Virus record (IMG/VR): IMGVR_UViG_2778261570_000016
Strand: one strand, 5' to 3'
Length of the DNA stretch: 27,732 bases
Origin: a virus
Taxonomy: Duplodnaviria > Heunggongvirae > Uroviricota > Caudoviricetes
Shown here: in pieces, positions 1 to 27,732 of the stretch
Layout: each line of letters opens with the position of its first letter
How positions within the stretch are numbered: the stretch's first letter is position 1
The notes under the pieces: generated by a model
What the model saw: only the letters and a program-made list of their open reading frames with translations
The model's database searches: none
What the model was told of the DNA's origin: nothing
Translations under genes and position numbers: made by a program

Positions 1-332
1 GGCTGTTTACCGGAACGGATTTCGGGATTGTGTTTGGTGCGTTCGCCGGGGCGTTGTTTGTGGCAACGATGCCGCAGGCGCTTTCAGCCTGGCGTGTTGC
101 GGCGCATTTTCTGGTGTCGTTTATCGTCGGCGTACTGGGGGCGCGCGTGCTGTCAGCCTGGATTGCTGTAAAAACAGGGCATGACGGCACCTCTGCTGAT
201 GCGCTGTGTGCTGTGGTGGTGTCTGTATTGTCGGTAAAAGTGCTGTCCTTTGTGCACAGGCAGGACGTTATATCACTGATGTCCTGTCTGCTCTCCCGCC
301 TGAAGAGTGGAGGAGGCGACAATGTTAAGTAA
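1..332 (+). CDS. Putative holin-like membrane protein (5' end uncertain; frame is open to the window edge, in-window GTG at 30)
   Basis: About 100 aa with two to three hydrophobic helices (GIVFGAFAGALFVATM, FLVSFIVGVLGARVLSAWIAV, ALCAVVVSVLSV) and a charged C-terminus, sitting just upstream of the endolysin. Confidence 0.45.
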   Translation, partial: LFTGTDFGIVFGAFAGALFVATMPQALSAWRVAAHFLVSFIVGVLGARVLSAWIAVKTGHDGTSADALCAVVVSVLSVKVLSFVHRQDVISLMSCLLSRLKSGGGDNVK

Positions 333-597
333 CCTTTCCGGATTGCTGAATGTGGCGTTATGCACGGTTATCGTGCTGACGCTCTTTTTTTATCGCCGCC
401 GTGATTCCAGACATAAACCGCTGATGTCATGGCTGGCCTGGCTGCTGATGCTGCTGTATGCCTTTGCGCCCCTCAGCTATCTGTGTGGTCGCCCGTTAGC
501 AACGGGCTGGCTGGAAGTGTTTTTTAACCTGCTGTTTTGCGTGCTGGTGGTACGCGCACGCGGGAACGTCGCAAGAATCTTTCCATTGTTGAGGTGA
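322..597 (+). CDS. Small membrane protein, holin/antiholin-like
   Basis: ATG at 322 preceded by GGAGGAG; 91 aa with hydrophobic helices and basic patches; stop lies 2 nt before the endolysin ATG. Confidence 0.45.
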   Translation: MLSNLSGLLNVALCTVIVLTLFFYRRRDSRHKPLMSWLAWLLMLLYAFAPLSYLCGRPLATGWLEVFFNLLFCVLVVRARGNVARIFPLLR

Positions 598-599
598 AT

Positions 600-977
600 A
601 TGTCGGGTAAATTCAGATTCAGCCGTCGCAGTGAAAAAAATCTGGAGGGCGTCAAACCACAGCTGGTTGCTGTCGTTCGCCGTGCCCTTGAGCTGACGGA
701 GGTTGATTTCGGTATTACGGAAGGGCTGCGCAGTAAGTATCGCCAGAAACAGCTGGTCGCAGAAGGTAAGAGCCAGACCATGAACAGCCGCCACCTGACC
801 GGTGATGCGGTGGATGTTGTGGCCTACATTGGCAGCCAGGTGTCATGGGACTGGCCTCTGTACGAGAAAATCGCGCAGGCATTTAAGCAGGCTGCCGCAG
901 AGCTGGGAACCGCCATTGAATGGGGCGGGGACTGGAAAACACTGAAAGACGGGCCTCATTTTCAATTGAAGCGATAG
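600..977 (+). CDS. Endolysin, peptidase M15 family (L-alanyl-D-glutamate endopeptidase type)
   Basis: Translation contains SRHLTGDAVD and DGPHFQ, the zinc-ligand His/Asp motifs of M15/VanY-like phage endolysins. Internal ATG (MSGKFRF) with GAGG RBS preferred over the longer ORF-track start at 537. Confidence 0.85.
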   Translation: MSGKFRFSRRSEKNLEGVKPQLVAVVRRALELTEVDFGITEGLRSKYRQKQLVAEGKSQTMNSRHLTGDAVDVVAYIGSQVSWDWPLYEKIAQAFKQAAAELGTAIEWGGDWKTLKDGPHFQLKR

Positions 978-992
978 CTTGCAAAACATACA

Positions 993-1018
993 GGGCCGCC
1001 ATGAGCGGCTTTTTTATT
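993..1018 (+). terminator. Weak hairpin plus T-run after the endolysin (possible partial terminator)
   Basis: GCCGC-catga-GCGGC followed by TTTTTTATTG. Confidence 0.3.
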
Positions 1019-1047
1019 GCTCAAAAAACGAAAGAACGGAGGTACGT

Positions 1048-1329
1048 ATGTACGCACTCAAGAAAATCACGGTAACTGAAGATGGTCGTCAGGTTGAAGA
1101 AGTGCATGTTCTGGGGAATATGTATCGCCTGGAATTTTACCCGCGCAACACTCACCTTGCTGCCCAAGTGGAGTATTGCCGGGATGGAAATGTGCCATGC
1201 ATTTTGGTGGAAAAAACGGATGAAGCCTACATCACCACGCTGGCGGGTGACACGGTGCGTTGTATCTGTCGCGGTGACAGTAAAGCCAGGGGTGAAATAG
1301 CCAGATGCCGCACCCAGGGCAGTAAATAA
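1048..1329 (+). CDS. Hypothetical Cys-rich small protein (93 aa)
   Basis: ATG with GGAGG 8 nt upstream; five Cys (CRDGNVPC, CICRG, C near C-terminus), no transmembrane segment; followed by a strong terminator. Confidence 0.5.
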   Translation: MYALKKITVTEDGRQVEEVHVLGNMYRLEFYPRNTHLAAQVEYCRDGNVPCILVEKTDEAYITTLAGDTVRCICRGDSKARGEIARCRTQGSK

Positions 1330-1335
1330 AAAAAC

Positions 1336-1375
1336 AAAACCCCGGCTGCTGGAACAGTCCGGGGTTTTGAGTTTT
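1336..1375 (+). terminator. Rho-independent terminator
   Basis: CCCCGG-ctgctggaacagt-CCGGGG stem-loop followed by TTTTGAGTTTT; A-run upstream, so possibly bidirectional. Confidence 0.7.
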
Positions 1376-1460
1376 CACGTCAGAGAGGAAATTGTGAGTA
1401 GTGAGTACGGAGAAAATCCTCGTGGGAAAGTATAAAAGATTCTTTTTGAGGTTGTCCATT

Positions 1461-1574
1461 ATGAAAGGTATTGAAGTGGAAACTCCCGCGAGCCTTGATT
1501 TGACAAGGGCTGCGGCCTTTGCAATTCGCCTTGTGGCGGTCGCTGTTCTGATTTGGGCTGTGCGTTGGTGGTGA
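1461..1574 (+). CDS. Small membrane peptide (37 aa, C-terminal hydrophobic helix)
   Basis: MKGIEVETPASLDLTRAAAFAIRLVAVAVLIWAVRWW; GAGG about 9 nt upstream; stop is 1 nt before the next ATG. Below the ORF-track length cutoff. Confidence 0.3.
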   Translation: MKGIEVETPASLDLTRAAAFAIRLVAVAVLIWAVRWW

Positions 1575-1575
1575 T

Positions 1576-1758
1576 ATGACGCGAAAACACTGGACACACA
1601 GAATGCCGCGAACGGCGGCGAAATGGGCACTGGTAGCGATACTGGTGCCTTTTTTTCTGGTGGGATGCGTCAGTCTGGATAAGGCGCGCCAGCTTTTCGA
1701 TACAGCTTCTCAGGTCTGTGAAATTGTCAACGGTGTTCGGCAGTGCCTGCAGAACTGA
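1576..1758 (+). CDS. Small lipoprotein (60 aa), possibly o-spanin-like or a lysogenic-conversion lipoprotein
   Basis: Signal peptide ending in lipobox L-V-G-C (AILVPFFLVGC); mature part about 30 aa with two Cys (QVCEIVNGVRQC). Confidence 0.45.
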   Translation: MTRKHWTHRMPRTAAKWALVAILVPFFLVGCVSLDKARQLFDTASQVCEIVNGVRQCLQN

Positions 1759-1931
1759 TCTCCTGTAAGAGCAGAATATTTTGCTGAAAAATGAAGGATG
1801 CGCCCGCGTCCGGAAAGCATGAAATTCTGCTGCGTGTGCCAATTTTATCTTATTCATTCTAAATCTTGCCGAATCAAGATGAACTTTGATCAACTGCCTG
1901 GCGGCAAGGGGCATTAAAACAGGAGAAAATT

Positions 1932-2039
1932 ATGTGGAAACCTACAGGTGACAAGTTAATCACCGCGTTGATTGACGGCAAGCCACAATACTTACGCATT
2001 GAAATGAGTGGTCAGCATGCTCGTTTGATTCGTGAGTAA
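1932..2039 (+). CDS. Hypothetical micro-protein (35 aa)
   Basis: AGGAG 7 nt upstream of ATG; MWKPTGDKLITALIDGKPQYLRIEMSGQHARLIRE; no similarity recognised. Confidence 0.3.
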   Translation: MWKPTGDKLITALIDGKPQYLRIEMSGQHARLIRE

Positions 2040-2162
2040 CAGGCATTACAGCAGCCCTTCAGTGTGAGGGGCTGCGATAATGTCAAAGCTCGTTATCAGC
2101 ACCCGCCGCGCACCCAGCGCACTGGCTGTTAGTGAGCTTTTTTATTCATCAAGCGAGGCTGT

Positions 2163-2957
2163 ATGAGCGAGAAATTGAAGATCGTCTATCGCCCGTTACA
2201 AAAACTGTCTCCGTATGCGCACAACGCCAGGACACACAGCCCTGAGCAGGTGGCACAACTGGTAGAAAGCATTAAGCAATTCGGCTGGACCAATCCGGTG
2301 CTGATTGACGAAAAGGGCGAAATTATTGCTGGTCACGGTCGCGTGATGGCGGCTGAGGTGCTCAAAATGGATTCTGTTCCGGTCATTGTTCTGTCTGGCC
2401 TGACGGATGATCAGAAAAAGGCGTACCGCCTGGCAGATAATCGCCTGCCGCTCAACGCTGGCTGGGATGAAGATCTGTTACGGATGGAGCTGTCGGACCT
2501 AATCAATGCTGATTTTGATATCTCCCTGACAGGATTCAGCCCGACAGAAATTGATGAACTGTTGACGGATGTTTTGCCCGGTACAGGAAATAATGAGGAG
2601 GAACCGTACACGACGAAAATTGATACGCCTGTTTATGAGCCGTCAGGCGATAAACCGGATATCAGTGAACTGTACGACGATACGAAAACTCAGGAGCTGG
2701 TCAGCCGGATACGTTCGGCGTCCCTTGAGCCTGATATCGAAAAATTCCTCCTGTGCGCGGCAGAACGTCACACGGTGTTTAATTTCAGCAGAATTGCGGA
2801 CTATTACGCTCACGCCCCCGCTGAAATTCAGAGCCTTTTTGAGGAGTCGGCGCTGGTGATCATTGATTATCAGCAGGCTATTGAAAATGGATTTGTCCGG
2901 ATGACGCAGCGCATGGTGGAGATCATGCATGGCGGGGAGGAGGAGGAATATGCGTGA
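2163..2957 (+). CDS. ParB-like nuclease domain protein
   Basis: N-terminal ParB/sulfiredoxin-type region (KLSPYAHNARTH...GEIIAGHGRVMAA) as found in phage ParB-like nucleases upstream of terminase genes; acidic C-terminal tail. Confidence 0.75.
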   Translation: MSEKLKIVYRPLQKLSPYAHNARTHSPEQVAQLVESIKQFGWTNPVLIDEKGEIIAGHGRVMAAEVLKMDSVPVIVLSGLTDDQKKAYRLADNRLPLNAGWDEDLLRMELSDLINADFDISLTGFSPTEIDELLTDVLPGTGNNEEEPYTTKIDTPVYEPSGDKPDISELYDDTKTQELVSRIRSASLEPDIEKFLLCAAERHTVFNFSRIADYYAHAPAEIQSLFEESALVIIDYQQAIENGFVRMTQRMVEIMHGGEEEEYA

Positions 2958-3882
2958 TGATTTTTGCGCCTTTATTCTGACTCACGGGCGTCCGGACAAA
3001 GTTCTGACTTACCGGACGTTGCGTCGTGCTGGCTATACCGGGAAAGTTTTTATCGTTGTTGATGATGAAGATAAGACACGGCATCAGTACATAGCTGAAT
3101 TTGGTGAACAGGTGCTGGTGTTTTCCAAAGCCGATATAGCCAGTCGTTTTGACGAAGCCGATAATTTCGGTGATCGCCGCTCAATTTTTTACGCCCGTAA
3201 TGCCAGTTTTGACCTGGCAAAAAAGGTCGGGTGTAAATACTTCATTCAGCTCGATGATGATTATCACGAGTTTCAGTTTCGGGTGGATCGCAACTATGAC
3301 CAGGCCTATTTTCCGATAAGGAAACTGGATGCGATCCTTTCTGAAATGCTGGCGTATTACGAATCAATACCTGCTCTTTCCATCGCTATGTCGCAGGGCG
3401 GGGATTTTCTCGGTGACAATGGCGGCCATGCTTCATGGGTGAAACGCAAGGCAATGAACAGCTTTATCTGTTCGGTTGAGCGACCGTTCTCATTCATGGG
3501 GCGCATTAACGAGGATGTGAATACGTACACGAATCTCGGTCGCCGTGGTGAATTGTTTATGACGATCGGTGCTGTCCAGTTAGGGCAGAAACGGACGCAG
3601 AAAAACAGCGGCGGAATGACCGAGCTGTATCTGGATTCCGGAACCTACGTTAAAAGTTTTTACTCCGTCATGTATGCGCCGTCGTGCGTAAAAATCTCAC
3701 TGATGGGTGCCAGCCATAAACGCATTCACCATCAGGTCACCTGGAACAACGCTGCAGTAAAAATCCTTCACGAAAAATACAGGAAGAAGACACCCTGCAT
3801 ATCAATGGGGGTGACAAATGATTCCGTATTCGAAAGTCGAGTCTCTGGCTGCGTGCCGGATGACTGCACAACAAATCGCTGA
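2950..3882 (+). CDS. Hypothetical protein with GT-A-like (nucleotide-sugar transferase-like) motifs; function unknown
   Basis: ATG inside GGAGGAGGAGGAATATG overlapping the ParB stop. Beta-strand/acidic pattern FILTHGRP...FIVVDDEDK...FIQLDDDY resembles the DXD signature of GT-A fold transferases. No transmembrane segment. Functional call is weak. Confidence 0.55.
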   Translation: MRDDFCAFILTHGRPDKVLTYRTLRRAGYTGKVFIVVDDEDKTRHQYIAEFGEQVLVFSKADIASRFDEADNFGDRRSIFYARNASFDLAKKVGCKYFIQLDDDYHEFQFRVDRNYDQAYFPIRKLDAILSEMLAYYESIPALSIAMSQGGDFLGDNGGHASWVKRKAMNSFICSVERPFSFMGRINEDVNTYTNLGRRGELFMTIGAVQLGQKRTQKNSGGMTELYLDSGTYVKSFYSVMYAPSCVKISLMGASHKRIHHQVTWNNAAVKILHEKYRKKTPCISMGVTNDSVFESRVSGCVPDDCTTNR

Positions 3883-4069
3883 CGTTCTGGATGTTGATCT
3901 GAACCGACTGAAAGAAAATCGGGAAGCAATGACAAATTTTTACGCGTCCATCCGTAAGGGCAGAGCGAAAGGTGAAGCCGAGCTACGGGCGGCATTGTTT
4001 AAGCTTGCCAGAAAAGGGGATGCCTTTGCCCTGCGCGAACTACTCAGGGTGGATAAAAATCAGGATTAA
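3818..4069 (+). CDS. Small putative DNA-binding protein (83 aa)
   Basis: GGGGGTGA RBS; helix-turn-helix-like segment (MTAQQIADVLDVDLNRL); overlaps the upstream gene by about 65 nt, so the start could instead be the internal ATG at 3860. Confidence 0.45.
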   Translation: MIPYSKVESLAACRMTAQQIADVLDVDLNRLKENREAMTNFYASIRKGRAKGEAELRAALFKLARKGDAFALRELLRVDKNQD

Positions 4070-4072
4070 CTG

Positions 4073-5164
4073 ATGAGCAGACCGGACTGGGGGGCGTTGC
4101 AGCAGGAGTATATTGCTGAATACACCCGCTCCGGTATATCTCCGGTGGCATGGTGTGAAGCAAGGGGACTGAATTACGCAACAGCCCGTCGTTACATCAA
4201 AAAACCTCCGAAAAATGCGCAGGCAGAATTGCGCAAAACTGCGCAAAAAAGTGCGCAGAAAAAACCTGCGCAGACTGCGCAAAAGCTGAACGGAAAATCT
4301 CAGGAAAAAAAGCCAGTATCCGATGCGTACCTGAATGAGGGCGATGCGGAAGAAATTTCGTTCTGTCCCGATGAATTCGGCATTTCAGACCAGCAGGCGA
4401 AATTCGCAATGCTGGTTGCCCAGGGTAAAAAGCCGACTGAGGCATACCGACTGGCTGGTTATGAAGGGCAAGGTGCGACAGCAAACAGCAACGCCAGCCG
4501 TATGCTTAGAAATGCCAGGGTTTATCGTGCCATCAGTTACTTTCGCAATCAGTACCAGAAACGCTATACCGCAGACCTGGATTTGCTGGTGAGTCAGTTG
4601 ATGGCCATCGTCCAGGCCGACCCCAATCAGTTGGCACAATTTCGCCGTGTTAACTGCCGTTATTGCTGGGGCGAGAATCACCTCTACCAGTGGCGTGATA
4701 TTGCAGAATTCGATAAGGCAGCGGCACAGGCCTCCAGAGATGGCAAACCCGAGCCGGAATATGGAGGCCTCGGCTTTGTTGATAACGCCATACCCAATCC
4801 GGACTGCCCGAAGTGCTGCGGTGAGGGAACGGGACAGCTTTATATGGCTGATACCACTCTGCTTGATGGGGATGCGCGGCAATTATATGCAGGGGCAAAA
4901 CTCGGAAAATTCGGCGTTGAGATCCTGCTGGAGGATAAGGCTGCCGCCCGGCGCGAACTTATCAAGCTGATAATGGCGACGAAAGGAAGTTCTGCTGGTG
5001 GTGCAACTGACAGTCGCAATGATCTGGAGCTTGAAGGACTGAGGCTTCGCAACGAAAAGCTGCGCACTGAGATTGAAAACCTCAAAAAAGGCGTGGGTGG
5101 TGAGAATAACGAAATAATTATCCACAACTCTCTGCCGATGCCGGGAGTGGATAATGTCGATTGA
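4073..5164 (+). CDS. Terminase small subunit
   Basis: N-terminal HTH-like region, then the segment ISDQQAKFAMLVAQGKKPTEAYRLAGYEGQGATANSNASRMLRNARV typical of small terminases, Cys cluster and C-terminal coiled coil; directly upstream of and overlapping the large terminase. Confidence 0.75.
   Translation: MSRPDWGALQQEYIAEYTRSGISPVAWCEARGLNYATARRYIKKPPKNAQAELRKTAQKSAQKKPAQTAQKLNGKSQEKKPVSDAYLNEGDAEEISFCPDEFGISDQQAKFAMLVAQGKKPTEAYRLAGYEGQGATANSNASRMLRNARVYRAISYFRNQYQKRYTADLDLLVSQLMAIVQADPNQLAQFRRVNCRYCWGENHLYQWRDIAEFDKAAAQASRDGKPEPEYGGLGFVDNAIPNPDCPKCCGEGTGQLYMADTTLLDGDARQLYAGAKLGKFGVEILLEDKAAARRELIKLIMATKGSSAGGATDSRNDLELEGLRLRNEKLRTEIENLKKGVGGENNEIIIHNSLPMPGVDNVD
4216..4281. repeat. Six copies of palindromic hexamer TGCGCA spaced 9-15 bp apart inside the small terminase gene
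   Basis: Read directly from sequence: TGCGCA at about 4216, 4230, 4240, 4252, 4267, 4276; encodes an AQK-rich linker. Confidence 0.5.
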
Positions 5165-6482
5165 AATCTACCTCCCAAAACCTCATGAGGGGCAAATAGC
5201 TGCATGGACGGCGGCAATAGAGGAACGCTTCCACGCGGTATGCTGTGGTCGTCGCTGGGGTAAAACGGTGATGCTGGTGAACATCGCTACCAGTTTCGCT
5301 ACGCGGAAATTTGCCATTCCTACCACCGGGCAACTTATCGCGGGTAGGGTGGGGATTTTTACCGCGCAATACCGCCAGTACCAGGAAATCTGGGATGAAA
5401 TTAGCGCCGTTCTGCAACCGCTGATCCTCAGTCAGTCAAAAAATGAAAAGCGCATCATTCTCCGTAATGGGGGGCGCATCGACTTTTGGGTAACGGACAA
5501 TAACAAACTGGCCGGGCGTGGGCGTAAATATCACGCTGTGCTGATTGATGAGGCCGCATTCACTAAATCGCAGGAAATGCTCGAGGAAATCTGGCCCCGC
5601 GCTATACGCCCGACGCTTGTTGATTACCGTGGCTGTGCGTGGGTATTTTCCACACCAAACGGTATCGACGAGAGTAATTTTTTCTACGCGATATGCCACG
5701 ATGAATCCCTGGGATTTGTCATGCACCATGCGCCAACTTCGTCGAATCCGTACATTCCGAAAGAAGAACTGGAGGAAACGGAGAAGAAATCCGATCCGCG
5801 CGTCTGGCAGCAGGAATATCTTGCCGAGTTCGTGGACTGGTCCAAAGATGCGTTACTCGATGTCGATAAGCTGCTGGTGGACGGTCAGCCGATTGAGATG
5901 CCGCCGCACTGCGACATGATTTTCGCAGTGATGGATACGGCGTTGAAAGGCGGAACCGAAAATGATGGTACTGGCGTGGTGTATTTCGCTTATGAGTCAA
6001 CGTATTCGGACGAGCCAAAACTGACGATTATTGACTGGGATGTGACGCAAATTAAAGCGTCATTGCTTCCTGAATATATCCCCGGCGTTTATGACAACCT
6101 CGAGCGCCTCGCGAAATTATGCCGTCCGCGTCTGGGCAGCCAGGGAATTTTTATGGAAGACGCCGCGATGGGGGCAATCCTCAACCAGAAGGCGGAAACC
6201 GAAGGCTGGGATATGACGCCGATTAAATCGGCACTAACCAGCAAGGGCAAAGACGAACGGGCGGTGATGGCATCCAGCTACCACTATCAGGGGATGTGCA
6301 AAATCGTCCGGGAGGCTTACGACAAGACCGTTTCATTCAAACGCACCACCGCAAACCACCTCATAAAACAAATCGCCGGGTTCCACCTGGCAGACAAAGA
6401 TGCGCATAAACGTGCTGATGACCTTTTCGATTGTTACACCTATGGATTGATCATCGCGCACGGTAATTACGCGGAATTGTAA
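5154..6482 (+). CDS. Terminase large subunit
   Basis: Walker A-like CCGRRWGKT and Walker B VLIDEAAF in the N-terminal ATPase half; acidic residues in the C-terminal nuclease half; 442 aa; start overlaps the small terminase stop. Confidence 0.9.
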   Translation: MSIEIYLPKPHEGQIAAWTAAIEERFHAVCCGRRWGKTVMLVNIATSFATRKFAIPTTGQLIAGRVGIFTAQYRQYQEIWDEISAVLQPLILSQSKNEKRIILRNGGRIDFWVTDNNKLAGRGRKYHAVLIDEAAFTKSQEMLEEIWPRAIRPTLVDYRGCAWVFSTPNGIDESNFFYAICHDESLGFVMHHAPTSSNPYIPKEELEETEKKSDPRVWQQEYLAEFVDWSKDALLDVDKLLVDGQPIEMPPHCDMIFAVMDTALKGGTENDGTGVVYFAYESTYSDEPKLTIIDWDVTQIKASLLPEYIPGVYDNLERLAKLCRPRLGSQGIFMEDAAMGAILNQKAETEGWDMTPIKSALTSKGKDERAVMASSYHYQGMCKIVREAYDKTVSFKRTTANHLIKQIAGFHLADKDAHKRADDLFDCYTYGLIIAHGNYAEL

Positions 6483-6501
6483 AAATCTGGATTTTTTTCT
6501 G

Positions 6502-7938
6502 ATGGCTGAGATCGAGATTTCTGTAAATCTCAGTTCTTCGCTGATGCGCATTCTTGAGGCTGAAGAAATTCAGCCGGGAACCGACATTGGCTATGAACTG
6601 TGTAAACTGCTGTGGCAGTACCATCCGCTGGGCGGAAAACTTGTCGAAAAACCCATACTGATGGCGATGTGTAAGCCGCGCCAGTATAACGTGGAGACAG
6701 ACCCTGACGAGAGGGTTGTGAGGCGTTTTCAGGAGGTATGGGAACGCATGAAGGTCAACGAGAAGATTAAAAATCTGTTTTTTCTGTCTCGTTGCTACGG
6801 TGCTGCAGCGATCGGCGTGGGCACCGACAGCGTTCCATGTCGTGAACCGCTTCCGACGTTCGGACTGACAGAAGATGACGTGTATATCAACGCGTGGGAT
6901 CCGTTGAACGCTTCCGGTTCGATGGTGACTGACCAGAACCCCAACAGCCCGTTTTTCCAGGAAGCCAATAAAAAACTGAAGATTGGCGGAAAAGACTGGC
7001 ATCCGTCACGCACACTGAAAATCTTCAACGGCACACCGATTTATCTGGAGTTTCAGAGTTCATCGTTCGGATTCACCGGGCGAAGCGTGTTTCAGCGAGT
7101 TCTTTATTCCCTGAAATCCTATATCAATACGATGGAGGCGAATGATCTCGTCAGCCAGAAGGCAGGCGTACTGGTGGCTAAAGTTGTGCAGAACGGTTCG
7201 AAAATTGACGGGATCATGGCTGCTGCCACGGGGCGTAAAAGGGAAAACGTGAAAGCCGCCAAAAATAAAGGCGTGTTGAGTATTGGAAAAGACGAAGACG
7301 TAAGTTCACTGAACCTGCAAAACATCGATGGGGCGCTGAATACATCCCGTGACAACATCATTGCTGATATTGCCGCCGGGAGTGACGTTCCGGCCATTAT
7401 TATCAAGGAAGAAGCATTCAGTAACGGATTCGGTGAAGGTAAGGAGGACTCGAAAGCTATCAGCCAGTATATCGATGGTGTACGCCAGCAGATTGAACCT
7501 GTGATGGATTATTTCGAACGCCTGGTGCAGTACATCGCCTGGAACGAGGAATTTTATCAGTCGCTGAAAAATGATTACCCGGACATCATAACCGACGACT
7601 ATAAAACCACGTTTTACCAGTGGCGACGTGAATTTACCGCGACGTGGCAGGAGCTGGTGGAGGAGTCGCCGGACAAACGCCGGGAAAGCGACAGTAAAGT
7701 GATTCAACAGGCGATAGCACTTTTCTCTGCCGTGTCGCCACAGGTTGATCCTGAAAACCGCGCCGCCCTTGCTGAATGGCTGGCAAGCCTTGTTAATGCC
7801 ACGCAAACCTATGGCGAAGCTCCACTCATCATTGATGTGGACGCGCTGGCGAATTATGAACCACCGAAGCAGGAGACGCCTGATGGCAATTTCCAGCCGG
7901 GCGGTGAGGAAGAAGAAACGGATCAGGACTCTGTATGA
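6502..7938 (+). CDS. Portal protein
   Basis: 478 aa, immediately after the large terminase and before a MuF-like head morphogenesis gene; acidic C-terminus. Confidence 0.7.
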   Translation: MAEIEISVNLSSSLMRILEAEEIQPGTDIGYELCKLLWQYHPLGGKLVEKPILMAMCKPRQYNVETDPDERVVRRFQEVWERMKVNEKIKNLFFLSRCYGAAAIGVGTDSVPCREPLPTFGLTEDDVYINAWDPLNASGSMVTDQNPNSPFFQEANKKLKIGGKDWHPSRTLKIFNGTPIYLEFQSSSFGFTGRSVFQRVLYSLKSYINTMEANDLVSQKAGVLVAKVVQNGSKIDGIMAAATGRKRENVKAAKNKGVLSIGKDEDVSSLNLQNIDGALNTSRDNIIADIAAGSDVPAIIIKEEAFSNGFGEGKEDSKAISQYIDGVRQQIEPVMDYFERLVQYIAWNEEFYQSLKNDYPDIITDDYKTTFYQWRREFTATWQELVEESPDKRRESDSKVIQQAIALFSAVSPQVDPENRAALAEWLASLVNATQTYGEAPLIIDVDALANYEPPKQETPDGNFQPGGEEEETDQDSV

Positions 7939-8716
7939 GGTTCTGACGGATGCCGTTAACTACTACGTAAATCACGGGTGGGATAGCGAAAAATCATTGC
8001 TCGAATGGTGCCGGAAACTCCGTGTAGCCGCTCAGCGAGAAACCCCTGATGATACCGTAGCCAGAAAACATCTCACCGCTATCTACAGCCGTCTTGTCAT
8101 CGACGGCGGGGCATTACGGGATCAGCCTCCTGACGGCCCTAAAAAAATCACTGTTGAAAAACTGAAACCTGAGTTTCGCAAGGAACTCGACAGGCGAATT
8201 TTCGCCAGTGCCAACCTGATAAAACTCAACCGCGAACAGGCTATCGAGAAAACCATACAGCGTTTTCAGGGATGGGTTACGTCCATTCCGCCTGACGGGG
8301 TGAGCGAAATTGATCGCCGGGAAGTGAAGTCCGGTTTTCAGAAGTCCGTGAAGGATATGGATTTTATCAGTCGTCGGGTGGCAATTGACCAGGGGCATAA
8401 GCTGGCAAGCAACGTTAAGTATCTGCTGGCTGTTCAGAGTGGAGCGATTGCTCTGCGCTGGCATTCGAACTGGCGGCGCCCGGGCTACAAATACCGACAG
8501 GACCACAAAGAGCGCGACGAGAAAATTTATCTCCTTCGCGATTCGTGGGCGCTGGAGCAGGGGCTGATTAAGCCCGTATATGGTTTTTATGACGAAATCA
8601 CTGCTGCCGGGGAGGAGGTTTATTGCAGTTGCGATGCTCTGCCGATCTACGCCCCTCAGAAACTACCCGACGAATTTTTAACGGAGAAGGGCAAACGTGA
8701 GTTTAACCGAGCTTGA
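7883..8716 (+). CDS. Head morphogenesis protein (MuF / SPP1 gp7-like minor head protein)
   Basis: Position after the portal; ATG at 7883 with AGGAG upstream chosen over the longer frame start at 7745, which would overlap the portal by about 190 nt. Confidence 0.6.
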   Translation: MAISSRAVRKKKRIRTLYEVLTDAVNYYVNHGWDSEKSLLEWCRKLRVAAQRETPDDTVARKHLTAIYSRLVIDGGALRDQPPDGPKKITVEKLKPEFRKELDRRIFASANLIKLNREQAIEKTIQRFQGWVTSIPPDGVSEIDRREVKSGFQKSVKDMDFISRRVAIDQGHKLASNVKYLLAVQSGAIALRWHSNWRRPGYKYRQDHKERDEKIYLLRDSWALEQGLIKPVYGFYDEITAAGEEVYCSCDALPIYAPQKLPDEFLTEKGKREFNRA

Positions 8717-10019
8717 AGTGGCAGAACGCATCAGGGACGGAACCGTACCGTCTCCGGTGAAATTCTCCAACATGTGGCTGGTGAATTTGCGCATAACCGG
8801 AACCGGGCTTGCCTATCGCGCCGGGCTGAAAGAGCACGTCTGGCGTGATCCAAAGCTCTATCTGAACGAGGAGTTTTTAAGGCGATGCAATGGCCTTCCG
8901 GTTATCGCAAACCATCCTGACGACGCAGTTCTGACGGAGGAGGATTTTAAATCGCGGATCGTCGGTAGCGTCATGCTGCCGTATATCCGGGGTGATGAGG
9001 TATGGGCGGTGTGCCGCGTTTACCTCCAGAGCATTGTTGAAGAAATCGCTGAGGGGGATGTTTCGACAAGCCCGTCGGTGGTGTTCAACAGCACATCAGG
9101 AAATGTGGAAGTACAGGAAGGTGACACCAATTTTTTAATCGAAGGCGTTCCTTTCCTTGTTGATCACATCGCCCTGGTGACGAAAGACCACGGCTCGCTG
9201 GGCGTGTGGGATAAAGACCGGATCCCCGCAGGGGTTGAAGTGACAAACACAGGTGAAATCGAGATGGAAAAAGAAGAACTCCAGGCCCTGTTACAGGGGG
9301 TTGTGAGCGATGCCCTGCAAGGCATTAATCAGAAAATCGATGGTGTCGTTACGCGCATGGACTCACTGGAACAGCGGGACAAAGCGCGGGCGGATGCCGA
9401 AGAGCAGGCGAAAAAAGAGGCCGAAGAAAAGGCCAAAGCCGATGAAGCCGCAGAGGAACAGCGTAAAGCTGATGAAGCTGCGGCAAAGGAGGCGGAAGAA
9501 AAAGCCAAAGCTGACGAGGCGGCAGCTAAAGACGCTGAGGAGAAAGCAAAGGCTGATTCCGAAGCAGAAGAACAGCGTAAGGCCGACGAGGAGGCAGAAA
9601 AAGAACGCAATGATTCTGCCCTGGCAGAAGCGCAGGCAAAAGCCGACTCCGCATTCAGTGCCTGCGGTAAAAACGCGCCAGCACCGTTTTCTGGTGAAAA
9701 TGCGCTGGACTACCGCAAGCGTGCGCTTATCGCTATGCAGAAACACTCTCCGGCACATAAGGACGTCAATATTCGCGCGATTGCGGATTCTGCAACGCTG
9801 GCTGTGCTTGAAGACGCAATTTTCAGTGCCGCCCGTCAGTCCATCGAAAAAGAAATGATGAGTACGCAGGGGCAACTGCATAAACGCATCCGCAACGACG
9901 AAGCCGGGCGTCGCATTACTGAATATCAGGGCGATCCGAATGTCTGGCTGAGTGCCTTCAAAATTCCGGGGCGTCGTCTGGCAAAAATTAACACTCAAGG
10001 GAGCCTGAACAATGGCTGA
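8697..10019 (+). CDS. Putative scaffolding / prohead protease-like protein with central charged coiled-coil repeat
   Basis: GTG start with GGAGAAGG RBS; N-terminal globular region, then a roughly 80 aa K/A/E-rich repeat, then a C-terminal domain; sits between the head morphogenesis and capsid genes. Confidence 0.55.
   Translation: MSLTELEVAERIRDGTVPSPVKFSNMWLVNLRITGTGLAYRAGLKEHVWRDPKLYLNEEFLRRCNGLPVIANHPDDAVLTEEDFKSRIVGSVMLPYIRGDEVWAVCRVYLQSIVEEIAEGDVSTSPSVVFNSTSGNVEVQEGDTNFLIEGVPFLVDHIALVTKDHGSLGVWDKDRIPAGVEVTNTGEIEMEKEELQALLQGVVSDALQGINQKIDGVVTRMDSLEQRDKARADAEEQAKKEAEEKAKADEAAEEQRKADEAAAKEAEEKAKADEAAAKDAEEKAKADSEAEEQRKADEEAEKERNDSALAEAQAKADSAFSACGKNAPAPFSGENALDYRKRALIAMQKHSPAHKDVNIRAIADSATLAVLEDAIFSAARQSIEKEMMSTQGQLHKRIRNDEAGRRITEYQGDPNVWLSAFKIPGRRLAKINTQGSLNNG
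9370..9610 (+). repeat. Imperfect tandem coding repeat (EEKAKADEAA / EEQRKADEAA units)
   Basis: Repeated GAAGAAAAAGCCAAAGCTGA(C/T)GA(A/G)GC-type units seen in the sequence; generates spurious alternative-frame ORFs on both strands. Confidence 0.6.
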
Positions 10020-10629
10020 TATTAACTTTCATCCGTTTAAAAACCGTGGGGCATTTGGTGGCCTTTTTAACGTCGAATCCCGTGGGCTGATGCAGGGCGA
10101 TGCGCAGGATGATCCGGCAATTCGTCTGCAACTTTGCTCCGGTCGACTGGACAGCAAAATCACTGAACCGGTATGGGGCGGTGTCGGAGTTATGGAGTGC
10201 ATCGCTACCGCGAAAGACAGTGTTAACGGCGCGGTTATCAAGCAGGCCACGAAGGACGCCTGTAACGCCTTTACGGTCTTTAATCAGGCATTTCATGGCA
10301 TTACCACGCCGGATAATCCGGTGCCGTTATATCTCGCGGGTGGTTTTGTTCACTATTACCGCGTTGGCTCAGGCGCCCGCATTCCTCTCCCGGTCAGTGC
10401 TGATGTGGTTGCGCTGGCCGATGGCAATAACACCGTTGCGGCCAGTGGTTTTGTGTGGGATCTGACAAATAACGTCATTGATGTTTACACGGGAACGCCG
10501 GGGGCTAATCCGAAAGTGGACATTAAGCTGTTGATGGTTTCAGTTGACGGAAACATGACGGTAAAAAAAGAAAGTGGCGGTAACGTTGTCTGGGAAATCG
10601 GCAAGCCGTGCGGCCTGTTTTTAATTTAA
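10012..10629 (+). CDS. Hypothetical head-associated protein (205 aa)
   Basis: GGGAG RBS; located between the scaffold-like and major capsid genes; no motif recognised. Confidence 0.5.
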   Translation: MADINFHPFKNRGAFGGLFNVESRGLMQGDAQDDPAIRLQLCSGRLDSKITEPVWGGVGVMECIATAKDSVNGAVIKQATKDACNAFTVFNQAFHGITTPDNPVPLYLAGGFVHYYRVGSGARIPLPVSADVVALADGNNTVAASGFVWDLTNNVIDVYTGTPGANPKVDIKLLMVSVDGNMTVKKESGGNVVWEIGKPCGLFLI

Positions 10630-10643
10630 GGGGATATTAATTA

Positions 10644-11672
10644 ATGAGCGCATTTACTCCCGCGACAACTTTTGTGTCGCCGTCAATGGTGCTGCCGGAA
10701 ATGATCGTGCAACAGAGCATGGCTTCCGGTGCGTTTGAAGTCCTGGCTGGTGGTGCTCCAGCGGTAAAAATCAGTTCCAGTGATTTGATGGTCTATCAGA
10801 AATATTTGCGTATGACCTCGCAGGCGCAGGTCAGCCAGTCTCTGCCGGGCCAGTTACCGTCTTCCAGTATCTCTGGCGGCTATGACGGGATGATGACTTA
10901 CCGAATTTCTTCCCGCTCGCAATACAGCTATCTCGATACTGATGCAGCAGATCGCTGGGGCTATTCTCTGATTGAAGGGCTGCGCCTGGCTAACCGCCAG
11001 GGACACGCTCAAATGTTGCGTAATATGCTGCTGTATGGCGTGAATGCAGCTAATAACGAGGGGATCACCAACTCCCCGAACGCAGTGACGCTGAATCTGG
11101 GCAACGACAGCAAAGGTAACGATTCGTACACCACCTGGGATTCCGGCGAGATGGCTAAATTTATGCTTGGCCTGATTGCTGACCAGAAAACCCGCATGTT
11201 GCTGCTGGGGCAGCCATTAACAACTGTCATTCTGAGTCCGCAGCGATTCATGAAGGCGCTGGAGTGGACAGGAATTATTGAGCTGACCAGTTACCAGCGT
11301 CCTGGTGGCGGTACCGGAACGGTGGGAACGATGGTTAAAGATGTTGCTGATAAGGCGACAGGAGATGACATCATTTTCTGCCAGGACGACACGCTGATCG
11401 GTAAAGGTGCTGGTGGTAATGACCTGATCATCGTTACGAACCCGACGATTGAGGTGCCGGAAGCGCGTCACGCCATTAACACCAATATTTTCTCCACGCT
11501 GGTCCCTAACCAGCAGGCCGTCAACGTGATGTTCTGCGACATGGCAGCGCCGACGGAAATCCCGTCCCCTATGCCGGATGGCGGCCTGACCACGTTGTAT
11601 ACCATGCGCGCGACGCCGGGCTGGAACTTCCGCCCGGAGGGGATCACCCTGTTGTCTGCCAAATACGCATAA
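10644..11672 (+). CDS. Major capsid protein
   Basis: 342 aa; position after the scaffold-like gene; AAGGGGA RBS; followed immediately by a strong terminator, typical of highly expressed coat genes. Confidence 0.75.
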   Translation: MSAFTPATTFVSPSMVLPEMIVQQSMASGAFEVLAGGAPAVKISSSDLMVYQKYLRMTSQAQVSQSLPGQLPSSSISGGYDGMMTYRISSRSQYSYLDTDAADRWGYSLIEGLRLANRQGHAQMLRNMLLYGVNAANNEGITNSPNAVTLNLGNDSKGNDSYTTWDSGEMAKFMLGLIADQKTRMLLLGQPLTTVILSPQRFMKALEWTGIIELTSYQRPGGGTGTVGTMVKDVADKATGDDIIFCQDDTLIGKGAGGNDLIIVTNPTIEVPEARHAINTNIFSTLVPNQQAVNVMFCDMAAPTEIPSPMPDGGLTTLYTMRATPGWNFRPEGITLLSAKYA

Positions 11673-11689
11673 ACGTTCAACCTGATAAC

Positions 11690-11717
11690 GCGGGGAGCTA
11701 AATGCTCCCCTTTTTTG
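11690..11717 (+). terminator. Rho-independent terminator after the capsid gene
   Basis: GGGGAGC-taaat-GCTCCCC stem-loop followed by TTTTTT. Confidence 0.7.
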
Positions 11718-11729
11718 TGGGAAAAATTT

Positions 11730-12200
11730 ATGAAGCTCTACATCGCTAACTGCTCACGTCAGCCGCACACGTTCAACTACAAACTCCCCGAAAAAACGCA
11801 GTCGTTCGGTGTGACAATTCCGTCCGGACGTCAGCATATGATCGAAAATCAGTCCGATATTATCGACCACATTATCCGACAGCATGAACCTTACGGGTTC
11901 CAGCGTTGTGACAAGGTGGACAAGAATTTTTCCGGTATCTGCTATTCCATCGATAAACCTGTGAGCGTTGGTCGTATTGAGGATTGCGCGGAGCAGAAAA
12001 CGGAAAATCTGGAATCCATGTCAGAGGAAATTCTTGCGGCCAGCGCCATATCGCTGAATAACGCAGTGGATCAGGCAGTGATTCAGAGCGGCGAAAAACC
12101 TCAACCTGGCGGTATTGAGATGGAAATCACCGGGGAGGCGGTCAACACCGAACAGGAAAATCCGCCCAGCACAAAACGAAATATTAGGGTTAAAAAATAA
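11730..12200 (+). CDS. Hypothetical head completion / head-tail joining protein
   Basis: ATG at 11730 (the frame start at 11715 lies inside the terminator T-run); acidic C-terminus; position. Confidence 0.5.
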   Translation: MKLYIANCSRQPHTFNYKLPEKTQSFGVTIPSGRQHMIENQSDIIDHIIRQHEPYGFQRCDKVDKNFSGICYSIDKPVSVGRIEDCAEQKTENLESMSEEILAASAISLNNAVDQAVIQSGEKPQPGGIEMEITGEAVNTEQENPPSTKRNIRVKK

Positions 12201-12640
12201 TGCCCCTGCGTCCCTCACTGGAGGGATTTATTCGCTTCGTTCGTGATGACATGAAAGTACCGGTTCACGCTATTGCTGACGATGATCCGACGCTGGAATG
12301 TTGCTTTCAGTCTGCGATGGAGCTAATCCCTCACGATCAGGGGCTGGAGCGTTTACCCGTTATCTATGTGCGAACGGTTTATAACGCTGCCGCCTCATTC
12401 CTCCTGAATTTCGCCCCTGGTTCGTGGTTTGCCGACCTGCGAAAAAAACTCAACCTTGGGAAGCTGGCTACCGGGATTATCAGCGCGGCAGCAGACCAGG
12501 GGACATCGGGTTCGATCACCATCAGCGACGCGCTGAGTAATCTGTCTTTGCTGGATTTGCAGATGTTACAGGATCCGTATGGGCGACAGGTTGTTGCGGT
12601 GCTGATGCAGATGGGCACGGTATGGGGGTACACGCCATGA
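12200..12640 (+). CDS. Hypothetical head-tail joining protein
   Basis: TAATG overlap with the upstream stop; position between the capsid and sheath genes. Confidence 0.5.
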   Translation: MPLRPSLEGFIRFVRDDMKVPVHAIADDDPTLECCFQSAMELIPHDQGLERLPVIYVRTVYNAAASFLLNFAPGSWFADLRKKLNLGKLATGIISAAADQGTSGSITISDALSNLSLLDLQMLQDPYGRQVVAVLMQMGTVWGYTP

Positions 12641-13077
12641 AACTTTGTTTTGGTGTTGTTGACCAGCCGTATGACTACGGCGACGAACCGGGGAAAACCA
12701 CGTTCGACGTGGCCTGTGACCTCGAGGAGAGATACGAAATTTTTACGCACTTCTGGGAAATGCATAAGGACGAGATTATCCAGGAGGCAGGTACTGAACT
12801 GGCGTACCAGTTGGTCAATCACCTTAAGCATAAGGCTCCGCTACCAGGCGAGCATTTTCTGGAAGGGACCGGGAAGATTTTCCATATTTTTCTTGAAACT
12901 GAAGAAATGGCCGGGATGACGATTAACGGAAACCCTGTGCCAACTCAGGCCGCGCTACTGGGCGTTAACTCCAGGCTTAAGGACAAATATACCGGAGAGC
13001 GACGTCCGTCATTCATAGACGGCGGCCTGTTTAAGGGCAGCTTTATAGCGTGGATAGATAATAATGCCGAGTCTTGA
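12637..13077 (+). CDS. Hypothetical head-tail joining protein
   Basis: ATGA overlap with the upstream stop (translational coupling); position. Confidence 0.5.
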   Translation: MKLCFGVVDQPYDYGDEPGKTTFDVACDLEERYEIFTHFWEMHKDEIIQEAGTELAYQLVNHLKHKAPLPGEHFLEGTGKIFHIFLETEEMAGMTINGNPVPTQAALLGVNSRLKDKYTGERRPSFIDGGLFKGSFIAWIDNNAES

Positions 13078-14008
13078 GGAATTAGCCGAACAGCACAGTT
13101 CGCAGCTCTCGTCCGTTCTTAAATCCGCAGTTGAAACCATCTCGTCAGACCAGGAAATCACGTTCAGGCTCTATGTCCGGCAGGTTCTGCCGCTGGATGG
13201 CTTTGTCTATTGGGTTAATGCGGAAATCATCAGTTGCGATGAACTGTGTCGCCTGAATATTGAGTCACCAACTCGTCTGAAAATCAAAGGCAGCCTGCAT
13301 CGTCAGGTTATTGCGATTCAGGACGAGTCTGTCTCGAAGGATGTGAACAACATTATTTTCACGCCTGTTCAGCAGGTTGATGATTTTAATGTGGAAAATC
13401 CCGATGCGATCTATCTCGGTGAGTACGGCGGCGTCCAGTTCGCTTTTTCTCGAATGGAGAGCCGCTATCAGCAGTCGGGTATTTTTCATTATCGCGGCAT
13501 GGCGATTTTGCCAACCATGCGTTCCCAGATTATCGACTGCGAGGAGGATATCAGCGACGAGCAGATCATCTCCAACAGCATTCCGATCTGGCTGCAAATG
13601 AAAGATGCCGCGACCGTGTATCCGTCTTACCTGGTACCTCAGAACCTTCGTCCTCCGTATATCGCGGTGGATGTTCGCAACAGTATTCCGTTGCAGGTGG
13701 CTCCCGTTGTTTTCGGTGGTGAGCGATTCCAGCTCGTCCAGGATTCGGTTCGCCTGACGCTTTACGGATTCAGTAACAAAATGGCGCTGGATCTTGTCGA
13801 CTCGGTGGTGAACAGGGCGCTGGAGGAGGAAAAGTTTGGTGTAACCAATATTCCGGTGGTTCAGGACGCAAAGTCGGGACAGGTTGAAATCAACGCTCTG
13901 GCGAAGAAAAAGATTGTCGATTTTGACGTGAATTACTACCAGAGCACCGCCCGGGAAATATCCCGGCAGTTGATTGAAAAAGTTATTTGTAAATATGAGG
14001 TTAAATAA
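13064..14008 (+). CDS. Hypothetical tail completion / neck protein
   Basis: 314 aa directly upstream of the sheath gene; stop overlaps the sheath start (TAATG). Confidence 0.5.
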   Translation: MPSLEELAEQHSSQLSSVLKSAVETISSDQEITFRLYVRQVLPLDGFVYWVNAEIISCDELCRLNIESPTRLKIKGSLHRQVIAIQDESVSKDVNNIIFTPVQQVDDFNVENPDAIYLGEYGGVQFAFSRMESRYQQSGIFHYRGMAILPTMRSQIIDCEEDISDEQIISNSIPIWLQMKDAATVYPSYLVPQNLRPPYIAVDVRNSIPLQVAPVVFGGERFQLVQDSVRLTLYGFSNKMALDLVDSVVNRALEEEKFGVTNIPVVQDAKSGQVEINALAKKKIVDFDVNYYQSTAREISRQLIEKVICKYEVK

Positions 14009-15345
14009 TGGGATTTAATATCGTCACGGTGAATGTGTCCCAGACCATCGGGGCCATACCCTCGAATTTGCAGCAGATGTCTGCGGTTCTCTCGTTTGGC
14101 TCCACGACTCATGAGCCGGGGAAGCCTGTATTACTCACCCGTAATCAGGATATTAACGATCTGGTAAGAAATCCGATTGCTGCGTTGTCGGCGGCTGCTG
14201 CAGGAAAATCTGTGGCAAACGTCACCGTTACGATGACGCTTCCGGAAGGGAGCAACATCCGACGCGAAAACAGTTCTGAGGTGAAAATTGTTGTTTCCGG
14301 GTGTTCGCCCGACGCGTGGAATGGCAAATATACTGCTACCGTCACGGATGAAAAAACACTGACCTGGACGATTGCTGATTCTCAGCTTTCCGGTTCGCCA
14401 GTGACACTGGGGCAGTTTTCCATTGTCGGCAGTGAAAATCTGGTGACGGCAGTAAACACGTTTTTTGCCCAGGGAAATTCAGTCGGGATTTACCTGCTGG
14501 AGCTGGGAGTACAGAAAGGCGGGGTCAGTAAGGAAATCGCTGCACTGAAAGCTTATATGGAAGATCCGCTCCTGCGTTTTTATGCGTATCTGGTGCCGCA
14601 GCCGTGGGATGGTGACGCAGAATTTATCAGTCTGGCAAAACTCCACACCGCCAACGAAGCGATGCAGTATTTCTTCGTGCTGACGAAAACGCCAGACGAC
14701 ACGAATTACGTTTCGCCTTATGCCGGTATTAAGTCGGTTATTGCAACGGCGGATGATACGTACCCGGCGACAAACGCGGCAGCAGCCGTAATGTGGAACT
14801 ATGTTTCCGCATCACCTTCAGAAATCAACAAGGTGCCGCCGATGGCATTTCGCTATCTGCAGGCGGTAAACGCCCACAAGGGCAAAAATTCCATTCTGGC
14901 CACGATGACAAAGCAGAATATTAACTACGTCGATACGGGTGCTGAGGGTGGAATTTCCAACACGATTCTGGTGAAAGGCGTTACCAGTGACGGTAACGAT
15001 ATGACGTACTGGTATTCCGTAGACTGGGTGCAGATTAACGTCGATATGCAGCTCGCCAACACGGTGATCAACGGCAGCAATAACCCAATTAACCCGCTTT
15101 ACTACAACCAGGACGGAATCGACCGTCTACAGCAGGTCGCACAGGCGGTGTTCAATACGGGCGTATCTTACGGCCTGGTCAACGGCCAGCCTGTCGTCGA
15201 TGCAGTGCCTTTCCGCCAGTATATCAACACTAATCCGAATGATTACGGTATCGGGCGTTATGCAGGCCTTTCGGCCTCCTATACGCCGATGCGCGGATTT
15301 GTCGAAATCATTTTTAACATCAATGTGACAATGCAGCTTTCGTGA
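14008..15345 (+). CDS. Tail sheath protein (contractile tail)
   Basis: 445 aa gene immediately upstream of a tube-sized gene, a frameshifted chaperone pair and the tape measure; the canonical myovirus order. Confidence 0.6.
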   Translation: MGFNIVTVNVSQTIGAIPSNLQQMSAVLSFGSTTHEPGKPVLLTRNQDINDLVRNPIAALSAAAAGKSVANVTVTMTLPEGSNIRRENSSEVKIVVSGCSPDAWNGKYTATVTDEKTLTWTIADSQLSGSPVTLGQFSIVGSENLVTAVNTFFAQGNSVGIYLLELGVQKGGVSKEIAALKAYMEDPLLRFYAYLVPQPWDGDAEFISLAKLHTANEAMQYFFVLTKTPDDTNYVSPYAGIKSVIATADDTYPATNAAAAVMWNYVSASPSEINKVPPMAFRYLQAVNAHKGKNSILATMTKQNINYVDTGAEGGISNTILVKGVTSDGNDMTYWYSVDWVQINVDMQLANTVINGSNNPINPLYYNQDGIDRLQQVAQAVFNTGVSYGLVNGQPVVDAVPFRQYINTNPNDYGIGRYAGLSASYTPMRGFVEIIFNINVTMQLS

Positions 15346-15356
15346 GGGACTGAACC

Positions 15357-15800
15357 GTGCCTAATCCAATGATCCCCGTTGGCACCCTTAACCGGGTTCG
15401 CGCCAGCGTTAAATTCACCTCTCATCCCGAACTGAATGTGTCCGCCTCATTTCTGGCAAAAGAAGGCGTCGAATTGTCCTTTCAGGGCAATATCACGGAG
15501 TTTTTACCCGCTATGACGGGAGCCGTGCAGTCGCCGCAGCCATACATGATTTTACAGGCGCGTGTTCATCTGTTGCGTAGCCAGGCGCTGGGAAAACAAT
15601 TCAAGGCGCAATGGGAAAAGAATGCCACGATCGGCCACGCAAAAGTGTATAGCGACAGCACGGTATTCGGTGACTTCGATATCTATAACACGGCGATCAC
15701 CAACGTGCAGGATATGACCTTCGCCGGGGGCGAGCCGGGTGTGGCCATCACCATTACCGGTACGTATTACATCAACTCTGAAATGTGGGATCTGGTATGA
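15357..15800 (+). CDS. Tail tube protein
   Basis: 147 aa; between sheath and chaperone; GTG start with AGGGA RBS (alternative ATG at 15369). Confidence 0.55.
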   Translation: MPNPMIPVGTLNRVRASVKFTSHPELNVSASFLAKEGVELSFQGNITEFLPAMTGAVQSPQPYMILQARVHLLRSQALGKQFKAQWEKNATIGHAKVYSDSTVFGDFDIYNTAITNVQDMTFAGGEPGVAITITGTYYINSEMWDLV

Positions 15801-16414
15801 AAATCTCCCGAAATCTGAATCTGATTATTCCTGTCCGGACAGAAAAGGGTAACGGCTGGATCCATGCCACGCCGATCAGCAAAGAGGTGTTTAAAGAGCA
15901 TTTCTTCATTCTGAGTAAAACTTTTTCTGCCATTTTTTCTGAAGGTCTTGGCGTCGTTGCGGGTCCGCGTATCGCCTGCCTTATGCTGGAACGGATCTCC
16001 TCAGATATGAACATCTGGGATGGCGAAAAGGGCGTTCGTAATACGCTCGTGAATGAAATCATTCGCCTTGCGAATCTGGTTTACCCAGTCGAAGGGAAAG
16101 GTTATGACACGCTCCCGCTTGATATGGCGCTGGAGCGCGGCATCGTTGAATTTGATGATGTGGCAGGTGAACTCGTTTTTTTTACATGCGTCTCGTCGAT
16201 AAACACACCGGAGCAGACGGAGCAGATGATGCTGGCAGTCAGTGGAATGTGGAACAGTCGCACTTCATCCTTGAGTCTTACGGAATGGATTGCTTCATTG
16301 CCGACATTGAAGCCTGTCGCCAGTTCTGGCGCGACGGCGAGCACGTTATCAGCGACATCCTCGACTACTCAGCCGGAGACGGATTCAGCGACATCTGGGC
16401 AAATTCCGGTCTGA
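15797..16414 (+). CDS. Tail assembly chaperone (zero-frame product)
   Basis: ATGA overlap with the tube stop; located immediately upstream of the tape measure; contains a slippery T-run with an overlapping -1 frame. Confidence 0.6.
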   Translation: MKISRNLNLIIPVRTEKGNGWIHATPISKEVFKEHFFILSKTFSAIFSEGLGVVAGPRIACLMLERISSDMNIWDGEKGVRNTLVNEIIRLANLVYPVEGKGYDTLPLDMALERGIVEFDDVAGELVFFTCVSSINTPEQTEQMMLAVSGMWNSRTSSLSLTEWIASLPTLKPVASSGATASTLSATSSTTQPETDSATSGQIPV

Positions 16415-16488
16415 ATGTAAAAACAGCAGCTCAGTTTCGTGAGCTGCGTAAATGCACGACGCCGGGAGGGATATTGAATGTCAGGTAA
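16171..16488 (+). CDS. Tail assembly chaperone -1 frameshift extension (G-T-like fusion C-terminal part)
   Basis: -1 frame open from just upstream of the slippery site to 16488; the ORF-track entry 16186..16488 has no RBS of its own and is embedded. Confidence 0.45.
   Translation, partial: TRFFYMRLVDKHTGADGADDAGSQWNVEQSHFILESYGMDCFIADIEACRQFWRDGEHVISDILDYSAGDGFSDIWANSGLNVKTAAQFRELRKCTTPGGILNVR
16177..16183 (+). other. Candidate -1 programmed ribosomal frameshift slippery heptamer T TTT TTT
   Basis: In the chaperone frame the codons are GTT TTT TTT ACA. The -1 frame has a TGA at 16168-16170 and is then open through to 16488, overlapping the tape measure start. Confidence 0.5.
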
Positions 16489-18451
16489 TCAGATGCCAGT
16501 TCTGACACTGGACGTTAATGAAGAACACCTTAAGCGACTTGAGGCGATATTTGAAAAGTATCGCAATGGGCTGATGATTGGCCCTGCGGGGACGCCGCTT
16601 AAAATACCTTCAAATACAGGTCCAGGAGGTGGCACGCAGCAGGCAACCGCGGGCGGAGAAGCCAATCAGGCTCCCAGGAAACCATCTTCACCTGCGCCCA
16701 CCGATGGACGTTTAAGGGATGAAAAAGGGCGCTTTGTCGGTAGCGGAAAAACACCTGATTCGCTGGTGAGCAACTATAAAGGTCGCGGCGAAACGATGTT
16801 TGATAAGTACCTCAACGGGCTGGGTAAAAACGCTCAGGGGACGCTGAAAACTTACAAACAGATCAATTCAACGCTTAAAACGACTAATTCCCGGTTAAAA
16901 AGCCTGTTTAAAACCACGGTTTCGTGGGGGGCGAAAATAGCTGCAATAGGGGTTGCGGGGCCGTTTGGCTACGGCTATATGGCAAGTAAAGTCGCAGCAC
17001 AGTATAGCGTGGCTCAGGGGTTAGGGATGGAAACCGCCCAAATGCAGGCCGCACGTGCCACCTATTCGCCATATTTTTCTGGCACAGAAGAACTGGTTCA
17101 GCATCTGGCGAACGCACAGAAAAATCCAAACGATCCAAACTATGCTGGTCTGGTTAGTCTTGGAATTGATCCGCGAGATGGTGCAGCAAAGAATCTGCCC
17201 AAACTTATGAGTGCGCTTGCATCTCTAGTTAAGCAATATAAAGGTTCAGGACTTACTCAGGGGATTCTCAACGGACAAGGACTTGGATTTGTTGATGTCG
17301 CGACAACTAACCAGGTGGAAGCGAATCTGGACAAGATCCCCCAACTGAATGAGAAATTTGCAGCAAATACCCGGTTACTCGGCGCTTACCTCACGCCAGC
17401 TATGCAGTCAGGTTATCAGGACACGGTGAGTAACCTGATGGTAAATGGAAACAGAATATCAAATTCCTGGTATGCAGCTCTCGCCAGATATAACCCACTA
17501 ATCAGAGGTGCATCAGATGGACTGACATCCAATATTGAAGGTTTTCTGAATGGTGGAAATTTTAAAAAAATTCTCACTGAGGCTGGCGAAGGGCTGGAGA
17601 AACTTGGTAAGTGGCTGAATAGCGAACAATTTAAAAATGATCTTGACGATTTTTCTCTGGCGGTGAGTCGGATTGCAAAAGCAATATGGTCAGCTATCAA
17701 ATGGATCGGTGGGGGAGATAAATATCTCCCCGGAACCGGAGTTGGTGCTGAACAGGCAGATCCAGTTCTTGCGGCATTTGGGAATAAATATCTCGGTGGT
17801 GCGTTGCCGGGAGCAAACCCGATGACAAATCAGTATACGGGTGAGTTTTATAAACAGGATGATGTATATAAAAATTACCGTATGCCTAATGATTTAAAGA
17901 GAAATATTCAGAACTTTGTAGAGCAAACCAATAATACTTATCGACTTCCTAAAAATATGATGTCAGCTATCGCGGAGGTTGAATCTTCGTGGAATCCTCT
18001 GGCAAGAGGAACTCCAGATGAAAAAGGTAGATTCGCTAAGGGGTTGTGGCAATTCTGGGATAGCACCGCAAAACAGTATGGTCTGGTGGGTGATGATGTT
18101 TATGACCCAAATAAATCCACTCTTGCGGCTGGCCGCTTTTTAAATGATCTGAATCGGCGTTATAAAGGCGATGTGGCAAAAATGCTTACGGCATATAACG
18201 GAGGTCGTATTGATAGAGATGGAAATCTAAGTTTGAGAATGGAGACTGTAAAATATTTAATTAAATTATTGCCTCAGATACAGGGAGCCTTGGATCAACA
18301 CCCTGGTATTATGAATCAGCTAAGAAATGCCAGAGATAACCTTCAGGGTGCTGGCAAAAATGCCCGCGCAATAATTGAGCTTCAGGTGCGACAATCGCCG
18401 GGTTCCGACATACTGGCACAACTCGCCGGAACGCAACAAATACCGGGGTAA
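16478..18451 (+). CDS. Tail tape measure protein with C-terminal lytic transglycosylase (SLT) domain
   Basis: 657 aa directly after the chaperone pair; C-terminal region has SLT-type motifs (AEVESSWNP with catalytic Glu-Ser, GLWQF, AYNGG); N-terminal Gly/Pro-rich and helical stretches. Confidence 0.7.
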   Translation: MSGNQMPVLTLDVNEEHLKRLEAIFEKYRNGLMIGPAGTPLKIPSNTGPGGGTQQATAGGEANQAPRKPSSPAPTDGRLRDEKGRFVGSGKTPDSLVSNYKGRGETMFDKYLNGLGKNAQGTLKTYKQINSTLKTTNSRLKSLFKTTVSWGAKIAAIGVAGPFGYGYMASKVAAQYSVAQGLGMETAQMQAARATYSPYFSGTEELVQHLANAQKNPNDPNYAGLVSLGIDPRDGAAKNLPKLMSALASLVKQYKGSGLTQGILNGQGLGFVDVATTNQVEANLDKIPQLNEKFAANTRLLGAYLTPAMQSGYQDTVSNLMVNGNRISNSWYAALARYNPLIRGASDGLTSNIEGFLNGGNFKKILTEAGEGLEKLGKWLNSEQFKNDLDDFSLAVSRIAKAIWSAIKWIGGGDKYLPGTGVGAEQADPVLAAFGNKYLGGALPGANPMTNQYTGEFYKQDDVYKNYRMPNDLKRNIQNFVEQTNNTYRLPKNMMSAIAEVESSWNPLARGTPDEKGRFAKGLWQFWDSTAKQYGLVGDDVYDPNKSTLAAGRFLNDLNRRYKGDVAKMLTAYNGGRIDRDGNLSLRMETVKYLIKLLPQIQGALDQHPGIMNQLRNARDNLQGAGKNARAIIELQVRQSPGSDILAQLAGTQQIPG

Positions 18452-18454
18452 AAG

Positions 18455-19123
18455 ATGTCACTTAATTACTTTGGGCAGGCTTTCAAACTGGCGTTTGAAG
18501 TATCGCCCATTCTTTTAGTTGATGGCATAGCGTCGAAAATTCCCGGCGGGGTGATGCCGATTGCTGTTTTGACCGAAGGCCTAAGCATTGCGAATGGTCT
18601 GCTGCATGGAGAGATTCATACACGCTCGATGGCGGCATTTACCCCGATGGCGGGGACAACGTTAGTCCAGCAGGATATTTGCAACCTGAATTTCTATAAC
18701 CAGGTAACGGCAGCGAATGCGACCGTCAGGAAGCCTAACCGGGTAGTCATGCAGATGATCCGTCCGGCATCTACGGAGGACGGTGGCTACACCACGAAGG
18801 GAATGACGTTCACGGCGCTGAAAATGGCGCTTGATATGCATAACCAGTATGGCGGTTGCTACACCGTTCTGACTCCCTCGTTTATCTACACGCGCTGCCT
18901 GATGCGGTCGTTTGTCGATACCTCCGGCTTCTCTGAGCAGAACAAGCAGGTTCAGCACACCTGGCAGATTGAGTTTGAGCAACCATTGTCGTCTGTCGAA
19001 CAAACAGTAAAGACGCTGGCGAGCGTTCTGGATAAATTTGATAAAGGGATGCCGTCAGACGGGCCGCTATCGTGGTCAGGTATTAAGAACCAGGTCGTGC
19101 AGGAGTTTGGTATTGGCTTATGA
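18455..19123 (+). CDS. Hypothetical tail/baseplate protein (222 aa)
   Basis: Position after the tape measure; tightly packed with neighbours. Confidence 0.45.
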   Translation: MSLNYFGQAFKLAFEVSPILLVDGIASKIPGGVMPIAVLTEGLSIANGLLHGEIHTRSMAAFTPMAGTTLVQQDICNLNFYNQVTAANATVRKPNRVVMQMIRPASTEDGGYTTKGMTFTALKMALDMHNQYGGCYTVLTPSFIYTRCLMRSFVDTSGFSEQNKQVQHTWQIEFEQPLSSVEQTVKTLASVLDKFDKGMPSDGPLSWSGIKNQVVQEFGIGL

Positions 19124-19386
19124 CAACGTTAATTCCTTTCAAACCTGACGGGCGAGGTCCGTTTCAGTTCACGGCCAGAATCGGAGAATATGAAACATTC
19201 GCCCGCGTTCCGTTTAATCTGTATGCAAATCGTTACTACCTGGAACTGAAAGACAGTTCTGGCGACGTGATTGTGTACACCCCCCTAATTGCTTCCCCTG
19301 ATGGTTACGACATCAATCTGGCGCTTCCATTTGCTCCGGGAAAGCTCATTTTTCGCGAAAGTACTAATCAGTTTGAGGTTTCGTAA
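19120..19386 (+). CDS. Hypothetical small tail/baseplate protein (88 aa)
   Basis: ATGA overlap upstream and TAATG overlap downstream. Confidence 0.45.
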   Translation: MTTLIPFKPDGRGPFQFTARIGEYETFARVPFNLYANRYYLELKDSSGDVIVYTPLIASPDGYDINLALPFAPGKLIFRESTNQFEVS

Positions 19387-20393
19387 TGCGCTATTACCGA
19401 CTGGAAATCATCAATCCTAAAACAGGCAAGCCGCCAGTGGATTGCAACGGTAAACCTATCGGGCCTTTTGATACCAGTAAAACCCCCGGGTGTGGGCTAC
19501 ATGTTGAATTTGACGTGGAGGTAGCGGGTCTTGATGTAGTGAATTCAGGAACGATGCTCACAATATACGGTTTGCCTATCGACATGCTGAAGCAAAGCGT
19601 GAGTTTGCAGGGGTGTCTGGTCCGTATGAAAGCGGGCTTTGTTGAGGGATTGCCTTTGGCAAATCCACAGCAACAGGGTGAGGTTATTTATGGCGAAATT
19701 TATCTGGCCTATGCCAACTGGATCGGCACGAACCAGACCTTAAACCTGGTAATAAATCCAACCGTACGCAAAACAGATGATGGTAAACCGTTCTCTATCG
19801 AGGGGGATGGGCTTAAAGGGGAAAAGGTTGGTGATGTAATCTCCCGTGCGTTGCAAAAGGCATTTCCGAATAAATTGATCGATTGTACCGTCAGTGACAG
19901 TCTCGTTTTGCCAGAGCCGTGGACGGGCAAATATACGGAGATTGGTTCTCTGGCTATGGTCGTAAAAAACGCCTCTATTGCGATGATGCGTAATGAAAGG
20001 TATAGCGGAATCGCCATCAGTATTCTTTCCGACAGAATACGAATCTACGATAACGCATCGGCAAAGTGGGGTGAGCCAAAAACAATTCATGCCCATGAAC
20101 TGGTCGGGCAGCCGACATGGATAGCGCCGTTTACCGTCAGCTTCAAATGCCCTATGAGGGGCGATATCAGATGTGGTGATGTGGTTAAACTGCCGGAGGG
20201 GCTATATTCAGGCGCTGCGTCGATTGTGATGGCTAATACAACGGCACCCAGCGTTATCGCAAAAAATTCGACCACGTTTACCGGGAAATTTCTTGTGAAA
20301 TCAGTCAGACACATTGGTTCGTATCTGACAGCCGATGGCGATGCCTGGGTGACGGTATTTGAGGCATATGCTGAGAACTGGGCGAGGGTGTAA
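19386..20393 (+). CDS. Putative baseplate hub protein
   Basis: 335 aa immediately upstream of the spike-like gene; order resembles Mu/P2-type baseplate modules. Confidence 0.4.
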   Translation: MRYYRLEIINPKTGKPPVDCNGKPIGPFDTSKTPGCGLHVEFDVEVAGLDVVNSGTMLTIYGLPIDMLKQSVSLQGCLVRMKAGFVEGLPLANPQQQGEVIYGEIYLAYANWIGTNQTLNLVINPTVRKTDDGKPFSIEGDGLKGEKVGDVISRALQKAFPNKLIDCTVSDSLVLPEPWTGKYTEIGSLAMVVKNASIAMMRNERYSGIAISILSDRIRIYDNASAKWGEPKTIHAHELVGQPTWIAPFTVSFKCPMRGDIRCGDVVKLPEGLYSGAASIVMANTTAPSVIAKNSTTFTGKFLVKSVRHIGSYLTADGDAWVTVFEAYAENWARV

Positions 20394-21106
20394 TGTCAAA
20401 CGCTCAAAAATTACCGTTTCTCCGAACGCTGTCGGAGATGATGACCAGTTCTGGTAACCAGCAAGCCGAGCTTAAAGGGCGCGAATTGCCCTGCCATGTT
20501 GTCGATGTCAGTGGGCAGATAGTGACCGTTCAGTTTGATATGTTGCCAGAGGGGATCAACTTTCCGCAGATAACAATCCCTGTCGCCACATTCCCGTATA
20601 TTCGTTACCCGATACAGCCGGGCGATCGAGGAGTAACAATTGCCGCTGATGTATCCCTGCGCGGTGTGTCCGGATTGGGAACCGGTATGGCGACGCTCTC
20701 TTACTCGATGTCGCTCACTCCACTGTTTTTCGTGCCACTGGCAAACAAGGACTGGTCCGACGAAGATCCGCAAAAAATCGTTTTGTACGGTCCGGATGGC
20801 GCGATCCTCAAAACAGAGGACGGCAGTAGCTCGGTAACTGTGGCACCGGAAGAAATCAGGCTAAAGTCGAAAGCTGTTTACCTCGAGGCCGAAGATATCT
20901 TCATGAACGGGAAAATTCACCTCAACGGACCGATCGTCCAGGACAAAGCCCAGATGAAGGATACAACCGCTTCGCTGATTGGTCCTCTCAAGGTCGAGAA
21001 AGATGCAGTTATCAACGGCGTGAGCGCCAGCGGTCACAGTCACGATGTGACTGGGGTTCAAAGCGGCAACAGCACGATCACGTCGAAGCAACCAAATCCG
21101 GGTTAA
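20393..21106 (+). CDS. Putative baseplate central spike (gpV / Mu gp45-like)
   Basis: 237 aa; C-terminal HxH motif (SGHSHDV) of the kind that coordinates a metal ion at the apex of P2 gpV / Mu gp45-type spikes; followed by a strong terminator. Confidence 0.5.
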   Translation: MSNAQKLPFLRTLSEMMTSSGNQQAELKGRELPCHVVDVSGQIVTVQFDMLPEGINFPQITIPVATFPYIRYPIQPGDRGVTIAADVSLRGVSGLGTGMATLSYSMSLTPLFFVPLANKDWSDEDPQKIVLYGPDGAILKTEDGSSSVTVAPEEIRLKSKAVYLEAEDIFMNGKIHLNGPIVQDKAQMKDTTASLIGPLKVEKDAVINGVSASGHSHDVTGVQSGNSTITSKQPNPG

Positions 21107-21136
21107 TACCGGCTCACTTTAAATTACATCCATAAA

Positions 21137-21178
21137 GCGAAAGCCCCGGCTGCTGGAACAGTTCGGGGCTTTTTGTAT
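21137..21178 (+). terminator. Rho-independent terminator, near-identical to the one at 1336-1375
   Basis: AGCCCCGG-ctgctggaacagt-TCGGGGCT followed by TTTTTG; about 19 nt of stem and loop identical to the terminator after the lysis genes. Confidence 0.7.
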
Positions 21179-21215
21179 CAACAGAACAGTATTTGTAATG
21201 GCATGGAGATTACTC

Positions 21216-21413
21216 ATGCAACCAAATTCTAGCGCACCTAAAGATAAATTTGGAGACGATTTGATGATTAAGGCTGAGACAACCCCGCAAGGGGCTGATA
21301 AGGCTGCGAGAATAATCGCAGTATGTCGGGGGATTCGGCATATTCTGACTCCAGTAGCGTGGATCATTTGCACCGCTCTGGTTACCGGTACCCTAATTTA
21401 CTTGAAAGGTTGA
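21216..21413 (+). CDS. Small membrane protein (65 aa)
   Basis: C-terminal hydrophobic helix (ILTPVAWIICTALVTGTLIYL); start ambiguous between 21198 and 21216. Confidence 0.35.
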   Translation: MQPNSSAPKDKFGDDLMIKAETTPQGADKAARIIAVCRGIRHILTPVAWIICTALVTGTLIYLKG

Positions 21414-21416
21414 CGC

Positions 21417-21764
21417 ATGAGAACATGGGGCCGCGTCACCGACGCGAACGGCAACAAAAAATGGGTTGCAGTAGAGTCAGACGCCAGCGGTGATTTCTCC
21501 TACGGCTGGCTGACGACGCTCATTCAGACGTTAAAGCTGGGGTTGGGGGAGTCGCCGTTTTACGCGAATTACGGTATTCCTGCGCAGCAGTGCATCGTGC
21601 AGCAGATTTACCCAGACTACTATGTGAACATGGTTCAGCAACAGTTTGCCGGGTATTTTGCATCATTGGCAATTTCAAAGGTAGATGGGGCAGAGAACCC
21701 CACCTATAACATCGATGTTGTGTTTTTTAATGGGACCAGTTACCGGACGCAGGTTCCGGTTTGA
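21417..21764 (+). CDS. Putative baseplate wedge protein (gp25 / GPW-like)
   Basis: 115 aa; size and position upstream of the gpJ-like gene; loose pattern match (LIQTLKLGLGESPFYANYG) to gp25-like proteins. Confidence 0.4.
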   Translation: MRTWGRVTDANGNKKWVAVESDASGDFSYGWLTTLIQTLKLGLGESPFYANYGIPAQQCIVQQIYPDYYVNMVQQQFAGYFASLAISKVDGAENPTYNIDVVFFNGTSYRTQVPV

Positions 21765-22228
21765 GGCAAGCTTTCGGGCATCAGTTGGGCCAGTGGCGTG
21801 TTAAGAAGTTCATCGCGTGGCATGACAATCCATCCACTTTTGCGTAGTAAGTGAATTGCCCATTCTGTGGTTATAACTGAGCCTGATTTGTGGTGCTCAA
21901 TGTGGGTAACCGAGCCGTTTCTGACGCGCATGATGATGTCAACATTCAGAGGGGGTTGTGTGCTGGTGGTATCCTCGCGCAGCTTCTTCTCGCACTCGAT
22001 GAAGTATCGGCGGATCTGGCGGCCTTTTTCGTTGCGCTCGACCATTGCCAGCTCTTTGGCGGTGTCCAGGGTTAGGTGGTAGTCTTTAGCTGGTCTGCCT
22101 CTACCGATTTTTTCCCGATTTTGGGAAATAATCAAAAAGTCCTGATTTTCTACGAATTCATACTCGCTGATTCGCTCGGTGATCCATGTAGCAAAGCGTT
22201 TACCTACTTCGAGAAAGGCGTGCATCAT
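21740..22228 (-). CDS. Putative antirepressor (AntA/AntB family)
   Basis: N-terminal HAFLEVGKRFATWITERISEYEFVENQDF and GRPAKDYHLTLDTAKELAMVERNEKGRQIRRYFIECEKKL resemble the conserved blocks of phage Ant-type antirepressors; only minus-strand module in the window; 3' end overlaps the convergent gene by about 25 nt. Confidence 0.65.
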   Translation of the reverse strand: MMHAFLEVGKRFATWITERISEYEFVENQDFLIISQNREKIGRGRPAKDYHLTLDTAKELAMVERNEKGRQIRRYFIECEKKLREDTTSTQPPLNVDIIMRVRNGSVTHIEHHKSGSVITTEWAIHLLRKSGWIVMPRDELLNTPLAQLMPESLPQTGTCVR

Positions 22229-22246
22229 AAATATTACCGCCTGATT

Positions 22247-22795
22247 TTACATGTTTTCTTTACAGGAATTGATTGCAGCCTTATATGCTTCAGGGAGGCC
22301 ATCTAATGGGAAGAATATTTTTTGTGGTTTTTCTTTGCTTTCAGCTGGCGGAGTATACCAAAAAGAAAAACTACCTTTCCCTTTAGCTTTTAACAAATCA
22401 CTAATCTTTAATGAGCTAATAGGACTGAACAAGTAACCTTCATTGATAGATGGGGTTGTTATAGAGTCCTGCTTTTGTTGTCCACTGATTTTATAGCTTA
22501 CAGGAAGGAACGGTGGTAAATCCATTTGTTTATATCCAATAAAATGATTGACAGTAACATCACCGGGCTCACATTGAGTTAACGGTGATATATCAATAAA
22601 TAAAGTTGATTTATCCTGCGGCAATTTGGATTCAACACCAATACGATAAGCCATAGTGGTAGGCATGGTAAACTCAGCATAATACCATTTACCGAACTGT
22701 TGAATGTCATTCATTCTCTCTGTGGCATCAATTGCATGAGAAACACCAGAAAATAGCAGTGAGCTAATCAAAATCCCTAATGAGTTAAATTTCAT
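22247..22795 (-). CDS. Secreted protein of unknown function (AT-rich moron)
   Basis: Signal peptide MKFNSLGILISSLLFSGVSHA with an A-x-A type cleavage site; AGAGGA RBS; gene body visibly AT-rich relative to flanking genes; 18 nt upstream of the antirepressor on the same strand. Confidence 0.6.
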   Translation of the reverse strand: MKFNSLGILISSLLFSGVSHAIDATERMNDIQQFGKWYYAEFTMPTTMAYRIGVESKLPQDKSTLFIDISPLTQCEPGDVTVNHFIGYKQMDLPPFLPVSYKISGQQKQDSITTPSINEGYLFSPISSLKISDLLKAKGKGSFSFWYTPPAESKEKPQKIFFPLDGLPEAYKAAINSCKENM

Positions 22796-22816
22796 AAAAT
22801 CCTCTTGAGATTAATT

Positions 22817-24043
22817 ATGTCAGAAATACCAATTACTATGACCAGTGCGGGTGCGCAGCCTACGCCACCCAATGATTTGCTCGCGAATCTTATCACCAGA
22901 GTTGCCGAAAAAGTACCTGGATATACAGCCAACCTTCCGGCGGGGCTTATTACAGACCTTGCCAGCACGGCTGTCGGGGCGCTGGCATTAATAGACCAGG
23001 CGCGGGTTGATCTTATTAACTCCGTAAGCCCATACGGCGCGAATATTCCGTTACTGATGCAACTCGGAAACATTTATGGAGCACAGAAGGGATTAAGTAC
23101 AAATACGGCTGTATACGTGGTGTTTGAGGCGTTGCCGGGGTTTGGTATCCCTAAAGGGTTTGTGGTTGGTGACGGTAACTACCAGTATGCAGTTTCCCGC
23201 GATACGGTGGTACCGGAAAGCGGGCAGACTGAGCCAGTCTACTGTGTGGCCACAACGTCAGGCTCATGGGCTGTACCGGAAGGGACCGTAACGCAGGTCA
23301 TTACATCAGTACCCAAAGACCAGCCTGTAAAATGCACGAACCTTACCGCAGGTATGCCCGGTCAGGAGGCGCAGACATGGGCATCTTACCGCGCCGAAGT
23401 CATGGAGTCCGGCATGTTTGGTGTGCAGGGAACACCGGATTGCTTTAAAGCGATGCTCAAATTAGTAAGCGGTGTGCGAGAAAACCTGATTTCTTTCCGG
23501 CAGTCGTCGCTGGGGAAATGGGTTGCGGTTGTTGGTGGCGGTGATCCGTATGACGTGGCTTATGCGATTTACAAATCTGTACCGGATATTTCGAAACTGA
23601 CCAACGATGTAAGCAATCCATCCGGTGCGGCAGTGGAAAAACGCACGGTTTCAATAACCGTTTCGCCGGACGTTTATCAGGTGCCGTTCGTTATCCCGTC
23701 ATCACAAAACGTCATGGTGCTAATCACCTGGAACACGGTGTCTGATGATTATGTTGATCCGGCGGGTATTGCTATGGCAGTGCAACAAAACGTTGCTGAT
23801 TACATCAATTCTATTGAAGTCGGTCACCCGATAAATCTGCTGCGTATCCAGGATATTTTTACCAGTTCTGTCAGGTTGCTGGTTGATGCGACGTTGATCT
23901 CAACAATCAGTGTGAGCATTGGCATTAACGGCCATATTGTTCTTCCGGCGAAAGACACAAGCCTGGTTTATGGCGATACCTATTCCTATTTTTCAACGGT
24001 GGCATCACAGGTTCAGGTCAACAAGTATGCAATATCTGACTGA
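22817..24043 (+). CDS. Baseplate wedge protein (gpJ / Mu gp47-like)
   Basis: About 408 aa; position immediately upstream of the gpI-like and tail fibre genes. Confidence 0.55.
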   Translation: MSEIPITMTSAGAQPTPPNDLLANLITRVAEKVPGYTANLPAGLITDLASTAVGALALIDQARVDLINSVSPYGANIPLLMQLGNIYGAQKGLSTNTAVYVVFEALPGFGIPKGFVVGDGNYQYAVSRDTVVPESGQTEPVYCVATTSGSWAVPEGTVTQVITSVPKDQPVKCTNLTAGMPGQEAQTWASYRAEVMESGMFGVQGTPDCFKAMLKLVSGVRENLISFRQSSLGKWVAVVGGGDPYDVAYAIYKSVPDISKLTNDVSNPSGAAVEKRTVSITVSPDVYQVPFVIPSSQNVMVLITWNTVSDDYVDPAGIAMAVQQNVADYINSIEVGHPINLLRIQDIFTSSVRLLVDATLISTISVSIGINGHIVLPAKDTSLVYGDTYSYFSTVASQVQVNKYAISD

Positions 24044-24653
24044 GAAAATTCTCCCTGCTTATCCATTTGTGCAGTACAGAGATGATCCGAATGTTGTTGC
24101 GTTCTTTGATGCATACAATGAAATTGCTCAGGAATACCTCGATTCACTCAACAATCTGGCATTACCATGCTGGACATCGGAATCAATAACCGGGCAATTG
24201 CTGGACTGGATTGCACTCGGGATTTATGGCGTTGAAAGGCCTTTACTACAGGTTTCCGAGGAGGCTATTGCACGCGGCGCATACGATACCATTGAATACA
24301 ATACGATCCCGTATGCAGCAATGCGGAATTATGTTCCGGGGCAGGCATCGTATGTACCTGATGATTATTTCAAACGAATATTAACGTGGAATTTTTATAA
24401 GGCTGACGGTTCGCATTTCTGCATTGACTGGTTAAAGCGCCGTGTGGCGCGGTTCATTCATGGAAAAAACGGAATAGACCCGCCATTGCAGCACACTTTT
24501 GATGTGAGCGTGACTGTATCGGACAGCGTTTTTTCTGTTCAGATACCAGAATATGGTGATGGTATAGGCTATTTTCTGAAAGATGCCATTGACCAGAAAT
24601 ATGTAAAACTCCCTTTTATTTATTCCTATGTAACAACGGTGATTCAAAAATGA
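24027..24653 (+). CDS. Tail/baseplate protein (P2 gpI / Mu gp48-like)
   Basis: About 208 aa between the gpJ-like and tail fibre genes; ATG at 24027 chosen over the longer frame start at 23919. Confidence 0.5.
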   Translation: MQYLTEKILPAYPFVQYRDDPNVVAFFDAYNEIAQEYLDSLNNLALPCWTSESITGQLLDWIALGIYGVERPLLQVSEEAIARGAYDTIEYNTIPYAAMRNYVPGQASYVPDDYFKRILTWNFYKADGSHFCIDWLKRRVARFIHGKNGIDPPLQHTFDVSVTVSDSVFSVQIPEYGDGIGYFLKDAIDQKYVKLPFIYSYVTTVIQK

Positions 24654-26158
24654 TTCTTGGATTCGGCAATAACGTTGTTTCAGCACTGGCTGGTGATATT
24701 ACGACGATTCAGACTGATATTCCGGTGATGCCTGGTACGGGGGCTAAATTTGCAAAATTGCTTTCTGCCGATTTTGAAAATAAATCAAACGGGCAACGCA
24801 TCTATGCAAAAATTACGCTTACCGATAATAAAGAGTCAGCGTTTGAGATTTGTCACCTGGTATCGGTAAGCGGTGATGTGCTGAAAGTCATTCGTGGGCA
24901 GGAAGGAACAACCGCGAAAGGTTGGTCCCTTAATGACGTTGTGGCTAACTTTGCCACGCGTGGTTCGGAAAACCATTTCGTACAGATAGCGCAGCTTCAG
25001 AGTGGTCATTATATTGCGGGAGTTGCTGGCGGCACTGCAAACGCGCTGACTCTGGAGCTTCCCGCGACGTTTTTTGTTAATGGAGGTACAGACTGGACGC
25101 TACGAACCCCGATTATCGTTTTCCCCGTTCAGAACAATACCAATGCCGCGACACTTCAATTAACACTGGGCGGAAAGGTTCTTGGTACGTTCCCGCTTTA
25201 TAAGGGGAACAAGTCCGAGCTGGTAGCGAACGATATCATTAAAGGCATTCCCTTAATTTGTCTTCTTGATAGCGAGAAAAGCTATTTCAGCGTGATAAAC
25301 CCTGGCAATATCTATTCAGATTTTGATCTGCGATATGTAAAAAAATCTGGTGATTTGATGACCGGGGAACTGAAAATCCGTGGTGTTAATGCGCTGAGGA
25401 TTTTCAACGAAGCCTTTGGTCTGATTTTTCGTCGTTCGGAAGAGTGCCTGCACCTTATACCAACACAGGAAAACCAGGGTGAAAATGGCGATATTGGCCC
25501 CCTGCGTCCGTTCACCATAAATCTGCGGACGGGTGAGATAACCATGTCCAAAGTGTCTGTTGGTGGTGATTCACAGGTACGTGGTGCGCTGGGTATCGGT
25601 GTTCAGAACGCGCTGGGTGGAAACTCAATTGCTTTCGGGGATAACGATACAGGTATAAAACAAAACGGCGACGGCATTCTGGATGTTTATGCGAATGGAC
25701 AGCATGTATTTCGTTTCCAGAATGGTGTGGCGATAGCGTTAAAAAATATTCAGGCCGGAAATGCTAAAAAATTCACGTTATCCAGCGTCAACAACTCCAC
25801 GAAAAACGCAACGTTTAATTTATGGGGTAATTCATCCCGACCTGTAGTTGTAGAGCTTGGTGATGATTCCGGCTGGCATTTTTACAGCCAGAGAAATACG
25901 GATAACAGCATAACGTTCGCTGTAAACGGGCAGATGGTTCCATCAAACTACGGAAACTTTGATGCCCGCTATCAGACCAAAACAGGCGGTGTACAGGATG
26001 TGCGTCTGGGCGGTGCCATTGGTATTGGGCGTGGCGGGAATGCACCATCAGGTCACCTTATCAGCGGTCTTGATGGTGGTGAAAGTATGGACTGGGCCAA
26101 TGCCCGCCCGGTGCAGGTTCTGATTAATGGCGTCTGGCGGAATGTAGCGAGTTTGTAA
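24650..26158 (+). CDS. Tail fibre protein (P2 gpH-like C-terminal receptor-binding region)
   Basis: C-terminal block GDNDTGIKQNGDGILDVYANGQHVFRFQNGVAIALKNIQAG...FNLWG...GWHFYSQRNTDNS...FAVNGQM closely matches my recollection of the P2 gpH family; followed by a Tfa gene. Confidence 0.8.
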   Translation: MILGFGNNVVSALAGDITTIQTDIPVMPGTGAKFAKLLSADFENKSNGQRIYAKITLTDNKESAFEICHLVSVSGDVLKVIRGQEGTTAKGWSLNDVVANFATRGSENHFVQIAQLQSGHYIAGVAGGTANALTLELPATFFVNGGTDWTLRTPIIVFPVQNNTNAATLQLTLGGKVLGTFPLYKGNKSELVANDIIKGIPLICLLDSEKSYFSVINPGNIYSDFDLRYVKKSGDLMTGELKIRGVNALRIFNEAFGLIFRRSEECLHLIPTQENQGENGDIGPLRPFTINLRTGEITMSKVSVGGDSQVRGALGIGVQNALGGNSIAFGDNDTGIKQNGDGILDVYANGQHVFRFQNGVAIALKNIQAGNAKKFTLSSVNNSTKNATFNLWGNSSRPVVVELGDDSGWHFYSQRNTDNSITFAVNGQMVPSNYGNFDARYQTKTGGVQDVRLGGAIGIGRGGNAPSGHLISGLDGGESMDWANARPVQVLINGVWRNVASL

Positions 26159-26160
26159 TT

Positions 26161-26709
26161 ATGATGCACTTAAAATATATTACGGCACAAAATCCCAAAA
26201 CAATTGAGCAATACCAGCTGGCGCGACAGCATAAATTTTTATTGTGGCTGTTCTCCGATGATGGCCAGGAATGGCACGAAGCCCAGGAAAAATTTCAGCC
26301 AGACACTCTGAAAGTTATTTATGTCGAAACTGGCGAAGTGGTCTGGGTCGGAAAAGACATCACCTCAATCTGCCCGGAAAATAAAAGTGTGATTGAGTTG
26401 CCGGATATTACCGCTAATCGTCGCATTGAGGCGTCGGGATACTGGTTCTATCGCAATGATGAATTTGTTTTTGACTACAAACTTAAAGCGGAAGATGAGC
26501 GTGATGCCCTGTTAAAACAGGTCAGCATCATGACCAGCGAATGGGAAAAAGACCTGCTGCTGGGATTAATCAGTGACGAAGACAGGGAGAAGCTGAAAGC
26601 GTACCGCATTTACGCGAAATCGCTGCAGGCGCTGGATTTCAGCACCATCGCTGATAAAACCTCATATAACGCCATTGAATGGCCCGTCTCTCCGGAAGCC
26701 TCTTCCTGA
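26161..26709 (+). CDS. Tail fibre assembly protein (P2 gpG / Tfa-like chaperone)
   Basis: N-terminus MMHLKYITAQNPKTIEQYQL...ELPDITANRR matches the conserved start of P2 G-type tail fibre assembly proteins; directly downstream of the fibre gene. Confidence 0.8.
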   Translation: MMHLKYITAQNPKTIEQYQLARQHKFLLWLFSDDGQEWHEAQEKFQPDTLKVIYVETGEVVWVGKDITSICPENKSVIELPDITANRRIEASGYWFYRNDEFVFDYKLKAEDERDALLKQVSIMTSEWEKDLLLGLISDEDREKLKAYRIYAKSLQALDFSTIADKTSYNAIEWPVSPEASS

Positions 26710-26714
26710 TTTAA

Positions 26715-27732
<1,018 letters not shown>

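Follow-up and report, generated by a model that had tools for sequence, protein, structure and literature searches.

Introduction

Among phages that infect Gram-negative bacteria, about one in seven or eight lacks a recognisable spanin, which raises the question of how such phages get through the outer membrane. The locus described here places this question in E. coli prophages, including the lineage of the Stx2e phage P27, where lambda-based complementation is routine. The window (i.e., the whole stretch of DNA analysed, 27,732 nucleotides) is a P27-like (Stx2e-phage type) E. coli prophage in which two small genes, one for a membrane peptide of 37 aa and one for a prolipoprotein of 60 aa, lie downstream of the endolysin gene. 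An initial annotation treated both genes as a functional pair, possibly spanin-like, and named a receptor-blocking lipoprotein or a small toxin-like peptide as alternatives. The question is, then, whether these genes serve the outer-membrane step of lysis and, if so, whether they do it together.

Layout of the Lysis Cassette

The features of the locus are collected in Table 1. In phiP27 and phiSTEC1575-Stx2k, the M15 gene is annotated as endolysin or M15 metallopeptidase. The location of the two small genes downstream of this endolysin was confirmed; in place of the single terminator initially described, two terminators with a 93-aa ORF between them were found. The arrangement of the hairpin at 1336..1375 recurs before the small peptide in the lambdoid phage GER2. 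On the minus strand, the leader at 1429..1460 overlaps a sigma-70-like site (TGGACA-18-TATACT). The element at 1770-1830 follows the lipoprotein gene in P27-type loci and the endolysin R gene in lambdoid loci; a small ORF within it was rejected, given that the reading frames differ between these contexts. Finally, phiP27 encodes a Q-like antiterminator and, in consequence, late transcripts should pass the terminators located around and inside the small genes.

Table 1. Features of the lysis cassette and its surroundings (positions in the window).
Feature	Position	Strand	Basis
First holin-like gene (Phage_holin_8), 3' part; start precedes the window	1..332	+	Pfam PF16931, E 7e-14; found in almost every related cassette
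Second holin-like gene (3-TM, Phage_holin_3_7); 11-nt overlap with the first	322..597	+	Pfam PF05449, E 1.5e-22
M15 endolysin (Peptidase_M15_4), 125 aa	600..977	+	Pfam PF13539, E 1.5e-12
Terminator-like hairpin with T-run, 3' of the endolysin gene	992..1018	+	Consensus scan
93-aa ORF; optional, terminator-flanked, moron-like insert	1048..1329	+	phrog_33497, E 3e-51; in part of the cassettes only
Bidirectional terminator-like hairpin AAAACCCCGG...CCGGGGTTTT; A-run upstream, T-run downstream	1336..1375	.	Sequence, minus-strand fold
Conserved leader of the small-peptide gene; GAGG 9 nt before ATG	1429..1460	+	Sequence; also conserved in GER2 upstream of the Rz-linked copy
37-aa membrane peptide; acidic N-terminal tail, C-terminal hydrophobic helix, end RWW	1461..1574	+	pN/pS 0.12; phrog_4493
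60-aa prolipoprotein; final gene of the lysis cassette	1576..1758	+	Lipobox, selection, position; listed as phiP27 o-spanin (PMC6139136)
Terminator-like hairpin within signal-peptide codons 17-27	1625..1656	+	Fold, synonymous diversity
Conserved element of ~60 nt: GCAGAATATTTTGCTGAAAAATGA, variable hairpin, GAAAGCATGAAATTCTGC; downstream edge of the cassette	1770..1830	+	62 distinct versions

Two Genes Under Purifying Selection

The peptide ORF runs from the ATG at 1461 to the TGA at 1572-1574 (product MKGIEVETPASLDLTRAAAFAIRLVAVAVLIWAVRWW) and the lipoprotein ORF from the ATG at 1576 to the TGA at 1756-1758 (product MTRKHWTHRMPRTAAKWALVAILVPFFLVGCVSLDKARQLFDTASQVCEIVNGVRQCLQN). The spacer between them is the single base T1575, and a Shine-Dalgarno-like GGTGG lies within the 3' end of the first ORF. 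In these respects (lengths of 37 and 60 aa, a 1-nt gap, the lipobox LVGC and two further Cys in the mature part) both ORFs are as initially described, and so is the hydrophobic helix of the peptide: its sole hydrophobic segment is C-terminal and the protein ends in RWW.

Both ORFs are more than chance, being under purifying selection: pN/pS is 0.25 for the lipoprotein (0.19 for its mature part; 69 distinct nucleotide versions) and 0.12 for the peptide (13 distinct nucleotide versions). Their PHROG matches, phrog_7528 for the lipoprotein (2.7e-37) and phrog_4493 for the peptide (7e-16), are families without an assigned function. Regarding the start codons, an in-frame GTG at 1401 would yield a 57-aa peptide; most database calls give the 37-aa form, and the longer one was rejected as main product, its extension being conserved among near-identical DNA only. 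Likewise, the internal Met10 that some annotations take as the lipoprotein start was discarded: position 10 is Val, Thr or Ile in relatives, ATG1 is universal among them, and Met1 is the start.

A Small Lipoprotein with a Predicted Amphipathic Helix

The lipoprotein signal comprises (i) a conserved, basic n-region of 17 residues; (ii) an h-region; and (iii) the lipobox LVGC, with Cys31 encoded by TGC at 1666-1668. A Tat signal was rejected, as the twin arginine is absent. The mature part has 30 residues (CVSLDKARQLFDTASQVCEIVNGVRQCLQN), 29 of them after Cys31. Met1, the lipobox Cys, Cys48 and Cys57 are invariant in the family alignment, and position +2 is V, A, T, S, G or E, never Asp. With a lipobox Cys and no Asp at +2, the lipoprotein is predicted to be sorted to the outer membrane, where Cys48 and Cys57 would correspond to the periplasmic cysteines of o-spanins. 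The mature part is free of proline and predicted to be an amphipathic helix (a/d seam A37-L40-A44-V47-V51-V54-L58) with a net charge of about 0 (0 to +3 over the family); AlphaFold returns a single long helix at low confidence (pLDDT 67).

Neither the lipoprotein nor the peptide matched anything in Pfam, NCBIfam or PADLOC scans at E up to 1, and no similarity of the lipoprotein to colicin lysis proteins, Rz1, entericidins or Bor was found there. A profile search of the PDB gave no meaningful relative of the lipoprotein. A remote-homology profile search among 1.84 billion representatives retrieved 24 clusters only, all of them from one small family; none connected it with Rz1, colicin lysis proteins or entericidins. 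The literature search by protein accession returned nothing. The initial remark that the lipoprotein lacks the character of Rz1 thus holds: a match to Pfam Rz1 (PF06085) is absent at E up to 1, and the mature part is proline-free and predicted helical.

Within the signal-peptide codons lies the hairpin 1625..1656, formed by an 11-bp stem and a GCGA loop and followed by seven T, with a fold of -21.3 kcal/mol (z -3.96). Synonymous diversity at the hairpin is 0.026, compared with 0.19-0.30 over the rest of the lipoprotein gene. The GER2 pseudogene still has the hairpin, as do the homologues from Lelliottia and L197. Such an intragenic hairpin could restrict the full-length lipoprotein to special conditions.

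The Last Gene of the Cassette

The conservation of the locus was followed in 80 IMG/VR loci collected by lipoprotein similarity. In all 80, the lipoprotein gene lies downstream of holin genes and an endolysin gene; in 32 of them it directly follows the M15 endolysin gene, starting about 14-17 nt behind its stop codon, preceded by an AGGTGG Shine-Dalgarno motif and without an intervening ORF. The type of endolysin varies (M15 or GH108) and the lipoprotein is retained. Distant homologues share this placement behind differing holins and endolysins, in Mu-like as well as in Q-antiterminator-linked (lambdoid-type) phages: (i) in L195, a Mu-like phage, the order is holin, holin, GH108 and lipoprotein, the latter with an ATGA overlap; (ii) in L193, it is Q antiterminator, lambda-S-type holin, M15 and lipoprotein; and (iii) in L197, a holin and an M15-like endolysin precede an abutting lipoprotein gene.

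In P27-like E. coli prophages, then, the holin-endolysin cassette consistently ends with the lipoprotein gene. This constant final place agrees with the spanin-like position proposed initially, points to the outer-membrane step of lysis, and is in line with the listing of the lipoprotein as the o-spanin of phiP27 (PMC6139136). Conservation of the pair behind M15 endolysins had been named initially as a check; it was observed for the lipoprotein and not for the pair as a unit, there being no peptide gene between endolysin and lipoprotein in 32 of the 80 cassettes.

Where the cassette holds an intact Rz/Rz1 pair (GER2, L170, L188 and L189), the lipoprotein gene beside it is a pseudogene, interrupted by three stops. 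These cases belong to one lineage, represent one evolutionary event and are not taken as proof.

A Facultative and Mobile Peptide

Relatives of the 37-aa peptide were traced by DNA search. In P27-type cassettes the peptide gene precedes the lipoprotein gene; elsewhere, in Stx and other lambdoid prophages, it is located 1 nt upstream of canonical Rz/Rz1. The junction TGAtATG is constant, i.e., the peptide gene abuts the outer-membrane-step gene. Some small membrane peptide is encoded directly before the lipoprotein in more than half of the cassettes, from unrelated insert families (small37; smallB plus smallC; the P27 ORF), and this site can hold an array of two to four different peptides of this kind. 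The lipoprotein and peptide genes are independent of each other, and the 37-aa peptide is a facultative, mobile insert. The idea of an obligate functional pair has to be abandoned, since 32 of the 80 cassettes do without the peptide and the same peptide precedes canonical Rz/Rz1.

The peptide would thus represent a separate, horizontally mobile accessory gene, composed of a terminator, a leader and a small membrane peptide, that may be inserted directly before the gene of the outer-membrane step (the lipoprotein here, Rz/Rz1 in lambdoid prophages) and be translationally coupled to it. It may act as a modulator of the last lysis step or, alternatively, as a prophage-expressed membrane peptide.

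Search for a Spanin Partner

The lipoprotein gene is the only credible small lipobox ORF both in the window and in the complete 42.6-kb genome of phiP27. Ab initio scans of these two sequences yielded no type-II membrane ORF with a polar periplasmic domain, and two lambdoid Rz queries found no lambdoid-type Rz homologue within 3-4 kb in about 160 P27-type loci. The Rz family has been reported in 277 of 279 Stx phages (PMC8136144), and the two-member Stx2e cluster C of that study is likely the Rz-less exception.

Kongari et al. (2018; PMC6139136) listed the lipoprotein, counted from Met10, as the o-spanin of phiP27 ('PhiP27 SOS'), within a 'separated' two-component spanin that is the shortest in their database (62 periplasmic residues). 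The published i-spanin, of 64 aa, is a TTG ORF on the strand opposite a better ORF of 90 aa that has a GGAG site; the TTG ORF is present in 3 of the 80 loci, and in one relative (L027) it carries an in-frame stop. This ORF was rejected as i-spanin on account of its lack of conservation and its antisense position, and the published minimum of 62 residues, which stems from this same phage, was counted with a doubtful partner. A unimolecular spanin of the T1 gp11 type was rejected as well, as the mature lipoprotein has no hydrophobic C-terminal segment.

Could the 37-aa peptide be the partner? That it cannot be a canonical i-spanin, as the initial annotation stated, is clear from its layout: it has no N-terminal TM domain with N-in/C-out topology and a periplasmic domain, and at most 15 of its residues could be periplasmic. 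No cognate i-spanin gene that is adjacent to, overlapping with or embedding the lipoprotein gene was found. Moreover, the 29 residues of the lipoprotein, or 44 with the 15-residue tail of the peptide, are too few to span the periplasm: together they would reach about 15 nm if extended and about 6-7 nm if helical. The periplasm is roughly 20 nm wide or more.

Discussion

A Proposed Solo Outer-Membrane Lysis Lipoprotein

The reading that we favour, and to which we give about an even chance of being right, is that of a solo outer-membrane lysis lipoprotein in the spanin slot, accompanied by an accessory membrane peptide. The lipoprotein would be the fourth and final gene product of the P27-type cassette (holin, holin, endolysin, lipoprotein). 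At the outer membrane, its heptad-patterned amphipathic helix of 29 residues would probably form disulfide-linked oligomers via Cys48 and Cys57. Once the endolysin has cleared the cell wall, the lipoprotein would execute or aid the last step of lysis, in which the outer membrane is weakened or ruptured, without a phage-encoded spanin partner in the inner membrane. Such action would be closer to that of an outer-membrane destabiliser of the colicin-lysis-protein or disruptin kind than to that of a periplasm-spanning fusogen. This late timing, outer-membrane localisation, oligomerisation and lytic function are what we infer from the following: (i) the conserved position of the gene; (ii) the placement of its distant homologues; (iii) the absence of any other spanin; (iv) the spanin-like hallmarks; (v) purifying selection together with the predicted helix; (vi) the decay of the lipoprotein beside intact Rz/Rz1; (vii) the independence of the peptide; and (viii) the Q-like antiterminator of phiP27.

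Some considerations count against the same reading. To our knowledge, there is no precedent for a mature domain of 29 residues acting as a stand-alone outer-membrane disruptor, and its net charge of about 0 is unlike that of the cationic disruptin. The Pfam, NCBIfam and PADLOC scans and the PDB search, in which no relative of the lipoprotein emerged, weigh on the same side, and so does the hairpin within its gene. Besides, spanins are dispensable in some conditions, so that these phages might lack an outer-membrane step and the lipoprotein might act late in some other way.

Known systems offer partial likenesses. With the o-spanins, such as lambda Rz1, the lipoprotein shares its nature as a small outer-membrane lipoprotein, its location at the end of the lysis cassette and its conserved periplasmic cysteines. 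But while mature Rz1 is unstructured and counts 10 Pro among its 40 residues, the mature part of the lipoprotein has 29-30 residues and is predicted helical and proline-free; in addition, the lipoprotein has no conserved i-spanin, its gene is neither embedded in nor overlapping another spanin gene, and its basic n-region is long (17 residues). The colicin lysis proteins or bacteriocin release proteins (Lysis_col) are likewise very small lipoproteins, encoded by the final gene of a damage-induced operon, and their quasi-lysis runs through outer-membrane phospholipase A. As in the lipoprotein, signal peptide and mature part are of similar length, the latter having about 30 residues in colicin lysis proteins. 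The lipoprotein differs from them in its phage cassette, its two extra cysteines and the absence of a Pfam Lysis_col match at E up to 1. Colicin lysis proteins cause quasi-lysis and permeabilise the outer membrane without an inner-membrane partner (PMC9517006). Disruptin (phiKT gp28), which replaces the spanins in a spanin-less coliphage, also has a short amphipathic helix, but it is a cationic peptide that carries neither a signal sequence nor a lipid, whereas the lipoprotein has a charge of about 0 and is predicted to be exported before lysis. Lastly, the unimolecular spanin T1 gp11 is also a single lipoprotein gene that ends the lysis cassette; its C-terminal TM domain and beta-rich periplasmic domain reaching the inner membrane have no counterpart in the lipoprotein.

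Alternative Explanations

In the first alternative, the lipoprotein would be a surface modifier expressed late or in the lysogen (of the Cor/Llp, Bor or another moron type), which masks receptors, excludes superinfecting phages or stops released virions from adsorbing to debris. Llp/Cor-type exclusion proteins are typically small outer-membrane lipoproteins with disulfides, although their mature part is twice the size of that found here. The bor gene of lambda is located directly after Rz; in the window, the two genes come after terminators and a conserved leader, which could carry a promoter, and the intragenic terminator could limit expression. Nevertheless, the lipoprotein gene is linked to the endolysin gene and not to tail or receptor-binding genes, and its occurrence with lambda-like Nu1/A, P27-type HNH/Terminase_4 and ParB-linked packaging modules, as well as in Mu-like phages, argues against receptor specificity. 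Furthermore, in its commonest arrangements it starts about 14-17 nt after the endolysin gene, directly at its end or within it (ATGA overlap), which leaves no room for a promoter, and no match to exclusion or defence proteins was found in Pfam, among annotated PHROGs or in PADLOC. Receptor blocking of the Cor/Llp type, raised by the initial annotation, is disfavoured for a gene that travels with the endolysin across at least three packaging modules and Mu-like phages, in minimal arrangements without promoter space, and we deem a surface modifier in general unlikely.

Little likelihood is given, too, to a second alternative in which the 37-aa peptide would be toxin-like, as part of a type I toxin-antitoxin-like module or another moron under the control of a divergent or antisense small RNA, with a merely positional link to the lipoprotein and Rz. 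Its size and hydrophobicity fit type I toxins; however, its hydrophobic helix is C-terminal and contains Arg, in which it differs from most of them. The terminator, leader and small ORF move as a unit between lambdoid and P27-type cassettes, and the site is shared by arrays of two to four differing small membrane peptides. On the minus strand, the sigma-70-like site (1458..1429) and the bidirectional terminator would delimit an RNA of roughly 95 nt (-33.2 kcal/mol, z -5.3), and Rfam gave only weak, sub-threshold matches on that strand, to antisense and leader RNAs. But the promoter-like match is at chance level (1 found, 1.7 expected), the predicted RNA does not overlap the peptide ORF, and the constant TGAtATG abutment to the gene of the outer-membrane step looks like co-expression of lysis genes.

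The third alternative is a minimal but true two-component spanin, with the lipoprotein as o-spanin and a small inner-membrane peptide (the 37-aa peptide here, others elsewhere, the 64-aa ORF in phiP27) as i-spanin, which together would bridge the periplasm and fuse the membranes. Apart from classing phiP27 in this way, Kongari et al. speculated that a type I protein (N-out, C-in) with a C-terminal TM domain could be an i-spanin. The layout of the peptide, with an acidic N-tail, a helix and a basic C-end, is Pf3-coat-like; the 1-nt gap, the Shine-Dalgarno motif inside the upstream ORF and the presence of a small membrane peptide directly upstream in over half of the cassettes speak for it as well. 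Considering that in the 32 cassettes, as in the distant homologues, a membrane ORF is absent between endolysin and lipoprotein and also after the lipoprotein, that the upstream peptides come from unrelated families, that small37 also occurs before complete Rz/Rz1 pairs, which would have no need of a second i-spanin, and that neither the reach of the two proteins nor the conservation of the phiP27 ORF suffices, this alternative is quite improbable.

Implications

As to the peptide, the closest description is that of Lcc6 from the Shewanella phage LambdaSo: both are tiny membrane proteins with a single helix that are associated with phage lysis genes and fall outside the holin, endolysin and spanin classes. 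Yet Lcc6 is required and acts at the holin step, whereas the 37-aa peptide is facultative and tied to the gene of the outer-membrane step; the likeness is one of description. A small membrane peptide gene before Rz is very common in Stx prophages yet uncharacterised.

If a lipopeptide of 30 residues alone completes lysis, it would be a minimal outer-membrane-breaking module, of relevance for lysis biology, for Shiga-toxin release from Stx2e/Stx2k lysogens and for engineered lysis systems. A bolder version of the solo lipoprotein, which we advance tentatively and consider doubtful on balance, is that its family might constitute a third kind of outer-membrane disruptor, distinct from both periplasm-spanning spanins and cationic disruptins: a mini coiled coil, lipid-anchored and disulfide-linked, that would work by itself from the inner leaflet of the outer membrane. 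The intragenic terminator may serve as a gate on its expression, passable only for antiterminated late transcription or tightly coupled translation, and the variable small inner-membrane peptides before the lipoprotein and before Rz/Rz1 (Stx phages) might modulate the final lysis step, as a class that has so far gone unrecognised. In any case, one database entry has to be corrected: the shortest 'two-component spanin' of the published census appears to be without a real i-spanin.

Organization of the lysis region

The window begins within a plus-strand lysis cassette (see the table below). With phiP27 and phiSTEC1575-Stx2k, both Stx phages, the region shares 92-95% identity, and with an E. coli chromosome 99.7%. 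A record named Actinobacillus phage vB_Apl-pPE4 (PP818812.1) matches this E. coli lysis region at 95.5% identity, which is surprising for a Pasteurellaceae host. The initial annotation correctly described a 37-aa ORF and a 60-aa ORF, the latter with an LVGC lipobox and two cysteines in its mature part. The terminator that it placed between the endolysin and this pair is also present, but the layout with a single terminator does not hold: an additional 93-aa ORF and a second terminator intervene. This 93-aa ORF is an optional insert between the two terminators, carried by only part of the related cassettes. A conserved 35-aa ORF, located between the cassette and a ParB-like gene, recurs in many related loci.

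Features of the lysis region and adjacent DNA (window coordinates)
Feature	Position	Strand	Remarks
Phage_holin_8 gene, 3' part	to 332	+	
Phage_holin_3_7 gene	322-597	+	
M15 endolysin	600-977	+	
Terminator-like hairpin	992-1018		3' of endolysin
93-aa ORF	1048-1329		phrog_33497; weak PDDEXK_14 hint
Predicted RNA, about 95 nt	region 1328-1458	-	
Bidirectional terminator	1336-1375		
Sigma-70-like site	1458..1429	-	TGGACA-18-TATACT
37-aa ORF	1461-1574	+	
60-aa ORF (lipoprotein)	1576-1758	+	1 base after 37-aa ORF
Intragenic hairpin	1625-1656		lipoprotein codons 17-27
~60-nt element	1770-1830		
35-aa ORF	1932-2039		phrog_8025

Coding capacity of the two small ORFs

The lipoprotein and the 37-aa peptide are both real protein-coding genes. 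The pN/pS ratio is 0.25 for the lipoprotein (69 distinct alleles; 0.19 in the mature part) and 0.12 for the peptide (13 distinct alleles). The N-terminal 15 residues of the latter are under strong constraint (pN/pS 0.05), which implies that the peptide itself matters, beyond its translation alone. No variation occurs in the lipoprotein family at Cys48, Cys57 or the lipobox Cys. Its ATG1 is universal, while relatives have Val, Thr or Ile in place of the internal Met10, which some annotations use as the start and which can be discarded as the initiation codon. Lack of conservation in related phages had been named as grounds for rejecting the initial reading; both are found in hundreds of prophages of E. 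coli and other enterobacteria.

Association of the lipoprotein with the endolysin

The 80 IMG/VR loci retrieved via lipoprotein similarity can be sorted by gene arrangement into the following groups: (i) M15 endolysin directly followed by the lipoprotein, with a gap of ~14-17 nt and AGGTGG before the ATG (32 loci); (ii) GH108 endolysin, two other small membrane peptides and lipoprotein (about 18 loci); (iii) M15 endolysin, 93-aa ORF, 37-aa peptide and lipoprotein, as in the window (about 12 loci); (iv) GH108 endolysin, 37-aa peptide and lipoprotein (9 loci); (v) M15 endolysin, 37-aa peptide and lipoprotein (5 loci); and (vi) the phiP27 layout, i.e., endolysin, a minus-strand 90-aa ORF and lipoprotein (3 loci).

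The lipoprotein family is very small, with 24 clusters (50% identity) from 1.84 billion representatives searched, and its most distant members retain the post-endolysin position. In a Mu-like phage (L195) the lipoprotein start overlaps the stop of a GH108 endolysin (ATGA); in phage L193, which has a Q antiterminator, the order is lambda-S-type holin, M15 endolysin and lipoprotein; and in a third distant phage (L197) the genes for an M15-like endolysin and the lipoprotein abut. Packaging modules joined to the cassette are of the lambda-like Nu1/A, P27-type HNH/Terminase_4 and ParB-linked types. Since position is kept across homologues and packaging modules, the invariant association is that of holin, endolysin and lipoprotein, and the lipoprotein occupies the usual site of spanin genes. 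In L193, a gene for an alpha/beta-hydrolase (esterase or lipase-like) lies just 3' of the cassette (4450-5310).

The 37-aa peptide as a mobile module

The initial annotation suggested looking for conservation of the pair 3' of M15 endolysins; the 32 loci of group (i) are devoid of the peptide, and the peptide is also present before Rz/Rz1. In lambdoid prophages, copies with up to 89% identity (70-78% in the shortened copies of loci L003 and L007) are located 3' of the R lysozyme and a terminator, and 1 nt 5' of a canonical Rz with embedded Rz1. The TGAtATG junction is common to the lambdoid peptide-Rz and the window's peptide-lipoprotein arrangements. Examples of the Rz-linked form are E. coli 99-3165, phage GER2, PhiR5_1 and O111/O157-type genomes, and the lambdoid allele occurs in >2500 indexed data blocks. 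In some loci, two to four different small peptides, each with a hydrophobic helix at the C-terminus, are arrayed at this site. The 37-aa peptide forms a module of its own, and a mobile one. As it is optional ahead of the lipoprotein and also precedes complete spanins, it is excluded as the obligate partner of the lipoprotein. With an acidic tail, a helix and a basic end, it could be either tail-anchored or oriented N-out in the manner of the Pf3 coat protein. Tandem small peptides of 28-49 aa, often with stop and start codons that overlap or abut, are present between endolysin and Rz or lipoprotein in L003 (2062-2562) and L033 (3662-3996).

Search for an i-spanin

A six-frame scan of the window and the complete phiP27 genome yields the lipoprotein as the sole credible small lipobox ORF. 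Neither sequence has an ORF combining an N-terminal membrane anchor with a polar domain of at least 45 residues. Across about 160 P27-type loci, tblastn with two lambdoid Rz queries finds no Rz at a distance of up to 3-4 kb. The Rz family is present in 277 of 279 Stx phages, and the two-member cluster C holds Stx2e phages (PMC8136144); the two exceptions are taken to be this cluster.

PhiP27 has been listed as having a "separated" two-component spanin, with the o-spanin at 20706-20861, the i-spanin at 20348-20542 and a combined periplasmic length of 62 residues, the shortest in that database (Kongari et al., 2018; PMC6139136). That o-spanin is the present lipoprotein, counted from Met10. The listed i-spanin, 64 aa long and initiated at TTG, is antisense to a better 90-aa ORF (20332-20604, minus strand) with a GGAG ribosome-binding site; as it is restricted to three phiP27-type loci and has an in-frame stop in a diverged copy (L027), it is rejected as a conserved partner. 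The same census includes 31 genomes with a lipoprotein but without a linked i-spanin, their mechanism being left open there (PMC6139136). For the lipoprotein, the most fitting description is that of an orphan o-spanin-like gene. While its cataloguing as an o-spanin was already known, the absence of a conserved i-spanin and the independence of the 37-aa peptide, a module shared with Rz/Rz1 cassettes, are new. The RefSeq annotation of phiP27 omits the lipoprotein; its L32 (20630-20785) is annotated in a different frame.

Likely role of the lipoprotein

In the lipoprotein, a basic n-region of 17 residues, whose length is a family trait, precedes a hydrophobic core and the lipobox with Cys31; the mature part has 30 residues. 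Sorting to the outer membrane is expected, because Asp is absent from +2 throughout the family. The mature part, with a net charge of ~0, is predicted to be helical (low confidence) and is amphipathic: the maximum hydrophobic moment in four family members is 0.50-0.62, reached by 0.4-11% of shuffles. It has an unbroken a/d seam (A37-L40-A44-V47-V51-V54-L58), flanked by the two cysteines. Taken together, these traits resemble those of a miniature lipid-anchored coiled coil.

Colicin lysis proteins need no inner-membrane partner to permeabilize the outer membrane (PMC9517006). The lipoprotein is alike in size and nature, but family-library scans detect no sequence similarity to them, nor to Rz1, Bor or entericidins; it also differs from the phiKT disruptin, which is cationic and signal-less. 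Most likely, at odds that we put at about even, the lipoprotein is a solo outer-membrane lysis factor and the 37-aa peptide a putative accessory. The earlier idea, drawn from position, of a spanin slot holds for the lipoprotein, which follows holin and endolysin, but not for the pair, the peptide being optional and independent. The alternative of a superinfection-exclusion lipoprotein is disfavoured by the linkage of the gene.

In GER2 (L006, 3796-3976) and three related contigs (L170, L188 and L189), a lipoprotein copy lies further 3' of an intact Rz/Rz1 and is a pseudogene, with three in-frame stops and a frameshift. This single lineage provides a hint consistent with functional redundancy.

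Hairpins and conserved elements

Within the signal-peptide codons of the lipoprotein there is a terminator-like hairpin whose 11-bp stem closes a GCGA loop and precedes seven T (fold -21.3 kcal/mol, z -3.96). Synonymous diversity at the hairpin is 0.026 versus 0.19-0.30 elsewhere in the gene, about 8-10 times lower. The hairpin and T-run are retained in the GER2 pseudogene; the hairpin is kept through wobble-compatible changes in the Lelliottia and L197 homologues (~60% identity) and is missing in the two most distant ones. It is plausibly a candidate intrinsic terminator, which would stop transcription unless this is antiterminated or closely coupled to translation; a Q-like antiterminator is among the gene products of phiP27.

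On the minus strand, a sigma-70-like site faces the bidirectional terminator at 1336-1368, the promoter match alone being at chance level. The predicted RNA of about 95 nt (fold -33.2 kcal/mol, z -5.3) gives weak sub-threshold Rfam matches (sar, rnk leader).

Finally, a ~60-nt element, without Rfam match or consistent reading frame, is formed by GCAGAATATTTTGCTGAAAAATGA, a variable GC-rich hairpin and GAAAGCATGAAATTCTGC. Besides the window, it is located in L003 (1856-1920) and L006 (2252-2320, 3990-4050). It lies 3' of the lipoprotein in P27-type cassettes and 3' of endolysin R in lambdoid Stx prophages, has 62 distinct versions, and could represent either a boundary between modules or an RNA element.

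What the first reader, a model, noticed from the sequence alone, without database searches (positions are those of the whole stretch)
2163..3882. ParB-like nuclease coupled to a GT-A-like enzyme immediately upstream of the terminase genes
The slot between lysis and packaging genes usually holds a ParB-like nuclease paired with a DNA methyltransferase or other DNA-modifying enzyme. Here the partner is a soluble 311 aa protein whose FILTHGRP / FIVVDDEDK / QLDDDY pattern resembles the DXD core of GT-A fold nucleotide-sugar transferases, and its start is embedded in the ParB stop region (GGAGGAGGAGGAATATG). A soluble GT-A-like enzyme here could be a DNA or protein glycosyl/nucleotidyl-transferase used for anti-restriction or virion modification, which would be a little-described arrangement. 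The identification is by motif pattern only.
Basis: partly seen in the sequence, partly recalled or inferred. Interest (0 to 1): 0.65.

Follow-up and report, generated by a model that had tools for sequence, protein, structure and literature searches.

The report
ParB-coupled phage sugar transferase gene pair
Two overlapping late genes of an E. coli prophage encode a sugar-transferring enzyme of the DNA-glycosylating TAGT family and a conserved partner protein; the pair is widespread in viruses of bacteria and archaea, and its target is unknown because these phages lack the usual base-hydroxymethylating enzyme.

Summary

The constant partner of this TAGT clade is not the ParB domain. It is an unnamed ~110-aa domain at the C-terminus of the upstream protein (aa ~146-256). 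That domain lies directly upstream of the TAGT gene in 145 of 146 loci examined, in many bacterial phyla and some archaea. In some loci it is a separate ~132-aa protein. The pair usually sits just before the terminase genes, whatever the terminase family. In other phages it sits in replication modules next to sliding clamps and further sugar-tailoring genes.

No TET/5mYOX or hydroxymethylase gene is annotated in this prophage or in phage phi jlb1. The acceptor is therefore not a phage-made 5hmC or 5hmU.

Best reading (about 0.5): a two-component, ParB-assisted late DNA glycosylation module, analogous to ParB-dependent 5mYOX and DpdA/DpdB. Main rival: glycosylation of the partner protein. This is a known family in an uncharacterised variant.

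The parts
2163..2957 (+). Gene for a 264-aa two-domain partner protein, the full-length version of the gene RefSeq calls ynaK. It has a ParB/Srx N-terminal domain and a TAGT-partner C-terminal domain.
   Evidence: ORF. PHROG 620 matches at 2.7e-89 over aa 1-251. The same gene lies directly upstream of the TAGT gene in all 80 viral loci.
2163..2567 (+). ParB/Srx N-terminal NTP-binding-type domain, aa ~1-135. It carries the motifs NAR (21-23), GWTNP, IAGHGR (55-60) and YRxADN (88-93). There is no HTH DNA-binding domain. The domain is acidic (pI 4.3-4.9).
2598..2930 (+). Unnamed ~110-aa C-terminal domain, aa ~146-256, the constant partner of this TAGT clade. It has a conserved peptide YTxKIxxPxYEP, a four-helix core containing AAxRH and YYAHA, and a SALVIIDY strand-like motif.
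   Evidence: Invariant residues are Y149, P156, Y158, P160, P165, L170, F195, L196, H203, I211, A212, E227, L231-I233, D235 and A239. It occurs as a stand-alone protein of ~132 aa directly upstream of TAGT in L078, Vibrio phage pv27, L163, L165 and L166. There are 1195 representatives in the 50%-identity library, always at the C-terminus of the protein. It has no Pfam or PDB match. In the model the core has pLDDT 83-96, while the two most conserved linear motifs have low confidence.
2936..2957 (+). Translational coupling junction: a Shine-Dalgarno run GGAGGAGGAGGAAT, the ATG at 2950 and the upstream TGA at 2955-2957, giving an 8-nt overlap.
   Evidence: Sequence. The spacing between the two genes is tightly constrained across 145 loci.
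2950..3882 (+). Gene for a soluble 310-aa GT-A glycosyltransferase of the TAGT family, related to JGT and GREB1.
2971..3615 (+). GT-A catalytic core, aa 8-222. It has invariant R14, D38, D41, a DDD at 102-104 (the DXD metal and sugar-nucleotide site) and NEDV at 187-190.
   Evidence: Extent of the Pfam match. Invariant columns. pLDDT is above 88 for most of aa 1-140. [quoted passage not shown]
3616..3819 (+). Clade-specific basic C-terminal module of the TAGT protein, aa 223-290, pI 9.6. It carries invariant GGMT, GTYxK, FY, P244 and RxHH..W and is modelled with low confidence.
   Evidence: PHROG 31222 matches aa 199-280. This region lies outside the Pfam TAGT model.
3818..4069 (+). Small ORF (83 aa from 3818; RefSeq starts it at 3860) with similarity to part of terminase small subunits. 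It is conserved downstream of the pair in enterobacterial loci and overlaps the 3' end of the TAGT gene.
   Evidence: PHROG 309 matches at 2.5e-22. It is present downstream in nearly all loci from L002 to L075. The RefSeq CDS is shown.
4073..6482 (+). Terminase small subunit (4073..5164) and large subunit (5154..6482). These are the packaging genes that follow the pair.
   Evidence: Pfam Terminase_2 and Terminase_6N match, as do PHROG 51 and PHROG 2.

Best explanation
The two overlapping genes form a two-component glycosylation module in the phage late operon that most likely acts on phage DNA. The second gene encodes the catalytic subunit, a soluble GT-A sugar-nucleotide transferase of the TAGT family. 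That family contains the T2/T6 beta-glucosyl-HMC-alpha-glucosyltransferase, the trypanosome base-J glucosyltransferase and phage 5hmC glycosyltransferases.

Its obligatory partner is the ~110-aa C-terminal domain of the upstream protein. I infer that this domain binds the enzyme through its two most conserved motifs, which do not fold in the monomer model. In this prophage the partner domain is fused to a ParB/Srx nucleotide-binding domain that has no DNA-binding HTH. By analogy with ParB-dependent thymine dioxygenases and with DpdA/DpdB, I infer that this domain acts as an NTP-gated adaptor that activates or retains the enzyme on double-stranded DNA.

The pair is transcribed with the lysis and packaging genes. 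It would therefore decorate replicated phage DNA just before the terminase packages it, protecting the DNA in the next host.

Shown here: family, fold and catalytic motifs; gene coupling; near-universal co-occurrence with the partner domain; late-operon or replication-module context; absence of any annotated hydroxymethyl-pyrimidine-forming enzyme.

Inferred: complex formation, DNA as the acceptor, the role of the ParB domain, and the anti-restriction purpose. The acceptor atom is unknown.
For: Enzyme identity:
- Pfam TAGT matches at 1.1e-35.
- BFVD matches are TAGT-domain proteins.
- R14, DDD102-104 and ED188-189 are invariant. These are the motifs reported for DNA-modifying phage GT-A enzymes and JGT.

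Coupling:
- The genes overlap by 8 nt behind a GGAGG run.
- The partner domain is adjacent in 80 of 80 IMG/VR loci and 65 of 66 GTDB loci.
- The partner domain occurs without ParB_N in 16 GTDB loci, in L078 and in Vibrio phage pv27.
- The pair is conserved at 40-47% identity in Lactobacillus phage phi jlb1, halovirus HHTV-2 and Nocardia phage NTR1, and at 27% in a Porphyromonas phage.
- Pairwise identities of the two proteins co-vary: r = 0.96 over all pairs and 0.49 among divergent pairs.

DNA context:
- The downstream genes are terminases of at least 5 Pfam families.
- Stand-alone versions sit in replication modules. L163 reads primase, PolA, sliding clamp, partner domain, TAGT, TAGT, a phosphatase/nucleotidyltransferase fusion, RecU, RecA.
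- L165 adds GT-B enzymes, PIG-L and a methyltransferase.
- In L131 and L156 TAGT lies next to a sliding clamp, and L127 has a TAGT-methyltransferase fusion plus a second TAGT.
- The N-terminal ParB domain is the one found in ParB-methyltransferase fusions (PHROG 498 at 3.3e-51; PMC12704722).

Precedents:
- A phage ParB-like protein without a DNA-binding domain is required by thymine dioxygenase 5mYOX176 on dsDNA (PMC13229309).
- The ParB-like ATPase DpdB is required by DpdA for preQ0 insertion into DNA (PMC10164549).
- Burke et al. [quoted passage not shown]

Expression: no promoter-like site lies between the lysis genes and the pair, and no strong terminator-like site lies inside it.
Against: - No acceptor is evident. 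Characterised TAGT relatives need a hydroxyl on 5hmU, 5hmC or an already attached glucose. No TET/5mYOX or thymidylate-synthase-type hydroxymethylase is annotated in the whole prophage, whose only methyltransferase is of the N6/N4 type. None is annotated in the complete 38-kb phi jlb1 genome. None appeared among the three genes on either side in 72 loci.
- The partner protein is strongly acidic (pI ~4.5) and has no recognisable DNA-binding domain.
- One TAGT-family member, human GREB1, glycosylates a protein (PMC7968844).
- The partner carries an invariant, probably disordered Tyr/Thr-rich peptide that could itself be an acceptor.
- The papers I retrieved report no sugar modification of lambdoid E. 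coli phage DNA.
- In the 5mYOX system, mutating the NTP-binding residues of ParB had little effect, so the NTP-gating step is uncertain even in the precedent.
- No complex could be modelled with the tools available.
Confidence: 0.5

Rival explanations
1. This is a protein glycosylation module. The TAGT enzyme transfers sugar to the partner protein itself, on the invariant Tyr/Thr of the YTxKIxxPxYEP peptide in a glycogenin-like or GREB1-like manner, or it uses the partner as an adaptor to glycosylate another phage or host protein such as a packaging or virion protein.
For: - GREB1, which has a TAGT-type domain, O-GlcNAcylates ER-alpha (PMC7968844).
- No hydroxylated base source exists.
- The partner has an invariant Y149, T/S150 and Y158 in a segment with pLDDT below 50, typical of a peptide that binds in a cleft.
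- The partner is acidic and lacks a DNA-binding domain.
- Cross-host conservation is also expected if the acceptor is phage-encoded.
Against: - The ParB/Srx domain fused to the partner is the one that phages fuse to DNA methyltransferases.
- Stand-alone versions lie in replication modules beside sliding clamps, polymerases and helicases.
- The terminase families that follow the pair differ, so a specific packaging-protein target is unlikely.
- Every characterised viral TAGT-family or phage GT-A enzyme described in the papers retrieved acts on DNA.
- No function is evident for a glycosylated 264-aa cytoplasmic protein.
Confidence: 0.22
2. This is a packaging accessory. The ParB-like protein is a nuclease or site-recognition factor that helps the terminase at pac or cos, as HNH proteins do in HK97-like phages. 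The transferase is a passenger with an unrelated role.
For: The pair sits immediately upstream of terS and terL in phages of Proteobacteria, Firmicutes, Bacteroidota and Actinobacteria. In Lactobacillus phage c5 it lies directly beside the cos site.
Against: - The association holds across at least 5 unrelated terminase families.
- It is lost in phages where the pair sits in replication modules.
- The ParB domain is dispensable in many lineages, whereas the transferase and the partner domain are always kept together.
- The same position holds ParB-methyltransferase fusions, which points to a late-expression slot for DNA modifiers.
Confidence: 0.06
3. The module glycosylates a small molecule or an RNA. 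Possible targets are a nucleotide, an immune-signalling nucleotide or an RNA 2'-OH. The ParB/Srx domain would serve as the nucleotide-binding part.
For: - ParB/Srx folds bind CTP, ATP or GTP, and some are small-molecule kinases such as SerK and SbnI (PMC12704722).
- Ribose hydroxyls are universal acceptors, which would explain the absence of a base-hydroxylating enzyme.
Against: - Late-operon placement is poorly suited to countering early immune signalling.
- The ParB domain is absent in many members.
- The surrounding genes deal with DNA replication or packaging.
- There is no precedent within the TAGT family.
Confidence: 0.07
4. The module causes lysogenic conversion of a cell-surface glycan (O-antigen or teichoic-acid glycosylation), as prophage gtr operons and TarP do.
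For: TarP and other cell-wall GT-A enzymes are among the structural neighbours, and prophages often carry such genes.
Against: - The protein is soluble with no membrane segment, and there are no flippase or GtrA/GtrB-like neighbours.
- The gene lies inside the late lytic operon rather than being a lysogeny-expressed moron.
- The same pair occurs in archaeal, Gram-positive and Gram-negative viruses, whose envelopes share no acceptor.
Confidence: 0.03

Closest known systems
TET-associated glycosyltransferase family (Pfam PF20691): T2/T6 beta-glucosyl-HMC-alpha-glucosyltransferase, trypanosome base-J glucosyltransferase JGT, phage 5mYOX-cluster GT-A enzymes, and the GREB1 C-terminal domain
   Same: It makes a significant Pfam match (E 1.1e-35), has the GT-A fold and carries the invariant R...DDD...ED motifs. 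It is phage-encoded and soluble.
   Different: - There is no TET/5mYOX, no alpha- or beta-GT and no hydroxymethylase in the genome, so the known acceptors (5hmU, 5hmC, glucosyl-5hmC) are not available.
- It has a clade-specific basic ~70-aa C-terminal module outside the Pfam model.
- It has an obligatory partner domain that is not mentioned in the papers retrieved here.
- It is only 25% identical to the match in the T4-like Aeromonas phage Ah1.
ParB-dependent phage thymine dioxygenases (5mYOX176 with ParB176; PMC13229309)
   Same: In both, a phage ParB-like protein that has the nucleotide-binding domain but no DNA-binding HTH is encoded next to a post-replicative DNA-modifying enzyme. Both are often found near terminase genes.
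   Different: The enzyme here is a glycosyltransferase, not an Fe/2OG dioxygenase. The region after the ParB domain is an unnamed domain that also exists on its own, not the canonical ParB C-terminal dimerisation domain. Dependence of the enzyme on its partner has not been tested here.
DpdA/DpdB 7-deazaguanine DNA modification (PMC10164549)
   Same: A ParB-fold NTPase (DpdB) is an obligatory helper of an enzyme that modifies bases in double-stranded DNA.
   Different: The chemistry is different (base exchange) and the ParB subfamily is different (DGQQR motif with an SspE-like C-terminal domain). It is a cellular restriction-modification system, not a phage late gene pair.
Phage ParB-CTPase-fold fusions to N6/N4 DNA methyltransferases (PHROG 498; PMC12704722)
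   Same: The N-terminal domain is the same (PHROG 498 at 3.3e-51 over aa 3-141). Both are enriched in prophages, and both are presumed to modify DNA.
   Different: In those proteins the catalytic domain is fused and is a methyltransferase. Here the ParB domain is fused to an adaptor-like domain, and the catalytic glycosyltransferase is a separate, translationally coupled protein.
E. coli K-12 Rac prophage gene ynaK
   Same: YnaK corresponds to the first 86-87 aa of the window protein. The DNA is 91% identical over 305 bp.
   Different: K-12 keeps only this N-terminal fragment. The partner domain and the whole TAGT gene are deleted, and ydaY is unrelated. The best-studied E. coli strain therefore lacks the system.

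Membership tests
TAGT (Pfam PF20691, TET-associated glycosyltransferase) | Match to the family profile above the curated threshold | tested here: met
   The score is 123.9 bits against a cut-off of 27.5, E 1.1e-35, covering aa 8-222 against profile positions 4-205 of 205. All 120 listed homologues carry PF20691.
TAGT (Pfam PF20691, TET-associated glycosyltransferase) | GT-A (nucleotide-diphospho-sugar transferase) fold | tested here: met
TAGT (Pfam PF20691, TET-associated glycosyltransferase) | Conserved R...DDD...ED(Y/F) active-site motifs reported for phage GT-A DNA glycosyltransferases and JGT | tested here: met
   R14, D102-D104, E188 and D189 are invariant in 36 sequences. The residue after ED is V, not Y or F. 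The motif definition comes from bioRxiv 10.1101/2023.12.21.572611.
TAGT (Pfam PF20691, TET-associated glycosyltransferase) | Genomic association with a TET/JBP dioxygenase or another source of 5-hydroxymethyl-pyrimidine | tested here: not met
   No such gene is annotated in the full prophage L001, and its only methyltransferase is of the N6_N4 type. None is annotated in the complete phi jlb1 genome. None appears in the listed most frequent Pfam families of the three genes on either side of 72 loci. Four unannotated neighbours were checked and none is one.
TAGT (Pfam PF20691, TET-associated glycosyltransferase) | Transfer of a sugar from an NDP-sugar to a modified base in DNA | not testable with these tools
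   This needs biochemistry or nucleoside mass spectrometry.
T-even beta-glucosyl-HMC-alpha-glucosyltransferase (the name attached to PHROG 842) | Acts on alpha-glucosyl-5hmC, so it needs dCMP hydroxymethylase and an alpha-GT in the same phage | tested here: not met
   Neither gene is annotated in the prophage. The PHROG name is inherited from T2/T6 members. NAR 2026 (PMC13216743) reports solitary TAGT homologues in 288 of 753 phage genomes, with their function undefined.
ParB/Srx superfamily (Pfam PF02195, ParB_N) | ParB N-terminal domain profile match and fold | tested here: met
ParB/Srx superfamily (Pfam PF02195, ParB_N) | Conserved nucleotide-binding GxxR (Box II / P motif) arginine | tested here: met
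   IAGHGR (aa 55-60) is conserved in the full-length homologues, with one AGQGR variant. Nucleotide binding itself was not tested.
Canonical chromosome or plasmid partition ParB (TIGR00180) | HTH DNA-binding domain, C-terminal dimerisation domain, and a ParA partner with parS | tested here: not met
   TIGR00180 scores 36.6 bits, below its 58.45 cut-off, and only aa 12-93 match. No HTH or ParB C-terminal Pfam domain is found. No parA is annotated in the prophage.
ParB-like nuclease | DNA cleavage activity | not testable with these tools
   'Nuclease' appears only in annotation names. The nearest structural neighbours are NTP-binding or NTP-hydrolysing proteins and Srx.
ParB-assisted DNA-modification systems (5mYOX-ParB, DpdA-DpdB) | A ParB-fold protein without a DNA-binding domain encoded next to a DNA-modifying enzyme | tested here: met
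   The two genes are adjacent and overlap. No HTH is present. The system definitions come from PMC13229309 and PMC10164549.
ParB-assisted DNA-modification systems (5mYOX-ParB, DpdA-DpdB) | Enzyme activity on dsDNA depends on the ParB-like partner | not testable with these tools
   This needs co-expression with and without the partner, or in-vitro assays. Comparative data show only that the partner's C-terminal domain is never lost.

The most novel reading that the evidence does not exclude
The pair is a two-component DNA glycosyltransferase that puts a sugar directly on canonical DNA, for example on an exocyclic amine of a base, a DNA end or the backbone, with no prior hydroxymethylation. That would be a previously unknown type of DNA modification. 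It would be carried by prophages in roughly a sixth to a quarter of E. coli genomes and by viruses of many bacterial phyla and of archaea. The unnamed ~110-aa domain would be a new obligatory activator or targeting subunit.
Probability: 0.25. Interest if true: 0.85.

Novelty: new variant of a known kind. Interest (0 to 1): 0.6.

Why it matters
All DNA sugar modifications described in the papers retrieved here start from 5-hydroxymethyl- or 5-hydroxy-pyrimidines. This TAGT clade is conserved at 40-60% identity across bacterial phyla and some archaea. It always comes with its own partner domain, and where whole genomes could be checked it has no enzyme that could make such a base. Either it uses a new acceptor on DNA, or it is a viral protein-glycosylation system of unknown purpose.

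It is easy to test. The genes sit in common E. coli prophages, and the K-12 laboratory strain happens to have lost them. Co-expressing about 1.7 kb of DNA and running nucleoside and intact-protein mass spectrometry would settle the question.

It would also add a third enzyme class, after dioxygenases and transglycosylases, to those that work with ParB-fold helpers. It would give a function to a domain that has no Pfam family and that RefSeq left unannotated in the nearest genome, NZ_CP128979.

Tried and rejected
- **PDB sequence search with the TAGT protein:** no significant hit.
- **NCBIfam:** no model matches the TAGT protein.
- **Partner domain against PDB and Pfam:** a profile search of PDB gave only chance-level helical-repeat matches. 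The Pfam scan gave only a weak, recurrent, sub-threshold similarity to PF23887, L5 gp47-like, in 15 of 28 members with best E 0.004. I did not take this as homology.
- **Hidden dioxygenase:** I scanned unannotated neighbours at relaxed thresholds and found none.
- **AFDB50 fold search:** unavailable.
- **Iyer et al. 2013 (NAR), which defined TAGT:** not held in the library. Its ParB hypothesis is cited second-hand from PMC8256090 and PMC13229309.
- **ParB176 sequences:** not available in the supplements, so direct homology of the partner domain to 5mYOX-associated ParB C-termini could not be tested.
- **One literature search:** swamped by irrelevant matches to 'ynak'.
- **Surface-glycan conversion and canonical plasmid partition:** considered and rejected, as explained under the rival explanations and membership tests.
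Full report
**1. What is in the sequence**

The window is the late region of an E. coli prophage. Its closest relative is a prophage in strain TUM1881. That prophage has a Rac-like early region (recE, kilR) joined to a contractile-tail late region.

The region of interest begins after the holins and the M15 endolysin (537..977). ORF 2163..2957 encodes 264 aa. ORF 2950..3882 encodes 310 aa. The ATG at 2950 lies inside the end of the first gene, whose TGA is at 2955-2957, so the two overlap by 8 nt. The run GGAGGAGGAGGAAT at 2936-2949 precedes the ATG. An in-frame ATG at 2929 exists, but every aligned homologue starts at MRDDF, which is position 2950.

Downstream come a small ORF (3818..4069), terS (4073..5164), terL (5154..6482) and the portal gene (6502..7938). 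No promoter-like site lies between the lysis genes and the pair, and no strong terminator-like site lies inside it. The pair therefore belongs to the late transcript.

**2. The enzyme**

The 310-aa protein matches Pfam PF20691, TET-associated glycosyltransferase (TAGT), at E 1.1e-35 over aa 8-222. It matches PHROG 842 at 2.9e-101. UniRef and newer RefSeq annotations call it 'GREB1-related protein'.

R14, D38, D41, D102-D104, Y105 and N187-E188-D189-V190 are invariant down to 59% identity. The NEB group lists the same R...DDD...ED set for phage DNA-modifying GT-A enzymes and the trypanosome base-J glucosyltransferase.

Beyond the Pfam model lies a clade-specific, basic module of about 70 aa (aa 223-290, pI 9.6). 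It has many invariant residues and is modelled with low confidence. The protein has no membrane segment.

**3. The partner**

The N-terminal ~135 aa of the upstream protein form a ParB/Srx domain.
- Pfam ParB_N scores just above threshold.
- The NAR, IAGHGR and YRxADN motifs are conserved.
- There is no HTH, no canonical ParB C-terminal domain and no ParA. The partition-ParB model TIGR00180 scores below its threshold.
- 'Nuclease' is only a name.

The C-terminal ~110 aa (146-256) have no Pfam, NCBIfam or PDB counterpart, yet they are the best conserved part of the protein. The conserved elements are YTxKIxxPxYEP, FLxxAAxRHxxFN, IADYYAHA and SALVIIDYxxAIExGF.

In the model the helical core is confident (pLDDT 83-96). 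The two most conserved linear motifs are not. I read this as segments that fold only against a partner. That is an inference.

The whole protein is acidic, with pI about 4.5.

**4. Co-occurrence**

In 80 IMG/VR contigs carrying relatives of the transferase at 58-98% identity, the partner gene lies directly upstream in every one.

In one-genome-per-species GTDB contigs, the relatives are 41-97% identical. The hosts include:
- Enterobacterales, Bacteroidota and Veillonella
- Clostridia and Planctomycetota
- Spirochaetes, Saccharibacteria and Methanosphaera

Of the 66 loci that contain the transferase N-terminus and enough upstream DNA, 65 have the partner domain adjacent, at a nearly constant spacing.

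The ParB domain is not constant. Sixteen GTDB loci lack it, as do L078 and Vibrio phage pv27. Among those GTDB loci, some have the partner domain as a stand-alone protein of about 132 aa, others have it behind a different N-terminal region, and a few are cut by a contig end. Further stand-alone ~132-aa proteins are abundant in metagenomes.

The exhaustive representative search found 1195 family members. The domain always lies at the C-terminus of the protein. Three stand-alone members looked up at random all had a TAGT gene immediately downstream.

Pairwise identities of the partner domain and the transferase co-vary across 136 loci. The correlation is r = 0.96 overall and 0.49 among pairs below 70% identity. 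This is consistent with inheritance as a unit, although shared phylogeny contributes to the figure.

The pair occurs in these isolated viruses:
- Lactobacillus phages phi jlb1 and c5
- halovirus HHTV-2
- Nocardia phage NTR1
- Porphyromonas phages

In E. coli, 1566 of 5426 complete genomes have a match and 889 have at least 80% of it. K-12 retains only the first 87 codons, as ynaK.

**5. Genomic context**

In small temperate phages the pair precedes terS and terL, whatever the terminase family. Terminase_6N, Terminase_3, GpA, TerL_ATPase and T7-type terminases are all seen. Upstream lie lysis or late-regulatory and replication genes.

In other phages the stand-alone form sits in replication modules.
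- L163 reads primase, PolA, sliding clamp, partner, TAGT, TAGT, a histidine-phosphatase/nucleotidyltransferase fusion, RecU, RecA.
- L165 adds two GT-B enzymes, a PIG-L deacetylase and a methyltransferase.
- L131 and L156 have a sliding clamp next to TAGT.
- L127 has a TAGT-methyltransferase fusion followed by a second TAGT.
- Vibrio phage pv27 places the pair before a helicase gene, with primase and exonuclease genes further upstream.

Tandem transferases, sugar-tailoring enzymes and NDP-sugar-type genes show that these are real sugar transferases building glycans. The DNA-handling neighbours favour DNA as the substrate.

**6. The missing acceptor**

Characterised relatives need a hydroxyl on 5hmU (JGT), on 5hmC (phage GT-A enzymes) or on glucosyl-5hmC (T2/T6). 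The full prophage has no annotated TET/5mYOX and no thymidylate-synthase-type hydroxymethylase. Its one methyltransferase is of the N6/N4 type. All of its unannotated early genes are too small to be a dioxygenase.

The complete 38-kb phi jlb1 genome has none of these genes either. No such family appears among the listed neighbour families in 72 loci, and relaxed scans of unannotated neighbours found none. The acceptor is therefore not a phage-made hydroxymethyl-pyrimidine. This is the main open point.

**7. Mechanism**

The best-supported reading is a two-component DNA glycosylation module made late in infection. The GT-A subunit is catalytic. The partner domain binds and activates or targets it. 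Where present, the ParB/Srx domain acts as a nucleotide-dependent adaptor on dsDNA.

The precedents are experimental.
- Phage thymine dioxygenase 5mYOX176 needs a ParB-like protein, which also lacks a DNA-binding domain, to act on dsDNA.
- DpdA needs the ParB-like ATPase DpdB to insert preQ0 into DNA.
- Phage ParB-fold domains are often fused to DNA methyltransferases.

I put this reading at about 0.5.

The main rival, at about 0.22, is protein glycosylation, above all of the partner's own invariant Tyr/Thr peptide. It draws support from GREB1 acting on a protein, from the lack of a base acceptor and from the acidity of the partner. The remaining rivals are a packaging-nuclease role, small-molecule or RNA glycosylation, and surface-glycan conversion. 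All three fit the data poorly.

**8. Comparison with what is known, and novelty**

The enzyme is a member of the TAGT family by sequence, fold and motifs. It fails the family's eponymous contextual feature, association with TET. The PHROG name 'beta-glucosyl-HMC-alpha-glucosyltransferase' is an over-transfer from T2/T6.

The literature has noted solitary TAGTs of undefined function in 288 of 753 phage genomes. It has also noted ParB-like genes near phage GT-A genes. The large survey of ParB-CTPase-fold proteins does not mention glycosyltransferases.

In the papers I could search, I found no description of three things:
- the unnamed partner domain;
- its near-obligatory pairing with this TAGT clade;
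- its independence from the ParB domain.

I therefore rate this a new variant of a known kind, with moderate to high interest because it is common, conserved and easy to test.

Noticed in passing
L001 20001-20795 (equivalent to window 2163..2957): RefSeq NZ_CP128979 annotates only the first 258 nt of this gene, as a pseudogene 'missing C-terminus'. Yet the 795-nt ORF is identical to the window's and intact. The partner-domain half of the gene is therefore unannotated, probably because the naming model is based on the truncated K-12 YnaK.
   Followed up: yes
window 6502..7938: RefSeq calls this product 'anti-CBASS protein Acb1 family protein'. PHROG 146 (E 4e-75) and its position after terL mark it as the portal protein. 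This is probably an annotation artefact, or an Acb1-like segment embedded in portal-family models.
   Followed up: partly
L162 3378-3981 (E. coli K-12 Rac prophage): ynaK is the first 87 codons of the ParB-like gene, with the DNA 91% identical over 305 bp. ydaY is unrelated to the partner domain and to TAGT. K-12 has therefore lost the transferase through a deletion.
   Followed up: yes
window 3820..3882: The E. coli and Shigella transferases carry a C-terminal tail of about 22 aa that is absent from homologues in other genera. The tail overlaps the next ORF (3818/3860..4069) and is modelled as disordered.
   Followed up: partly
window 2598..2930 and alignment A5: Fifteen of 28 partner-domain proteins give a weak, sub-threshold match (best E 0.004) to PF23887, 'Phage L5 gene 47-like protein', over about 20 residues around FNFxxIADYYAHA. 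This may be a remote relationship or it may be chance.
   Followed up: partly
L127 3581-6161; L137 641-2331; L131 6460-8906; L163 5402-7163: Some genomes have two TAGT paralogues in tandem after one partner gene. L131 has two partner-TAGT pairs. L127 has a TAGT fused to a SAM methyltransferase domain. These suggest di- or oligosaccharide products and sugar methylation.
   Followed up: partly
L163 7160-8098; L156 600-1322: A cytidylyltransferase-like gene lies next to the TAGT genes: a histidine-phosphatase/cytidylyltransferase-like fusion in L163 and a cytidylyltransferase-like protein alone in L156. Each may be a dedicated enzyme for making the activated sugar donor. In one GTDB locus a UDP-galactopyranose mutase was among the two genes downstream of TAGT.
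   Followed up: no
L166 3868-4614: A C5 cytosine methyltransferase lies two genes upstream of a stand-alone partner-TAGT pair, with no recognisable dioxygenase within 5 kb.
   Followed up: partly
L001 1-20000 compared with window 8000..27732: The prophage is a mosaic. Its early region is lambdoid and Rac-like (recE, kilR, replication proteins, RusA, DUF1133). Its virion module is myovirus-type, with a tail sheath (14008..15345), baseplate J and an SLT-domain tail protein. A minus-strand antirepressor gene (21740..22228) is inserted among the baseplate genes.
   Followed up: no
window 1625..1650: A terminator-like hairpin (11-bp stem followed by a T run) lies on the plus strand between the lysis genes and the ParB-like gene, inside the presumed late transcript.
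   Followed up: no

Follow-up and report, generated by a model that had tools for sequence, protein, structure and literature searches.

Only in a few phages has the pac site been defined. The small terminase gene of an E. coli prophage contains a run of identical palindromic hexamers, and the question that this locus raises is whether the run is such a site, read by the terminase itself, or whether it simply reflects the peptide that it encodes. We examined it in a 27,732-bp stretch of DNA (hereafter the window, meaning the whole stretch that was analysed), which represents an E. coli prophage of the Rac-like lambdoid type. Over positions 3700–5300 the window is 99.9% identical to NZ_CP128979, and E. 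coli TUM1881 carries the prophage at 99.9% identity. The terminase gene region is common: 906 complete E. coli genomes match it out of the 5,426 compared.

The hexamer array and the gene that contains it

Six copies of the palindrome TGCGCA, proposed here as a pac recognition array, lie at 4216..4281 (no strand is assigned), with starts at 4216, 4230, 4240, 4252, 4267 and 4276 and spacings of 14, 10, 12, 15 and 9 bp. The original prediction of six copies within about 66 bp, 9–15 bp apart, proved exact when positions and spacings were recounted. The array accounts for 6 of the 17 TGCGCA copies in the whole window, and the 11 copies found outside it are at the background level, 12.0 ± 3.5 being expected from shuffles. 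When the window was simulated 300 times with a first-order Markov model, any 66-bp span contained two copies at most; by a Poisson estimate, such a cluster has a chance of about 1e-9 per window. The hexamers are set in A-runs of the coding strand, with a flanking consensus across relatives of aaA(c)TGCGCA(r)Aa.

The gene that contains the array is an ORF at 4073–5164 on the plus strand, which encodes a small terminase of 363 amino acids. Its product scores 36 bits against Pfam Terminase_2 (PF03592; cutoff 26.1) and matches phrog_51, "terminase small subunit", at 2.4e-69. We assign it to Terminase_2 both because this profile score exceeds the curated threshold and because the gene lies upstream of the genes for the large terminase and portal. 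The large terminase gene (nuclease/ATPase; 5154..6482, plus strand; Pfam Terminase_6N, phrog_2) overlaps the end of the small terminase gene and is followed by the portal gene at 6502–7938, identified by Pfam and PHROG matches. A close, well-characterised relative of the large terminase was sought and none was found, and headful packaging therefore has no independent support from that protein.

The protein appears to be built in three parts. Residues 1–45 (4073..4207, plus strand) are predicted by AlphaFold2 and profile alignment to form an extra helix-turn-helix (HTH) module, which we propose to be the reader of the hexamers. The module is modelled with helices at residues 6–20, 24–30 and 35–38 or beyond, at a pLDDT of about 87–89 for residues 11–40, and when this N-terminal domain was used in a fold search the top matches were all HTH DNA-binding domains, none of them significant. 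Its putative recognition helix, YATARRYIKK, comprises residues 35–44 (nt 4175–4204, plus strand), and the class of this helix predicts the class of hexamer, as described below. Residues 46–100 (4208..4372, plus strand) form the linker whose coding DNA hosts the array. The remainder (4373..5164, plus strand) is the canonical small-terminase body recognized by PF03592 and phrog_51, with a Terminase_2-type HTH at about residues 105–165 followed by oligomerisation and C-terminal parts.

In the full-length AlphaFold model, pLDDT is below 50 at residues 49–94 and 70–84 at residues 100–160. The model is poor as a whole (mean pLDDT 46.7) because the homologue search with the full protein listed close relatives only; a search with the 48-aa module returned truncated proteins only, and the structural models are shallow. 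A sequence search of solved structures gave only a weak match, of residues 108–165 to the HTH of the Pam5 small terminase (E 0.11). On these models, the protein is best described as a canonical small terminase extended at its N terminus by an additional HTH and a linker, with the array in the linker DNA. The array occupies codons 48–70, its sites lying 140–210 nt past the start codon, and its placement in the linker-coding part of the gene, as originally predicted, was borne out by this low-pLDDT stretch between two folded HTH regions. No second exact TGCGCA cluster was found at gene nt 285–480 in the window gene or in genes of its body type.

Constraint on the DNA and its tie to the N-terminal module

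An alternative raised with the original prediction was that the repeat merely mirrors the AQK-rich peptide that it encodes. This did not hold up. Five of the copies are read as xxT-GCG-CAx (N/T/S/P/T-A-Q), but copy 2 is read in another frame as tTG-CGC-Aaa (L-R-K). When residues 44–75 were recoded synonymously with the codon usage of the window, the mean was about 0.56 copies, with six copies in none of 100,000 recodings and five in two (p < 1e-5); permutation of synonymous codons within the gene yielded a maximum of five copies, reached in one of 20,000 trials. In a comparison of 42 distinct close relatives, identity to the window is 95% at motif positions and 87% at the other linker positions, and the first codon of copy 2 is ATG, TTG or GTG (M, L or V), so that only its TG is constant.

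It had also been suggested that homologues be checked for a DNA repeat that persists where the linker diverges, and this is the pattern that was found. Across relatives the hexamer stays as the linker peptide changes (AQ, LR, CA; AN, NSQ, CE; DH), and all three frames are used for TGCGCA in 148 non-redundant gene heads (523, 126 and 28 copies). On this evidence selection acts on the repeat as DNA, and the AQK-rich peptide follows from it; the linker peptide of the window terminase, NAQAELRKTAQKSAQKKPAQTAQK, is largely dictated by the DNA sites and not the reverse.

Near-identical genes were the place where a missing array would have told most, and it was not missing: all 80 close relatives from viral contigs (84–98% protein identity) carry 4–6 copies, some of the copies having decayed (TGTGCA, TGCACA) and some of the arrays differing by unit-sized indels. 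Many array carriers are prophages. Species-level relatives with as little as 34–47% protein identity have an array at the same place. In the Klebsiella phage ST16-OXA48phi5.1 (38% identity) six TGCGCA copies at that place are read as TAQ, TAQ, PAQ, LRT, TAQ and KCAE and so use all three frames, and the E. coli phage PHB10 has three copies. The Yersinia phage vB_YenM_29.18 and the Providencia phage PSTCR3 have instead 4–5 copies of TGCGAA, including the palindrome TGCGAATTCGCA.

We then sampled, at species level, 80 genomic loci with a gene for the N-terminal module, all from Enterobacterales except for one from Vibrio. Every intact gene in this sample has an array in its linker DNA. At the 75 loci of the R class (arginine at residue 39, in the recognition helix), TGCGCA occurs at about 0.01 per 50 bp over −1500 to +1500, compared to 4.7 copies per locus at +100..+250. 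Arrays hold 3–10 copies, with a mode of 5, and in 71 of 71 arrays the first copy begins at gene nt 131–150, which is 0–6 codons past the recognition helix. The module and array are fused to terminase bodies of about 199, 235–260, 270–290, 320–340 and 363 aa, which differ in both length and sequence. In the reverse direction, 77 of 120 sampled viral-contig loci with three close TGCGCA copies adjoin a match to the module. Of 1.84 billion representatives at 50% identity, a profile search found 264 with the module, which is N-terminal in nearly all of them and was fused to terminase bodies only. These comparisons show an array that is tied, in its distribution, to the N-terminal module rather than to the terminase body.

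Recognition helix, hexamer class and cassette exchange

In order to compare helix with hexamer we used 104 distinct 46-aa module sequences. The helix A-R-R-[YH] (and one A-H-R-Y) is accompanied by TGCGCA in 78 of the 104; another three have A-R-R-Y with the array absent, two of these being visibly truncated. A-K-R-Y is accompanied by TGCGAA or TTCGCA in 19 of 19 sequences, and A-R-T-R by GATCAT in four of four. The R and K classes are interleaved and do not form two clades. Four K-class sequences, representing three distinct helix 1–2 backbones, have an R-class neighbour that is identical over residues 1–33 (for example Providencia PSTCR3 and P. rustigianii), and 5 of 15 K-class sequences are closer to an R-class sequence than to any of the other K-class sequences. 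The pairing extends to remote backbones, with ARRYL and seven TGCGCA copies in Aeromonas phiARM81mr, and with AKRY and 8–10 TGCGAA copies in Pasteurella Pmp11 and its relatives, where the linker peptide, NCETNCESNCETAK, is an odd one. Odd linker peptides of this kind include NCETNCESNCET.

Genes with bodies of about 330 aa have a second cluster at nt 348–398, inside the folded canonical HTH. In the R class this cluster is read as SVAQAIAQQQKASIVRTL, with three TGCGCA copies (SVAQAIAQ), and K-class genes with the same body have SVANEIANQQK, with TGCGAA at the homologous codons. The DNA motif would thus seem to force Q/N substitutions even within a folded domain. The helix itself may be subject to the same effect: its X-A-K codons spell TGCGAA in 12 of 20 K-class genes, and K is present without the motif in the other 8 of 20. 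Part of the R/K co-variation could result from the DNA motif and not be its cause.

Evidence for exchange comes from the Shiga-toxin phages (Sepvirinae), in which the module heads the small terminase; 222 phage records match. Module and array are placed in 933W and GER2 as they are in the window, but the terminase body of about 270 aa is unlike that of the window, and in 933W-type genes the hexamer and helix differ too. GER2-type genes have the helix SYDTARRYIKL and 5–7 copies of TGCGCA (five in GER2), and 933W-type genes have the helix NYNTARTRIKM and 4–5 copies of YGATCAT with a 12-bp period, read as IDH or TDH. Identity between the two genes is about 90% over nt 1–86 and again from about nt 266 onward, but they cannot be aligned over nt 87–265, which comprise helix 3 and the array (ARRYIKL with five TGCGCA versus ARTRIKM with four YGATCAT). 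This comparison shows recognition helix and array to have been exchanged, as read from the alignment, as one cassette between GER2 and 933W. A literature search, with subscription journals outside its coverage, found no analysis of pac in 933W.

Relation to known packaging sites and to other explanations

The closest parallel is phage P1. Its pac hexamers, TGATCA/G, are described as targets of the PacA/PacB pacase that are under the control of Dam methylation, in an account that cites Sternberg & Coulby 1987/88 and Skorupski 1994 (PMC10028697). In the P1 record, pacA (4530–5723) has TGATCA at gene nt 194, 201, 213 and 228 (cluster 194–233) and a second hexamer cluster at about nt 324–352; the annotated cleavage, at about nt 275–285, and an IHF site lie between the two. 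When a profile of 14 diverse modules was compared with PacA residues 1–133 by hhalign, residues 2–41 aligned in 40 ungapped columns with a probability of 90.8% and a pairwise E of 1.2e-6. The shared columns are W, F/Y, G, Y/W, LN and TARRY[LI][RK], with 23% identity over the 40 residues; plain BLASTP of the module against PacA detected TARRY only (E 0.3). The module thus aligns with the N terminus of P1 PacA, to which it is probably related, the homology covering 40 residues.

The likeness extends to the layout of the sites. In P1 as in the window, the array is inside a small-terminase-type gene, just past the codons of the N-terminal HTH, and consists of palindromic hexamers of the form TG..CA, irregularly spaced about 7–15 bp apart. 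The codon geometry is alike as well, mostly xxT-GAT-CAx (X-D-H/Q) in P1 and xxT-GCG-CAx (X-A-Q) in the window. There are also clear differences. The P1 hexamer TGATCA contains GATC and is under Dam control, whereas TGCGCA has no GATC, making Dam control of the array impossible. P1 has clusters of four and three hexamers that flank the cut and are both needed, whereas the window has one cluster of six; P1 has an IHF site between its clusters, whereas the IHF consensus WATCAANNNNTTR had no match anywhere in the window in a consensus scan; and the body of PacA differs from the Terminase_2 body to which the HTH of the window is fused. The GATC-containing arrays of the 933W type bridge the P1 and window types. 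P1 PacA has an A-R-R-Y helix yet TGATCA sites, so there is no simple one-residue code across the whole superfamily.

Methylation control in the manner of P1 was considered for the array and rejected: no Dam (GATC) or Dcm (CCWGG) site falls within TGCGCA, and the methyltransferase of a near-identical prophage is of the N6/N4 type (N6_N4). Neither a TET nor a C5-methyltransferase was detected in the window. A glycosyltransferase of a TET-associated type is encoded upstream. We also rejected the use of record ends as evidence of termini, since the phi367 record, which ends within the small terminase gene, does so by a stated circular-permutation convention.

In phage lambda, the winged HTH at the N terminus of gpNu1 binds the R1–R3 elements of cosB, and an IHF site, I1, is also present. 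This resembles our proposal in logic only: a small terminase reads several short repeats with its N-terminal HTH and so positions the large subunit for a nearby cut. Unlike the array of the window, cosB lies outside the Nu1 coding sequence and has three elements of about 16 bp, IHF and cos (cohesive-end) cutting; the sites in the window are intragenic and have no IHF consensus, and so do not match a lambda-type cosB. In P22, pac is a single asymmetric 22-bp sequence (PMC9611059), which likewise does not describe a repeated 6-bp palindrome. The pac sites of P22 and SPP1/SF6 are similar to the array in that they, too, lie within or at the small terminase gene, SPP1 having multiple contact points (PMC9611059). 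Sequence-specific binding in vitro by the small terminases of P22, Sf6, SF6 and SPP1 is weak or undetectable (PMC9611059). The window differs from P22, SPP1 and SF6 in that an additional, dedicated HTH is present, along with a clear motif that is repeated and co-varies in specificity. The best reading of these comparisons is that the array would differ from known pac sites as a variant of the P1-type layout, with another hexamer, a single cluster, no Dam and no IHF. In literature searches, with subscription journals again outside coverage, we found no paper that ties TGCGCA to pac, terminase or packaging, and no description of TGCGCA or TGCGAA arrays in terminase genes.

Taken as far as sequence can go, the original prediction of a pac or small-terminase binding site is upheld by the array's association with the N-terminal HTH, the co-variation of hexamer with helix and the kinship with PacA. 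The data show an array that behaves as a DNA element under selection, linked in its occurrence to the N-terminal HTH and co-varying with the putative recognition helix. That it is a P1-like pac recognition site, putatively bound by the N-terminal HTH of the terminase itself, is in our judgement probable, and four other explanations were weighed against this one.

The array could be an autoregulatory operator, at which the terminase HTH binds its own coding sequence and throttles transcription or translation of the terminase operon, without being a packaging signal. The comparative evidence that links array to HTH would fit such a role equally well, as would the intragenic position of the sites 140–210 nt past the start codon. 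We nonetheless consider it unlikely, because in the homologous P1 layout the array is pac itself, with the cut mapped between the hexamer clusters (PMC10028697), because the module is found on terminase bodies only and always at their N-terminal end in these fusions, and because no promoter-like site was found in 3900–4600.

Still less likely is that the hexamers serve some other DNA-binding factor, either a host protein or the product of the small HTH-like ORF at 3818–4069. This ORF is directly upstream and matches the small-terminase-like phrog_309 at 2.5e-22, but a homologue of it is present at only 5 of 89 diverse array-bearing loci, all of which have the N-terminal module; it co-occurs with one terminase body type only and was rejected as the binder. 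A host protein would leave unexplained the switching of hexamer class with terminase helix within one host genus.

A role for nucleic-acid structure, as mRNA hairpins that regulate translation or as terminators on the antisense strand, is highly improbable. The RNA of 4200–4300 (plus strand) does fold at −33.9 kcal/mol (z = −4.35), and the minus strand has three terminator-like hairpins where 1.0 ± 1.1 are expected, but stability of this kind follows automatically from six G+C-rich palindromes. Since arrays of TGCGAA or GATCAT in the equivalent place fold no better than shuffles (z = +1.49, −1.34 and −1.49), structure is not the property that is conserved.

Scarcely credible is a functionless, low-complexity linker, whether it arose by replication slippage or because an AQK-rich peptide was favoured and the DNA repeat came along with it. 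Tandem Repeats Finder does report weak 10-, 12- and 36-bp periodicities, and copy number varies among relatives by unit-sized indels. But the spacing is irregular with one copy out of frame, slippage leaves unexplained a conservation that is class-specific and independent of frame, synonymous recoding gives p < 1e-5, the hexamer is conserved in three frames across proteins that are 34–98% identical, and hexamers recur in a folded domain with matching Q/N substitutions and in odd linker peptides such as NCETNCESNCET.

If the array is indeed a P1-like pac recognition site, the hexamers may be bound by several HTH domains that belong to a single small-terminase oligomer and are held by the flexible linker, and the bound hexamers would mark phage concatemers for the large terminase. 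The large terminase would then make its first cut near the array, downstream of it by analogy with P1, and headful packaging would follow. The codons of the helix and the array are within about 100–200 bp of each other and could for this reason be inherited or exchanged as one specificity cassette, and the linker peptide, with its AQ/LR repeats, is dictated by the sites because these occupy the linker-coding DNA. A broader proposal, for which we judge the odds to be even, is that prophages of Enterobacterales, Pasteurellaceae, Aeromonas and Vibrio, including Shiga-toxin phages, have in common an exchangeable packaging-specificity cassette that is distantly shared with P1. The cassette would consist of a helix of about 10 codons and, directly after it, 3–10 cognate hexamers, in about 200 bp altogether, and would have at least three specificities (TGCGCA, TGCGAA and GATCAT), a near one-to-one rule (R or K at residue 39 with C or A at base 5) and the capacity to be swapped by recombination.

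The module family offers what P22, Sf6, SF6 and SPP1 lack, namely a dedicated HTH, an obvious repeated target and natural specificity variants. These variants (TGCGCA, TGCGAA and GATCAT) include pairs that are identical in helices 1–2 as well as the clean swap in the Shiga-toxin phages. Because of these three properties, binding, specificity swaps and packaging initiation can be tested with simple constructs. The locus also appears to be a clear case of a DNA site that constrains the amino-acid sequence of its own putative reader protein. Should the cassette reading be true, pac specificity would be predictable from sequence and could be re-engineered, and it would be possible to predict which phages and satellites cross-package. 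The hexamers of P1 have already been recoded for phage-based delivery vectors (PMC10028697), and the packaging signal bears not only on such vectors but also on transduction and on how toxin and resistance genes are mobilised.

Hexamers and the linker that they encode

The linker-coding DNA in which the six TGCGCA hexamers lie (4216-4281, within the small terminase gene at 4073-5164) also contains runs of five to nine adenines, both in the window (4205-4310) and in many database copies. Frameshifts in the array region truncate many database copies of the gene, among them the proteins P0013, P0017 and P0023 and the genes at loci L094, L107, L119 and L124, and the hexamers are still kept. In the Pasteurella phages (L250 and L432-L440) the linker peptides are rich in cysteine (NCETNCESNCETAK), because TGCGAA is read there as TGC-GAA; these linkers are a clear example of an odd protein sequence that is dictated by DNA sites. 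The RNA fold predicted for 4200-4300, which takes in the hexamers and the adenine runs, is very stable (z = -4.35), and the minus strand of the same segment contains three terminator-like hairpins. The palindromic motif probably gives rise to both features as by-products.

Hexamers in DNA coding for folded domains

In 12 of 20 distinct genes of the K-class, in which an A-K-R-Y helix accompanies TGCGAA, the DNA that encodes X-A-K of the recognition helix (gene nt 109-117) itself contains TGCGAA. The helix-coding DNA of this class may thus serve as an extra hexamer site, and the direction of the R39K co-variation is harder to read as a result. Genes with a body of roughly 330 amino acids carry a second cluster of two to three hexamers (L083:1860-1903 and homologues; gene nt 348-398), which lies within the region coding for the folded canonical HTH (SVAQAIAQQQKASIVRTL). 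In K-class genes the same codons read TGCGAA, giving the peptide SVANEIANQQK, and the window-type gene has no second cluster at its canonical HTH-coding region. A mixed case is locus L123 from Escherichia sp. ESNIH1, where an R-class helix and a first array of TGCGCA are followed, in gene nt 285-435, by two second-cluster positions that read TGCGAA, against TGCGCA in its close relative L136. This locus may represent a switching intermediate or a recombinant.

Neighbouring genes and arrays away from the module

Directly 5' of the packaging genes are a ParB N-terminal-domain protein (2163-2957), whose gene is annotated as a pseudogene in a near-identical prophage, and a TET-associated-type glycosyltransferase (2929-3882; PF20691, 1.2e-35), which RefSeq names 'GREB1-related protein'. 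Neither a TET dioxygenase nor a C5-methyltransferase is present within the window. An 83-aa ORF (3818-4069), a partial match to a small-terminase PHROG (phrog_309, 2.5e-22), overlaps the glycosyltransferase gene at its end; this ORF accompanies the window-type terminase body only, occurring at 79 of 80 close loci versus 5 of 89 diverse loci. The gene at 6502-7938 is assigned to the portal by Pfam (Phage_portal_3) and phrog_146, at odds with the RefSeq label of a homologue, 'anti-CBASS protein Acb1 family protein'.

Triplet arrays of TGCGCA without an adjoining module occur in viral contigs (L324, L341, L369, L370, L336, L346 and L364). Some of these arrays are intergenic or lie beside other small ORFs, and could be part of a different family of terminases or regulators.

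The small terminase genes of 933W and GER2

In Shiga-toxin phage 933W, the gene for the small terminase contains four YGATCAT repeats with a 12-bp period (L373:1320-1400; NC_000924 about 28894-28974), immediately 3' of a divergent recognition helix, NYNTARTRIKM. The repeats contain Dam sites, and they form a P1-like candidate pac array. When the genes of GER2 and 933W are compared (L249:1501-1900 versus L373:1201-1600), they are about 90% identical outside nt 87-265, while this segment, which spans the recognition helix and the hexamer array, is unalignable. Judged from the alignment, the difference looks like the exchange of a packaging-specificity cassette.

What the first reader, a model, noticed from the sequence alone, without database searches (positions are those of the whole stretch)
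16168..16488. Programmed -1 frameshift site in the tail assembly chaperone (G/GT-like)
Within the chaperone gene an 8-T run gives the heptamer T TTT TTT in the zero frame. The -1 frame carries a stop (TGA 16168-16170) just upstream and is then open for about 100 codons, ending 10 nt after the tape measure start. This is the conserved chaperone frameshift architecture of tailed phages and would yield a fusion of about 230 aa that a standard gene caller will miss or mis-annotate as a separate 100 aa ORF.
Basis: partly seen in the sequence, partly recalled or inferred. Interest (0 to 1): 0.5.

Follow-up and report, generated by a model that had tools for sequence, protein, structure and literature searches.

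The report
Tail chaperone frameshift site, mid-gene
A run of T's inside a prophage tail-assembly gene is a conserved ribosome-slippage site that lets one gene make two proteins with different back halves; the trick is well known in phages, but here it sits unusually far from the gene's end and has never been annotated in this phage group.

Summary
The in-phase heptamer T_TTT_TTT lies at 16177-16183 in the 205-aa gene 15797-16414, between the tube gene and the tape-measure gene of a myovirus-type prophage. The -1 frame is closed by TGA 16168-70. It is then open to 16488, 10 nt past the tape-measure ATG, giving a 230-aa fusion.

Comparative evidence supports a programmed -1 shift:
- The heptamer is kept in about 130 distinct close relatives and in lineages down to about 30% protein identity. 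Neighbouring synonymous sites vary freely.
- The -1 ORF encodes a conserved helical domain. In 8 of 10 divergent lineages no start codon precedes that domain.
- Synonymous resampling makes chance maintenance of both open frames very unlikely.
- Variants with T7, T6 or T4 keep the in-phase U_UUY tetramer. This favours ribosomal over transcriptional slippage, which is not excluded.

The architecture differs from lambda G/GT:
- The slip site is at codon 129 of 205, inside a predicted helix.
- The zero frame continues for 76 conserved codons: a folded segment, a disordered tail and a C-terminal [IVL]-P-[S/H/T] motif.
- The shift therefore swaps C-terminal modules across a conserved 59-76-codon dual-coding overlap.

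No curated family or solved structure matches. All examined records call the protein hypothetical.

The parts
15797..16414 (+). Zero-frame gene (205 aa), the G-like short product. Residues 1-129 are shared with the fusion. Residues 130-170 are a G-specific folded segment, 171-202 a disordered S/T/A/G-rich tail, and 203-205 the terminal I-P-V motif.
   Evidence: ORF list. Annotated as a 205-aa hypothetical protein in KU052037, PP818812 and NZ_CP128979. Matches phrog_11810. AF2 model has pLDDT 83: folded to about residue 167, residues 173-198 below 50. The tail is conserved in distant members (A1). The C-terminal [IVL]P[SHT] motif is seen in about half of the cluster representatives.
16177..16183 (+). 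Slippery heptamer T_TTT_TTT in phase with the zero frame, within the T8 run 16176-16183. This is the proposed site of tandem -1 slippage of tRNA-Phe.
   Evidence: Sequence. Only in-phase heptamer where the -1 frame is open. Invariant in 58 of 59 distinct close relatives, the exception being T_TTT_TTC. Kept as T8 or T7 in distant lineages and cultured phages.
16168..16170 (+). TGA stop in the -1 frame. It is the upstream bound of the window in which a shift can be productive.
   Evidence: In relatives the -1 frame opens only 4-17 codons before the slip site in 9 of 10 lineages.
16183..16488 (+). -1 frame segment read after the shift (101 codons plus stop). It comprises a variable linker (about residues 130-156 of the fusion) and a conserved helical T-like domain (about 16264-16485).
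   Evidence: Translation. Matches phrog_14324. Alignment A2 has invariant Y162, G163, G196, F197 and R215 across 30-39% identical fusions. AF2 of fusion P0001 shows a disordered linker at 136-150 and helices at 147-221. Third-position diversity peak switches to the -1 frame from about 16337.
16184..16414 (+). Dual-coding overlap of 231 nt, in which the zero frame and the -1 frame are both open and both constrained.
   Evidence: Codon-position diversity is 0.117/0.208/0.189 here against 0.116/0.083/0.427 upstream. The lowest diversity (0.08) is at 16277-16306, where the two conserved protein segments overlap. Synonymous resampling shows both frames are kept open against expectation.
16200..16202 (+). 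TAA stop in the +1/-2 frame. A shift in that direction would give a truncated ...VF-LHASRR product, presumably non-functional.
   Evidence: P0121 (139 aa) is such a T7 variant. +1-frame extensions are short and unconserved in distant lineages.
16165..16170 (+). AGGTGA, a Shine-Dalgarno-like hexamer 6 nt upstream of the heptamer. It is a possible 5' stimulator, not established.
   Evidence: Sequence. G-rich GGAG/GAGG/GGTGA motifs lie 6-12 nt upstream in several distant lineages, but they are confounded with conserved E-G-E/E-N residues. The hexamer is not invariant in close relatives.
16478..18451 (+). Tape-measure-position gene (657 aa) with a C-terminal SLT lytic transglycosylase domain. Its ATG is overlapped by the end of the -1 ORF.
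   Evidence: Pfam SLT E = 3.5e-20. PHROG 'lytic tail protein'. The -1 ORF ends at or just past this start in every lineage examined.
15357..15800 (+). Tube-position gene (147 aa) directly upstream. The sheath gene lies at 14008-15345.
   Evidence: Sheath matches phrog_205 'tail sheath', E = 2e-53. The tube is assigned by synteny only.

Best explanation
The gene between the tube and tape-measure genes of this myovirus-type prophage makes two proteins from one start codon.

Most ribosomes read straight through and make a 205-aa protein. This has:
- an N-terminal domain (residues 1-129);
- about 40 more folded residues;
- a roughly 30-residue disordered tail;
- a conserved terminal hydrophobic-Pro-Ser/Thr/His motif.

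A minority of ribosomes slip back one nucleotide. They do so with tRNA-Phe in the P and A sites on U_UUU_UUU (16177-16183). They continue in the -1 frame through a variable linker into a conserved ~70-residue helical domain and terminate just inside the tape-measure gene. The product is 230 aa. By analogy with lambda G/GT and P2 E/E+E', the shared N-domain would coat the tape-measure protein. The -1-encoded domain would recruit the tube (or sheath) subunit, and the slip frequency would fix the ratio of the two products.

Shown here:
- the site and the two frames;
- conservation of both frames and of the in-phase heptamer;
- absence of an independent start for the -1 ORF;
- absence of a downstream RNA stimulator.

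Inferred:
- that the shift is ribosomal rather than transcriptional;
- its efficiency;
- the chaperone role and the binding partners.
For: Conservation of the slip site:
- T_TTT_TTT is in phase and is the only slippery heptamer where the -1 frame is open.
- In the Rac-SA53-like clade, 58 of 59 distinct sequences have T8 and 1 has T_TTT_TTC.
- In the Chronis-like clade, 70 of 74 have T8 and 4 have G_TTT_TTT.
- Members at 30-45% identity, including the cultured Klebsiella, Yersinia, Pantoea and Shewanella phages, have T8 or exactly T7 (TGT/GCT TTT TTT).
- The base upstream of the heptamer is free to vary. The 4-fold-degenerate third position that supplies X is always T.
- Rare T6 and T4 lineages still keep the in-phase U_UUU tetramer and an intact -1 ORF.

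Fit to measured frameshift rules in E. coli:
- H_HH.U_UU.Y heptamers are among the efficient -1 motifs, and U_UU.Y tetramers rank second after A_AAG (PMC4066793).

Evidence that the -1 ORF is expressed only by shifting:
- It encodes a conserved domain (A2).
- In 8 of 10 lineages no ATG/GTG/TTG precedes that domain.

Evidence that both frames are under selection:
- Both frames are kept open against synonymous-resampling expectation.
- Codon-position diversity switches from the zero-frame pattern to the -1-frame pattern along the overlap.
- The homology of 186-205-aa family members to a fusion query breaks exactly at residue ~130.

Context and precedent:
- Gene order is sheath, tube, this gene, SLT-bearing tape measure, hub.
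- Frameshifting of this kind in tail chaperone genes is established (PMC5009743). Poly-T motifs are proposed for other myoviruses (PMC12846349).
Against: - There is no experimental evidence for either product.
- There is no stimulatory RNA structure downstream. The 100 nt after the site fold less well than shuffles (z = +1.75), and the alignment fold is -1.7 kcal/mol.
- U_UUU_UUU was much less shifty than A_AAA_AAG in E. coli constructs (PMC5009743).
- T8 is long enough for some RNA polymerase slippage, which would give the identical protein.
- The site lies in the middle of a predicted helix of a folded domain. The fusion therefore lacks about 40 folded residues of the short product, unlike lambda GT.
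Confidence: 0.75

Rival explanations
1. Transcriptional slippage. RNA polymerase stutters on the T8 tract and adds one U to a fraction of the mRNAs. Standard translation of those mRNAs then gives the same 230-aa fusion. Ribosomal slippage would contribute little or nothing.
For: - T8 is the commonest form of the site.
- UUUUUUU is under-represented in E. coli genes in all three frames, which has been attributed partly to transcriptional slippage (PMC4066793).
- Slippage at runs of 9 A or T is documented in bacteria (PMC5009743).
- There is no ribosomal stimulator structure.
- A non-translational mechanism has been proposed for T4-like tail chaperones. This is known here only from the title of Vladimirov et al. 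2022, cited in PMC12846349; the paper was not read.
Against: - The conserved unit is the in-phase heptamer, not the run length. Lineages with Cys or Ala upstream have exactly T7.
- One lineage has T7 followed by C.
- Subclades have T6 (G_TTT_TTT, C_TTT_TTT) or even TAT TTT, all with an intact -1 ORF. Such short runs should slip very little during transcription, but they retain the U_UUY tetramer needed by the ribosome.
Confidence: 0.13
2. Two independent genes. The 100-aa ORF 16186-16488 is translated from its own ATG at 16186, and the T-run is incidental.
For: - An ATG lies immediately after the T-run in this window.
- Gene callers have called the ORF separately: phrog_14324, and the cluster representatives P0123 and P0126.
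Against: - The ATG is not conserved. In 8 of 10 divergent lineages no ATG/GTG/TTG precedes the conserved domain, and one 111-codon -1 ORF has no start codon at all.
- There is no properly spaced ribosome-binding site. AGGTGA lies 15 nt upstream of the ATG.
- This reading does not explain the invariant synonymous positions of the heptamer.
Confidence: 0.03
3. DNA-level event. The T-run is a mutational or phase-variable homopolymer, or a sequencing error, and the real gene is a single unshifted ORF (T9 state). Alternatively the locus is a decaying pseudogene.
For: - T9, T7 and T6 variants exist in public data. The T9 and T6 forms give direct fusions and the T7 form a truncation (L043, L075, L082, L083, P0001, P0121, P0124, P0127, P0132).
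Against: - T8 is the state in about 128 of about 133 distinct sequences from two clades, in complete E. coli genomes and in four cultured phages.
- In the T9 variants the original zero-frame tail is still intact and conserved in the other frame. They are therefore recent changes or errors.
- The zero-frame tail is a conserved protein with a conserved C-terminus.
Confidence: 0.03
4. The -1 ORF is a non-functional by-product of the composition of the zero-frame gene, and the T-run is simply Val-Phe-Phe.
For: - Phe-Phe is invariant at the protein level (A1), so part of the T-run conservation is explained by the protein.
Against: - Phe codons elsewhere toggle TTT/TTC freely, but not here.
- The -1 frame is open in every lineage. 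The per-lineage chance is 0.02-0.23, and the product over 10 lineages is about 1e-13.
- The -1 translation has invariant residues across 30% identity.
- Third-position relaxation follows the -1 frame from about 16337 onwards, including beyond the zero-frame stop.
Confidence: 0.01

Closest known systems
Phage lambda G/GT tail assembly chaperone -1 frameshift (Levin, Hendrix & Casjens 1993; Xu, Hendrix & Duda 2004, 2013, 2014; reviewed in PMC5009743)
   Same: - The gene pair sits immediately upstream of the tape-measure gene.
- The second frame is -1, has no start of its own, and is reached through an in-phase slippery heptamer.
- No downstream RNA structure is evident here.
- Two products share an N-terminal domain.
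- The -1 ORF ends next to the tape-measure start.
   Different: - The heptamer is U_UUU_UUU rather than G_GGA_AAG.
- The host virus has a contractile tail.
- The slip site is at 63% of the zero-frame ORF (codon 129 of 205) instead of a few codons before its stop.
- The long product therefore lacks 76 residues of the short one, and the two frames overlap for 231 nt.
- There is no detectable sequence or fold similarity.
Phage P2 E / E+E' (myovirus tail chaperone frameshift; noted in PMC5009743 as 2-3-fold more efficient than lambda; a T-rich slip site from my own recollection of Christie et al. 2002)
   Same: Myovirus tail module, a -1 shift on a T-rich heptamer, and products needed for assembly of a contractile tail.
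   Different: - In P2 the shift is near the end of the short E gene, giving an extension rather than a module swap.
- There is no homology to the protein here (not tested directly; Pfam and NCBIfam searches were negative).
Proposed GTTTTT frameshift in tail chaperone genes of Pakpunavirus/Vandenendeviridae and Andersonviridae myophages (PMC12846349)
   Same: - A poly-T slip motif is conserved across divergent genomes.
- The -1 frame is uninterrupted up to the tape-measure gene.
- The downstream ORF is routinely mis-annotated as a separate hypothetical gene.
- The argument is purely comparative.
   Different: - There the motif is at the 3' end of TAC-N.
- Here it is mid-gene, with a long conserved dual-coding overlap and a distinct conserved C-terminal module on the short product.
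Bacterial transcriptional slippage sites (Thermus dnaX A9; Shigella mxiE, spa13, mxiA, spa33; PMC5009743)
   Same: A homopolymeric A/T run inside a coding region yields a trans-frame fusion.
   Different: Those runs are typically 9 or more. Here the conserved element is a phased heptamer, and functional-looking lineages have T7, T6 or T4.

Membership tests
G/GT-type tail assembly chaperone frameshift (Xu, Hendrix & Duda 2004 definition) | Located between the major tail (tube) gene and the tape-measure gene | tested here: met
   Sheath (phrog_205) at 14008-15345, tube-position ORF at 15357-15800, this gene at 15797-16414, and the SLT-bearing 657-aa gene at 16478-18451, followed by a hub. The same order is seen in all fetched relatives.
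G/GT-type tail assembly chaperone frameshift (Xu, Hendrix & Duda 2004 definition) | A second ORF overlapping in the -1 frame, lacking its own start and extending to the tape-measure gene | tested here: met
   The -1 frame is open from 16171 to 16488. In 8 of 10 lineages no start codon precedes the conserved domain. The ORF ends at or past the tape-measure ATG in all lineages.
G/GT-type tail assembly chaperone frameshift (Xu, Hendrix & Duda 2004 definition) | An in-phase slippery sequence within the overlap, conserved among relatives | tested here: met
   T_TTT_TTT at 16177-16183. Census of relatives.
G/GT-type tail assembly chaperone frameshift (Xu, Hendrix & Duda 2004 definition) | [quoted passage not shown] | tested here: not met
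   76 zero-frame codons follow the site here, and the median in 127 cluster representatives is 59 (5th-95th percentile 53-87). The site lies inside predicted helix 119-135 of a domain folded to about residue 167.
G/GT-type tail assembly chaperone frameshift (Xu, Hendrix & Duda 2004 definition) | Two products made in a fixed ratio, both required for tail assembly and absent from virions | not testable with these tools
   Needs protein analysis and genetics.
Known tail assembly chaperone protein families (Pfam/NCBIfam TAC models; solved or predicted TAC structures) | Sequence or fold similarity to a curated TAC family | tested here: not met
   - Pfam and NCBIfam gave no hits for the zero-frame protein, the fusions or the -1 ORF.
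- The PDB profile search gave none.
- Foldseek against BFVD gave one significant hit, to an uncharacterised protein. TAC-labelled hits appeared only at E = 0.14-3.
Transcriptional slippage site | A homopolymer long enough for RNA polymerase realignment (about 9 or more A/T in documented bacterial cases), with run length rather than codon phase conserved | tested here: inconclusive
   T8 is seen in most sequences. However, T7, T6 and T4 lineages keep the -1 ORF, and it is the phased heptamer or tetramer that is conserved. The actual mRNA heterogeneity cannot be tested here.

The most novel reading that the evidence does not exclude
The frameshift is a branch point rather than an extension. One start codon feeds two alternative, separately conserved C-terminal modules encoded in a 59-76-codon overlapping dual-coding stretch.
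- The short product carries its own functional module that the long product must lack: a folded helix-strand-helix, a disordered spacer and a terminal [IVL]-P-[S/H/T] docking motif.
- The two isoforms would then have distinct partner specificities, instead of one being a superset of the other.
- This architecture is fixed across a large phage family that no database annotates (626 clusters at 50% identity).
Probability: 0.55. Interest if true: 0.55.

Novelty: new variant of a known kind. Interest (0 to 1): 0.42.

Why it matters
For annotation: a whole family of temperate myoviruses carries an essential-looking tail gene product that no examined record annotates. The family includes Rac-SA53-like prophages found in 93 of 5,426 complete E. 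coli genomes, and Klebsiella, Yersinia, Pantoea and Shewanella phages; it spans 626 protein clusters at 50% identity. The junction can now be specified to the nucleotide.

For biology: the family is a natural example of a long, deeply conserved dual-coding overlap in which the constrained parts of the two frames are largely staggered. It is also a chaperone pair in which the long isoform is not simply the short one plus a domain. This tests the lambda model, in which G and the G part of GT do the same job. It also offers natural T8/T7/T6/T4 site variants for separating ribosomal from transcriptional slippage.

Tried and rejected
- Downstream stimulatory RNA. A single-sequence fold of 16177-16276 is less stable than shuffles (z = +1.75). 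The small hairpin in 16184-16233 is not significant (z = -0.29). RNAalifold on 16 relatives gives -1.7 kcal/mol with no covariation. Rfam finds nothing in the window.
- T-run as the tail of an intrinsic terminator. There is no + strand terminator-like site in 15300-16700.
- Curated families. Pfam, NCBIfam and the PDB sequence profile were all negative.
The natural T9 fusion P0001 was used instead.
- The search for related loci with the divergent alignment A1 failed because no block was conserved enough. With P0136 it found nothing.
- Three encoding-contig look-ups returned no DNA.
- The +1-frame product was considered and rejected as functional. It is short and unconserved in all lineages.
- The Shine-Dalgarno-like AGGTGA upstream was considered as a stimulator. 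It could not be separated from the conserved Gly-Glu coding.

Full report
**1. Observation**

- The gene 15797-16414 (ATG, 205 aa) contains an 8-T run at 16176-16183.
- The zero-frame codons there are GTT TTT TTT (Val127-Phe128-Phe129). T_TTT_TTT at 16177-16183 is therefore an in-phase X_XXY_YYZ heptamer.
- The -1 frame carries TGA at 16168-16170 and is then open to a stop at 16486-16488.
- The next gene starts at ATG 16478, with GGGAGGG 8 nt upstream.
- A -1 shift gives 129 + 101 = 230 aa, with the junction ...GELVFF|YMRLVDK...
- It is the only in-phase slippery heptamer in the part of the gene where the -1 frame is open.
- The +1 frame stops after 6 codons.

**2. Context**

The window is a tailed-phage structural module. 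It encodes large terminase, portal, MuF-like protein, protease/scaffold, major capsid, sheath (phrog_205), a tube-position gene, this gene, a 657-aa tape-measure-position gene with an SLT domain, and a baseplate hub.

It is a prophage:
- 98% identical to Escherichia phage Rac-SA53;
- 99.6% identical to a prophage of E. coli TUM1881;
- present in 93 of 5,426 complete E. coli genomes.

All records annotate only the 205-aa ORF, as hypothetical. PHROGs holds the 205-aa protein and the 100-aa -1 ORF as two separate families of unknown function.

**3. Is it more than chance?**

One T8 run in 27.7 kb is not unusual in itself (1 found, 3.4 expected). Its conservation is.

Close relatives:
- 75 related loci have N-domain identity of 69-100%.
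- Among 59 distinct sequences, the three third-codon positions inside the run are T in 59, 59 and 58. The single exception is T_TTT_TTC.
- Only 4 of 126 upstream third positions are invariant, and the 5 aligned upstream Phe codons all toggle TTT/TTC.

A library-wide HMMER search was run with a natural T9 fusion (P0001):
- It found 626 clusters at 50% identity.
- Most are 186-205 aa.
- Their match to the fusion query ends exactly at residue ~130.

DNA from divergent members (30-45% identity) shows the same site:
- T8 in L077, L078, L080, L090 and L092, and in the cultured phages Klebsiella Chronis, Yersinia vB_YenM_21.09 and Shewanella QDWS.
- Exactly T7 where the preceding residue is Cys or Ala (Pantoea PdC23 TGT TTT TTT; L089 and L091 GCT TTT TTT).
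- T6 in L081 (ACC TTT TTT) and in 4 of 74 distinct Chronis-clade sequences (GTG TTT TTT).
- TAT TTT in one contig (L084).
- In every case the -1 ORF is intact and reaches the tape-measure start.

**4. Both frames encode protein**

Zero frame (alignment A1 of 14 distant proteins):
- F128 and F129 are invariant.
- The consensus continues after the site as ..VFFT.AS..HKK....L....LWG..T.LN.TEF..SL...
- A low-complexity tail follows.
- About half of 127 representatives then end in [IVL]-P-[S/H/T].

-1 frame (alignment A2 of 11 fusions at 30-39% identity):
- A variable ~30-residue linker comes first.
- A conserved domain follows (YG...F..DIDR.R.FWR.G....LDY...GF......EFRQR).
- Y162, G163, G196, F197 and R215 are invariant.

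Codon-position diversity:

| Region | Codon position 1 | Position 2 | Position 3 |
|---|---|---|---|
| Upstream of the site | 0.116 | 0.083 | 0.427 |
| Overlap (16186-16414) | 0.117 | 0.208 | 0.189 |

- The zero-frame pattern persists to about 16306.
- The -1-frame pattern dominates from about 16337, including past the zero-frame stop.
- Diversity is lowest (0.08) at 16277-16306, where the two conserved segments overlap.

Resampling of synonymous codons:
- With one frame's protein held fixed, the other frame stays open in only 2-23% of trials (-1 frame) or 1-54% of trials (zero frame) per lineage.
- The products over 10 lineages are about 1e-13 and about 1e-9. These are rough, because the lineages are not fully independent.

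**5. No independent start**

In 8 of 10 divergent lineages no ATG/GTG/TTG precedes the conserved domain of the -1 ORF. One 111-codon ORF has no start codon at all. The ATG at 16186 in this window is therefore incidental.

**6. Structure**

- AF2 of the 205-aa protein has pLDDT 83. It is an alpha/beta domain folded to about residue 167, disordered at 173-198. The slip site lies inside helix 119-135.
- The fusion model (P0001, pLDDT 73) keeps the N-domain, has a disordered linker at 136-150, and has a helical domain at 147-221.
- No solved or predicted structure matches convincingly.
- No Pfam, NCBIfam or PDB sequence family matches.
- The chaperone label therefore rests on position and architecture.

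**7. Mechanism**

I conclude that the site is a programmed -1 recoding site, most likely ribosomal.
- The conserved unit is the phased heptamer, not the run length.
- Degenerate lineages keep the in-phase U_UUU tetramer.
- In E. coli, H_HH.U_UU.Y heptamers are among the efficient -1 motifs. U_UU.Y tetramers rank second after A_AAG (PMC4066793).
- There is no downstream stimulatory structure, and nothing here points to a requirement for one.
- An upstream AGGTGA may help, but it cannot be separated from coding constraints.
- Transcriptional slippage on T8 would give the same protein and cannot be excluded. I give it about 0.13.

By analogy with lambda (PMC5009743), the shared N-domain would bind the tape-measure protein and the -1 domain would bind the tube subunit. 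This is inference.

**8. Comparison with what is known**

This works like G/GT and P2 E/E+E'. It meets the positional, frame, slippery-site and conservation criteria.

It fails the criterion that the site lies near the end of the short ORF:
- The shift occurs at 63% of the gene.
- It removes about 40 folded residues, a disordered tail and a conserved C-terminal motif, and replaces them with the T-like domain.
- The 59-76-codon dual-coding overlap is a fixed feature of the family. The zero-frame tail after the site has a median of 59 codons and a 5th-95th percentile range of 53-87.

None of the papers held on member phages mentions a frameshift or a chaperone.

I therefore rate it a new variant of a known kind. 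It is of moderate interest mainly for its branch-type architecture, the deep dual coding and the annotation gap.

**9. Side observations**

Homopolymer-length variants occur in public data:
- T9 and T6 give direct fusions, and T7 gives a truncation.
- In the T9 cases the displaced zero-frame tail is still intact. These are recent mutations or sequencing errors, not the native state.

Noticed in passing
window 16403-16411 (I-P-V, C-terminus of the 205-aa protein); also P0129-P0269: The zero-frame protein ends in a conserved [IVL]-P-[S/H/T] tripeptide after a 25-35-residue disordered S/T/G/A-rich spacer. This is seen in about half of 127 cluster representatives (IPS 15, VPS 15, VPH 5, LPS 5, IPH 5, and others). 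It looks like a terminal docking motif. Its partner is unknown.
   Followed up: partly
L043, L075, L082, L083; proteins P0001, P0121, P0124, P0127, P0130, P0132, P0213: Public assemblies contain T9, T6 (direct fusion) and T7 (truncated ...VFLHASRR) variants of the slip site. P0001 is seen on 6 contigs. In the T9 loci L082 and L083 the displaced zero-frame tail is still intact. Whether these are sequencing errors or real indel variants was not resolved.
   Followed up: partly
L002 (PP818812.1, Actinobacillus phage vB_Apl-pPE4): A phage recorded as infecting Actinobacillus pleuropneumoniae is 91.5% identical in DNA to this E. coli prophage across the tube-to-tape-measure stretch queried, with the same gene order from the sheath onwards. 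The host assignment looks doubtful.
   Followed up: no
hits H35/H36 (OK094664.1 and OP650936.1): Shewanella phage vB_Sb_QDWS and 'Hujiaoplasma phage zrk29-1' have the same record length (47,902 bp) and identical match statistics. They are probably one sequence deposited under two host names.
   Followed up: no
hits H8 and H13 (NZ_CP026085.1, NZ_CM135829.1): Two assemblies labelled E. coli DH5alpha (4.83 Mb) carry this prophage with the same identity as E. coli W, KO11FL and LY180. This suggests mislabelled W-lineage strains.
   Followed up: no
window 16478-18451: The tape-measure-position protein (657 aa) carries a lytic transglycosylase SLT domain at residues 482-578. The tail would thus bring its own peptidoglycan-cutting activity. 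Some records annotate the gene only as 'lytic transglycosylase' or 'lysis protein'.
   Followed up: partly
window 16184-16203: The 20 nt after the T-run (ACATGCGTCTCGTCGATAAA) are nearly invariant at all three codon positions in 59 distinct relatives. Dual coding can explain this, but a sequence-level role, such as a spacer or context effect on slippage, is not excluded.
   Followed up: partly
window 15919-15944: Two T6 runs lie in the same gene upstream (AAAACTTTTTTCTGCCATTTTTTCTG). The -1 frame is closed there and the third positions vary among relatives, so they appear to be incidental.
   Followed up: partly

What the first reader, a model, noticed from the sequence alone, without database searches (positions are those of the whole stretch)
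21740..22816. Inverted, AT-rich two-gene insertion (secreted protein plus antirepressor) inside the baseplate cluster
Every structural gene is on the + strand except a minus-strand pair wedged between the gp25-like and gpJ-like baseplate genes. The promoter-proximal gene encodes a 182 aa protein with a classical signal peptide and is strikingly AT-rich compared with its neighbours, the signature of a horizontally acquired moron. It is followed 18 nt later by an AntA-type antirepressor. The secreted protein has no motif I recognise, so it could be an undescribed lysogenic-conversion, superinfection-exclusion or anti-defence factor. An antirepressor co-transcribed from a moron promoter is itself unusual, since Ant expression normally has to be tightly repressed in a lysogen. 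Its 3' end also overlaps the convergent + strand gene by about 25 nt.
Basis: partly seen in the sequence, partly recalled or inferred. Interest (0 to 1): 0.7.

Follow-up and report, generated by a model that had tools for sequence, protein, structure and literature searches.

The report
Prophage cargo slot with secreted protein
Inside the tail-baseplate genes of an E. coli prophage sits a swappable cargo slot that here holds a well-conserved gene for an exported protein of unknown function and a broken leftover of an antirepressor gene; this is an ordinary kind of prophage accessory locus, though the exported protein family is uncharacterised.

Summary
Two minus-strand genes (22795-22247, 182 aa; 22228-21740, 162 aa) lie between a 115-aa gene and baseplate J. 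The first is the most AT-rich stretch of the window (GC 0.36 against 0.50).

Related E. coli, Salmonella, Citrobacter and Buttiauxella prophages show this position is a variable cargo slot. Its alternative contents are mostly AT-rich genes for signal-peptide proteins.

The "co-transcribed antirepressor" is a deletion product. An 816-bp deletion removed a second secreted-protein gene, ant's own control region and 24 conserved N-terminal codons, fusing the lost gene's ATG to ant. Three of eight copies with this deletion carry further lesions, so it is probably a relic.

Most likely function of the 182-aa protein: a periplasmic, prophage-expressed envelope factor, possibly superinfection exclusion. 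This is inferred, not shown.

Verdict: new member of a known kind, modest interest.

The parts
22247..22795 (-). Gene for a 182-aa exported protein ('p182'). Residues 1-21 form a Sec-type signal peptide (22795-22733). The mature part is a beta-sandwich with a C-terminal helix and two invariant Cys (C75, C178).
22796..22822 (-). Short upstream region of p182. It holds the Shine-Dalgarno AAGAGGA (22806-22800) and a candidate extended -10 promoter TGaCATAAT (22822-22814). The CAT of that element is the complement of the baseplate J start codon.
   Evidence: Found in the sequence. It is the only TGNYATAAT match in the window on either strand. The standard -35/-10 scan finds no promoter. The element is CATAGT in some relatives and is not conserved in the Salmonella and Buttiauxella loci. 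It is a consensus match only.
22229..22246 (-). 18-nt spacer with a ribosome-binding site. In the undeleted relatives it precedes a 154-aa secreted-protein gene (rac61 type).
   Evidence: Window 22225-23200 is colinear with L010 3145-4120 and L002 4977-5952. Junction alignment.
22220..22228 (-). Deletion junction (between 22224 and 22225). The ATG of the lost 154-aa gene is fused in frame to about codon 26 of ant, giving the N-terminus MMHAFLEV.
   Evidence: The same junction sequence ATGATGCACGCC is present in L001, L009, L018, L023, L024, L025 and L027.
21740..22228 (-). 5'-truncated AntA-family antirepressor gene (162 aa instead of 185-189 aa). Probably a relic.
   Evidence: Pfam AntA at 88 bits covers model positions 6-68 only. 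Close homologues are mostly 185-189 aa. The missing 24 residues are highly conserved (A5) and form two of the four strands of the N-domain sheet in the AF2 model of a full-length homologue. 3 of 8 copies with the same deletion carry a stop, a frameshift or internal deletions.
21740..21764 (.). 25-nt convergent overlap of the ant 3' end with the 3' end of the 115-aa gene.
   Evidence: The same overlap is annotated in every ant-carrying relative.
21417..21764 (+). Left flank of the slot: conserved 115-aa protein (phrog_7986), in the gpW/gp25 position by gene order only.
   Evidence: No Pfam, NCBIfam or PDB-sequence hit. 79-94% identical in Salmonella, Buttiauxella and Citrobacter phages.
22817..24043 (+). 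Right flank of the slot: baseplate J-like wedge protein (408 aa from ATG 22817).
   Evidence: Pfam Baseplate_J 1.4e-7 and phrog_6 8e-38. Annotated as 1227 nt in relatives.

Best explanation
Setting: The region is the cargo slot of a temperate phage with a contractile (myovirus-type) tail and a lambdoid early region (Rac-SA53 type), integrated at the Rac locus of E. coli. Between two conserved baseplate genes, this phage lineage tolerates leftward-reading accessory genes.

The 182-aa gene: It is the long-term resident of the slot, always divergent from baseplate J with 21-29 nt between start codons. It encodes a Sec-exported soluble beta-sandwich protein with an IalB-like fold.

Proposed function (inferred): It is transcribed leftward from a weak extended -10 promoter that overlaps the baseplate J start codon, independently of and antisense to the late operon. 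It is exported to the periplasm. There it acts on the cell envelope for the benefit of the lysogen or phage. The most probable role is interference with the periplasmic stage of infection by incoming phages, that is, superinfection exclusion in the manner of T4 Spackle. Masking an outer-membrane receptor is less likely.

The second gene: It is not a partner by design. An 816-bp deletion removed a second secreted-protein gene, ant's own regulatory leader and ant's first 24 codons. That left a truncated ant translated from the lost gene's start codon, most likely inactive.

Shown:
- the anatomy
- the slot variability
- the deletion
- the conservation and purifying selection
- the fold match

Inferred:
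- export
- the promoter
- expression in the lysogen
- the exclusion function
- the inactivity of the truncated Ant
For: Slot variability:
- Roughly 96 of 5426 complete E. coli genomes carry this baseplate module at 90% identity or better.
- Slot contents found: ant plus a PGAP-named LprI lysozyme-inhibitor-family protein; an HSDR_N nuclease-like protein without ant; ant plus a 179-aa secreted protein; ant plus a 154-aa secreted protein plus p182; truncated ant plus p182.
- All cargo is AT-rich (GC 0.27-0.37). Four of the five cargo families start with signal peptides.

p182 is a real, old resident:
- It holds the same position in Salmonella, Buttiauxella (alone in the slot) and Citrobacter phages.
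- It is 50-53% identical where baseplate J is 57%.
- GC is 0.34-0.36 against 0.52 everywhere.
- dN/dS is about 0.1.

Promoter: The only TGNYATAAT match in the window lies 19 nt upstream of the ATG.

Not receptor-specific: p182 stays 97-100% identical across phages whose fibre tips are only 42-96% identical.

Deletion and decay of ant.

Precedent: A periplasmic phage protein blocking the incoming tail lysozyme is documented for T4 Spackle (PMC7677548, PMC7650644). This phage's own tape-measure-like protein carries an SLT transglycosylase domain.
Against: - No experiment or transcript data exist, and the promoter is a consensus match that is weaker or absent in distant relatives.
- The standard promoter and terminator scan finds nothing in 21300-23300.
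- p182 and the other cargo proteins have no hit in PADLOC, and p182 none in Pfam or NCBIfam. Nothing ties p182 to any known exclusion or defence protein.
- The IalB family itself has no known molecular mechanism.
- The host strain carries two prophages with identical late regions, including identical p182. That is not what a strong homotypic exclusion factor would predict.
- Five of eight truncated ant copies, including the one in the window, are still intact ORFs. Pairwise dN/dS among them is mixed (0.05-0.85), so residual function is not excluded.
Confidence: 0.55

Rival explanations
1. p182 is a lysogenic-conversion factor that changes the host's own envelope physiology or host-association. 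Candidates are adhesion or invasion, stress tolerance, or envelope homeostasis, by analogy with IalB-domain proteins. On this reading it is not an anti-phage function.
For: The only clear structural relative is Bartonella IalB. IalB is linked to erythrocyte invasion, and the IalB-domain protein RgsG is an essential periplasmic growth-pole protein in Sinorhizobium. The prophage family is common in porcine ETEC, STEC and other animal isolates. AT-rich, signal-peptide morons are the classic form of conversion genes (PMC3594210).
Against: The similarity is fold-level only, at 14-17% identity and with no Pfam IalB hit. The IalB mechanism is unknown. The gene also sits in phages of the environmental genus Buttiauxella and of commensal strains. 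It tracks the phage lineage rather than a host pathotype.
Confidence: 0.2
2. p182 serves the phage's own lytic cycle, for example by modulating peptidoglycan or lysis timing, or by protecting the infected cell from lysis from without. On this reading it is a lineage-specific core accessory gene rather than a prophage-expressed moron.
For: It holds a fixed position next to baseplate J and has diverged in step with the structural genes across four genera. It is the sole occupant of the slot in the Buttiauxella phage.
Against: Many E. coli members of the same phage family lack it and carry other cargo instead, including strains such as E. coli W, so it is dispensable. Its orientation is antisense to the late operon. 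Its composition is unlike that of the phage backbone.
Confidence: 0.12
3. One reading: the pair is a functional two-gene moron operon in which an active antirepressor is deliberately co-expressed with the secreted protein, giving an unusual induction circuit.
For: The two ORFs are 18 nt apart with no terminator between them. The truncated ant ORF is intact in the window and in four other loci. PGAP annotates it as an intact gene.
Against: The arrangement arose by a single 816-bp deletion. The deletion removed 24 conserved residues that form two of the four strands of the AntA-domain sheet. It also removed the whole conserved upstream region. 3 of 8 descendants have a stop, a frameshift or deletions, whereas 0 of 10 undeleted ant genes and 0 of 8 adjacent p182 genes are damaged. 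Constitutive co-expression of an active Ant would destabilise lysogeny, a point that rests on established knowledge of P22 and P1 immI regulation.
Confidence: 0.08
4. The 182-aa ORF is a chance or decaying open frame in AT-rich junk DNA.
For: It has no Pfam, NCBIfam or PADLOC match, and its base composition is atypical.
Against: The length is conserved (175-183 aa, 12 of 13 at 182-183) across 13 close homologues down to 50% identity, and 51 more distant clusters exist. dN/dS is about 0.1, with dS up to 1.6. The AF2 model is confident and has a specific PDB match.
Confidence: 0.01

Closest known systems
Morons of temperate phages (for example lambda bor and lom, HK97 gp15; reviewed in PMC3594210)
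   Same: An accessory gene wedged between conserved late genes. Its base composition differs from the backbone. It is present in some relatives and replaced in others. It reads independently of, and here against, late transcription. It encodes an envelope-targeted protein.
   Different: No terminator, and only a weak candidate promoter that sits inside the neighbouring gene's start. The gene has stayed in one position and diverged with the phage across four genera, so it is not a recent add-on. Expression in the lysogen is untested.
[quoted passage not shown]
   Same: A fixed position between conserved phage genes whose content is swapped among close relatives. One alternative cargo is a nuclease-like protein with a type I restriction HSDR_N domain.
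   Different: None of the six cargo proteins tested matches a PADLOC defence model. Most cargo here consists of single small exported proteins rather than cytoplasmic defence systems. The phage family is also different.
T4 Spackle (gp61.3), the periplasmic superinfection-exclusion protein that inhibits the gp5 tail lysozyme (PMC7677548, PMC7650644)
   Same: A small phage-encoded protein with a Sec signal peptide that would act in the periplasm. The present phage also delivers a tail-borne peptidoglycan hydrolase (SLT domain). Another cargo in the same slot is named by PGAP as a lysozyme-inhibitor-family protein.
   Different: No sequence or fold similarity was detected: the fold searches return IalB, not Spackle. 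Spackle is an early lytic gene of a virulent phage. Inhibition of any hydrolase by p182 is untested.
IalB / COG5342 family (Bartonella invasion-associated locus B, PDB 3DTD; Sinorhizobium RgsG)
   Different: No detectable sequence relationship with Pfam or with PDB sequences. It is encoded by enterobacterial prophages rather than alphaproteobacterial chromosomes. It has a conserved Cys pair and a C-terminal helix, whose presence in IalB I did not check.
Antirepressor modules with RNA control (P1/P7 c4-icd-ant, P22 immI sar-ant)
   Same: In the undeleted relatives, ant lies inside the late region. It is preceded by a promoter-like site, a short hairpin with a T-run, and a conserved structured RNA.
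   Different: The RNA matches Rfam sRNA-Xcc1 (RF02221), not C4 or sar, and its role is untested. In the window all of this has been deleted, and ant is truncated.

Membership tests
Moron (independent accessory transcription unit in a phage genome) | Lies between genes that are conserved neighbours in related phages, and is present, absent or replaced among relatives | tested here: met
   At least five different contents occupy the slot between the same 115-aa gene and baseplate J. No relative with a completely empty slot was seen.
Moron (independent accessory transcription unit in a phage genome) | Base composition distinct from the surrounding phage genome | tested here: met
   GC 0.361 and GC3 0.30 against a window mean of 0.498, z = -4.0. 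The same contrast holds in four genera. It applies to p182 only; ant has GC 0.50.
Moron (independent accessory transcription unit in a phage genome) | Own promoter and terminator | tested here: inconclusive
   The standard scan finds no promoter and no terminator. One extended -10 match lies 19 nt upstream of the ATG and is unique in the window. It is not conserved in distant relatives.
Moron (independent accessory transcription unit in a phage genome) | Expressed from the repressed prophage | not testable with these tools
   Needs RNA-seq or reporter data from a lysogen.
AntA/AntB antirepressor family (Pfam PF08346) | AntA domain match above the Pfam gathering score | tested here: met
   88 bits against a cut-off of 27, E = 6e-25. 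PHROG anti-repressor families match down to 4e-58.
AntA/AntB antirepressor family (Pfam PF08346) | Complete N-terminal domain as in full-length members | tested here: not met
   The match starts at model position 6. Close homologues are mostly 185-189 aa. 24 conserved residues are missing, and they form strands 8-13 and 16-22 of the four-strand sheet in the AF2 model of P0067.
AntA/AntB antirepressor family (Pfam PF08346) | Binds and inactivates a prophage repressor | not testable with these tools
   Needs induction or binding assays.
IalB family (Pfam PF06776 / COG5342) | Sequence-profile match to the family | tested here: not met
   No Pfam hit for p182 or any of 35 family members at E up to 1. 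The profile against PDB sequences does not find 3DTD at E up to 10.
IalB family (Pfam PF06776 / COG5342) | IalB fold | tested here: met
Sec-exported periplasmic protein | N-terminal signal peptide with a signal peptidase I site and no lipobox | tested here: inconclusive
   The n/h/c regions and the S-H-A|I site were seen by inspection and are conserved in the family as ANA|VD or AHA|VD. pLDDT is below 50 for residues 1-5 and 13-26, and the 10-residue block means for residues 1-30 are 43-48. No signal-peptide predictor was available.
Known anti-phage defence or exclusion proteins | Match to a curated defence-system model | tested here: not met
   PADLOC gives 0 families for p182, the truncated Ant and four alternative cargo proteins.
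gp25/gpW baseplate wedge family (label given to the left flank) | Sequence match to GPW_gp25 or to solved gp25-like proteins | tested here: not met
   No Pfam, NCBIfam or PDB-sequence hit for the 115-aa protein. Only gene order suggests the role, and its fold was not tested.

The most novel reading that the evidence does not exclude
p182 founds an undescribed family of phage-encoded periplasmic proteins with an IalB-like fold. The family would block a periplasmic step of phage genome delivery, for example the tail-borne SLT transglycosylase or channel formation at the inner membrane. On this reading, the baseplate slot of this phage lineage is a dedicated reservoir of exported exclusion factors, in parallel to the cytoplasmic defence hotspots of P2 and P4. 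That would also give the first molecular activity for the IalB fold.
Probability: 0.2. Interest if true: 0.6.

Novelty: new member of a known kind. Interest (0 to 1): 0.35.

Why it matters
- If p182 and the other exported cargo proteins of this slot prove to be exclusion factors, they would add a class of envelope-level phage resistance determinants that current defence-finder models do not recognise.
- Such a result would also give a functional handle on the IalB fold, whose mechanism is unknown.
- For annotation, the case shows that an apparently intact 'antirepressor' in these prophages is a deletion product that should be treated as a probable pseudogene.
- It also shows that AT-richness alone does not date an acquisition.
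- Otherwise this is a typical prophage accessory locus.

Tried and rejected
Searches on p182 that found nothing:
- Pfam, NCBIfam and PADLOC gave no hits; PHROGs returned only phrog_31333, function unknown.
- Pfam at E up to 1 on 35 family members gave only scattered chance hits.
- The family profile against PDB sequences gave only chance hits to SarX.
- BFVD viral structures gave only weak matches to uncharacterised T4-like phage proteins, with TM about 0.5.

Searches that could not be run or gave little:
- The afdb50 fold library was unavailable.
- The search for related loci on genome contigs with the wide alignments failed because no stretch was conserved enough.
- As a result, the contexts of the distant family members are known only from two short metagenomic contigs. 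Those lie next to toxin-antitoxin genes and a gamma-PGA-hydrolase-like gene.

Ideas tested and dropped:
- A LexA box upstream of full-length ant in relatives: none found.
- Flanking repeats that could mark a recombination site for the slot: none.
- Kinship between p182 and the other secreted cargo proteins: none beyond the signal peptide.
- Receptor masking in the style of Cor or Llp: made unlikely by the absence of a lipobox and the lack of covariation with the tail-fibre tip.
- A chance ORF: rejected on conservation and dN/dS.
Full report
**What is in the sequence**

The window carries two minus-strand ORFs, 22795..22247 (182 aa, called p182 here) and 22228..21740 (162 aa). They are 18 nt apart. 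The second overlaps the convergent 115-aa ORF 21417..21764 by 25 nt.

- p182 has GC 0.361 and GC3 0.30. All 549-nt windows of the sequence average 0.498 (z = -4.0), and this is the lowest-GC stretch of the window. The ant ORF has ordinary composition.
- The 162-aa protein matches Pfam AntA at 6e-25. The downstream + strand gene matches Baseplate_J and phrog_6.
- In relatives, baseplate J starts at ATG 22817, so only 21 nt separate the divergent start codons.
- Other long minus-strand ORFs in the window are shadow frames without family hits.
- The 'gp25-like' label for the 115-aa protein rests on gene order alone.

**Where the window comes from**

It is 100% identical to a prophage of E. coli TUM1881 at the Rac locus. 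That prophage has a lambdoid early region and a contractile-tail late region. Its closest deposited phages are Escherichia phage Rac-SA53 and 'Actinobacillus' phage vB_Apl-pPE4. About 96 of 5426 complete E. coli genomes carry this baseplate module at 90% identity or better.

**The slot is a variable cargo position**

The same 115-aa gene and baseplate J flank different contents in related prophages:

- full-length ant plus a + strand protein that PGAP names LprI lysozyme-inhibitor family
- a 386-aa protein with a type I restriction HSDR_N domain, and no ant
- ant plus a 179-aa protein, or split versions of it
- ant plus a 154-aa protein plus p182 (Rac-SA53, ETEC6335)
- truncated ant plus p182 (the window, pPE4, U90)

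All cargo genes are AT-rich (GC 0.27-0.37). All except the HSDR_N protein begin with signal peptides. None matches a PADLOC defence model. The cargo proteins are unrelated to each other beyond the signal peptide. No flanking repeats mark the slot.

**p182 is a real gene and an old resident**

- Conservation: Thirteen close homologues are all 175-183 aa (12 of them 182-183), at 50-98% identity, with two invariant cysteines. A profile search finds 51 clusters in all, mostly metagenomic.
- Selection: dN/dS is 0.05-0.25, and 0.11 at dS 1.6.
- Position: In Salmonella, Buttiauxella and Citrobacter prophages the homologue sits in exactly the same place, divergent from baseplate J with 21-29 nt between start codons. 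In Buttiauxella it is the only gene in the slot.
- Divergence: Its identity to the window copy (50-53%) is close to that of baseplate J (57%) in those phages. In phages with 92-93% identical baseplate J it is only 66-71% identical, so it evolves faster or its alleles are exchanged.
- Composition: It is AT-rich (0.34-0.36) next to a GC 0.52 baseplate J in every case. The composition is therefore a maintained property, not a sign of recent acquisition.

**Fold of p182**

AlphaFold2 on the family alignment gives pLDDT 75 and pTM 0.70. The model has a disordered signal peptide, a beta-sandwich and a C-terminal helix.

- Foldseek independently ranks six chains of 3DTD first, with E 3e-5 to 2e-4 and TM 0.67-0.72.
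- There is no sequence-level link to the IalB family.
- IalB-domain proteins are envelope proteins of unknown mechanism.

**Expression signals**

The standard scan finds no sigma-70 promoter and no terminator in 21300-23300. The only match to an extended -10 consensus (TGNYATAAT) in the whole window, on either strand, is TGACATAAT at 22822..22814 on the minus strand. It lies 19 nt upstream of the p182 ATG and overlaps the baseplate J start codon. It is CATAGT in several relatives and not recognisable in the distant loci, so it remains a candidate only.

**The antirepressor is a deletion product**

- The deletion: Compared with ETEC6335 and Rac-SA53, the window lacks 816 bp. Window 22224 aligns to L010 2328, and 22225 aligns to L010 3145. 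At the junction, the ATG of the 154-aa gene is fused to about codon 26 of ant, giving MMHAFLEV. The 18-nt spacer is the one that normally precedes the 154-aa gene.
- Protein lost: The deletion removed the 154-aa gene and 24 N-terminal Ant residues. Those residues are nearly invariant in full-length homologues, which are mostly 185-189 aa. In the AF2 model they form two of the four strands of the N-domain sheet.
- Control region lost: It also removed a conserved 264-337-nt region upstream of ant. That region holds a promoter-like site, a hairpin with a T-run, a palindrome, and a match to Rfam sRNA-Xcc1 at 70-78 bits against a gathering score of 53. The window has no Rfam match at all.
- Decay since: Eight loci share the same junction. 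Three of them have further damage in ant: a stop in L027, a frameshift in L018, and two in-frame deletions in U90. p182 is intact in all eight, and ten undeleted ant genes are all intact.
- Conclusion: The truncated ant is therefore probably a relic, although the window's copy is still an open frame.

**Function**

What is shown is the anatomy and the evolution. The function is inferred.

Points for an envelope-acting, prophage-expressed factor:
- The signal peptide and soluble fold point to the periplasm.
- The slot's alternative cargo is mostly exported too, and one is named as a lysozyme-inhibitor-family protein.
- The phage injects through a tail that carries an SLT transglycosylase.
- T4 Spackle sets a precedent for periplasmic exclusion by inhibiting a tail lysozyme (PMC7677548, PMC7650644).

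Points against receptor masking:
- There is no lipobox.
- p182 stays 97-100% identical across phages with very different fibre tips.

Point against strong homotypic exclusion:
- TUM1881 carries two prophages with identical late regions.

I put superinfection exclusion or defence at the periplasmic step at roughly one in three. A host-directed conversion function is about one in five, and a lytic-cycle helper about one in eight.

**Verdict**

The locus is a typical moron-type cargo slot, comparable in logic to the P2/P4 hotspots (PMC9122126) and to classic morons (PMC3594210). It holds an uncharacterised exported protein family and a degraded antirepressor. This is a new member of a known kind, of modest interest.

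Noticed in passing
L002 4270-4353 (-), L010 2438-2521 (-), L004 2425-2510 (-), L006 2410-2494 (-); absent from the window: In relatives with full-length ant, an Rfam sRNA-Xcc1 (RF02221) match of 70-78 bits (gathering score 53) ends about 34 nt upstream of the ant ATG. It is preceded by a promoter-like site, a hairpin with a T-run, and the palindrome GTGGTTGCAtcaTGTGCAACCAC. A paper on APSE phages reports the same RNA family upstream of an ORF6N (Ant-like) gene. This RNA family may be a leader or regulator of antirepressor-type genes rather than only an integron sRNA.
   Followed up: partly
window 21107-21416: The gap between the V-like baseplate gene and the 115-aa gene is a second variable spot. 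It is 310 nt here, and 249, 453, 695 or 838 nt in E. coli relatives. In the Citrobacter phage a YafO-type toxin-antitoxin pair lies between ant and the 115-aa gene, and in the Salmonella phages hok/gef-like and other genes are inserted further upstream in the baseplate cluster, beyond the 331-aa baseplate-hub homologue.
   Followed up: no
L003 and L028 (E. coli TUM1881, NZ_CP128979.1, around 2.94-2.97 Mb and 3.43-3.47 Mb): The same genome carries two prophages whose late-region proteins have identical accession numbers, including p182 and the truncated Ant. They sit at two different chromosomal sites, next to pphA/yebW and next to ompN/uspF. This is either double lysogeny or gene conversion between resident prophages.
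   Followed up: partly
L001 (PP818812.1): 'Actinobacillus phage vB_Apl-pPE4' is 96-99% identical to E. coli prophages over this region, so the stated host looks doubtful.
   Followed up: no
window 6502-7938 (+): The gene in the portal position, directly after the large terminase gene, is named 'anti-CBASS protein Acb1 family protein' by PGAP in TUM1881. This looks like an annotation artefact.
   Followed up: no
CP100067.1 31120-31665 (PLSDB plasmid record, 47.7 kb): The only plasmid record with a p182 homologue (92% identity) is a 47.7-kb non-mobilisable E. coli 'plasmid' of phage-genome size. It may be a circularised copy of this phage type.
   Followed up: no
window 22817-22906; NZ_JBREQR010000002.1 146555-146644: A 90-nt fragment identical in 95.6% of positions to the first 90 nt of baseplate J lies under a 'shikimate transporter' annotation in another E. 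coli record (hit H70). It may be a prophage remnant.
   Followed up: no
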